From Methanocella sp. (GTDB lineage: Archaea; Thermoproteota; Bathyarchaeia; Bathyarchaeales; Bathycorpusculaceae): DNA of 38,595 nucleotides. Position numbers and translations under genes: made by a program. The stretch's first letter is position 1; the number at the start of each line of letters is the position of its first letter. Below are positions 1 through 38,595 of the stretch, piece after piece. The notes beneath the pieces are model-generated. The model ran no database searches. It was not told the DNA's origin and saw only the letters and a list, made by a program, of their open reading frames with translations. The DNA lies in the NCBI GenBank assembly GCA_050261115.1, contig JBLNCY010000012.1, positions 1-38,595 of the forward strand. Reading direction: 5' to 3'.

Positions 1-1
1 A

Positions 2-2068
2 ATTGACCCACAACTCAGAGAGTGGTATAGTATCTCAGGTAACTGGGTTGCTAGACCAGATAACTCTGTTGCTCTGTATAATGATGATGCACCTGAAACT
101 GCACACGTTCTATGGGCAAGACAGCTAACTACCGGCGGTTTAGCTGGCGGTCTTTGGGGTCCAGGTCAAACTCCAGCCACATCTGAAACAGGCGACGCAT
201 ATGAAGGCAAATTCCCAGGATCAGTAGTTCTAAACGGTATACTCTACTACCAACGCACTGACTCTAGACGCGAAACTGCACCAGCAATCATGGCAGTTGA
301 CTTGCACACTGGCGAAGAATGGATGTTTAGAAACAACACAGTCTTGTCCTTTGGTCAAGTATTCTACTTTGACAGCTTCAACTACGACGGTGTATTTACT
401 TACATCTGGTCAGTCACTGGCACTACATGGACTGCATATGATCCCTTCACAGGCAACGAACAGATGAAAATCACCAACGTTCCTGGCTCAAGTGGCACAA
501 CAACCGCTACAAGAGTTTATGGCCCAAGCGGTGAAATTCTCATCTACCTAGTCGACTTAGCTAAAGGATGGATGGCACTTTGGAACTCAACCGCATGCGG
601 TCTACAGAACGCACAACCTGGCACACCTGATATGGGTAGCTGGGGCAACACAGCACATGGCACTGGCCAACCAACCGCTACCTATGGCACACCAGGCTTA
701 GAAGGCGACAACCCACGAAGCTTCTCATGGAACGTCTCAATCCCAGCAGGACTAGAAACCGGTGTCTCATTCCGCGTACCAGTATTCAAGATATACAATG
801 AAGACAGAATCGTCGGTATATTCTTCAACCAAACACACGTAAGAGTTTGGGGACTAGACCTAAGTGACTTAAACGCAGACTCAACACAAACAACAAAACT
901 ATTCGATAAATGGTGGAATGCACCAAGCGAATGGCTTGAAGGCTCTAACACACTACACTATGTCGGCGCAAGCAACTATGTCGACGACCCGGTCTATGGT
1001 GAAGGTGTCATCGGTGTCTGGTCTAAAGAACTCACAACCCACTACGGCTTTAGTGTTAAAGATGGTCGATATCTATGGGCTACTGCATCTGAGCATTATT
1101 TGGATGCTTATGGTTGGGGTAATGCAGAGCACACCTGGTACTATGCTTATGGCAAATTGTACTCAGTGGGTGTCGCAGGTATTCTCTATGCCTATGACCT
1201 TGCAACAGGCGCAACTGCATGGACCTACAACTTGACTGATGCCTATGGTGAGCCTATCACTGGCCAGAACTGGTGGGGCTGGATTACTCTAATTGCTGAT
1301 GGCAAAGTCTACGTCGGCACTTGTGAGCACTCAGCTGAGAACCCACTTCCAAGAGGTGCACCACAGGTCTGTGTCAATGCTACTGATGGCAGTGAAATCT
1401 GGCGTATCGACGGTATGTTCCGTAACACCCGCTGGGGTGGCAACGGCGTTATCGCTGATAGCATCATTGCAACCATGGATACCTACGACCAACGCGTATA
1501 CGCAATCGGCAAAGGCCCAACACAAACCACAATCGTCTCACCAACATCTTCAATCGACGGCGGCAAACAATTCATAATTCAAGGCAGCGTAACCGACATT
1601 TCACCAGGCCTACGCGACTATGAACTAACCGCACGCTTCCCCAACGGCGTCCCAGCAGTCTCTGACGAAAGCCAAAGCGACTGGATGCTATATGTCTGGA
1701 AGCAATTCGAATGCCCAACCGATGCAACCGGTGTACCCCTAACAATCTCAGTGATCGATGCTAATGGCAACTACCGCGTAGTCGGCACTACTACAAGCGA
1801 CGCAACAGGCCACTACAGCTTCGCATGGCAACCTGATATATCCGGCGCATACCAAGTGTACGTAACCTTCGCAGGCTCTAAAGCATACTACGGATCATCA
1901 GCCACCGCAACATTCTACGCTGACGAAGCAGCAGCAACAGCAACACCAATGCCAACACCTGCACCATCCGCAGCTGACCTATACTTCCTACCAGCAGTCA
2001 TCGGAATTGTTATAGCCCTCATAGTTGGCTTCGCAGTAACAATCCTACTGCTGACAAAGAAACCATAA
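2..2068 (+). CDS. PQQ-type beta-propeller repeat surface protein with C-terminal Ig-like domain and membrane anchor (5'-truncated)
   Basis: The frame is open from base 2 (IDPQLREWYSISGNW...), so the track start at 290 is internal. It has repeated AxDxxTG..W propeller motifs (AVDLHTGEEW, AYDLATGATAW, VNATDGSEIW), a P/T linker, a hydrophobic helix and a KKP end. Confidence 0.8.
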   Translation: MDPQLREWYSISGNWVARPDNSVALYNDDAPETAHVLWARQLTTGGLAGGLWGPGQTPATSETGDAYEGKFPGSVVLNGILYYQRTDSRRETAPAIMAVDLHTGEEWMFRNNTVLSFGQVFYFDSFNYDGVFTYIWSVTGTTWTAYDPFTGNEQMKITNVPGSSGTTTATRVYGPSGEILIYLVDLAKGWMALWNSTACGLQNAQPGTPDMGSWGNTAHGTGQPTATYGTPGLEGDNPRSFSWNVSIPAGLETGVSFRVPVFKIYNEDRIVGIFFNQTHVRVWGLDLSDLNADSTQTTKLFDKWWNAPSEWLEGSNTLHYVGASNYVDDPVYGEGVIGVWSKELTTHYGFSVKDGRYLWATASEHYLDAYGWGNAEHTWYYAYGKLYSVGVAGILYAYDLATGATAWTYNLTDAYGEPITGQNWWGWITLIADGKVYVGTCEHSAENPLPRGAPQVCVNATDGSEIWRIDGMFRNTRWGGNGVIADSIIATMDTYDQRVYAIGKGPTQTTIVSPTSSIDGGKQFIIQGSVTDISPGLRDYELTARFPNGVPAVSDESQSDWMLYVWKQFECPTDATGVPLTISVIDANGNYRVVGTTTSDATGHYSFAWQPDISGAYQVYVTFAGSKAYYGSSATATFYADEAAATATPMPTPAPSAADLYFLPAVIGIVIALIVGFAVTILLLTKKP

Positions 2069-2078
2069 AAAACACAAC

Positions 2079-2106
2079 GGGAAAACAAACTTTCCCTCCC
2101 TTTTTT
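2079..2106 (+). terminator. Hairpin plus T-tract after the PQQ-type gene
   Basis: GGGAAA-acaaac-TTTCCC followed by tccc-TTTTTT, 10 nt after the stop codon. Confidence 0.55.
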
Positions 2107-2263
2107 GTTATAAAAATCGATTAAATACTGGGGCTTATAGGGTTTGGGCGACGGTTACGGTGGTTGTAAGACATCGTAATAACAGTCACATGTGTGTTCC
2201 TTTTCTCCAATTACCCCCGACCCAAGCAAACCCAGAAAAAAACGATCTAACCTTATACTGCGC

Positions 2264-2518
2264 TTATAGTTTTTTGAGGGCTCTAAGAGCATTCTCAGCA
2301 GTAGAAGCACTAAAGAGCAAGTCATCAATAGTCGCGGTAAACGTGGCTAGCTTGCTATTGCATTCAATCTGGGTAACAACAGTATTTTGCTCAAGAAAAG
2401 TTTTAACCTCTAAGCCAGGTGGAGTCTTAAAGTTATCTGGGGAAACCGCCAAGGCAACTGACTGAGCCGTTTTAGCATCCCTATACTCAAGCCGGATTGT
2501 CGCCTGCAAGCTTCTCAC
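2264..2518 (-). CDS. pcc1: KEOPS Pcc1-family subunit (probably the Pcc2 paralog)
   Basis: About 80 aa with AVSPDN...TIDDLL...AE pattern, directly downstream of rps15-recJ, the conserved archaeal context. Confidence 0.75.
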   Translation of the reverse strand: MRSLQATIRLEYRDAKTAQSVALAVSPDNFKTPPGLEVKTFLEQNTVVTQIECNSKLATFTATIDDLLFSASTAENALRALKKL

Positions 2519-3953
2519 CCTTCAACTGCCTACCCACCAATTCATCAGTCAACTTGATAAAAGCGTCAATCTTGTCAAGCGGCACCTGTGCGCCTGCCGC
2601 GATATTGTGTCCGCCACCTTTGCCGCCATTAGCCTCCGAAGCCAAACGCATAACATCACCAAGGTTCACACCCTTCATGAGCGCTGCTTCGGTGGTTCGG
2701 CCAGAAAACTTGGCAGCATTCTCCGCCTCAATATTTGCGAATGCCAAGAGGGGTTTGAGGTTGTTTGAGAGTCCGGACACAAGGATTGAGGAAACCGTGC
2801 CGATTATTTTTTCGTTGATGTAGTTCTCACCGAAGATGACATAGATATTTTGCATCTCCCGGAGCCGCTCGGGTTTTTCAGCTACCCAGCCCAAGTACTT
2901 GTTTATGCTTTTTCGGTAGTCCTCAAGTATCTTATTAGACTCCTCCAAGGCAGCTTTGCGGTCGCCCATGCAGATAGCGATGCCTAAGCTGGGGCGATCC
3001 ATGCGACCCGTAGAGTTTAGCAGAACTGAGAATTCTCTGCCATCCCGAAGCGCCGTATTCGGCGCCTCATTTACCAAAACATAGACGTTGCCAATGAGGT
3101 TGTCAACCTCGACATGGAGCCCCTTTGAGAGTAAATAATCCGCAAGTGCTGTGCAGAGTTTTTTGCGCTCCTCTTGAGTTAGGTCGCAGAGGGAACGCGG
3201 TTTACCGTTCTGCTCGATTGGGAAACCGAGGCTGTGGACGAAATTCAGTGACTCCGTTTCTTGTCCACTTAATCCGGGGATAAAGGGATTAGTGGTTGTA
3301 GCAAGCATGCGGTGTATGGGTCGGGTTTCTCTGCCAAAAAAGGTCAAGTCCTTCTCGACTTTAAGCAACCCTGCGGAGACAGCGTCATTTACGATTAACT
3401 CGTTTAGCCCTTTTAGGCTTCGGCCTTCATACTTGTCTTGCATGTCACCTAAAGCGCCTACCAAGGCGACTGGTGCACAGTCAACATTGGCTGGATTGAC
3501 AGCTTTAGCCGCAAAATATGCGACACCTGAACCGCTCACTTCCGTGGCGCCGTCGATGCCATAAACGTGCGGGTTAAGCATCGTAAAGTTAGGGTTATCT
3601 ACTTTACCGGTTATTTGATGGTGATCAAGAATAACAATCTTATAGTTTGGGATTTTTTCGTTTAGTAGGTCAAGGTAGCCGCTACCAAAGTCTGTCATGA
3701 TGACAAGTTGGGGTTTGTCGGCGGTGACTTCAGCGATGATTTTCTCGTCTACCCACTGCATGACACGGATGCGGTATCTGGCGTCAAGACGGCTAAGCAT
3801 TTTAGATATTATGCCTGCTGCAGCTACGCCGTCAGCGTCTAGGTGGCTAAAGCAGCTGATGAAGCCGTCTTTGGCTGCGGTTTCTTTGATTACTTTTGCT
3901 GCTTCTTCTGCTTGGTTTAAGAATTTCTGGATGCTTTCGGGTTGCTGCGCCAT
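2487..3953 (-). CDS. recJ: DHH-family RecJ/Cdc45-like nuclease (GAN-type)
   Basis: Motifs SHLDADG, TDFG, LDHH, GDMQ and DHHA1 GGGHNIAAG. Lies between rps15 and pcc1. ATG at 3953, alternative GTG at 3962. Confidence 0.9.
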   Translation of the reverse strand: MAQQPESIQKFLNQAEEAAKVIKETAAKDGFISCFSHLDADGVAAAGIISKMLSRLDARYRIRVMQWVDEKIIAEVTADKPQLVIMTDFGSGYLDLLNEKIPNYKIVILDHHQITGKVDNPNFTMLNPHVYGIDGATEVSGSGVAYFAAKAVNPANVDCAPVALVGALGDMQDKYEGRSLKGLNELIVNDAVSAGLLKVEKDLTFFGRETRPIHRMLATTTNPFIPGLSGQETESLNFVHSLGFPIEQNGKPRSLCDLTQEERKKLCTALADYLLSKGLHVEVDNLIGNVYVLVNEAPNTALRDGREFSVLLNSTGRMDRPSLGIAICMGDRKAALEESNKILEDYRKSINKYLGWVAEKPERLREMQNIYVIFGENYINEKIIGTVSSILVSGLSNNLKPLLAFANIEAENAAKFSGRTTEAALMKGVNLGDVMRLASEANGGKGGGHNIAAGAQVPLDKIDAFIKLTDELVGRQLKGEKLAGDNPA

Positions 3954-4073
3954 GCCGTTCACTTCTGCAAAGAGTATGTCTTTTTAGATTTAAAGCTGGC
4001 GCACGACACTGTCAAAAAGAGAAGTATAACAAAAAGTCAGCAGAATAAAGTGAATAAATTAAGATTGGGTTGT

Positions 4074-4514
4074 TTAAGTAACGGAAGCAATCTTTGCCAC
4101 GTACTTAAACTTCTTGTCGATAACGCCTTCACGCTTGTAGTAGCGGCTGAGCTTGTGGATACGGGCTTCGATGATCTGCATGTTGCGTTTGTTGTGAAGG
4201 TCTTTTTTGTTTTTGTCCATGTGGACAGCCATCGCCTGTGCCTTTCTCATGAGGTTTGATAGGTCCTCTGGCATTGGCGGTGTTAAGCCTGCGGCTTTTA
4301 ATGTGTCACTTATGGATTTGCCTGTAATTGGCTTGACGAGTGGGATGGCGTATTGGTCACGCAGAATGGTGCCTATGGCGCTCATGTTGTGGCCTTCTTT
4401 GGCTAGTTTAATGATGAAGGCTTCTACTTCTTCAGGCTGGTACTTGCACCAGTTTGGTGGGCGTCTGCTGACTGGCCGAATCGAGTGTGATTTTCCTTTT
4501 TCTTGCTTTGGCAT
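4074..4514 (-). CDS. rps15: 30S ribosomal protein S15/S13e (uS15)
   Basis: KGKSHSIRP...IGTILRDQYAIP...PEDL...HLxxNKKD-like...IEARIHKLSRYYK. Start trimmed to the ATG of MPKQEK. Confidence 0.95.
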   Translation of the reverse strand: MPKQEKGKSHSIRPVSRRPPNWCKYQPEEVEAFIIKLAKEGHNMSAIGTILRDQYAIPLVKPITGKSISDTLKAAGLTPPMPEDLSNLMRKAQAMAVHMDKNKKDLHNKRNMQIIEARIHKLSRYYKREGVIDKKFKYVAKIASVT

Positions 4515-4602
4515 CGTTACACCTATTTGTGCACCTAAACCATACCGCACAGATATTTAAAAGTAACTAGTCCAGCCATATGAAAAGAAATCAAAACACA
4601 TG

Positions 4603-5097
4603 TTAGCGGCGCCATTTTACAAAGCGAATGATACCCTGAGTGATTAATGATACACCCGCTAACACGATAAGCGAAGGCCAAAACGTAAACCAGCCGCTGA
4701 CTGTCCCCGCCATCAAGTAAACATAGGCAACTAAGGCGCCTCCTAGCCAGAATATGGCGTTGCCAACAGTTTCGGCTATACGCCTAATTGACGAGTGAAC
4801 CCATAGTCTTGCTGCTAAGATGACTATTTGCAGGATGCCTATGGATAACATGAAGTTAAAGACCGCCGTGTACACTACGGGGTGGTTTGCTGGGTGTGCC
4901 GGTGCAGGAAGAACCAATGCTCCGTTGAATGCGGGGTAAGTTACCCCTGTTAAGTCAGAAAAGAAGTTGCTAAATGCGTTGCCTATTCCAGGGGTTAATC
5001 CGAAGACTACACCCAGAGTTACAAAAAAGCCTCCGAATGCCAACGCGGTAATTAGGCCTTCGGATAATGTTCGGTCTTTGGCGTTAGATTGGGTCAT
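4603..5097 (-). CDS. Hypothetical membrane protein (about 4 TM)
   Basis: 164-aa ORF with four hydrophobic segments and a basic KWRR end. TTAAATA TATA-like box upstream. Confidence 0.7.
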   Translation of the reverse strand: MTQSNAKDRTLSEGLITALAFGGFFVTLGVVFGLTPGIGNAFSNFFSDLTGVTYPAFNGALVLPAPAHPANHPVVYTAVFNFMLSIGILQIVILAARLWVHSSIRRIAETVGNAIFWLGGALVAYVYLMAGTVSGWFTFWPSLIVLAGVSLITQGIIRFVKWRR

Positions 5098-5256
5098 GTT
5101 CTCGCTTCATACTCAATTGTATGGGTATTTAACACTTTGTTGCAGCAAAATAGACTGCCACATTTGTTACCTCCTAAACGGTTATTAAAAAGATGCATCA
5201 GCAGTAAACTGCGCCACTAAGAGGTGTCATATGTTTTTCTAAAAACAAGGTAAGCG

Positions 5257-5871
5257 TTATTGTTTAATGTACCATTCCGCAAACCTACGGATCGCATTTG
5301 CTCGATGTGAGTACCCATTCTTTTCTGCGATAGACATCTCAGCAAAGGTCTTATCGCTGCCTTCAGGTTGGAAAATGGGGTCAAAACCAAAGCCCGATTT
5401 CCCTTCCGCCCGCCTCTCAGAGGTGGTTATGCTGCCTCTGGATTCCCCCTCAAAACTCTGCGGTGTGCAGGCGTTTTCTTCGTCACAATATGAGATTACT
5501 GAGCGGAAGGCTGCATGTCTATCTTGGATGCCCTCCATGAGTTTGACTATTCCACGGTTATGAATAGTCTTGTAAACATAAGCCGCGTAGGGTCCAGGGA
5601 AACCCGACAATGTCTCTATAAATAGGCCGGCGTCCTCGACGAATATGGGTAAGCCGCTTTCTTGGAAAGCATGCATTGCGCTATGTTCGGCGATTTTATG
5701 TAGGCTGTCGCTTTGGATTTCATCGCCCTTGAGTTTTAGCATGCCGACTGCGAGACCATATTTGCTGAGGATAGATTTTGCCTCTTTGAATTTATTGATG
5801 TTACCCGTTGCGAAAAAGACCACCCGGCCCTTTAGGCTAAAGCTGCAGTTACAGTTTGCGTTCTTCGACAT
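5257..5871 (-). CDS. rdgB: RdgB/HAM1 XTP/dITP diphosphatase
   Basis: FATGNINK, VEDAGL, GFPGPY, GFGFDPIF and KNGYSHR motifs. Downstream of bud32. Confidence 0.95.
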   Translation of the reverse strand: MSKNANCNCSFSLKGRVVFFATGNINKFKEAKSILSKYGLAVGMLKLKGDEIQSDSLHKIAEHSAMHAFQESGLPIFVEDAGLFIETLSGFPGPYAAYVYKTIHNRGIVKLMEGIQDRHAAFRSVISYCDEENACTPQSFEGESRGSITTSERRAEGKSGFGFDPIFQPEGSDKTFAEMSIAEKNGYSHRANAIRRFAEWYIKQ

Positions 5872-6517
5872 AGCGGCCACGCCTCTCTATCTCACGGGTT
5901 TTCTCATAAACCTTTTCCGCTATTTCCTCACCACGGACCGAGGCATAGCCTGAAAGCACATCCTGGAAGCAATCCTCCCAACAGAAGTAATGCGTGCTCT
6001 GCAGTGCCCTTTTAAGCAAATGCAAATCTACGCCTTGGGCCTCCAATTCAGAGTTCTTTTCACCTAAACCAAAATCCACAAAGTACAGTGTACCATCATC
6101 TGCTCGGATCATGTTGCTTGTTGTTAAGTCGCCGTGGATTATTCCTGCCTTATGCAGGTGCGCGACGGATTGGCCGATTTGGCTGCAGAGTTCTTGACGT
6201 TCATGTTTTTGGGCTTTGTTGAGCAGTCCCTTCATCTGTTGCCCTTCGATGTATTGCATTATGATGGTTGCTTCTGGGATGTTGACCAGATAGATTAGGG
6301 GGGTGGCGGCTCCTGCGGCTTTAGCTTCATGCATCAGTTGAGGCTCATGTGCTGTGCGGTAACTTCGGATTTGTTTGTCTAATTCTGGGGGACGGTAGCG
6401 TTTGGGGATGCGGACTTTAATTATGGCTTTGCGGTTGTGCCAGTCAGCTTGGAAAAGGCTGGCTTCTGCGCCCTTCTTGATTAGCCTTGCCCTTGGGGTT
6501 TTGTCTATTGTATCCAT
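5849..6517 (-). CDS. bud32: KEOPS kinase/ATPase Bud32
   Basis: KGAEA, HGDLTTSN, DFGL and RGRY motifs. Overlaps kae1. Confidence 0.95.
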   Translation of the reverse strand: MDTIDKTPRARLIKKGAEASLFQADWHNRKAIIKVRIPKRYRPPELDKQIRSYRTAHEPQLMHEAKAAGAATPLIYLVNIPEATIIMQYIEGQQMKGLLNKAQKHERQELCSQIGQSVAHLHKAGIIHGDLTTSNMIRADDGTLYFVDFGLGEKNSELEAQGVDLHLLKRALQSTHYFCWEDCFQDVLSGYASVRGEEIAEKVYEKTREIERRGRYVEERKL

Positions 6518-7539
6518 GGCACATCCACCTTATCGACTCGCCAGCGGAGCTTAACCATGCTCTCCTCAATCGGCGTAAATAGCTTATGTCGGTAAGCAAG
6601 CGTTCCCGTCCATGCAATCATGGCGCCGTTGTCGGTTGCGTACTGAAGCGGCACAACCCTGAACTTTGCGTCATGCTCTGAGGCAATCACCGATAGCATG
6701 GCTTGTAGCCGCTTGTTCGCTGCCACGCCTCCAGTAAGCAGCACTTCTTTTTTCTCCGTATGCGCCAATGCTCTTTCGGTCACTTCGGTTACCATGGCAA
6801 AAGCATGCTCCTGAAGACTATAGCATACGTCTTCAAGAGAGAAATTCTGAAGCTGACTTACCGCGGCTGTTACTATACCGCTAAGTGACAAATCCATACC
6901 CTTAACAACATAGGGCAGCGGCACAAGTTTTTTGCCTCTAAGCGCCAACTGCTCAATCGCAGCGCCAATCGGGAGCCCTTTTTTGGGTTTTAAGCCGGCT
7001 TCTCGACCAAAAACGTCTAGGCAGTTTCCTAAGGCGATGTCGAGGGTTTCACCGAATACACGGTAGCGGCCTGACTCGTAGGCAGTAACCATGGTGTTGC
7101 CCCCCGATGCATAGAGGGTGACGGGGTCTTTGGCGCCTGTCTGCAGTTTACCGATCTCTATATGCGCAACCGAGTGATTCACACCAACAAGAGGAATCTG
7201 CAGATAAGCTGCTAGGGCTCTAGCAACGGTGGCACCTGTGCGTAGGGAGGGGCCAAGCCCGGGGCCCTGCGAGAAAGCGATACAGGTCAACTCTTTTGCT
7301 TTGATTCCAGCCTTTTCAAGGGCGGCTTTTAGCACTTGGTCGGCAACTTCTGCATGATGCCTAGCGGCTTCCCTTGGGTGAATACCGCCCTCTATGGGTA
7401 CGTAACTGTCCGATACGTTTGCTAGGATTTCGCCGCTGAAGCTAGCTATGCCGACGCCGAAGTCATCTGCGGAGGATTCGATACCGAGGCAGTAATTGCC
7501 GGATTTTTGCTCGACTTTGGCGCTCAATTTTTCAACCAT
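6505..7539 (-). CDS. kae1: tRNA t6A threonylcarbamoyltransferase Kae1
   Basis: LGIESSAD, GGIHPREAARHH, GPGLGPSL, HSVAHIE, SGGNT, GETLDIA, GGVAAN and DNGAMIA motifs. Confidence 0.96.
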   Translation of the reverse strand: MVEKLSAKVEQKSGNYCLGIESSADDFGVGIASFSGEILANVSDSYVPIEGGIHPREAARHHAEVADQVLKAALEKAGIKAKELTCIAFSQGPGLGPSLRTGATVARALAAYLQIPLVGVNHSVAHIEIGKLQTGAKDPVTLYASGGNTMVTAYESGRYRVFGETLDIALGNCLDVFGREAGLKPKKGLPIGAAIEQLALRGKKLVPLPYVVKGMDLSLSGIVTAAVSQLQNFSLEDVCYSLQEHAFAMVTEVTERALAHTEKKEVLLTGGVAANKRLQAMLSVIASEHDAKFRVVPLQYATDNGAMIAWTGTLAYRHKLFTPIEESMVKLRWRVDKVDVPWIQ

Positions 7540-7605
7540 CCTTGGGATACATATTTTTATGTGAACCCCACGCTTATATTATACTATATTTCGGAAGATG
7601 CTAAA

Positions 7606-8064
7606 ATGCCAAAGCGTAATGACCTCGAACAGAAAGCACTCCACTACGTGGTAAATACGGGGTACCAAGGCGTGCTTCAATCAGACTTATGGCGGGAACT
7701 AGGCGCAAGCAGCAGAGAGGGCTCCCGCGTTTCAATAAAGCTAGAAGAAAAAGGTCTTATTCGCAGAGAAAAAGAACTGCAGGAAGGCCGATGGACATAC
7801 AGGCTCTATCCCAAGCGGTTACCTGCATCGATTGAAACTATTGTTGATTGTCCATGTCTGCTCTGTCCAGATAACGCAAGATGTGACCCGACAACCACAA
7901 TCTCTCCAAAGAATTGTCAAAGGTTAACTGATTGGATTCTAAACTTAGATAAAGAGCCAGCAACTCACGAAGAAACCACAGAGGACCTAAACGATATGGC
8001 TGCAGCCGCCGAAGACGACGAGACACCAGAGGATGATAACGACGCCGAAACAGTGGGTACGTGA
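7606..8064 (+). CDS. TFE-beta / Rpc34-like winged-helix protein with C-terminal Fe-S cysteine cluster
   Basis: wHTH (GVLQSDLWRELGASSREGSRVSIKLEEKGLIRR), then CPCLLCPDNARC...SPKNC...W and an acidic tail. Start trimmed to the ATG at 7606. Confidence 0.75.
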   Translation: MPKRNDLEQKALHYVVNTGYQGVLQSDLWRELGASSREGSRVSIKLEEKGLIRREKELQEGRWTYRLYPKRLPASIETIVDCPCLLCPDNARCDPTTTISPKNCQRLTDWILNLDKEPATHEETTEDLNDMAAAAEDDETPEDDNDAETVGT

Positions 8065-8674
8065 ACGAAAAAACGAGTTTTACTACAAAAAAGCTAAAGC
8101 TGAAAACTACCGCAGCCGTAGCACCTACAAGCTAGTACAAGCAAACAACAAGTACGGCTTCATAAAGTTACGGGACGTAGTTGTGGATTTAGGCGCTGCG
8201 CCAGGCGGCTGGATCCAGGCGGCTAGAAAAATGACTGGTAAACACGGCTTCGTGTTAGGCATCGATTTAAAGCCGATTGAGCCTTTCACGCAGGAGTACA
8301 TACGCACCATAGTTGCCGACTTAACCGAGCCAGACATAACCCAGCAAATCCTGTCTTTTCTGCCTCGCCGACCCGACGTCGTATTATCAGATGCCGCGCC
8401 AAACGTAACGGGCGTCTGGGAAGTAGACCACGCCCGACAAATCGACCTTGCAACCAAAGCTATGGAAATCGCTAAGTGCCTGCTGAGACCCGGCGGCAAC
8501 TTTTTTGTCAAAGTCTTCCAAGGCGACCTACTCGAGGAGTACATCCAAAACGTCAAGGACACATTTGAAGAAGTTAAAATCGTCAAGCCCCCGGCTAGCC
8601 GAGCAAAAAGCAGCGAAGAATACATTTTGGCGCTGGGCCTAAAAAGCGATAAATGCAGCGCTACAGAAACCTAA
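8033..8674 (+). CDS. rlmE: 23S rRNA 2'-O-methyltransferase RlmE/FtsJ
   Basis: YRSRSTYKL, VVDLGAAPGGW, SDAAP, KVFQG and SRAKSSE motifs. Confidence 0.95.
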   Translation: MITTPKQWVRERKNEFYYKKAKAENYRSRSTYKLVQANNKYGFIKLRDVVVDLGAAPGGWIQAARKMTGKHGFVLGIDLKPIEPFTQEYIRTIVADLTEPDITQQILSFLPRRPDVVLSDAAPNVTGVWEVDHARQIDLATKAMEIAKCLLRPGGNFFVKVFQGDLLEEYIQNVKDTFEEVKIVKPPASRAKSSEEYILALGLKSDKCSATET

Positions 8675-8698
8675 TTCTTCCCCAACACGCCTACTCTA

Positions 8699-9403
8699 TT
8701 GGCGATTGATTTGAAGGTTATTGCGGCTGATTCAGGCGCAGCCATACTTGACAAGCACTATCAACCCACACATTTGGTGGCTTCTGTTGCAGTGCTGGTT
8801 GAGCCGCCGTATCGGGAGCCCTCGGGGCGGATTGCTGAGGCCATTTTTAGGGAAGTAGATGACAGCCTAGAGGTGATTGTGCGGGAAGCAGAATTGTGCC
8901 TCAAAATGCTAAGTGAGTTTAAGGCGGACGCTGTTCATTTGGATATGACTTTGGGCGGGATTTCTGTGGAGGGTCTTTCGCCTGTCGAGTTGCTTAACAT
9001 GCGTACCTCAAAAACGGGACGACAAAACATCCTCAAGATATTGCCTCGCCTAAGAAAGGTCGCTTCTGAGATTAAGCGGCTTCATGGCATTGACATGTTT
9101 GCTATTGGTAAGGAGAGTGTGCCTGTGCGGGTTGCGGAGTTGACGGTTGGCGCTGAGGCGGTTCTGTTTGCTTGCCAAAAAGCGGTTGACGAACAAGACG
9201 AGGTGCTTTTGGGTTTGCCACTCAATTCCCAACCACTCGTGCATGAGAGCCGGGTTTATTTGCGATCGTTGCTTGCCGGTGAGTTTGACCTAAGAAGCTA
9301 TGCTGTTGATGGCTTTGGTGTTTTGGGAAAGGTTAAATTGACTGAAACCTTAAACCCAGTAGCAAGAGGTTTCCGCGCCATCAAAATAGCGTCTAAACCC
9401 TAA
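8699..9403 (+). CDS. DUF4152-like conserved archaeal protein
   Basis: IAADSGAAIL, VHLDMTLGG and AIGKESVPVRVAEL pattern, recalled from this family. Confidence 0.6.
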   Translation: MAIDLKVIAADSGAAILDKHYQPTHLVASVAVLVEPPYREPSGRIAEAIFREVDDSLEVIVREAELCLKMLSEFKADAVHLDMTLGGISVEGLSPVELLNMRTSKTGRQNILKILPRLRKVASEIKRLHGIDMFAIGKESVPVRVAELTVGAEAVLFACQKAVDEQDEVLLGLPLNSQPLVHESRVYLRSLLAGEFDLRSYAVDGFGVLGKVKLTETLNPVARGFRAIKIASKP

Positions 9404-9415
9404 AATGGTGACAAT

Positions 9416-9991
9416 ATGAAGTACACAGAATTCTGGATGAGCGCCTCGTCAAAACGCAAAAGAATCTACTCCACCCTATTTGTCCTTGTACTCGCAGTCA
9501 TAGCAACCATGGCAGGCACTCTAGTCCAATTAAGCCCCCAAGATGCTCAGGCAATCTATAACCAACTCAACCAAACCTCAACCAGCCCCACACTACTCAC
9601 AGACATATTTGTCAACAACTTTCCCCTCTGCCTACTCATGTTCATCCCGCTTGCTGGAATAGGCATTGGTCTCTTCATACTTTTCAGCACGGGCATGGCT
9701 TTCCGCGCCGTCTTTGACGTTCAAGCAGCCAGCGGATTTGACAGCTCAGCCTCCATAAGCGGCATCGACCCCGCCACGGCTGTTTTGGTGCTGGTTTTAG
9801 CTGGCGCCGTCTTTGTCATAGAATACGTCTCCTACTCGATTGCCATGACAGAGAGCGTCTGGTTGTTCCGCCGATTATTGCAGAGACGTTGGAAGGAGCT
9901 AAGGGTGCTTGCCATACTCATCGGCGTCGTGGCTGTACTGCTGGCGATTGGAGCAGTTGTCGAGTGGGCAGCGTTATCAATAGGCATTTAA
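9416..9991 (+). CDS. SpoIIM/DUF95-like membrane protein, copy 1
   Basis: IFVNN, multiple TM helices and a C-terminal GAVVE. Confidence 0.7.
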   Translation: MKYTEFWMSASSKRKRIYSTLFVLVLAVIATMAGTLVQLSPQDAQAIYNQLNQTSTSPTLLTDIFVNNFPLCLLMFIPLAGIGIGLFILFSTGMAFRAVFDVQAASGFDSSASISGIDPATAVLVLVLAGAVFVIEYVSYSIAMTESVWLFRRLLQRRWKELRVLAILIGVVAVLLAIGAVVEWAALSIGI

Positions 9992-10037
9992 GCCGCCCCA
10001 ACTCTTCTACTTTTAACCAATTTAAGAGCGCATTTTC

Positions 10038-10589
10038 TTGAAAATCGAACTATCTTTTTGGCGTAACGCTTCAACTAAGCGGAAGCGGCTTTACTCGGTC
10101 GTATTGGTTTTTGTAGTGGCTGTTTTGGCGATGGCGCTGGGAAGTGCCATAACGCTAAGTCAAGCGCAAGCGGAATTCATAAGCGATAACCTCAATCGAA
10201 CGCTAAACGAGCAACGCGCCAACAACAACCTCATCCCCTACATTTTCCTCAACAATTTTCGGATAACTCTGCTAATGTTTATCCCACTAGCAGGTGCCGC
10301 TCTTGGACTGCTAGTGCTGTTCAATACAGGGGTTGCTCTGAATGCCTTAGCTATGGTGAATGGTTATCCAGCCTACGATGCCTTCTTTAGCCTGATGGCG
10401 ACGCCGGTTTTCTGGCTGGAATTTGCCGCTTATTCCATTGCGATGGCTGAGAGCATTTGGCTTTTCCGGCGGTTGCTTCAGCGTCGGTGGCGGGAGCTAA
10501 AATGGGTGGCTGCGTCAATGGGCGCCTGTGCTCTGCTGTTAATAATTGGAGCAGCTGTTGAGGCCTACATCGTGACCTCTGCAGGTTAA
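10038..10589 (+). CDS. SpoIIM/DUF95-like membrane protein, copy 2
   Basis: IFLNN, LEFAAY and GAAVE. Paralog of the upstream gene. Confidence 0.7.
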   Translation: MKIELSFWRNASTKRKRLYSVVLVFVVAVLAMALGSAITLSQAQAEFISDNLNRTLNEQRANNNLIPYIFLNNFRITLLMFIPLAGAALGLLVLFNTGVALNALAMVNGYPAYDAFFSLMATPVFWLEFAAYSIAMAESIWLFRRLLQRRWRELKWVAASMGACALLLIIGAAVEAYIVTSAG

Positions 10590-11440
10590 GCCTTCATAAT
10601 TTCAAGACTTATATCGAGAGCTTTAACGCTATGCGTTAACTCACCTAAACTGATGATATCTACCTGAGCATTAGCATACTCCAGAAGAGTTTCAGAGGTG
10701 ATGCCGCCAGAAACCTCAAGCAGTACATTGGTGAAGCCTGCTTTGCGAAGTTGCTCGCCTGCCTCTTTGGCCTGTTGGGGTGAAAAGTTATCAAGCATGA
10801 TGATGTCTGCACCGGCTTCAGCTGCTTTAAGCGCGTCTTGGATGCTTGTGACTTCCACCTCGATTCGTTTAGAAAAAGAAACGCTTGCCTTGGCTTTCCT
10901 TACGGCCTCCACAGCGCTGCCTACTATGGCTATGTGGTTGTCCTTTATGAGTACCATATCGTCTAAATGCAGTCTATGGGGATCTCCGCCGCCTATAGCA
11001 ACAGCTTTCTTGTCAAAGTAGAGTAGCCCCGGCGCCGATTTTCGAGTGGCGGCAATACGGGCTTTAACTTGGACCTTTTTTAGTTGCTCAGCTAAGGCGT
11101 GGGTTTTGGTTGCTATGCCGCTCATGCGTGAGAGCAAGTTTAGTAGGGTGCGCTCGACGGATAGAATTGTCTGGGCATCGCCTGTTAATGTCATTAGTAC
11201 CTGTCCATGTTTGACTTTGCTTCCATCGACGGTTTTAGCTTCCGCTTTTAGCTCCATCATTTGGGCAAGTATGGTGGCTTCCTCTAAGCCCGCCACAATC
11301 CCGTCCGCTTTGGCGATAACCTCCGCTTTAACAACCAGGTTAGGCGGGATAACGGCTGCTGCGGTGACGTCGCCTTCCCCGACGTCCTCAGATAGGAACT
11401 CTTGGAGACGTTGTTCGACAATCCGTCTAGGCACAAACAT
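10586..11440 (-). CDS. nadC: Nicotinate-nucleotide diphosphorylase (carboxylating)
   Basis: GDVT, ERTLLN, ATRKSAPG, HRLHLDD, KDNH, EVEV, MLDN and SGGI motifs. Confidence 0.95.
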   Translation of the reverse strand: MFVPRRIVEQRLQEFLSEDVGEGDVTAAAVIPPNLVVKAEVIAKADGIVAGLEEATILAQMMELKAEAKTVDGSKVKHGQVLMTLTGDAQTILSVERTLLNLLSRMSGIATKTHALAEQLKKVQVKARIAATRKSAPGLLYFDKKAVAIGGGDPHRLHLDDMVLIKDNHIAIVGSAVEAVRKAKASVSFSKRIEVEVTSIQDALKAAEAGADIIMLDNFSPQQAKEAGEQLRKAGFTNVLLEVSGGITSETLLEYANAQVDIISLGELTHSVKALDISLEIMKA

Positions 11441-11538
11441 AGCTTGTTATCTCTCAGCCTACGCTTAAAATGCTTACCGTCACCCACGAAATCAATCAAG
11501 CTAGGGTTCAAATAGAATCAATCTCTTTTTAGTCCTCT

Positions 11539-12675
11539 ATGCGAATGATACTCAGCTGTGCCGAAATCGGGTTAGGCCACGTTTCAAGGATAATTCCACT
11601 CGGCAAAAGGCTCGAGTCGCATGGACACGAAATTCATTACTTCTCGGGCGGTAAAGCATATGAACTCCTAAAAAGAGAGTTCAAAAACGTTTACCCCGTC
11701 CAAGAGGTTAACTGGTACGAAAATAACTATGGGATTTTAACTTCTGCGTCGCTCATTAACATGTTCTTTCCATTGCCGCTTTTTAATAATGAGCTTAATA
11801 GGTTTGAGGTGAAGAGATCTAACGCTTACGAGATTATTCACCGCTACTATGACCTTAGACAGAACATCCGTGACTTAGCACCGGATGTGTTGGTAGCTGA
11901 CGGCGATCTCAATGCGCTCAGGTTGGGCATGCGGTGGAAGATTCCCTCAGTCTACATCGAGAACATGATTAAGCCAAGTTACGGATTTACCTCATTTCTT
12001 AGTCCAGGCATGAGCTTCTTGGAGCGGTACTATAGGGCTTGCCAAAAAATCATCATTCCCGACAACCCAATGCCCTTCACGGTGTCAGAGTACAGCATCG
12101 GCGACATAAACGCCATGGGACTAGCAGACAAAACAGAATACGTCGGCAGCTTTGTCGACACGACGCCTGAACGGGGCGCCCAAGAGCACATATTTGCACC
12201 GATCAGCGGTCCCATCGGTACCCGCAGCAAAATTTTAAAAAATCTTCTACCTGTACTCGAAAACGTCAAAGACAAATGCATAATCAGCTTAGGCACACCC
12301 GGCAAAAAAGCCTCCGCAAAAATAGGCAACTATGAACTCCACACCTGGCTAACACCTAAGGACCGAAGCCAAGCCATGCGCAATGCCAAATACGTCATCT
12401 TCAGCGGGGGCCATGCAACCTGCTTTGAAACCATCAAATATGGCAAACCAAGCATTTGCATCCCCACCCAACCCGAGCAGCTAGGCAACGCAGCTAAACT
12501 GGAAAAACTCCAATGCGGCATAGTAGTCAAGAACAAAAAGCAACTAAAGAACGCCATAGAGAAAATGGAAGCAAACCTGGACGCCTACACCAAAAAGGCA
12601 GAAGAGTTGAGTGTTTTTTCGAGCAGATTCAACGGGTTAGACCGCGCCATCGAAATCATTGAAAGCCTATGTTAA
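11539..12675 (+). CDS. GT-B glycosyltransferase (MurG/MJ1255-like)
   Basis: GLGHVSR, SGGHAT and PEQLGNA motifs. Confidence 0.85.
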   Translation: MRMILSCAEIGLGHVSRIIPLGKRLESHGHEIHYFSGGKAYELLKREFKNVYPVQEVNWYENNYGILTSASLINMFFPLPLFNNELNRFEVKRSNAYEIIHRYYDLRQNIRDLAPDVLVADGDLNALRLGMRWKIPSVYIENMIKPSYGFTSFLSPGMSFLERYYRACQKIIIPDNPMPFTVSEYSIGDINAMGLADKTEYVGSFVDTTPERGAQEHIFAPISGPIGTRSKILKNLLPVLENVKDKCIISLGTPGKKASAKIGNYELHTWLTPKDRSQAMRNAKYVIFSGGHATCFETIKYGKPSICIPTQPEQLGNAAKLEKLQCGIVVKNKKQLKNAIEKMEANLDAYTKKAEELSVFSSRFNGLDRAIEIIESLC

Positions 12676-13298
12676 GCTTTTTTGAGGCTTAAGCGTTTGA
12701 TGGCACCGTTGGGGGTTTCTTCGTCGAATATGATGGCTCGGAACCGGTAAATTTTAACGTCTTTGGTAAGCCAGCTGTCAGGTGGGAGACCAGCTTTCAT
12801 GCAACATTGACAGAGATACTCTTCTTCTTGCCAGCCCCACTCAATCGGCACCTGCGGCAACAATAGACCTTTACGAAAACCGCGCTCTATGATTAGGCCG
12901 TCTTCGCCGACTTTAATCTGTTTAACGTACTCTTTGGGGTCGGAGGTTTCAACCTTTTCTGGTGGGGTGAGGACGCTGACTTCAAAAACGACTCTACCGA
13001 GTTCGGCGGCTTGCATGGGTTCGAAGCGTGGGTCCTGAGTGGAAGCGTTTATCGCTGAGTCGATGACTGCTTCAACCAGTGGCTCTGTGGGGTAGGGGTA
13101 GCCTATGCATCCGCGGAGTTCACGTTCGGCGCCGTGTAGGGTGTTTATGGTGACAAAGACGCCGCATTTCTCAAACAGCTTTTGGGGTGTATCTTTAGGC
13201 GGTTTTGGGATTTGGTGTTCTTCTAGGTAAGTTTTTACTGTTGTGCGGGCTAGTTTAACTAGAAATTCGCCTTCTTCTTGGGTTAATTCAAACGACAT
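12672..13298 (-). CDS. AMMECR1-domain protein (TIGR00296-like)
   Basis: GVFVT, LRGCIG, DPRF, EVSVLT, GLLLPQV and KAGL motifs. Confidence 0.92.
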   Translation of the reverse strand: MSFELTQEEGEFLVKLARTTVKTYLEEHQIPKPPKDTPQKLFEKCGVFVTINTLHGAERELRGCIGYPYPTEPLVEAVIDSAINASTQDPRFEPMQAAELGRVVFEVSVLTPPEKVETSDPKEYVKQIKVGEDGLIIERGFRKGLLLPQVPIEWGWQEEEYLCQCCMKAGLPPDSWLTKDVKIYRFRAIIFDEETPNGAIKRLSLKKA

Positions 13299-13363
13299 GG
13301 CTTCCACCTAAGCGGACAGGCCGCTAACAGAATATTGTTGCTAAAAAATAGAGTGAGAGTGGT

Positions 13364-14071
13364 TTAGAATTTTGTGGATTCTTCGGTTACGCCGTCTTTT
13401 GTTATGGTGACAATGTCGATGCCGTCGCCGCTTAGTGCGTCACGGTTGATGGCTGCTTTGATGGCGCGGGTGGCGAGGTTTTTGGCTTCGTCGACTGTTA
13501 GGTTGTCTCGGTAGCCTTCTTCGATGACGGCTATGGCAGTTTCTGTGCCTGAACCGACTGCTGCATACTTGTCCGGAATCAAAGAGCCCAAAACGTCAAG
13601 CACATAGATGTTTGCGCCTTCTTCGTCTATGCCGCCGACGATGGTTTGGGTGATAAGAGGGGCATAGCGGCGGTTAAACAGCACGTTTGCCAGCAGCTTG
13701 GATGCGCTGCGTACGGTGATGGGTCTGCCTGTGTCCATGCTGTAGAGGTTTGCTTGGGCCTCCATCTCTCGGGCGAGGATTTGCATGTCGCCTACTAGGC
13801 CTGCGCATGCAACGCCGATGCGGTCGGTGACTTTGAAGACTTTTTTGCCTCCTTTACTCATAATGAAGCCGCCGTAGGTTACGCGTTTCTCTGCGGCTAA
13901 GACTACTCCGCCGTTGAAGACGATGCCGACGGTGCTTGCGCCCGGTATCCATCCGCCTCCCTGGGGGGCGGTGTGGGGTTGCTGCTGCGCTGGTGCCTCT
14001 TGGATTTGAGGCATAAGTGGGATTGTTGGAATTTGACGTAATGTTGGTAACTGTGGTACATATCCGTCCAT
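13364..14071 (-). CDS. psmB: 20S proteasome beta subunit, predicted non-catalytic (Ala at Thr1 position)
   Basis: PG-ASTVGI...VVLAAEKRV...AGLVGD...GSG...RDALSGDG, with a long P/Q-rich N-terminal extension. Confidence 0.9.
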   Translation of the reverse strand: MDGYVPQLPTLRQIPTIPLMPQIQEAPAQQQPHTAPQGGGWIPGASTVGIVFNGGVVLAAEKRVTYGGFIMSKGGKKVFKVTDRIGVACAGLVGDMQILAREMEAQANLYSMDTGRPITVRSASKLLANVLFNRRYAPLITQTIVGGIDEEGANIYVLDVLGSLIPDKYAAVGSGTETAIAVIEEGYRDNLTVDEAKNLATRAIKAAINRDALSGDGIDIVTITKDGVTEESTKF

Positions 14072-14239
14072 AATTTTCGCCTGACCGACTCTAAATACAC
14101 AAAAGAATGTATTAAGCTTACTTATAACTTTATTACAAGTCAGCTTCGACTAAACCAGCAGCATAGTCGGGCAGAAACAGGTATTGTTTGCAGAAACCTA
14201 TAAAGACCAACCCTGCTAAAATCCACTATAGGGCTACTG

Positions 14240-14830
14240 TTGATAGAGATCTATAGCCAAACCATAGACGGCGTAACCTTCGCCATCGCACAGAACCAAG
14301 GCGAAATCCTAACAACAACCTTCCGACATAGCAAAGAAGACGCCTTAGCCACTATCCTTGATAATTTACCGTTTAACCTACCCTTTCAGGTCTTTCATAC
14401 CCCCACCCCACAAGCCAAAACCACTCTTGATACGCTAAAAACCATCTATGACGGCAAAGAAGCCACACTAGACCTGCCGTTGGCAACCACACACTTGCCC
14501 GGCTACACACAAAAAGTCCTCAAAGCAACCATGGCAATACCCCCAGGGTATGTGAGCACATATGGCGCGATTGCAGCAGCCGTCGGCGGGGGCCCCCGCG
14601 CGGTTGGGAACGCCATGGCGTGTAACTTGTTTGCGCCCGTGGTGCCCTGCCATAGGGTTGTAAAATCAGACTTTACGCTGGGAGGCTATGGGCTTGGAGG
14701 TTTAAGGGCTAAATTTGACTTCTTGCAACGTGAAAGACGAGGCTACAGCGAATCCAAAGCAATCGTGGTTTGCGGCGGCACCCTGCAGCTTGTCCCAGTA
14801 GAACATGTGCTGGCAAGGTTCACCTGCTAA
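14240..14830 (+). CDS. ogt: Methylated-DNA--protein-cysteine methyltransferase
   Basis: IPPGYVSTYG, RAVGNAM and the PCHRV active site. Confidence 0.92.
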   Translation: MIEIYSQTIDGVTFAIAQNQGEILTTTFRHSKEDALATILDNLPFNLPFQVFHTPTPQAKTTLDTLKTIYDGKEATLDLPLATTHLPGYTQKVLKATMAIPPGYVSTYGAIAAAVGGGPRAVGNAMACNLFAPVVPCHRVVKSDFTLGGYGLGGLRAKFDFLQRERRGYSESKAIVVCGGTLQLVPVEHVLARFTC

Positions 14831-14950
14831 ACTGGAGCCCCGCGGTAACTAACATTAAAGTGGTATTTTGTGGTCCTATCGGACTTTGCCTGTCTGGTTA
14901 CACAAATCATAAATGCAGCCAACCCAACCTCAAAGCAGGGATAACCCATT

Positions 14951-15478
14951 ACGATAAAACGAGGCCTCTACGTCGGCAGATTCCAGCCCTTCCACAACGG
15001 ACACTTAGACGCCATAAAGTACTCGCTAAAAAGCGTCGACGAATTAGTCGTGGTTATCGGCAGCGCCCAGTACAGCCACAACAGCTACAACCCCTTCACT
15101 GCAGGAGAACGCCTAGTCATGATCCGTCGGTCACTCGCGGAGGCGGGGGTTGACTTAGGTAAGCTCTGGATTGTTCCGGTGCCCGATGTGAACCTGCATA
15201 TGCTCTGGGTCAGTGCAGTCGAAGGCTATACACCCAAATTTAGCGTCGTCTTTTCTAATGAGCCGCTAACCCGCAGGCTGTTTATGGAGGCGGGTTACAC
15301 TATTTGTGATTTGCCGCTGTTTGACCGCAAAGTCTACATGTCCACGCTCATCCGCGAAAAAATGATAAACGATGATAGCTGGACTACGCTTGTTCCAAAA
15401 GCCGTCGCCGAATTCATCGGGGAAATCGACGGCGTTAACCGACTCCGGGACCTAGCCCGAACCGACAAAGTCAGCTAA
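14951..15478 (+). CDS. nadM: Nicotinamide-nucleotide adenylyltransferase; start is non-canonical (ACG proposed)
   Basis: In-frame RGLYVGRFQPFHNGH lies upstream of the track start (15050), followed by GSAQ, NPFTAGER and STLIRE. There is an in-frame stop at 14942 and no ATG/GTG/TTG before the HxGH motif. Confidence 0.9.
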   Translation, partial: TIKRGLYVGRFQPFHNGHLDAIKYSLKSVDELVVVIGSAQYSHNSYNPFTAGERLVMIRRSLAEAGVDLGKLWIVPVPDVNLHMLWVSAVEGYTPKFSVVFSNEPLTRRLFMEAGYTICDLPLFDRKVYMSTLIREKMINDDSWTTLVPKAVAEFIGEIDGVNRLRDLARTDKVS

Positions 15479-16058
15479 CAATTACGTCTTTTCTTGCACG
15501 ATGCCAGTAACGCCAAGCCAACAGGTAAGTCGTAATCAGCACCAGTAAGGCAGTGAAGTAGCTGAAAAAGCCCCCAAATACCGCCAAAAAGTTGTTAGCA
15601 AGATGCAGCCCTACTGCGATAAGATAGAAGGGCAGGGGCTTCTTGACGGCAATACCATATGAAGCTATGATTGCGCTGGCGGAATGAAAAATTATGCCTG
15701 GTAATCTAGCAAACGGGGGCACACCCAGCACTAAAACATACTGAAAGAACTCCACAATCCCAAAGCCTAACCCAAGCAGAAGTCCCAACGTCACAATCGA
15801 TCGCTCTGTCTCGCCATGCCGATAGAATAATGGGAAAACTTTGGCAAGCTCCTCAACTAGGGGCGCAATAACAATGATAAGGATCGCCGCGGAGAGAGCA
15901 GACTCAACTGGGTAGAGGGACTGGAAGAACACCGCAAAGGGAATGCTGACGACCATGCCTGAGATGAAAAAGAAAGCGTACTCCCGCAGCTTAGGCTTAT
16001 GGATGGGAATTACACAGTGCGGCGTTTCAGGCTGGGTAGGTTGCGGCGGCGTCTCCAT
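15471..16058 (-). CDS. PrsW-family intramembrane protease
   Basis: PLVEELAK, GLGFGIVE, HSAS and HLANN motifs within TM helices. Confidence 0.8.
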   Translation of the reverse strand: METPPQPTQPETPHCVIPIHKPKLREYAFFFISGMVVSIPFAVFFQSLYPVESALSAAILIIVIAPLVEELAKVFPLFYRHGETERSIVTLGLLLGLGFGIVEFFQYVLVLGVPPFARLPGIIFHSASAIIASYGIAVKKPLPFYLIAVGLHLANNFLAVFGGFFSYFTALLVLITTYLLAWRYWHRARKDVIVS

Positions 16059-16118
16059 AAAAAAGCATCTCTAAACAACAGAACCATAAACATCTTAATC
16101 AGCCTTTACCAAGCGTCG

Positions 16119-17474
16119 CTAGAACCCAGCGGAAACGGGGTCTTGGGGCTTCATGATTTCTCGTAGCAGTATGGTTGCATAGCAGCCGCGTAGCAGCATA
16201 AAGCTGAATTGCACCTTACCGTCAACAAAGCTATTTAGTTTAAAATCCTTGACTGGCGCCGCCGCTGGGCGTAGGCTGCCTTTACCGCCCACACGCGACA
16301 ACTCATTTAGCCAAACCGGCTTATCTCCCAATCCCTCAGACGCTAAAACTTCCCGCTCGATTTCACCCATAACGTCGCCAGAGAGCCTCTGACGCAAACC
16401 CACAATCGGCAACGCCACACGCAACTTACCTGCCTTAACCGATGCATTAACTTGCGCTATGTTCTCTGCTGTCACAGTCTTCTCCATGGAAGTCATCGGC
16501 AACCCTGACCGCTCAACCCCAACCACGAAATCCCCCACGATCGCCTCGTTAAGGGGCAACCCACGCTTTATCCGCTCGCTAAGGAAACGGTTAAAGAGGT
16601 AGGATTGGTGCGCCTGGACGAAAAGCGCCTGTAACTTCTGCGGCAACCGGCGGAAGGCACCCACGTAGTCTGTTGGATTCTCCGCTAAATGCGCAAGCAT
16701 CATGCGTTCAAAGCGGAGTTGCCTTGGGAAACTATCTGCTGCGGTTTTAAAGTCGCGTGTCTCTTGGAGTTGTTGTCTTGCGTTTCTTGATTGGACGTGC
16801 TCGTATGGGCTGGGGTTGGCTAGGAAGAGCATGGTGGCTTCTTCAAAGTTGCCTTGGCTGAGCGATTTGCCGACGAGGTGGGTGATGGGTCGGGTGGTGC
16901 CGAATCGTTGGTGACCGAAATAGTTGGGTATGCCGCCTGCTTCTGTGAGTTCTTGGATGGTTTGCTCTATGAGTGCCTCTGCCTCTGGTTGGGGTAGGGT
17001 GATGTATTTGGTGGTTATCGTGAAGTTGTTGCCCAACAAGTAAAACAGCGATAGCATTTCACGTATGTAGCCGATTGGGACTACTTTTATGCCGTTGATG
17101 TCGATTTTGGCGGTTTCTTCGGCGGCTACATTTTGGATGGTTAAATACTGAGCTGTTAGGGCTTTTGCGTCTTTTATTCCCGCAAACTGCACTCTAGCCT
17201 GGTCAACGCCAAGTTCTTTAGCGATGCTTTTAGTTGCTATGAAGGTATCCCAGTTGCGCTTAACCATCAAACAAAGCAGAAACGGCTGCCTCTGCGGCGA
17301 AGATCCGATGACTCGGCTTGGGGCTTCTGCTGTGACGCTGGCTTTGCTGCCGTCAACAAGAACCTCTTCAACAATGAAGTCATCGGCTGATTCCTTGATT
17401 TTGCCGCCTATACCCTTAGTTTTTGTGGCATAAGCATCCATGCCAAGCAGCTTATCAATGTCAGGAACGGCCAA
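16119..17474 (-). CDS. truD: tRNA pseudouridine(13) synthase
   Basis: DFIVEE, AGIKDAKALTAQ, GNNFTI, NYFGHQRFG, QSYLFN and RGCYATILLRE motifs. Confidence 0.95.
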   Translation of the reverse strand: MAVPDIDKLLGMDAYATKTKGIGGKIKESADDFIVEEVLVDGSKASVTAEAPSRVIGSSPQRQPFLLCLMVKRNWDTFIATKSIAKELGVDQARVQFAGIKDAKALTAQYLTIQNVAAEETAKIDINGIKVVPIGYIREMLSLFYLLGNNFTITTKYITLPQPEAEALIEQTIQELTEAGGIPNYFGHQRFGTTRPITHLVGKSLSQGNFEEATMLFLANPSPYEHVQSRNARQQLQETRDFKTAADSFPRQLRFERMMLAHLAENPTDYVGAFRRLPQKLQALFVQAHQSYLFNRFLSERIKRGLPLNEAIVGDFVVGVERSGLPMTSMEKTVTAENIAQVNASVKAGKLRVALPIVGLRQRLSGDVMGEIEREVLASEGLGDKPVWLNELSRVGGKGSLRPAAAPVKDFKLNSFVDGKVQFSFMLLRGCYATILLREIMKPQDPVSAGF

Positions 17475-17483
17475 AAACTTCGC

Positions 17484-17849
17484 CTACAACAACTTTAGTT
17501 CACGAGTCAGCCTGTCAATTTTCTCCGTTGGCGCTGGACCGATACCTAAACAGGTAATTGACCCCTCAGGAATCTGAGTTAAACCAGCGTCAATGATAAG
17601 AGCATGAGGCAAACCCAAGTCTTCCGCCGCCTCCTCTAACTCGCAAAGCTCCTTTAAACTCGGAACCTTTAGCGCGACCTTTTTTTGCCCTTCATGAATC
17701 CATGCTTCCCACCATTTCTTTTGGTGGACGTATGCGTCTTGGGCTGCGCTGATGGCTGCGTGGCCTGCTTGCGCTGCAATTTTACCCTTACCCATCGGTA
17801 GGTCGGTGCGGAAGATGATGACCTGCTTGTACTCGAATCGGTCTGACAT
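17484..17849 (-). CDS. pth2: Peptidyl-tRNA hydrolase Pth2
   Basis: MGKGKIAAQAGHA, IDAGLTQ and LGIGP motifs. Confidence 0.95.
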   Translation of the reverse strand: MSDRFEYKQVIIFRTDLPMGKGKIAAQAGHAAISAAQDAYVHQKKWWEAWIHEGQKKVALKVPSLKELCELEEAAEDLGLPHALIIDAGLTQIPEGSITCLGIGPAPTEKIDRLTRELKLL

Positions 17850-17949
17850 TTGGGTTTCCCGTCCTACAGGTTATCATGCGGCGCATTTTAAGGGTTTGCG
17901 GATGACTTGAAGAATAATCACTCTAAACACAAGCCTTGAAGATCGAGAC

Positions 17950-19191
17950 CTATGAAGTTTTGAAGACTTGCGGAAGGTAGAGTAAGCCAAAGTAGGCTAT
18001 TGCTGCCCACATCGCCGGTTTTCCAGCGACCGACGTAAGCATTTTCCCCTGGTAATCAATCTCGTCGACTCCTCTGAGGGCTTTATCCACGCCCAGTTTG
18101 CCCACAACACGGAGCATTTCATCGAGCTTCTCATCCGAAAGTGAATTGATAAATCGTCTTAGCCTTAGCATGACTCGGATGTCAAAGTTGAGAAGTTCAT
18201 CACAGCGTTTCTGATAGGGTTGCAATGCTTTGGCAGAGAAATCGTTAATCTTAAGGGCGTCTGACGCCACTTGTGCTGCTTCTTTTGCGCATGTTAACCC
18301 AAAAATCACTCCGCCGCCAGTTGTAGGCTTAACCTGTGAAGCACAATCGCCCATAGCTAAAAAGCCATCCGAATAAGCGCACCTAATCGGTCCAGCCAAA
18401 GATATGGCGTGGTACCCTGCGGTTAGGATTTTAGCTTTGGCAAGCTGCTTGGACGCAACGGGATGCTTAGTCATTAGGTGCTTTAGGTAAATCCGGGGGT
18501 CGCCTTGGTTGGTTGCTAGACCGAGTTTTGCGGTGCCGTCTGGTCGGGGGATAAGCCAGCCATAGAAGCCCGGTGCATAGCCCTTGCCGAAGTAGACTTC
18601 AACCGCGTCTATTTCGGTGTCTTGGGCGTCGGTTATTTCGGTTTCAACCGCATAAACAAGACCTTTTGGGTCGAGGGGTGTGAGGCCTGCTTGGCGCAGA
18701 AGACGTGAAGAAACACCCTCCGCATCAAACACAATCTTTGCGTTGACTGGTGCTTGGGCGCTGTCTGTTTTGATGTTTATGCCTCTAATCCGATCATTCT
18801 CCATAAGCAGCGACTCAACTCGGGTAGCCATCTTGAATTCTGCACCTGCCGCCTTTGCCTGATCAGCGAGGTACTGGTCAAATTTAGCCCTGTTTAGTGC
18901 GGTTGTCACTGGCGTTTTGAGGTGGAGTGAGAATTTGGTGCCCTTTGGAGAGTAAAAGTTGGCTACCGAAAAATTGTTCTCGATGATCCCGTTGGGGAGT
19001 GGGTAGAGGCCGAGGGTTTTGAGGCTTCGGATGCTTATGTGGCCTGCGCAGTGTGAGGGTACGCCGATTTCGGGGTGCTCCTCATAGACGGTGACGGGGA
19101 TGCCTTGTTTAGCTAGGTGGAGGGCTGCGGTTGATCCGACGGGTCCGCCTCCGATGACCACTACATCTGGGTGCTCTGGCTGGGGGTTCAT
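17950..19191 (-). CDS. Geranylgeranyl reductase-family flavoprotein
   Basis: GGGPVGS FAD motif, PSHCAG, PGFYGWLIP and GDCASQVKPTTGGG. Confidence 0.88.
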   Translation of the reverse strand: MNPQPEHPDVVVIGGGPVGSTAALHLAKQGIPVTVYEEHPEIGVPSHCAGHISIRSLKTLGLYPLPNGIIENNFSVANFYSPKGTKFSLHLKTPVTTALNRAKFDQYLADQAKAAGAEFKMATRVESLLMENDRIRGINIKTDSAQAPVNAKIVFDAEGVSSRLLRQAGLTPLDPKGLVYAVETEITDAQDTEIDAVEVYFGKGYAPGFYGWLIPRPDGTAKLGLATNQGDPRIYLKHLMTKHPVASKQLAKAKILTAGYHAISLAGPIRCAYSDGFLAMGDCASQVKPTTGGGVIFGLTCAKEAAQVASDALKINDFSAKALQPYQKRCDELLNFDIRVMLRLRRFINSLSDEKLDEMLRVVGKLGVDKALRGVDEIDYQGKMLTSVAGKPAMWAAIAYFGLLYLPQVFKTS

Positions 19192-19536
19192 TGCTTAGGA
19201 CTGTGTAGGCCGCTTTATTTAAGGCCTCAGAGTAAAGACGCTACTGACCCTTAGGCGTTGTTTCTGTTTGGAACAATTGTGCAGCCAAAAATTAATTCTC
19301 TCTGCAACAACACAACCCTCAGCTTTGAAACCAATACACGTCAAGATATGCACCGCCGCCGTCTGCGGTTGCTGAGTCTCTATAAGAGCGGGGGGTCCCT
19401 GTGAGAGCAACAGAACAAACCACACCTCTAAAACAGAAACCCGCCCAAACCCATAACCCCCCATCCAAACCCGTTTTTTAAGCATAGCAGATATAAGCAA
19501 CCCCGCTAAATTATTCGGCAAAGAAGTGTCACAGTT

Positions 19537-19716
19537 ATGTCAGAAAAACTGTCCTTAGTTACATGTACAAGCTGCGGAAAACCAATTCCTCCAGGCAGCG
19601 AATCCACAAAGTTCCTCTGTCCAAACTGCGGTGAAATCCAAATCAAACGTGACGGCAAATGCCGCAAGTTCGGCAGACTATACAAGTGTCCCAGATGCGG
19701 ATTCCAAGGACCATAA
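19537..19716 (+). CDS. Small double zinc-ribbon protein (DUF1610-like), not in the ORF track
   Basis: My translation: MSEKLSLVTCTSCGKPIPPGSESTKFLCPNCGEIQIKRDGKCRKFGRLYKCPRCGFQGP (59 aa). This family is typically directly upstream of EF-1beta. Confidence 0.9.
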   Translation: MSEKLSLVTCTSCGKPIPPGSESTKFLCPNCGEIQIKRDGKCRKFGRLYKCPRCGFQGP

Positions 19717-19729
19717 AGGTGAATTAGTC

Positions 19730-20011
19730 ATGGGTGCAATACTTGTCGTGTACAAGGTTTTCCCTGAAGACATCATCGAAGACTTTGAACCCTTAAAAGC
19801 CAAAGTAACAGGTATCCTGCCCAAAGACGCCTCAATCGAAGGCTGGGGCACAGAGGACGTTGCTTTTGGGTTAAAAGCGCTTCTTGTTCAAATCCGGTTC
19901 CCCGAGGACAAAATGGGTGTTGTGGAAGAATTCGAGGTTGCACTCGCCAAAATCCCAGGCGTAAGTCAAGCCGAAGCCTTCAACATCAGACGAACAAGCC
20001 GCGATTTCTAA
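19730..20011 (+). CDS. ef1b: Elongation factor 1-beta
   Basis: KVFPED...VAFGLKAL...IPGVSQ. SD-like AGGTGA before the ATG at 19730. Confidence 0.9.
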   Translation: MGAILVVYKVFPEDIIEDFEPLKAKVTGILPKDASIEGWGTEDVAFGLKALLVQIRFPEDKMGVVEEFEVALAKIPGVSQAEAFNIRRTSRDF

Positions 20012-20138
20012 TTATTTACCTCTTTTTCCCCTCTGTTTGGCACCTGAATGTTTCAGGGGCTACGCTTTAAAGTTTATATATCAATCCGTTCTCTTTTCAA
20101 ACACACCTAAGTGTCATAGATTATTTGGAGAATCTCTC

Positions 20139-22310
20139 ATGAGCGAAACTCAATTACGCGTCGGAGACGCACGCCAAAGAGATGTCGGCAGAGGAATCGC
20201 CCGCATCGACCAACGCACCATGCAGAAACTCGGCATCAGCGCTGGAGACGTCATCGAGATCGTTAACAAACGCACAACTAGCGCGATCGCTTGGCCAGCT
20301 TATAGCGAAGATCAAAACCGCGACATCATCCGCATCGACGGATTTACCCGCAAAAACAGCGGCGTCGCCATTAACGAGTACGTCATAGTTCGCCCAGCCA
20401 AAGTAAAAACTGCCCTTGCCATCACTTTGGCGCCCGTAGATATGCGGCTCAACGTAGATGAGGACTTTACCAACTTTGTCAAGAATCGCCTAATGGAACG
20501 CACCCTCGTCGAAGGCGACACCACCCTTGTCATGATGCTGGGGCACGCCATACCCTTCACTGTCTCCAAAACCCGGCCACATGGCATCATCAAAGTCACA
20601 ACTGAAACCAAACTCACCATCCTAAACGAACCCGCCCCCGAAGGCAAAGGCTTACCCCGAACAACCTACGAAGATATCGGCGGGTTACAAGTCGAAATCC
20701 AACGCGTCCGCGAAATGGTTGAACTCCCACTTCGCCACCCAGAACTATTCCAGCGCCTCGGAATCGAACCACCAAAAGGCGTTCTGCTACATGGTCCACC
20801 CGGATGCGGCAAAACATTGCTTGCTCGAGCTGTCGCAAACGAGTCGGAAGCCAACTTTTACAGCATCAACGGCCCAGAAATCATGAGTAAATTCTACGGC
20901 GAATCAGAAGCCAGACTCCGCGAAATTTTCCAGCAAGCCCAACAGAACGCGCCCAGCATTATATTTGTCGACGAATTAGACGCTATCGCACCCAAACGTG
21001 AAGACGTTACAGGCGAAGTCGAACGCCGCGTAGTTGCACAGATGCTAGCCCTAATGGACGGTCTGTCAGGAAGAGGAAACGTTATCGTCATCGGCGCAAC
21101 CAACCGCCCAGGCGCACTTGACCCGGCGCTACGTAGACCTGGCAGATTTGACCGGGAAATCGAAATCAGCGTCCCAGACAAGAAAGGTCGCCATGAGGTG
21201 CTCCAAATCCATACCCGCGGAATGCCCCTAGCTCAGGACGTTGACTTAAACAAGCTCGCCGCCATGACCCACGGCTACACAGGTGCAGACCTCTCGGCGC
21301 TCGGCAGAGAAACCGCCATGAAAGCGCTACGACGCTACCTGCCACAGATAAACTTAGAGGAAGAACGCATCCCACCCGCTGTACTCGAAAAGATGGAGGT
21401 AACCATGGATGACTTCGTCGGCGCCTACAAAGAAGTTACTCCGACTGCTATGCGTGAAGTCTACATCGAAGTCAGCAGTGTACATTGGGAAGACGCCGGC
21501 GGCTTAGACGACGTAAAGCAGCACCTCAAAGAAGCCGTTGAGTGGCCGCTTAAGACTCCTGAAATCTTTACTCGCCTAGGCATTCGCCCGCCAAAGGGTA
21601 TCCTGATGTATGGTCCACCCGGATGCGGCAAAACATTGCTTGCCCGCGCTGTCGCCACTGAATCGGAAGCTAACTTTATCAGCATCAAAGGCCCCGAGGT
21701 CTTCAGCAAATGGGTGGGCGAATCTGAGAAAGCCATCCGCGAGGTCTTCCGCAAAGCGCGAATGGCGGCGCCCGCAGTCATATTCCTTGATGAAATCGAC
21801 TCCTTGACACCCCGCAGAGGCATGGGCATGAGTGACAGCGGCGTATCTGAACGCGTCATAAGCCAACTCTTAACCGAAATGGATGGCATCACCACACTCC
21901 AAGACATCGTAGTCATCGCAGCTACCAACCGCCCAGACATGGTTGACAGCGCAGTTATCCGACCGGGCCGCTTTGACCGCTTAATCTACGTCCCCGAACC
22001 CGACGACAAGAGCCGCTATCAAATCTTCAAAATCTACACCAAAGGCATGCCTATAAGCAGCGACGTTGACCTTAACCAGCTTGCCATGATGACCAAGTAC
22101 TACAGTGGAGCTGATATTGAATCACTCTGCCGCGAAGCCGCTATGCACTCTCTACGCCGGGACGTGAACGCCCGTGAGGTCACTATGAAGGACTTCCAGG
22201 ACGCCATGAAAGAGATGGGCCCCTCCATTACGCCCGATATGGAGAAATGGTACAAGAGCTTCATGCAGCAAATCCGACAAGTACAAAAGCCAGCAACCCC
22301 AGTTGCATAG
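20139..22310 (+). CDS. cdc48: CDC48/VCP AAA+ ATPase
   Basis: N-domain plus two AAA modules (GPPGCGKT twice, DELD/DEID, RPGRFD twice). Start trimmed to MSETQL. Confidence 0.96.
20791..21643 (+). repeat. Perfect 34-bp direct repeat inside cdc48 (20791-20824 and 21610-21643)
   Basis: ATGGTCCACCCGGATGCGGCAAAACATTGCTTGC occurs in both Walker A coding regions. Confidence 0.9.
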
Positions 22311-22323
22311 GTAGGATACGCTT

Positions 22324-22557
22324 ATGCCTCAACTGAAGACTTGGAAAACCCGCCCAGCATACTTCTACATGCTGGAGGTTCTTAAAAAGAAGGGTGACAT
22401 GACCGATGACGACCTCTTTGAGAGCGTCAGAGACGAGTATGAAGACCTCGGCTTTAAGGACTTTAACGAGTTGCTGCTTGACTTAGAAGTAAGCGGTAAA
22501 ATCCGCACTTCTTCATTGGCTCGCGGCAAACGCCGAATCGAGATGGTTCAAAAGTAA
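22324..22557 (+). CDS. Small winged-helix-like hypothetical protein
   Basis: 77 aa, 13 nt after cdc48. Helix-helix-helix-hairpin pattern (LLDLEVSGKIRT). Confidence 0.7.
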   Translation: MPQLKTWKTRPAYFYMLEVLKKKGDMTDDDLFESVRDEYEDLGFKDFNELLLDLEVSGKIRTSSLARGKRRIEMVQK

Positions 22558-22848
22558 CCCTTTCTTTTACTTATTTTATTTTTATTTGCGCTAAGCGCCA
22601 ATTTTGGAGTGTGGTATTTCTGGATGGTTCGTGTGGCAACTATACAGATTCATTTCTGCACTTCTGGCACTACCTAGAGGCGGCTGTCTGCTGCTTTGCC
22701 GAGGGCCCTCCCTTATATATAGAGCCAACCATGGGTCCAACTTACGCTTGAAGCATACTCTGTTTAGTAAATGAGACTGCTCTTACCACTTAATCGATGA
22801 GTTGATTGACCTAAAACAGTTTTTACTAAATAGAAGGGAAAAGAAAAT

Positions 22849-23214
22849 TTAGGAAAGCAGCAGGATTGCTTTTGCCAAGTCGCCGTCAGCTTCAACGAGC
22901 GCCTCTTTGGCTTTCTCTAGGCTCTTTCCAGTCTGGTCTGCGACGAGCTGTACATCCTCCTCAGTGAAGGCTGGCTTTGAAGGCGCTGCTGTGGCAGTTC
23001 GGGCTGAGGGTGCCTGTTCGCTGACTTGGCCGCCTATGACCTGATACATTTTTTGGCCCTGAACCTGGAGTATCGCAACTTCGGGTTCATCTATGACTAT
23101 GTCTTTGCCTGTAGTTCTTATGATGACTTGCTGCACGTCAGCTATATTGTCCATGTTCATGCCCATGCGTTGCATCATGCGGCGTTGTTCACGGGGATTG
23201 ATACGTCTGTGCAT
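22849..23214 (-). CDS. nac: Nascent polypeptide-associated complex protein
   Basis: NPR..RRMMQRMGM, YQVIG and a UBA tail (EDVQLVADQTG...GDLAKAIL). Confidence 0.95.
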   Translation of the reverse strand: MHRRINPREQRRMMQRMGMNMDNIADVQQVIIRTTGKDIVIDEPEVAILQVQGQKMYQVIGGQVSEQAPSARTATAAPSKPAFTEEDVQLVADQTGKSLEKAKEALVEADGDLAKAILLLS

Positions 23215-23354
23215 GTGATTCTACCTTATGCTTATTCTGCGCTACAACTTGATATACTTAACTTTCGCTAAGCCCACAAATCTACTCCCAAAGACGAAGC
23301 GCTTTAGGATAAGGAGTTATTGCCTAGCCGTTAAATACTTAAACACAACCTTCA

Positions 23355-23957
23355 TTGAAGCAGATTACGCGGGTGGAATGTGGATTGAGGTTTTGGCCCA
23401 AGAAGAAATGGAAACAAGCCTTACTGGTAGCTTTCATTGCATTCATAATTGTTGTCCCAATCGCGTTTGTTGTGATAGGCTATGTTAATCGGGAGCCCGC
23501 CTTCAAAAACGGCGCCCCCATAGCCGCTCTATCGGTTAGCAGCCCCGCATTTGAGAACGGCGCAGCTATACCCACTAAGTATACTGCGCTTGGCGAAAAC
23601 ATTAACCCGCCCCTAACCGTTCAGGGTATCCCCGAGGGGACAGAGAGCTTAGCGGTAGTGGTTTTGGATCCTGTTGTGCCCGGCGTCTTTTCGTGGGCAC
23701 ATTGGATTGTCTGGAACCTACCGCCAACAGGGGATATAGCTGAAAACACTGATGCGGGGGTTCAGGGAATCAACAGCTGGAACCAGCAGGGGTACAGCGG
23801 TCCTGACCCAGTGGGTGAACGCAGCTACGTCTTTACAGTCTACGCCTTAGATGAAACCTTAACCTTGGATGCCAATGCTGGAGCAAGTGCACTTTTGAGG
23901 GCAATGGATAACCATGTCTTAGCAAAAGGGCAACTAATAGGGACATACCAAAAATAG
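23355..23957 (+). CDS. YbhB/YbcL (PEBP) family protein with N-terminal TM anchor
   Basis: SSPAF..G..IP.KYT..GEN.NPPL, WAHW, GINSW...YSGP and FTVYALD. Exact start uncertain. Confidence 0.85.
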   Translation: MKQITRVECGLRFWPKKKWKQALLVAFIAFIIVVPIAFVVIGYVNREPAFKNGAPIAALSVSSPAFENGAAIPTKYTALGENINPPLTVQGIPEGTESLAVVVLDPVVPGVFSWAHWIVWNLPPTGDIAENTDAGVQGINSWNQQGYSGPDPVGERSYVFTVYALDETLTLDANAGASALLRAMDNHVLAKGQLIGTYQK

Positions 23958-23963
23958 CGGGTG

Positions 23964-24440
23964 CTATTCCTCTTTTGCGCCATGCCGCGTCTTAACTGCA
24001 ATACCCGTTTTGAACGCTCGAATTTCATCTGCGGAGAGCACGGTGCGGCCAACAGCAAGCACATGGCGGTCTTCGTCGACTGCGATAACTTCATCCTTTG
24101 CACGTATCTCGTCATCCACCGCTACCACATGGACTGCAAATACGTCTCCGCCGCGGGCAATGTAGGGTGCGACGTCATTTTTTACGGTGACAAAGCACTT
24201 GGCTTGGGGAATTTGTTCGGTTATGGTTTGGGCTGCTTTGATGCTTAATGATAGTAAGCCGTCGGTGGGTCGCAGGGTTGCTAGGCGTTCACCGTTGCGG
24301 TTGATGTAGCGGATTCTGCCGGTGCGGGGGGAAAGCTGGATTTCTATGTCGTCTGGGAAGAGTTGGGCTCCTACGCCTTTGCCGAATTGGTAGTCCGCTA
24401 TGGTTCTAACTTTAGCTTTTTGGTTCTCCAAGATTTGCAC
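23964..24440 (-). CDS. Stand-alone pre-PUA/PUA protein (resembles the archaeosine TGT C-terminal module)
   Basis: IADYQFG, TGRIR, GGDVFA, DEV and G.AVKTR motifs. Confidence 0.85.
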   Translation of the reverse strand: MQILENQKAKVRTIADYQFGKGVGAQLFPDDIEIQLSPRTGRIRYINRNGERLATLRPTDGLLSLSIKAAQTITEQIPQAKCFVTVKNDVAPYIARGGDVFAVHVVAVDDEIRAKDEVIAVDEDRHVLAVGRTVLSADEIRAFKTGIAVKTRHGAKEE

Positions 24441-24516
24441 CGTGCATATGATATGGTTAATTCGACAAGTATAAACATAACAATATTATAAACTCACTGA
24501 AAGGAGACCCTACTAT

Positions 24517-25050
24517 ATGCGATGCGAAGTTTGCGGAAGAAAAATTCATTCAGAACCCATACGAGCAAAAATCGAAGGTGCAACCCTAACTGTATGTGTT
24601 GAATGCTCCAAGCATGGTCAGATAGTCTACGAAGAGCCAGCAGCAACCGCGACTGCTCCGTCTAGCCCCACCAAATCCTATCAGCATATCCCAGTTATCG
24701 CTAGGAAACCCGCGGCGCCCACAGTCCAGATAAGTCAAGAAGTAGTTGAAGACTACGCAAACGTCATCCGCGTCGCCAGAGAAAAGCAGGGTCTCACCAT
24801 CGAGGAACTCGGCAAGAAAGTAGCTGAGCGCGCCTCATTACTCCGTCATATTGAAGCCAGTAGGGTCGCACCCAACAATCAACTGGCCAACCGACTTGAG
24901 CATGTGCTTAAAATCAAACTCTTGGTTCCGATCGCTGATGAAAAAGTTCCGGTGGCTCCAAAGAAGCCCTCGGAGGGCATGACTTTAGGCGACCTCATCG
25001 AGATGGCTAAAACAGATGAGGAGGCCAAACCCAAACGAAAGCAATCCTAG
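24517..25050 (+). CDS. mbf1: Archaeal multiprotein bridging factor 1
   Basis: CEVCG...CVEC Zn ribbon, HTH and TLGD motif. Confidence 0.93.
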   Translation: MRCEVCGRKIHSEPIRAKIEGATLTVCVECSKHGQIVYEEPAATATAPSSPTKSYQHIPVIARKPAAPTVQISQEVVEDYANVIRVAREKQGLTIEELGKKVAERASLLRHIEASRVAPNNQLANRLEHVLKIKLLVPIADEKVPVAPKKPSEGMTLGDLIEMAKTDEEAKPKRKQS

Positions 25051-26318
25051 TCCAGCGGCGATTGAACCGTGAAGAATCCAGCTTAGATGAACTCAAAAGC
25101 CTAGCGCAGTCTGCAGGCTACCAAATCGTAGGCACCCTAGAACAGACTCGCCGCCCAGACTCCCGCTTCCAAATCGGGGCAGGAAAAGTTGAGGAACTCG
25201 CAAAGATGGTGGCTGATTTGGGCGCCGACAAAGTCATCTTCGACAACCCGCTTCGGACACTACAGAATTATAACCTGGCCAAAGTCACCCGCGTAGAAGT
25301 CATCGACCGTTTCCAGCTGATTTTGGAGCTGTTTAGGCGACGCGCAACCACTACCGAAGCCCAACTGCAGATACAGCTAGCTGTGCTACAAAACGAGTTA
25401 AAGCACGCCAAAGAAAAAGTCCGCTTATCCAAAGGCAGCGAACAACCCGGATTCATGGGCTTAGGCGCCTACGAAGCTGACGTTTACCGCGACGCCATTA
25501 AACTGCAAGTTCAAACCATACGCAAAAAACTCGCCCGCATCCGCGAAAAACGCGTACTGCAACGAAAAAGACGCTTGGATCTGGGTTTCTCGACTGTTTC
25601 GCTGGCGGGTTACACAAGCGCAGGCAAAAGCACCCTCTTTAACGCCTTAACACAAGAGGAAGCCATGGTTGACAGAGCGCTCTTCACTACCCTCTCAACG
25701 CAGACCCGCATGATAGAATTCAGCAACCGCAAATTCCTCTTAACCGACACCGTGGGCTTCATCGACCGCCTACCCATTTCACTCATCGAAGCTTTCCACT
25801 CCACGCTAGAAGAAACCATCTTCGCTGACCTCATCGTACTCTTGGTTGACTTCTCAGAACCCCTACCCACCATTGAACGCAAGGTCCGAGTTTGCATGGA
25901 GACCATTGACAAGTTAGGCGCATCTGGCATTCCCATGATAACCGCCCTAAACAAAATCGACCGCATAAAGCCTCAGGAAAAAGAACCAAAGCTCGAAGCC
26001 CTCAAAAGCCAAATCAAAAATCCCCTCCTGCTCTCAGCAAAATGCGAAACCAACCTCGACGAACTCCGAAAGCGCATCCTTAAAATATTGGAGAACTACC
26101 AAGCTGCAGAATTCAGCATACCTCTTGTAGGGAATGTTATGCCGTTTATCTCTTGGGTGCACCAGAAAGCTGATATTCACAAAGAGGAATTCACAAACGA
26201 CTCCGTCAACGTAGCCTTAGAGGCTGACCCGTCCGTGATGGAGCAAATACGCAGAAAAGTGCAGGATCTTCATGGAAAATTCCAAACTAACTCCCCCGCA
26301 GAAGCCAACCCCAAGTAA
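25035..26318 (+). CDS. hflX: GTPase HflX (ACG start at 25035 proposed; TTG at 25062 is the alternative)
   Basis: GAGKVEE, GYTSAGKSTLFN, LFTTL, DTVGFI and NKID motifs. Confidence 0.95.
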   Translation, partial: TKAILVQRRLNREESSLDELKSLAQSAGYQIVGTLEQTRRPDSRFQIGAGKVEELAKMVADLGADKVIFDNPLRTLQNYNLAKVTRVEVIDRFQLILELFRRRATTTEAQLQIQLAVLQNELKHAKEKVRLSKGSEQPGFMGLGAYEADVYRDAIKLQVQTIRKKLARIREKRVLQRKRRLDLGFSTVSLAGYTSAGKSTLFNALTQEEAMVDRALFTTLSTQTRMIEFSNRKFLLTDTVGFIDRLPISLIEAFHSTLEETIFADLIVLLVDFSEPLPTIERKVRVCMETIDKLGASGIPMITALNKIDRIKPQEKEPKLEALKSQIKNPLLLSAKCETNLDELRKRILKILENYQAAEFSIPLVGNVMPFISWVHQKADIHKEEFTNDSVNVALEADPSVMEQIRRKVQDLHGKFQTNSPAEANPK

Positions 26319-26874
26319 TCAACCAAAAATCATTGTTCTACGTTGGGGGCACCGAGTTCAACGAGACGTCAGGTTAACTACCCATGTAGCCCTAACCGCC
26401 CGGGCGCTGTGCGCTTCAGGATTCATCCTAGCCGACACCACCGACCGTCATATCGAAGAAACCGTCACTAAGATCACTCAGGCATGGGGCGGCGACTTCC
26501 ACTTCGAAATGGGTACACCATGGAAGCAAGCCGTCCGCGACTGGAAAGCCAAAAACGGAATCATCGTGCACCTAACAGCATACGGCGAAAACATCCAAAC
26601 AAGCGATGTCATGGCACGGATAAAAGCCTCAGGACACGACGTGATGCTTCTAGTGGGGAGCCAGAAAGTGCCCGGCGAATTCTACTCTGAGGAAATCTCC
26701 GACTTTAACGTCGCTGTCGGGAACCAGCCACATTCGGAATGCTCTGCACTTGCCATCTTTTTAGACCGCTATTTTGAGGGGAAAGAACTCGCCAAACCCT
26801 TCAAGAAAGCCAAAATCACCATCACTCCAAGGGCGCGGGGTAAGATGATAGAAACGCACGATGGAAAAGAGTGA
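26272..26874 (+). CDS. trm56: tRNA (cytidine(56)-2'-O)-methyltransferase
   Basis: LRWGHR..RD.RLTTHVALTARA, HLTAYG, VGSQKVP and GNQPHSE motifs. Confidence 0.93.
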   Translation: MENSKLTPPQKPTPSNQPKIIVLRWGHRVQRDVRLTTHVALTARALCASGFILADTTDRHIEETVTKITQAWGGDFHFEMGTPWKQAVRDWKAKNGIIVHLTAYGENIQTSDVMARIKASGHDVMLLVGSQKVPGEFYSEEISDFNVAVGNQPHSECSALAIFLDRYFEGKELAKPFKKAKITITPRARGKMIETHDGKE

Positions 26875-26937
26875 AAGGTCAGAAGAGTTTTATCTGACCA
26901 TGATGCATAATTAAGGGTGCAAAAAGGAAATCCCAGT

Positions 26938-27450
26938 ATGTTATCAACAATTGATGATGCAACCCTCAATAAAGTTGCCCTAGCACTTGGCGACGAAGAT
27001 GCTGTCAGACTTATCGAGCACCTCAAGACAGTGGACGAAATCACCGATGATGAAATCGCAAACAAAACCGGTATCAGGTTAAACAGTGTCCGAAAAATCC
27101 TCTATAAACTCTATGACCACTCCCTAGTCAGCCTGCGCAGAACCCGCGATCCTAAGACAGGATGGTTCATTTTTCACTGGAAACTCCAACCTGACCAACT
27201 CGAAGGCTTCATTTTAAGCCAAAAACGGCGAGTTCTCGAAAAACTCAACGTACGACTCGAGTACGAGCGTACTCATGACTTCTACTACTGCGGCAGCGCC
27301 GAATGCAAACGCATCCCCTTCGAAGAAGCAGTTGAACTCGTTTTCCACTGCAGCTGCTGCGGCAAACCCTTGGTTCACTTCGAAAATGGCGTCATGATCG
27401 AGCGTCTGTCTGAGAAAGTTGAAATCCTTCGCAGGGAACTAGGCGAGTAA
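26938..27450 (+). CDS. tfe: Transcription factor E alpha
   Basis: TDDEIA...LNSVRKILYKLY, GWFIFHW and a Zn ribbon (YYC...C...FHCSCCG). Confidence 0.93.
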   Translation: MLSTIDDATLNKVALALGDEDAVRLIEHLKTVDEITDDEIANKTGIRLNSVRKILYKLYDHSLVSLRRTRDPKTGWFIFHWKLQPDQLEGFILSQKRRVLEKLNVRLEYERTHDFYYCGSAECKRIPFEEAVELVFHCSCCGKPLVHFENGVMIERLSEKVEILRRELGE

Positions 27451-27451
27451 A

Positions 27452-27979
27452 GTGGCGGAGCTTCCGAATAGGGAGCAAGCGATTCAAATTTTGAAACAGC
27501 AAAATTGTCCGCCCCAAGTAATCCAACACTGCCTAGCCGTAACAACGCTAGCCCTAGAAATCGCGGCTAAACTCCAAACCAGAGGCATCAAAATCAGTTT
27601 GCCACTGGTTGAAGCAGGCGGCTTACTCCACGATTTAGGCCGAGCAAAAAGCCACGAAGTTAACCACGGATTGATTGGTGTGCAAATGGGCAAAACACTT
27701 GGACTCCCAGATTCCCTTCTTGACATTATCAAGCGACATGTCGGCGCAGGCATAACCCACCAAGAAGCCCAATGGCTCAAATGGCCGCAAGACAACTATA
27801 TCCCCACCACAATCGAAGAGAAAGTCGTTTGCTATGCGGATAAACGGATAGACAACGACCGGGTGGTTCCCATAGATGAGGAAATCCGCAAGCTACAACA
27901 ACGTGGATATCCAGAGGCGGCAGAAAGAGTTAGAAGGCTGCATGTGGAGATAACTCAACTGTTAGGCGAACAACCATGA
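27452..27979 (+). CDS. HD-domain phosphohydrolase (TIGR00295-like)
   Basis: HC..V, LLHDLGR, HVGAGI and EEKVVCYADK motifs. Confidence 0.88.
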   Translation: MAELPNREQAIQILKQQNCPPQVIQHCLAVTTLALEIAAKLQTRGIKISLPLVEAGGLLHDLGRAKSHEVNHGLIGVQMGKTLGLPDSLLDIIKRHVGAGITHQEAQWLKWPQDNYIPTTIEEKVVCYADKRIDNDRVVPIDEEIRKLQQRGYPEAAERVRRLHVEITQLLGEQP

Positions 27980-28731
27980 CCCAAATGACCCTATTTGTAA
28001 GGGCCTTCAACAGCGGCCAACTCAAACAAATCGACGATTTACTGCAAAGTCAATTTGAAGATTTAGAAGTAAAATCCCTTCTTGAAGTCGATCCTACCAG
28101 CAAGTGGGTGCATCTCTCTCTTGAGGGTGAAGATGAGGCAGTTGCTGCCTCGTTTGCTCGCAAAAAAATCGGAACGGTACCCAAGAACTGGGATGCGGTG
28201 GAAGTCGACGCCGAGTTGAAGGGTTATGTTTCCAAGGTTGACGAGAGCAGAGGTCAATTGCTAGTTGATATAGGCGTTTTTCAGCCAAAGGTTAGTCTGG
28301 CTGTAGTCTCGCTTGCTACTCTCCGTGCACAGTTTGCGGCGGGTAAAGAATCCACCGCTAAAGCTATTGCTGAGGCGTATGGTATTGCGGAGGGGTTACC
28401 CGTTACTGTTAGGGTGACTGAGAAGGGTGATTCTTTTAAGGCTGAGTTGGCGTCTGGGCTGGTGGAGAAGCTTAAGGGGTGGCAGCAGTCGCTTCTTGAT
28501 AGGCTTATTATTCTAAGGGCTAACAAAGACTTGGTTGATGCCACCTTGGAGCGTACGCATTTGACTCGTGATGTGATTGAGGTGGAGCAGTTAGGTTTCT
28601 TTGAGTTTGCGTTGACGTGTAAGTTGGGTACAGAGGCACGTGGTTTGATTCCAAGGGTTGGCCGGTATATGCGTAATGCCGTGTTTGTTGTGTTTAGTGC
28701 CAAGAAAAGTATCGATTTTTTGGGCCAGTAG
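27976..28731 (+). CDS. DUF2110-like protein
   Basis: GEDE.VA, VDIG, RDVIEVEQLG and CKLGT...GLIPRVG. Conserved neighbour of tfe. Confidence 0.7.
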   Translation: MTQMTLFVRAFNSGQLKQIDDLLQSQFEDLEVKSLLEVDPTSKWVHLSLEGEDEAVAASFARKKIGTVPKNWDAVEVDAELKGYVSKVDESRGQLLVDIGVFQPKVSLAVVSLATLRAQFAAGKESTAKAIAEAYGIAEGLPVTVRVTEKGDSFKAELASGLVEKLKGWQQSLLDRLIILRANKDLVDATLERTHLTRDVIEVEQLGFFEFALTCKLGTEARGLIPRVGRYMRNAVFVVFSAKKSIDFLGQ

Positions 28732-28820
28732 GGATTAAGCTTATAAAACGGATCATAAATACTTAAACAATCCATTATCCAGAAACGGATAAAAGTTGGA
28801 AGGGAGAGGGAAAACAAGCA

Positions 28821-28976
28821 ATGACTGATAAAGATGGTAAACGAAAGTACCGTATAGACATCGGAGCCTACGGCAGCATAGGCGTAGAAGCACCCACAAA
28901 AGAAGAATGCCTAGAACTCTTCAAAGAAGTCACCCAAACAAAAAGAAACTCCAGAATAGACGAAGCCATCCGATAA
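28821..28976 (+). CDS. Small hypothetical protein (51 aa), not in the ORF track
   Basis: MTDKDGKRKYRIDIGAYGSIGVEAPTKEECLELFKEVTQTKRNSRIDEAIR. Purine-rich GGAGAGGG upstream and AT-rich promoter-like sequence before that. Confidence 0.6.
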   Translation: MTDKDGKRKYRIDIGAYGSIGVEAPTKEECLELFKEVTQTKRNSRIDEAIR

Positions 28977-29038
28977 AAAAACAACTGAGCCGCAAACCGT
29001 CAGCCAGCCGCCAAAAAAGGCAGCGATTGCCGCTGCGG

Positions 29039-29200
29039 CTACAGAACATCATGTTCCTCTTTACAATGCGCATTGTAGTCATCGCGGTTATCGTAAACCT
29101 GCTGATCCAGCGGGCACCGCAACTTTTTATCATCGGTAATCTCAGGATCAGGAATGGTCACACGGGGCGCAGTCCTTCTTAAATCCTCAGCCTCAGCCAA
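29039..29200 (-). CDS. Small C2H2-like zinc-finger protein (53 aa), not in the ORF track
   Basis: AAGGAGGTGA SD, then TTG. MAEAEDLRRTAPRVTIPDPEITDDKKLRCPLDQQVYDNRDDYNAHCKEEHDVL. Confidence 0.7.
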   Translation of the reverse strand: MAEAEDLRRTAPRVTIPDPEITDDKKLRCPLDQQVYDNRDDYNAHCKEEHDVL

Positions 29201-29464
29201 AACACATTCACCTCCTTAAAACTGCAACACAATAAGCGATCTAGCATCGGCTTGAATTGTTAATTAAAATATGTGACTACACAAGGGTAACAACCAACCG
29301 TTAAAAAAAGAAAGAAAGGGCGGTTAAGCGCTGCTTTGGCGGCTTGGGTTTTGCGGAAGTAGACCAAGATAACTACCCTGAAAAAGACGCTGAAAAAGAG
29401 GACCTATGCATTTTAGGTTTTTAGTATTTAGCATGTTAAAAAATGGGGGGAGGATAACGCCGAG

Positions 29465-29824
29465 CTAAAAGCTCAGCGCGCCTAAGCCGATACCGATGCC
29501 AATGCCTACTAACGCCAGAATAAAGACGATGATCACAAAGACAATTACAGCAATGAGTGCAATTGCGAATGCTTTGATCCAGCCGCAGTCAAAGAAGTGC
29601 TTGATCAATGCCAGCCAGACGAAGAACATGATTATTGACGATATTATTCCGCCGATTAACCAGCCGACGATGGAGCCTATGACGATGCCAAGCACTACGA
29701 TCCAGATGGCGTCAGTGAATTTGGCGTTTTGTTTACCTGCGATTGCTCTGCCAACAAGCCAAAGAATGGGGGCGATGATGATTATTGCTATTACGATTTG
29801 TATTAAGAGGCCAACTAGGTCCAA
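29465..29824 (-). CDS. Hypothetical 4-TM membrane protein
   Basis: 119 aa, very hydrophobic, with an IKHFFDCGWIKA loop. Confidence 0.75.
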   Translation of the reverse strand: MDLVGLLIQIVIAIIIIAPILWLVGRAIAGKQNAKFTDAIWIVVLGIVIGSIVGWLIGGIISSIIMFFVWLALIKHFFDCGWIKAFAIALIAVIVFVIIVFILALVGIGIGIGLGALSF

Positions 29825-29951
29825 AATTTATCCCTAAACTGTATTTGGAGCTTTGGGTTTTTAAATAAATCGCTTGTGCATTTAGCGGTGCCCACAAAAA
29901 AAGGGTAAACTAGGAAAAGGGTTGGGCTTAATGGACCTATCTAAACGTGGT

Positions 29952-30662
29952 TTATTGGGTTGGGTAGAATGTTGCTGACACAGAAATGCTATGTAGTGTC
30001 GTAGGTGAAGTCGGCGCCGAAAAGCTGTGTGCTAAAACATAAAAGGTGTATGTTTGGCCTCCAGCAACATTGTAAAAGCCTTGTATAGTTGGGTTGAAGT
30101 AAATTGCGGAATCTGATGATCCGCTAAGGTAAGTATCAAGTGGTCCGTTTGCAACTACATAGTCATAGTTAAGAGTACGCCCTAATCCGAAGCTAAAGCC
30201 CGAATAGTTACCGTTGCATCTGCCAAAGGCGTTTGCAATAAGATGAACCGTCCCATTCGACGGCGCTGTAAAGGTAACATTACAGACGTTTTTTATGTTT
30301 CCAGTTAGTTCTATGGAACCGGGGTAAGCATAGGATTGATTGTAGTATAGAAAGCCTGAGCCAGGTATTCCTTGGGGTCCGGTTGCGCCTGTGTCTCCTT
30401 TTGGTCCCTGTATGCCTTGTGCACCGGTATCACCTTTAGGTCCTGTTGCGCCAGTTAAACCAGTTGGCCCTGTTGCGCCGGTTGCTCCAGTGGCTCCTGC
30501 GTCGCCAGTATCTCCCTTATCGCCTTTGGGACCTTGCGTTCCGGTAACTATTGTAATCCCTGCGGAAACCCCTCCAGCTATGACAATAACTGCAACAAGC
30601 ATTATTACCATCATTATTTTACTAACTACAATCTTGTCTGACATCTTGGTTTCCTTAAGCAT
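29952..30662 (-). CDS. Membrane-anchored collagen-like protein
   Basis: N-terminal TM helix, 20 uninterrupted G-X-Y triplets (30363-30542) and a beta-rich C-terminal domain. Confidence 0.85.
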
Positions 30663-30695
30663 CTAATCAAGCGGTTGGTTTATAGTTATTAACCT

Positions 30696-31637
30696 TTGCT
30701 TATGCTTACGGTCATAGAGCTTGGATTAGTAAAAGGGTGGTGGGCCGAGACGGACTTGAACCATCGACCTTTGGCTCGTAAAGCCTTGAAGGAACCTACG
30801 GTTCCCTCGAACCTTCCCTTCAACGCTAACGAGTTCACTGCATGGGTTCAATCTAGATATTCGCATAGCTACAGCCAAACGATACTTTGCTACACTAGGC
30901 GGTATTACCGCTTTGTGTATGCTAATGATTTACAGCCGATAGATGCTTTGCCTGATTCGATTAAGAGTAATGCTATAAAGAGTCTTGTAGTGCTCAGTAA
31001 GTACCTGGGTTGCTATACCGACTTCCATGAAAGGCTGAAACGTTTTGACATAAAGCTTCCACGACCTGATGCTTTGCATGCTTTCCTTCGGATATTCCAG
31101 TCAAGCAACGCTGATACTATCCAGTGGTATAACAATACTCTATCCCATCTACGTGATAACGAGAGACTACTGGCCCGTTTCATGCTACTATCGGGTTTGA
31201 GAGTTAATGAAGCAGTACAGAGTTTTAACAAAGTTACTGAGTTGTCCCAAAATAACAGACTTAGTGAGTACTATGACCCGTCCCTTCATTGCTTATGCCA
31301 TTTCAAGTATCCTAAAACCTTCATACGGAGAACAAAATGTTGCTATCTTACGTTTGTCAGTCCAGAATTCCTGAACGTGGTAGGGTCAAGTAGTCCAGCC
31401 AATTACAATGCACTATGTATGAGACTTAAGCGCCAAGGCATCCCTGTAAGACTTAACCAATTGCGTGACTACTTCGGTACTTACTTGCTTCAACATGGCC
31501 TATTAGAGCAAGAAGTCAACCTACTGCAAGGTAGACTCCCGATGTCAATCTTTGTGCGGCATTACTGGAGCCCAAAGCTGTCAGAATTGGGCGATAAGGT
31601 ACTTTCAGCGCTTGCTGATATAGACAGGCGTCCTTAA
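30696..31637 (+). CDS. int: SSV1-type tyrosine integrase, C-terminal fragment int(C)
   Basis: SGLRVNE (R), RRTK (K), QLRDYF (R), QGR and RHYW (Y). The antisense tRNA half encodes WWAETDLNHRPLARKA at its N-terminus. Confidence 0.88.
   Translation: MLMLTVIELGLVKGWWAETDLNHRPLARKALKEPTVPSNLPFNANEFTAWVQSRYSHSYSQTILCYTRRYYRFVYANDLQPIDALPDSIKSNAIKSLVVLSKYLGCYTDFHERLKRFDIKLPRPDALHAFLRIFQSSNADTIQWYNNTLSHLRDNERLLARFMLLSGLRVNEAVQSFNKVTELSQNNRLSEYYDPSLHCLCHFKYPKTFIRRTKCCYLTFVSPEFLNVVGSSSPANYNALCMRLKRQGIPVRLNQLRDYFGTYLLQHGLLEQEVNLLQGRLPMSIFVRHYWSPKLSELGDKVLSALADIDRRP
30738..30785 (-). repeat. att site: 3' half of tRNA-Val(TAC) with CCA
   Basis: The minus strand reads GGC-TT-TAC-GA-GCC-AA-AGGTC-GATGG-TTCAAGT-CCGTC-TCGGCCC-A-CCA, i.e. 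anticodon loop, T-arm and 3' acceptor strand. There is no D-arm or 5' acceptor strand next to it. Confidence 0.85.
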
Positions 31638-31965
31638 CAGTGCCATAAGCTTTAACGATAGTAATGAATCGGATGAAAGCGTTTTCACCAATGATAATTG
31701 AATCGTCGGTGTCTAAGACAGTGAATAGTCCGTTGTCTTGATACAGCACTATAAGACGATAACTAGTTATTCAGCAAGCAAATCATCTTACACAATAGCC
31801 TTGAACTGTAGCCCCTATCTTCTGTAGTCCACCTTACGCCTCTTATTCTATCTAGTAGGCGTATCGCTGTCTAGTATCCGTTAATAAATATCTAAACCGA
31901 AGAAATGCTGTCTTGCCAAAGTTTTATTTAGCTGGTTAGCCAGACCAGAGCTTGGGAAGCAATCC

Positions 31966-32274
31966 ATGAGTTATAAAGCCCAAGATTCCAGAACGAGCAA
32001 ACCATTAGTTAGGAAACGTCCAGCAGCCACAATGACGGTAAGTTCTTTACTTCTAGAAGAATTGGATGATTTAAAACGTAGAACTGGCTTGTCAAGGTCT
32101 CAGATAATTGAAAAAACTATAGCTTTTGGACTAGAGCGGTTTAGGAAGGAAGCTGTTCTTGAACAAAAGGCTAGCTTGGAACAGAAGAAGGACGAATCGG
32201 TCGAAGCTAGATATATGAGAGAAGTCTTGTTTGGAAGTCGCTTCGACCAAAACTGGCAGATGAATGACAGCTAA
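31966..32274 (+). CDS. Ribbon-helix-helix (CopG-like) DNA-binding protein
   Basis: TMTVSSLLLEELDDLKRRTGLSRSQIIEK strand-helix-helix pattern. Confidence 0.75.
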   Translation: MSYKAQDSRTSKPLVRKRPAATMTVSSLLLEELDDLKRRTGLSRSQIIEKTIAFGLERFRKEAVLEQKASLEQKKDESVEARYMREVLFGSRFDQNWQMNDS

Positions 32275-32438
32275 AGCCAAAAGCGAGGTATAATACTACA
32301 AGTCTTATCCGACAATTTACCGAAAATCAGAAACAAAACCCAAATTGCGCCTAGAAAGAGCATTGTAATACAGTAAAACAATAGGTGCCCAATCTATCAC
32401 TCAGCAACTTTACACGGTAAATAGGTAGGCAGACGGGC

Positions 32439-33308
32439 TTATGGATGTGTCCTATGCAAAGAGCTGGACGCACGGTGGTAATTTCGAACGAGTTCTTGAA
32501 CGTCAACCTTCCAATCTGTGGCATTTCCCTCATACTGGTTATGACTTGATAGAATAATATAGGGACGGGTCTCTTTATGGACTAAAATGGATTGTCTTGC
32601 CTCTGCTTCTTTTCGAACTATTGAATAAGGGTCAAGCAATTCTTTAAGTTCTTCAGCGGTTTCTTTTCCAGTGAAGTTATAGGATTCAACTCTATTTTTC
32701 CAACCAACGTTGTGGTCGATAAGCAACTTAATCGGTAATCCTAACACTCTATTCAATATATAGCGATGGTTATAGGTAAGATAGTTATTCCTGGCTCTGG
32801 CTTGAGCTGCGTCCTCAAGAAGCCAATTGACATCTATATCGTGAATCGTTAACATTGGGTCATGGAAGACTAATTGGAATTCAATGCTGCTTGGTTCGCC
32901 AATAACGAGTTCTTGGTTCAAAAACTCTCGCAATGGCGGCTCTAGTTGCTCTAGAAATCGACAATATTCTTCGGTTCGTCCACTATCGTAAGCAGTCTCA
33001 AAGGAAGCTTGAAATCCGTCGAAAAAGACTTTTGCTAACTCCATAAGTTTGGTTCCGTTAGCAAGAAACACTCTCCCCTTCCTTGTTATCGACAGTTCTA
33101 GCGCTTGCCCTCTTCTCCGTGTTTTTGGGGCTAAATTAATGATAAGACGCTTACTAAGCAAAACAGGAACTAGCTTTGCAACCACATTTTTATGCACCTG
33201 GGCTTCTACCACTAATTCACGACGGCTCAAATTCTGTTTTAGTAAGGCTTTCAACATAGAAAGAATTTCTCTATTTTCCTTTTGCTTTTGAAAGTCCCAA
33301 TAAGGCAT
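32439..33308 (-). CDS. Winged-helix protein with unknown C-terminal domain (289 aa)
   Basis: ATG at 33308 (MPYWDFQ). LSRRELV...HKNVVAKLVPVLLSKRLI...LSITRKG wHTH pattern. The longer track ORF overlaps the opposite-strand gene. Confidence 0.65.
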   Translation of the reverse strand: MPYWDFQKQKENREILSMLKALLKQNLSRRELVVEAQVHKNVVAKLVPVLLSKRLIINLAPKTRRRGQALELSITRKGRVFLANGTKLMELAKVFFDGFQASFETAYDSGRTEEYCRFLEQLEPPLREFLNQELVIGEPSSIEFQLVFHDPMLTIHDIDVNWLLEDAAQARARNNYLTYNHRYILNRVLGLPIKLLIDHNVGWKNRVESYNFTGKETAEELKELLDPYSIVRKEAEARQSILVHKETRPYIILSSHNQYEGNATDWKVDVQELVRNYHRASSSLHRTHP

Positions 33309-33386
33309 AACGATAACCAAAAAAAGTGACCCCAAGTGTACCCATGATATCGAACGACCTGATAATGATGACGGTGGTAGAAGAAG

Positions 33387-33632
33387 ATGAACTCGGATAC
33401 CACCAAAGCCAGAAACTCGGAGTCTGGCACAATAAAAACCCCTGAAGTTTCCCAAGGGGTAAACACCGAGACGGGAATCAACATCGAATGCAAAATCTGC
33501 GGCTGGGTTTGGCTCTACAAGGGCAAGCACACAGTGTTTGTCAGTTGCCCAAACTGCTTTAGGAAAAACAGGCTACCAGATGCTGGTCAGCTAGACGTCG
33601 AAGTTAAGGCAAACGAGGGGGTGGAACCATAG
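33387..33632 (+). CDS. Zinc-ribbon protein
   Basis: CKICGWVWLYKG...CPNC. Confidence 0.7.
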   Translation: MNSDTTKARNSESGTIKTPEVSQGVNTETGINIECKICGWVWLYKGKHTVFVSCPNCFRKNRLPDAGQLDVEVKANEGVEP

Positions 33633-33961
33633 CAACAAACGCTGAGGATATCATTGCCACAATAAAGCGTACCATTGACGACTTCTATGCCAATAGGTCA
33701 GATAGCGGTACAAACGTTACATTCGAACCTCAAACACAGCAGTATGATATTAAAGAGTTAGAAACAATAGCAAAACAACTACGCTATACAGCTTACAACA
33801 GCGGAAGCGGTTCATGGACAGGCGCCAATAGCAGGGCAGGAGGAAAGTTACTCGACTACTTAAGACAAAAGGGTGGTCGGGCAATAATCGGTGAATACAA
33901 GTACGTACTTAGTCCTGACGGAAACGTAATTCGCCGCTATCCAGTAGCTCCAAAAGCATAG
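33629..33961 (+). CDS. Hypothetical 110-aa protein with probable ATA start, not in the ORF track
   Basis: Open frame (I/M)ATNAEDIIATIKR...GEYKYVLSPDGNVIRRYPVAPKA fills the gap between two genes. GAGGGGGTGG SD upstream, and the ATA overlaps the upstream TAG. Confidence 0.7.
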   Translation: MATNAEDIIATIKRTIDDFYANRSDSGTNVTFEPQTQQYDIKELETIAKQLRYTAYNSGSGSWTGANSRAGGKLLDYLRQKGGRAIIGEYKYVLSPDGNVIRRYPVAPKA

Positions 33962-33972
33962 CGGAGGGAATC

Positions 33973-34479
33973 ATGCGGTTGCAAACAAAAAATGAGTACG
34001 TGGGGAGACTACTTGAAACCCCCATTCTTTCCTCTCTGGATATACTAAAGAAAAACCGCTGTATTGTACAGTACTGGGCAAATTACCCAAAGCCGCATAA
34101 TGGCGACTTCGATGCAGTGGTGGAGATGCACGAAGGCACTTATCTAGACTTTGAAGCTATGAACTTAAACCCTATTTACCAATATGATGAAACCTCATGG
34201 CGAGTACGAAATCTAACTAACCAGCTCGACGATGCAAGAAAAACCTTTGGGACTGTAAGCAAGTTGGTGTTAATCTCTACGGATGCTGTTACCGCAAAAT
34301 CAACGTGGCTAAAAGAGCATGACATAGAGTTGCTAAACATAGGTAAACAGGTCAGGGTTATGGACAAAGCTGAGTACGATGAGTTTGTTACATTTCTAGC
34401 CCAAGAACTATCATCGCTAATTAGAAAAATAGGAAAAAATGCCTATATGGGCCAGCTAAACAGGCGGGTTATACCATGA
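33973..34479 (+). CDS. PD-(D/E)XK nuclease-fold-like protein
   Basis: GRLLE...GDFDAVV...DFEAMN, with a GGAGGG SD upstream. Confidence 0.5.
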   Translation: MRLQTKNEYVGRLLETPILSSLDILKKNRCIVQYWANYPKPHNGDFDAVVEMHEGTYLDFEAMNLNPIYQYDETSWRVRNLTNQLDDARKTFGTVSKLVLISTDAVTAKSTWLKEHDIELLNIGKQVRVMDKAEYDEFVTFLAQELSSLIRKIGKNAYMGQLNRRVIP

Positions 34480-34841
34480 AATCACAGAAAATGCAAACAA
34501 TCAAGCAACTCGAAGCCAAAATTACCAAGCAAATAGACGATACTTATGGCTTCTGCATAACATATGGATATGGCATGAGTTGGAGCGATTATTGGTCAAT
34601 GTTTACGGTATGGGACAAGGATATTCAACTAATCTGCCAAGCTAACGGGATAACCATAACTGACTTAGATGACACTTTAGTACAAGTACATCAGAACGGA
34701 TATGGCAAACTCTATATGTTCAAAGATGACCACAGCAAACTGGTCGGACTACGCAAGAAAGAGATAGAGCCAGACAGGAATAGGGGACAAAATGACCAGC
34801 CAAACCATGAAGGTACGCAAAATCGGGGTTGGGAGAGCTAA
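34476..34841 (+). CDS. Hypothetical protein
   Basis: 121 aa with an ATGA overlap with the upstream gene. Confidence 0.65.
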   Translation: MKSQKMQTIKQLEAKITKQIDDTYGFCITYGYGMSWSDYWSMFTVWDKDIQLICQANGITITDLDDTLVQVHQNGYGKLYMFKDDHSKLVGLRKKEIEPDRNRGQNDQPNHEGTQNRGWES

Positions 34842-35164
34842 TGAGACGCAAGACTCAAGCCCGTCAAGAAGCATACCATCATTTTATCGAATATCTTTAT
34901 AGGAATTTTCGCAAGGAAATGAAAGGGATACTATTACCCCTAAGCGGGAAACCATCAGTCATGTTATGGGTGGGTAAACAAAAAAGGCTCGAAGAAACGG
35001 TTCTCACTTTACTAGCGGAACTCTTAGCATATCGAGAGCTCTCTGGGGCGCCGCCTTCTGAAGAAATTAACGATGACATGGACAACTACACTGTTATGGA
35101 AAAGATGCTTGACGAATTGGTCGCTTACCGAACGCTATTTGGCACTTGGAATGATGTTGCCTAA
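34841..35164 (+). CDS. Hypothetical helical protein
   Basis: TAATG overlap with the upstream stop. T-rich tract after its own stop. Confidence 0.6.
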   Translation: MRRKTQARQEAYHHFIEYLYRNFRKEMKGILLPLSGKPSVMLWVGKQKRLEETVLTLLAELLAYRELSGAPPSEEINDDMDNYTVMEKMLDELVAYRTLFGTWNDVA

Positions 35165-35256
35165 CCTTCTTTTTATGAGTTAACCAAACAGGTCGGCGAT
35201 GTATTCGTTTTTTGAATGAAAAAGTTATATCTGGAGAGCACTAAATCACACAGGGA

Positions 35257-38067
35257 ATGGCTAACCTATCTGAGTATTTGACCCGTAGAGACAAAATTGA
35301 TAAAATGCTTGAGAAGTCGGGCTGGACAATAAAAGACAGGAACAAAGTCTTCGAGGAAGTTGATACAAAGCAGTCCGATTTTAAATCAGGGAAATACAAA
35401 ACAGTTTCCCAGACTCTCAAAGACCCAGATGAACACGCCTATGCAGACTATCTACTGCTTGACGCCAAAGGTATGCCTCTAGCTGTCATAGAAGCTAAGA
35501 AAACCTCAAAAGACCCAATCATCGGTCAAAGACAAGCCGAAGGCTATGTTGATGATATCCAAAAACAAACAGGACAACCCGTCTTCATCTTCCTAACTAA
35601 CGGTTATGAGATTTGGTTCTGGAACAAACCGTTCGAAAATCCCAGAATAGTCAAAGGCTTCCACGACAGAAAATCTCTGGAGAGAATTAAATTCCAGAAT
35701 AATTCTAGGAAAGAATTCTGCGATGTACCCATAAAAAGGGAAATCGTCGATAGGCCGTATCAAATTGAAGCTGTAAAACGGGTTGAAGAGGGAATAGACA
35801 AAGGAAAACGTAAATTCCTCTTGGTTCAAGCCACAGGGACAGGCAAAACCAGAGTTTCAATGGCGTTAATCGATGTTTTGATGCGAGCAAACCGAGCCGA
35901 AAGGGTTCTTTTTATAGCTGACAGGAAGGAGCTTCGTGACCAAGCTTATGGCGATTTAGGGTTCAAAACTTTCTTCCCAAACACGTCAAAAACAAAGATT
36001 TACTCTGGCGATGTCCAAAAAGAGCCCCGATTGTATGCTTCCACAATTCAAACACTAATGGAGTGTTACCAGCAGTTTAACCCTGGAGACTTTGATGTTA
36101 TCATTTCCGATGAAGCACACAGGTCAATCTATAACAAATGGAAAGATGTTTTTACATACTTTGATGCCATTGAAATCGGCTTGACTGCCACTCCCTCAGA
36201 CCTCATCGAACGTGATACCTTTAGATTTTTTGAATGCGAAGGTGGACAGCCAACATTTCTTTATACTTACGACCAAGCAATCAAAGAGAAGTACTTGGTT
36301 GATTTCCAAGTCTACCACGCTCAGACGCACTTCCAAATCGAAGGTATAAAACCTGAGGATATCCCTGCTAGTGTCAAAGCTAAAGTTTTAGAAGAAACAG
36401 GGACAGTTGAAGAAGAACTCAACTTTGAAGGGACTGATATAGAAAAAAAGGTTGCAGTCATTGGAACCAACGAAGCGATAGTTAAAGAATTCATGGATAA
36501 CTACATCGAAGACCGCACAGGGACTCTGCCAGCAAAAACAATCATTTTTGCGGTCTCAAAACAACACGCTAAGCGCCTATGGGAAGCTTTCGAAAAGCTT
36601 TATCCACAATATAAAGGCAAACTCTGTAAGATAATAACCTCAGACAATCCGAGAGCTAAACAATTAATCGATGAGTTCAAAAAAGAGGACTATCCAAAAA
36701 TCGCAATCTCAGTAGACATGCTAGACACAGGCATCGATGTCCCAGAAGTCTGCAATCTCGTCTTCGCTAAACCAGTTTTCTCAAAAATAAAATTCTGGCA
36801 AATGATTGGCCGTGGAACAAGAAGCGATGCAACCTGCAAAACTGAACATAGAAAATGGCTTCCGAATGGCAAAAAAGAATACTTCCTAATCTTAGATTTC
36901 TGGAAGAACTTTGAATGGTTCAAAATGAACCCAGAAGGCAAAGAAGTCAAGCCAGCGGAAGCAGTTACAACCAAGATTTTCATGACAAGGCTTTACCAGC
37001 TTGAGTTCTTCCAGAAATATCAGGACAACCGTGCTGAGCTTATAAAGGCTAAGGTCGCAGACACCATCAAATCTTTGCCTGCGGAGTCCATCTCTATTCA
37101 AGAGCATATGCGAGAAATCGAGAAGGCGCTCCTCCCTAATTTCTACAATTCTATAGGTTTGCAACCAATTGACTATTTGAAAACTAAAATCGCTCCCCTC
37201 ATGAAGTACATGCAAGATGTTAACGTTAATGAAGCATACTTCATTCTGAAAACTGAGCAATTGAGCTTAGCTATTCTTCACAATGACAATTTAGAGATTG
37301 AACGGCTCAAGAATGCTATCGGAGACGACCTCCAGAGATTACCATTAACACTTAATGATGTGAAAGTAAAGCGGAAACTGCTGAATCAAGTGCTTAACAA
37401 CTCATTCTGGGATAGAATCACCTATGAAGACGCTCAAATGATAGGTGAAGAATTCGCTCCATTAATGAAGTATAGGGATGAGAACCCTAGAACAGTCATA
37501 ACCTTAGATATTGATGATGTCATCCAAGAATCGGGAATCATAGAGTTCGGTCCATTGCCTTCACAGGAGAATGTTAACACTTATCTTCAGAAAGTTCAAA
37601 AGCGAATAACTGAATTGGCCGAGAACCACCCAACCATACTAAAAATTAAAAATAATGAAGTTCTGACTGAAGAAGACCTCAAGAATCTAGAAAATACTCT
37701 CAACGGTCCAGACCTGTACATAACTGAGGAAGTCCTACAGAAAGCCTTCTCACAAAACAAAGGGACGTTGGTCCAATTTATCAAAAACGTGTTAGGTATG
37801 TATGCTTTCCCTGACCCTAAGAAAAGGGTTGAGGATGCATTCAAAACCTTCATGGTAGAGAAGAATTACTTGAACGCTGACCAGGTAAACTTTCTAAGGA
37901 CAGTTCAAACCGTTTTTATGAAGAAGCGCCATATCGACTACGAGGACTTCTACGAGCTACCTTTCACTAACTTTGGTTTTACTATGCCCCTTGCAGATGA
38001 AGATTTAAAGGAAGTCGTGCAACTATGTGCATCCTTAGAGAGGGAAATCAAGGTTGCTAGCCCCTGA
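35257..38067 (+). CDS. hsdR: Type I restriction enzyme R subunit (EcoEI/EcoAI-like)
   Basis: ADYLL...VIEAKK nuclease, ATGTGKT, DEAHRS, GLTATP, LDTGIDVP and QMIGRGTR. Confidence 0.93.
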   Translation: MANLSEYLTRRDKIDKMLEKSGWTIKDRNKVFEEVDTKQSDFKSGKYKTVSQTLKDPDEHAYADYLLLDAKGMPLAVIEAKKTSKDPIIGQRQAEGYVDDIQKQTGQPVFIFLTNGYEIWFWNKPFENPRIVKGFHDRKSLERIKFQNNSRKEFCDVPIKREIVDRPYQIEAVKRVEEGIDKGKRKFLLVQATGTGKTRVSMALIDVLMRANRAERVLFIADRKELRDQAYGDLGFKTFFPNTSKTKIYSGDVQKEPRLYASTIQTLMECYQQFNPGDFDVIISDEAHRSIYNKWKDVFTYFDAIEIGLTATPSDLIERDTFRFFECEGGQPTFLYTYDQAIKEKYLVDFQVYHAQTHFQIEGIKPEDIPASVKAKVLEETGTVEEELNFEGTDIEKKVAVIGTNEAIVKEFMDNYIEDRTGTLPAKTIIFAVSKQHAKRLWEAFEKLYPQYKGKLCKIITSDNPRAKQLIDEFKKEDYPKIAISVDMLDTGIDVPEVCNLVFAKPVFSKIKFWQMIGRGTRSDATCKTEHRKWLPNGKKEYFLILDFWKNFEWFKMNPEGKEVKPAEAVTTKIFMTRLYQLEFFQKYQDNRAELIKAKVADTIKSLPAESISIQEHMREIEKALLPNFYNSIGLQPIDYLKTKIAPLMKYMQDVNVNEAYFILKTEQLSLAILHNDNLEIERLKNAIGDDLQRLPLTLNDVKVKRKLLNQVLNNSFWDRITYEDAQMIGEEFAPLMKYRDENPRTVITLDIDDVIQESGIIEFGPLPSQENVNTYLQKVQKRITELAENHPTILKIKNNEVLTEEDLKNLENTLNGPDLYITEEVLQKAFSQNKGTLVQFIKNVLGMYAFPDPKKRVEDAFKTFMVEKNYLNADQVNFLRTVQTVFMKKRHIDYEDFYELPFTNFGFTMPLADEDLKEVVQLCASLEREIKVASP

Positions 38068-38595
38068 ACTTAAAGCTGACGTAAACAAACTTTGGGATAA
38101 ATTCTGGTCTGGTGGAATCGCTAACCCGCTTGTTGCAATAGAACAGATGTCTTACCTAATATTCATGAAGCGACTTGAAGACCTGGACGCCGTCCATGTT
38201 AAGAGAGCTTCAGCAAGAAAAGAACCATTCAAATCCATTTTCGAAGGTCATGATGACTGTCGTTGGTCTCATTGGAAGCATTATAAAGATGATGAGATGC
38301 TAAAGCATGTCTCGCTTGTAGTTTTTCCTTTTATAAAAGAGCTACACAATGGCGATGAGACGCTCTACTCACAGTACATGAAAGACGCCATGTTTGTTAT
38401 CCCTAAACCAAGTTTGCTCCAAGATGCAGTCGCTATAATCGATGATATGAATATAACGGATAGGAACCAAGACACTCAGGGCGACATCTACGAGTACCTT
38501 CTTAACCAACTAAGAACTTCTGGTTTGAATGGTCAATTTAGAACTCCCAGACACATTATCAGAATGATGGTTGACCTGATTGACCCAGACATTGG
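38054..38595 (+). CDS. hsdM: Type I R-M methyltransferase M subunit (3'-truncated), not in the ORF track
   Basis: TTG at 38054: MLAPELKADVNKLWDKFWSGGIANPLVAIEQMSYLIFMKRLED...GDIYEYLL...GQFRTPRHIIRMMV. Confidence 0.92.
   Translation, partial: MLAPELKADVNKLWDKFWSGGIANPLVAIEQMSYLIFMKRLEDLDAVHVKRASARKEPFKSIFEGHDDCRWSHWKHYKDDEMLKHVSLVVFPFIKELHNGDETLYSQYMKDAMFVIPKPSLLQDAVAIIDDMNITDRNQDTQGDIYEYLLNQLRTSGLNGQFRTPRHIIRMMVDLIDPDI

Follow-up and report, generated by a model that had tools for sequence, protein, structure and literature searches.

We describe here a mobile element of ~14 kb that is integrated in the sole tRNA-Val(TAC) gene of its host, a reading to which we give a probability of about 0.9. 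The window, i.e., the whole stretch of 38,595 nucleotides that was analyzed and the entire contig C12 of its assembly, holds the left junction, and the right-hand partner is contig C61 of the same assembly. The element is real, was acquired recently, and belongs among the cryptic integrated elements that encode a "suicidal" integrase. It would have entered the tRNA-Val(TAC) gene by site-specific recombination via its own SSV-type ("suicidal") tyrosine integrase. Because attP sits within the integrase gene, insertion parted int(N) from int(C), and the element swapped the 3' part of the tRNA for its own identical copy, so that the tRNA remains whole. An earlier note on the window had proposed an SSV1-type split-integrase element at tRNA-Val(TAC), with int(N) and the intact tRNA-Val beyond the right end of the window; exact att repeats, int(C) in the window, and both the tRNA and an int(N) that reads into att on C61 now bear this out.

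The att repeat and the two integrase halves

The features that define the junctions are as follows.

30737..30785, minus strand: attL, the displaced 3' part of tRNA-Val(TAC) (positions 31-78 plus 1 nt), 49/49 identity to C61:16070-16118
30786..31637, plus strand: int(C), the catalytic fragment of the split tyrosine integrase, 283 codons, its frame running on from attL
C61:16330-16118: int(N), 71 codons, in frame with int(C) and running into attR

The attL copy begins 5 nt ahead of the anticodon, ends 1 nt beyond the CCA, and is identical at 49/49 positions to C61:16118-16070 (blastn, E 1e-21), which makes it an exact att repeat in the range of ~40 to 50 bp that overlaps a tRNA gene. Its second copy is contained in the intact tRNA-Val(TAC) at C61:16040-16117 (ARAGORN), the only intact one of the genome; no tRNA was called by ARAGORN in the window, as is expected of a half gene. 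A 25-nt piece of att found no chance match in 200 shuffles of the C61 locus, and three further elements of the genus have the inner boundary at the same position to within 1 nt (alignment A2). Within the ORF 30696-31637, the att codons are read in frame as WWAETDLNHRPLARKA. The antisense 3' half of tRNA-Val that had been noticed in frame at the head of the integrase, with a length of 48 bp (30738-30785), is thus real, with the exact identity being one base longer, and the search for a second copy that completes the tRNA led to the exact copy in the intact gene on C61.

When int(N) and int(C) are joined, one frame passes through att, and both halves are colinear with unsplit homologues, which places the recombination site within the integrase ORF. 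The int(N) ORF is 132 aa long, and its first 71 codons, taken together with the 16 codons of att, can be aligned to the N-terminal domain of these homologues, which are proteins of 390 to 438 aa with a CxxC N-terminal domain and with other tRNA-coded peptides where the att peptide sits here. Neither half contains a stop or a frameshift. The ORF 30696-31637 matches PF16795, "Archaeal phage integrase," by a small margin (28.9 bits at a cut-off of 27, and 29.1 bits in the whole-genome search), and int(C) matches the integrase family PHROG 5127 (E 3.7e-12). The part of a 2021 review that treats these enzymes assigns PF16795 (Phage_integr_3) to the SSV, pTN3-like, and pT26-2-like families as their domain.

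An AlphaFold model of int(C) (pLDDT 83.8) is predicted to have the catalytic-domain fold of the SSV1 integrase. Its best structural match is the catalytic domain of that enzyme, 3vcf_A (Z 14.1, rmsd 3.5, 159/160 residues aligned), followed by 3uxu (Z 13.5) and 4dks (Z 13.2), and the catalytic domains of other tyrosine recombinases reach Z scores of 8 to 10 (9 to 10 for the P2, HP1, and lambda integrases); Foldseek E values are no better than 1e-3 to 4e-2. When the integrase alignment was used as a profile against PDB sequences, no recombinase was returned (best E 0.055, amphiphysin), and the tie to the SSV1 integrase is made only through the comparison of folds. In alignment A1, R139, R227, R250, and Y260 are invariant, with R139, R227, and Y260 in the proper order. 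A nearly invariant N224 stands three residues before R227, giving box II the form N-x-x-R, an equivalence that is drawn from motif order only, where SSV1-type enzymes have K-x-x-R in the R...KxxR...Y signature of She et al. 2004, as quoted in the section of PMC8371274 on these enzymes.

The empty site and the age of the insertion

The four metagenome runs examined, drawn from a set of 16, come from four studies, and in all of them contigs cover the host flank from 24000 (or 30064/30395) to 30784-30785 and then diverge. Past 30785 they continue as AACGTCCTA(ACCA), which is tRNA sequence (its 5' half, antisense) in place of int(C), and hence represent the empty site that the earlier note had proposed to look for in relatives. 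Up to 30785, the flank is matched at >=99% by contigs of these four other metagenomes, and the long X2 and X5 contigs differ at 11 to 15 positions across 6.8 kb of it. The remainder, 30818-38595, has no cover in the four runs examined, which is not counted as evidence of absence. Conspecific populations without the island thus exist in other metagenomes, and since they are 99% identical in the flank, the insertion is young. A recent insertion is also what we infer from the open reading frames of both integrase halves and the still-identical repeats.

Around this site, synteny between tRNA-Val and the DUF2110 gene of the host is kept in 10 of the 13 loci compared, and tRNA-Val stands without an adjacent integrase in several congeneric genomes. 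The host had been described as a probable Bathyarchaeon, a view supported by a Bathyarchaeota MAG locus (L055) in which a host-flank gene is 71% identical over 399 bp and the tRNA 91% identical. Near-identical host flanks are present in digester, bioreactor, soil, and sludge metagenomes.

In SSV-type integrases, the intact enzyme alone catalyzes both integration and excision. After its integrase gene has been split, the element would be incapable of excising itself and would need an intact integrase in trans. This raises the alternative, which we hold to be somewhat unlikely, that the island is a fixed fossil that entered by the mechanism described but has lost its mobility and is kept only through a useful or addictive restriction-modification (R-M) system. 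No intact enzyme can come from this locus with its split gene, the only other member of the integrase family in the genome (on C43, 43% identical) uses tRNA-Thr, integrase copies in several relatives have decayed through stops or frameshifts, and a circular attP junction was seen in no read or contig of the data, a set that lies outside the source-sample reads. The identical repeats, the two undamaged halves, and the youth of the insertion relative to conspecifics lacking the island speak against a fossil.

Extent and cargo of the island

The cargo begins to the right of int(C) and continues on C61.

31966..32274, plus strand: RHH (CopG-like) protein, 102 aa (PF01402 RHH_1, E 2e-5)
32439..33320, minus strand: putative HTH transcription regulator, 293 aa, no Pfam match
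33387..33632, plus strand: 81-aa protein with two CxxC pairs, possible Zn ribbon (PF13717, weak, E 0.009, below cut-off)
33973..35164, plus strand: three overlapping co-oriented orphan ORFs (168, 121, and 111 aa), no Pfam or NCBIfam match
35257..38067, plus strand: hsdR, type I restriction subunit, 936 aa (ResIII E 3e-40, EcoEI_R_C, HSDR_N)
38054..38595, plus strand: N-terminal part of hsdM, ending at the contig end (HsdM_N; N6_Mtase profile positions 2-44)
C61:22236-21367, minus strand: C-terminal part of hsdM, resuming after a gap of roughly 8 to 30 codons

The PADLOC profile MTase_I PDLC03021 is divided between the two hsdM pieces, with positions 3-183 in the C12 piece (E 1e-50) and 214-490 in the C61 piece (E 1e-99), and 5ybb_A is the top PDB chain for each of them. 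Apart from one marginal match on C64 (20.1 bits), the genome contains no other N6_Mtase piece. Because these complementary parts lie at contig ends and are the sole such pieces bar the marginal one, C12 and C61 form one island of ~14 kb. We infer their junction, which is not sequenced; no overlap between the two contig ends was found, and the gap between them takes in the part of hsdM with motif I. With hsdR matching PADLOC REase_I PDLC03047 (E 5e-152) and hsdS matching Specificity_I (E 9e-66), all three subunits of a type I R-M system are found together, and hsdR-hsdM-hsdS with an overlapping 277-aa gene would form a complete-looking operon, the motif-I part of hsdM being in the gap. Such a system may act both in defense and as an addiction module that favors retention of the element. 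Further genes of the island encode an HD-CE protein with a small wHTH protein and a 372-aa product.

It is very improbable that C12 and C61 were brought together from different strains or organisms by assembly or binning, with the common 49 bp being merely conserved tRNA sequence: the assembly is a MAG of 66 contigs with an estimated contamination of 2.2%, and tRNA sequences are conserved across species, but the copy in the window is no tRNA gene but half a tRNA fused in frame to an integrase, int(N) on C61 keeps the same frame, the hsdM halves at the contig ends are complementary, and low G+C is common to both island parts. The G+C content falls at both att sites from 48-49% to 38-42%, with values of 41.6% for the C12 part of the island and 37.9% for the C61 part, where the flanks have 49.1% and 47.7%.

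The slight disparity in G+C between the two island parts would also fit a composite of two stacked or recombined elements, with the present int(N) and int(C) derived from different genes, a scenario that is compatible with the main junction reading and that we consider unlikely. A tRNA-proximal unit of ~2.8 kb would then comprise int(N) and the HD-CE, wHTH, and 372-aa genes, and a distal unit of ~11 kb would comprise an int(N) remnant, the 277-aa gene, hsdSMR, the regulators, and int(C). The remnant is a 41-codon int(N)-like pseudogene in the island (C61:18898-19023; L001 16599-16724), oriented as int(N) and 45% identical over 40 aa with its cysteines lost, and it suggests that several insertions have contributed to a mosaic island. 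However, the C61 locus has no further att copy within 3 mismatches, including the vicinity of this pseudogene, and there is no second int(C) fragment in the island; the outer repeats are identical at 49/49 positions, and the two present integrase halves are open in one frame.

The genes to the right of the integrase agree with the earlier note, which saw only orphan, regulatory, or defense cargo there. A longer ORF of 363 aa opens at the GTG at 33530, and the true start of the HTH regulator probably lies elsewhere. An Atlas feature search placed this regulator with archaeal HTH_5/HVO_A0261_N regulator clusters (score 0.92, a lead only); this lead and a PRTase-like fold (TM 0.35-0.37) were too weak for naming functions. 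The three orphan ORFs have only marginal matches in PHROGs and PADLOC (E 0.008-0.01), and 11 of the 12 island proteins are without a match in NCBIfam, the other having a sub-threshold match to Lrs14. Cargo homologues were found neither in the 65 loci compared nor elsewhere in the genome (tblastn, all cargo proteins). Above family cut-offs, the island ORFs yielded only the integrase, RHH, R-M subunits, and HD-CE, with a few marginal matches besides. As the earlier note had remarked of the window, no capsid or replication gene is recognizable, nor is a conjugation gene, among the island ORFs in Pfam, PHROGs, NCBIfam, and PADLOC scans, and the PHROGs scan of 12 island ORFs returned no viral structural family and hence no hallmark of the Fuselloviridae or of a provirus. 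An integrase and att repeats in the company of no recognized capsid, packaging, conjugation, or casposase gene are what define a cryptic integrated element, a class assignment to be read in light of the orphans, which might still conceal such functions.

A family of integrases and its sister elements

The integrase belongs to a large family that is found mainly in Bathyarchaeia and has hundreds of metagenomic members. The tRNA-Val locus is an insertion hotspot: in 6 of 24 congeneric genomes, a second partial copy of tRNA-Val lies 1.2 to 6.5 kb from the full gene, and in three of those six an int(C) homologue is located between the copies. An all-against-all BLASTP comparison of 12 elements found only integrase pieces in common, plus one pair of secreted proteins, and the 49 ORFs of 11 sister elements contained no replication or capsid family (Pfam). 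Among IMG/VR contigs, 0 of 26 pattern matches were confirmed as relatives by a scan with the integrase alignment. The suggestion that this may be an undescribed element family can be upheld only in part. Elements of this kind are in print for Thaumarchaeota, in the part of PMC6563490 that describes them, and what is seen here is rather an integrase family with interchangeable cargo, the 12 compared elements having no common cargo gene.

In part of the family, it is the 5' half of a tRNA, in sense orientation, that is used. Among enzymes that are 50 to 59% identical, the tRNA-Val(TAC) segment within the gene is the sense 5' half in some, as in the enzyme of locus L055, and the antisense 3' half in others, and the same pair of geometries occurs for tRNA-Thr(GGT). 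In both att geometries, the anticodon arm adjoins int(C), and as the anticodon stem-loop is the only segment common to both, it is there that strand exchange would take place. The conflict genes of the family comprise the type I R-M system of this island and TIR, PIN-VapB, and STAND ATPase genes in sister elements. We tentatively raise the possibility that Bathyarchaeia hold a large undescribed clade of suicidal integrases that flips about a pseudo-symmetric anticodon stem-loop core and ferries replicon-less cassettes of mostly conflict genes. If so, these would be integrase-only defense shuttles, able to leave the chromosome only when an intact relative acts in trans.

Comparison with known systems

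Self-splitting integrases work by a well-known mechanism that was first characterized in hyperthermophiles. A 2021 review, in the part devoted to them, still presents such integrases as a trait of hyperthermophilic archaea. The closest parallels in architecture are offered by the pT26-2 family, as portrayed in the relevant sections of Badel et al. 2020 (PMC7253208). There, too, the integrase gene contains attP and is divided into int(N) and int(C) on integration; att, 51 bp long in that family and 49 bp here, is a tRNA 3' part that starts just upstream of the anticodon and ends a few nucleotides beyond the gene; the integrase is antiparallel to the tRNA; and related copies are widespread and often decayed. 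The hosts of that family are hyperthermophilic Thermococcales and Archaeoglobales in contrast to the Bathyarchaeon here, and according to the same sections its sites are all tRNA 3' parts, whereas some members of the present family use a sense 5' half. The present element also differs in that neither a plasmid backbone nor a replication gene is recognized in it and in the CxxC N-terminal domain of its integrase. With the type I integrases of SSV1 and SSV2 (Fuselloviridae), the enzyme shares PF16795, the catalytic fold, and a gene split at a tRNA-derived att of 40 to 50 bp; it differs in its low identity (12 to 15% in structural alignments, with no sequence-level match in the PDB) and in the lack of fusellovirus structural genes in the island (PHROGs).

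In content, the element is similar to the cryptic integrated elements of Thaumarchaeota and in particular to NitEve-E3, which, in the account of them given in Krupovic et al. 2019 (PMC6563490), combine a split SSV1-like integrase with the absence of viral hallmarks and a size of <20 kb. The commonest cargo, according to that account, includes subunits of type I R-M systems as well as RHH and Zn-ribbon proteins. NitEve-E3, compared by description only, differs in that it belongs to another host class and in that an empty site in conspecifics is documented here. As these Thaumarchaeota elements with a split SSV-like integrase were already described in that part of the paper, the element is of a kind already known. 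A literature search of main texts on split integrases in Bathyarchaeia found no paper; the only paper containing both "Bathyarchaeia" and "suicidal integrase" concerns, by its listing, viruses of Thermococcales.

The locus provides a fully documented case in the Bathyarchaeia, an abundant and barely cultured group, in that the break in composition and the empty site are shown along with the two junctions. Its attP and the tRNA-Val attB are a concrete pair of substrates for locating the cuts made by such integrases, and the element is an instance of a type I R-M system moving between strains on such a vehicle. For annotation, it follows that where a start-less "integrase" ORF of ~290 aa stands by a half tRNA in a MAG of the Bathyarchaeia, it is an int(C) fragment and marks the border of an island. 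On the host side of the border described here, 30717-30736 resembles the 3' end of the int(N) coding sequence in C61 and in genome G014, and we have considered that it may be the remnant of an older insertion.

Both ends of the element

The DNA to the right of position 30785 belongs to a cryptic integrated element that was acquired recently, a defence island whose split integrase is of the SSV type. At its left end, the ORF at 30696-31637 (+), which contains int(C), starts in noncoding DNA beside a divergent collagen-repeat gene and translates 30738-30785 as the peptide WWAETDLNHRPLARKA. The reverse complement of 30737-30785 (attL) covers the part of a tRNA with anticodon TAC that begins at the 5′ strand of the anticodon stem, continues across the T arm and the acceptor stem, and reaches CCA. 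In Pfam, the ORF has a match to PF16795, "Archaeal phage integrase," at 28.9 bits (cutoff, 27), and among PHROGs it has one to the PHROG 5127 integrase (E, 3.7e-12). ARAGORN called no tRNA in the window, as expected where only half a gene is present. The earlier note had taken this tRNA-Val half, in frame at the start of an integrase, to be an insertion junction; the observation is confirmed, and its interpretation is supported.

Since the window is the complete contig C12 of an assembly of 66 contigs (2.15 Mb), the right end of the element was sought on the other contigs. The junction had a single other blastn match in the genome, at C61:16118-16070 (49/49 identical; E, 1e-21), where the 49 bp make up positions 31 to 78 and one further base of an intact tRNA-Val(TAC) (C61:16040-16117), the sole one that ARAGORN found in the assembly. 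Immediately downstream of this tRNA gene, on the opposite strand, lies a 132-codon ORF from C61:16330, int(N), which has 71 codons followed by the repeat in the exact frame of the window ORF (…KMEK-WWAETDLNHRPLARKA-…) and then continues across the 5′ half of the tRNA gene. The second att copy, the intact tRNA-Val, and the int(N) fragment that had been expected beyond the right end of the window are thus all located on contig C61.

The integrase and its unsplit homologues

A protein database search with the window ORF as the query gave 312 proteins at an E value of ≤1e-3 among 1325 candidates. Among the 120 matches listed, most have 229 to 340 residues and begin at or near a tRNA-coded peptide, and six have 381 to 438 residues and run from an N-terminal domain through a tRNA-coded peptide to the catalytic part. 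Conserved in the N-terminal domain of these six are a CxxC motif and the stretch R-x-R-H-Y…K-P-x-F-x-Y-H. In an alignment of the fragments with the long homologues, int(N) matches this domain, the window ORF matches the remainder, and the att peptide is common to both. The joined gene would, as predicted from these lengths, encode 71+16+283 = 370 residues.

A profile of 20 family members found no recombinase among PDB sequences. By VIA-align, the AlphaFold model of int(C) (mean pLDDT, 83.8) is nearest to the SSV1 integrase catalytic domain 3vcf_A (Z, 14.1; rmsd, 3.5; 159/160 residues aligned), followed by 3uxu (Z, 13.5), 4dks (Z, 13.2), archaeal XerA 4a8e (Z, 12.2 over both domains), and the P2, HP1, and lambda catalytic domains (Z, 8.8 to 9.9); Foldseek placed the same entries on top with weak E values. 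Invariant in the family alignment are, in order, R139 (GLRxxE), K184, R227 (N-E-L-R-D), R250 (G-R), and Y260 (R-H-Y-W), which, judged by motif order, is the tyrosine recombinase pattern. In box II, the family has N where SSV1-type integrases, according to the available text of PMC8371274, have K.

A probable single island across two contigs

Contig C12 ends inside the N-terminal part of hsdM (HsdM_N plus N6_Mtase profile positions 2 to 44), and C61 ends inside the C-terminal part of hsdM, on the other strand (N6_Mtase positions 73 to 308). The best PADLOC model of both pieces is PDLC03021 (positions 3 to 183, E of 1e-50, on C12; positions 214 to 490, E of 1e-99, on C61), and the best PDB chain of both is 5ybb_A; the only other N6_Mtase match in the genome is a marginal 20-bit match on C64. 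Since the contig ends do not overlap and the motif-I region of hsdM is absent, we infer a gap of about 8 to 30 codons. Given this presumed join, the island comprises window positions 30786-38595 (7,810 bp; 41.6% G+C) and C61:16119-22238 (6,120 bp; 37.9% G+C), about 14 kb in total, with adjoining host DNA at 49.1% and 47.7% and the whole genome at 47.4%. Its genes are as follows.

Genes of the island, in order from attL to int(N)
int(C): window, first gene after attL
RHH protein: after int(C)
Putative HTH regulator: 293 aa, opposite strand (Atlas lead, 0.92)
81-aa protein: two CxxC pairs
Three orphans: between the 81-aa protein and hsdR
hsdR: PADLOC REase_I, E 5e-152
hsdM: one piece at the end of C12 and one at the end of C61, PADLOC PDLC03021
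hsdS: PADLOC Specificity_I, E 9e-66
277-aa orphan: C61:19329-20162 (17030-17863 of L001, the fetched stretch of C61), minus strand, 4-bp overlap with the hsdS stop, co-oriented
int(N)-like pseudogene: C61:18898-19023 (L001 16599-16724), minus strand, 41 codons, 45% identical to int(N) residues 1 to 40
372-aa orphan: opposite strand, weak PRTase-like fold lead
102-aa wHTH protein: 4-bp overlap with the HD-CE gene
HD-CE protein: 264 aa, PF24391, E 8e-17
int(N): C61, last gene, 71 codons before att

No capsid, packaging, conjugation, or replication families were detected among the island genes. The 277-aa orphan, whose sole match is a marginal one to PADLOC PDC-S32 (E, 0.004), has the look of a fourth hsd operon gene because of its overlap and orientation. 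In the int(N)-like pseudogene, both CxxC cysteines are replaced, and no att remnant adjoins it; its presence hints that the island is a mosaic.

Empty sites and relatives at tRNA-Val

About 0.3 to 0.4 of the sampled words of window positions 30200-31400 are present in 16 public metagenome runs. Four of these, from four studies (anaerobic digester, bioreactor, soil, and activated sludge), were compared with 24000-38595, and in 4/4 the contigs match the host flank as far as 30783-30785, including a 9,182-nt contig in X2 with 11 differences across 24000-30785, a 9,183-nt contig in X5 with 15 differences, and shorter contigs in X1 and X14. Beyond 30785, they continue as AACGTCCTA (X2, X5, and X14) or AACGTCCTAACCA (X1), which is the antisense tRNA-Val 5′ half as on C61 (…AAAGCC|AACGTCCTAACCAGG) and not the window's TTGAAGGAA. 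Near-identical organisms therefore have the host flank and an intact tRNA with nothing between them, so that the empty sites suggested as a check in the earlier note are found in all four runs.

All 41 genomes searched have tRNA-Val(TAC). A second, partial copy (query positions 31/35 to 78) lies 1.2 to 6.5 kb from the full gene in 6/24 congeners, and in three of these six (G014, G020, and G011), an int(C) homologue with 40 to 43% identity lies between the copies. In 10 of the 13 loci retrieved, no more than a few kilobases separate the host gene DUF2110 from tRNA-Val, and 3 kb of flank aligns at 70% in the closed genome G014. That genome carries a 6.4-kb element at the identical site and in the same orientation (G014:C1:784198-790745; locus L033, 10199-16746), with a frameshifted int(C), two ∼500-aa orphan ORFs, and none of the cargo of the present island.

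Next to attL, in the host DNA, a 20-bp stretch (30717-30736) resembles the last int(N) codons on C61 and in G014 (3/7 residues past att by tblastn; about 20/25 nucleotides against the G014 attR). It is present in the empty-site contigs too and could be an extended attB or the remnant of an older insertion. A digester contig in X1 matches the tRNA part from 30717 on, preceded by GAATTTCGTAACGGTCAAAAAGCCCAAAAT, which is similar to the flank of the G014 element next to int(N) and indicates that a different family element occupies tRNA-Val in the digester community. The interval from the conserved DUF2110 block to attL, 29200-30736 (44% G+C, below the host average), encodes a 119-aa membrane protein, shared only by G014 and G015, and a collagen-repeat (G-x-y) protein of 236 aa whose N-terminal segment is hydrophobic. 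As the DUF2110-to-tRNA-Val spacing varies among other congeners (2.6 to 5.9 kb), this stretch may be older island material.

Geometry of att

The 130 nucleotides upstream of 20 distinct int(C) loci were compared with a library of 103 tRNAs. Six loci have a tRNA 3′ part (positions ∼31-34 to the end) in antisense (four Val-TAC, one Thr-GGT, and one Gly-TCC), and nine have a 5′ part (position 1 to ∼35-43) in sense (three or four Val-TAC, two Thr-GGT, two Arg-TCT, and one Ser-GCT). Three loci have an entire tRNA directly against int(C), and no tRNA was found in two, one of them the element on contig C43, whose tRNA is further upstream. In 15/15 half-tRNA loci, the anticodon arm adjoins int(C), and four independent elements have their inner att boundary (…CGTAAAGC(C)|) in the same place, give or take one base. 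What the two tRNA-Val(TAC) geometries have in common is GGCTTTACGAGCC alone, the anticodon stem-loop, which suggests that strand exchange would occur there. We infer that the family switched between the halves of one tRNA gene by flipping about the pseudo-symmetric anticodon core.

Gene content of the family and known systems

Cargo protein homologues were found neither in the 65 fetched loci nor elsewhere in the genome. BLASTP among 12 elements (1.2 to 14 kb) linked only integrase pieces and one pair of secreted proteins. A Pfam run on 49 ORFs of 11 sister elements matched a CAP12/Pycsar-type TIR protein, a PIN-VapB pair, an archaeal STAND-like ATPase, and GNAT, DUF6602, HTH, and RHH proteins, the remainder being orphans; no replication or capsid family was among the matches. 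No relatives were found in IMG/VR. The conserved unit is the integrase with its att and not an element backbone.

Split ("suicidal") PF16795 integrases are described, in the available portions of PMC8371274, from Sulfolobales viruses and plasmids and from the pTN3 and pT26-2 families of Thermococcales, Archaeoglobales, and Methanosarcinales, and its conclusions link them to hyperthermophiles. In excerpts of Badel et al. (2020), pT26-2-type sites are a tRNA 3′ part antiparallel to int, a geometry that the present element shares; it differs in its new host class and in having no recognizable replicon. Krupovic et al. (2019; PMC6563490) report one cryptic integrated element of Thaumarchaeota, NitEve-E3, in which the SSV1-like integrase is split and viral genes are absent, and they name type I R-M subunits as some of the most frequent cargo in elements of this kind. 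The accessible parts of surveys of Bathyarchaeia viruses (PMC10848311) and archaeal proviruses (PMC11705971) mention integrases but no split ones, and a full-text literature search found no published description of this integrase family.

Distribution of the family

At an E value of ≤1e-10, the integrase family is present in 12/41 related genomes, 10 of the 12 in the genus of the window and including its own genome; several copies in related genomes have stops or frameshifts. Among 21 named genome loci with the family, 19 are Bathyarchaeota, Bathyarchaeia, or Bathyarchaeales, one is "miscellaneous Crenarchaeota group-6," and one is Anstonellales. The proposal that the host is a probable Bathyarchaeon gains support from one family member's locus in a Bathyarchaeota MAG (L055), where a gene from the window's host flank has a match of 71% over 399 bp.

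The same genome has a second element, of 2.6 kb, at C43:11058-13717 (locus L066, 2059-4718). There, an intact tRNA-Thr(GGT) is followed by an exact repeat of 47 bp of its 3′ part (11088-11134 = 13671-13717). The integrase ORF (339 aa; 43% identity to int(C)) leads out of the tRNA in the sense direction, with a CxxC…CxxC stretch past att, and of the cargo only one protein is sizeable, a secreted or membrane protein of 345 aa. The tRNA-Leu/tRNA-Thr/int arrangement on C43 recurs in a named Bathyarchaeota chromosome (L054). A third PF16795 match, weak and below the cutoff (22.3 bits), is located at C15:7829-7990 (minus), at the end of an 8-kb contig beginning with tRNA-Ala(CGC), and may be another integrase fragment cut by assembly.
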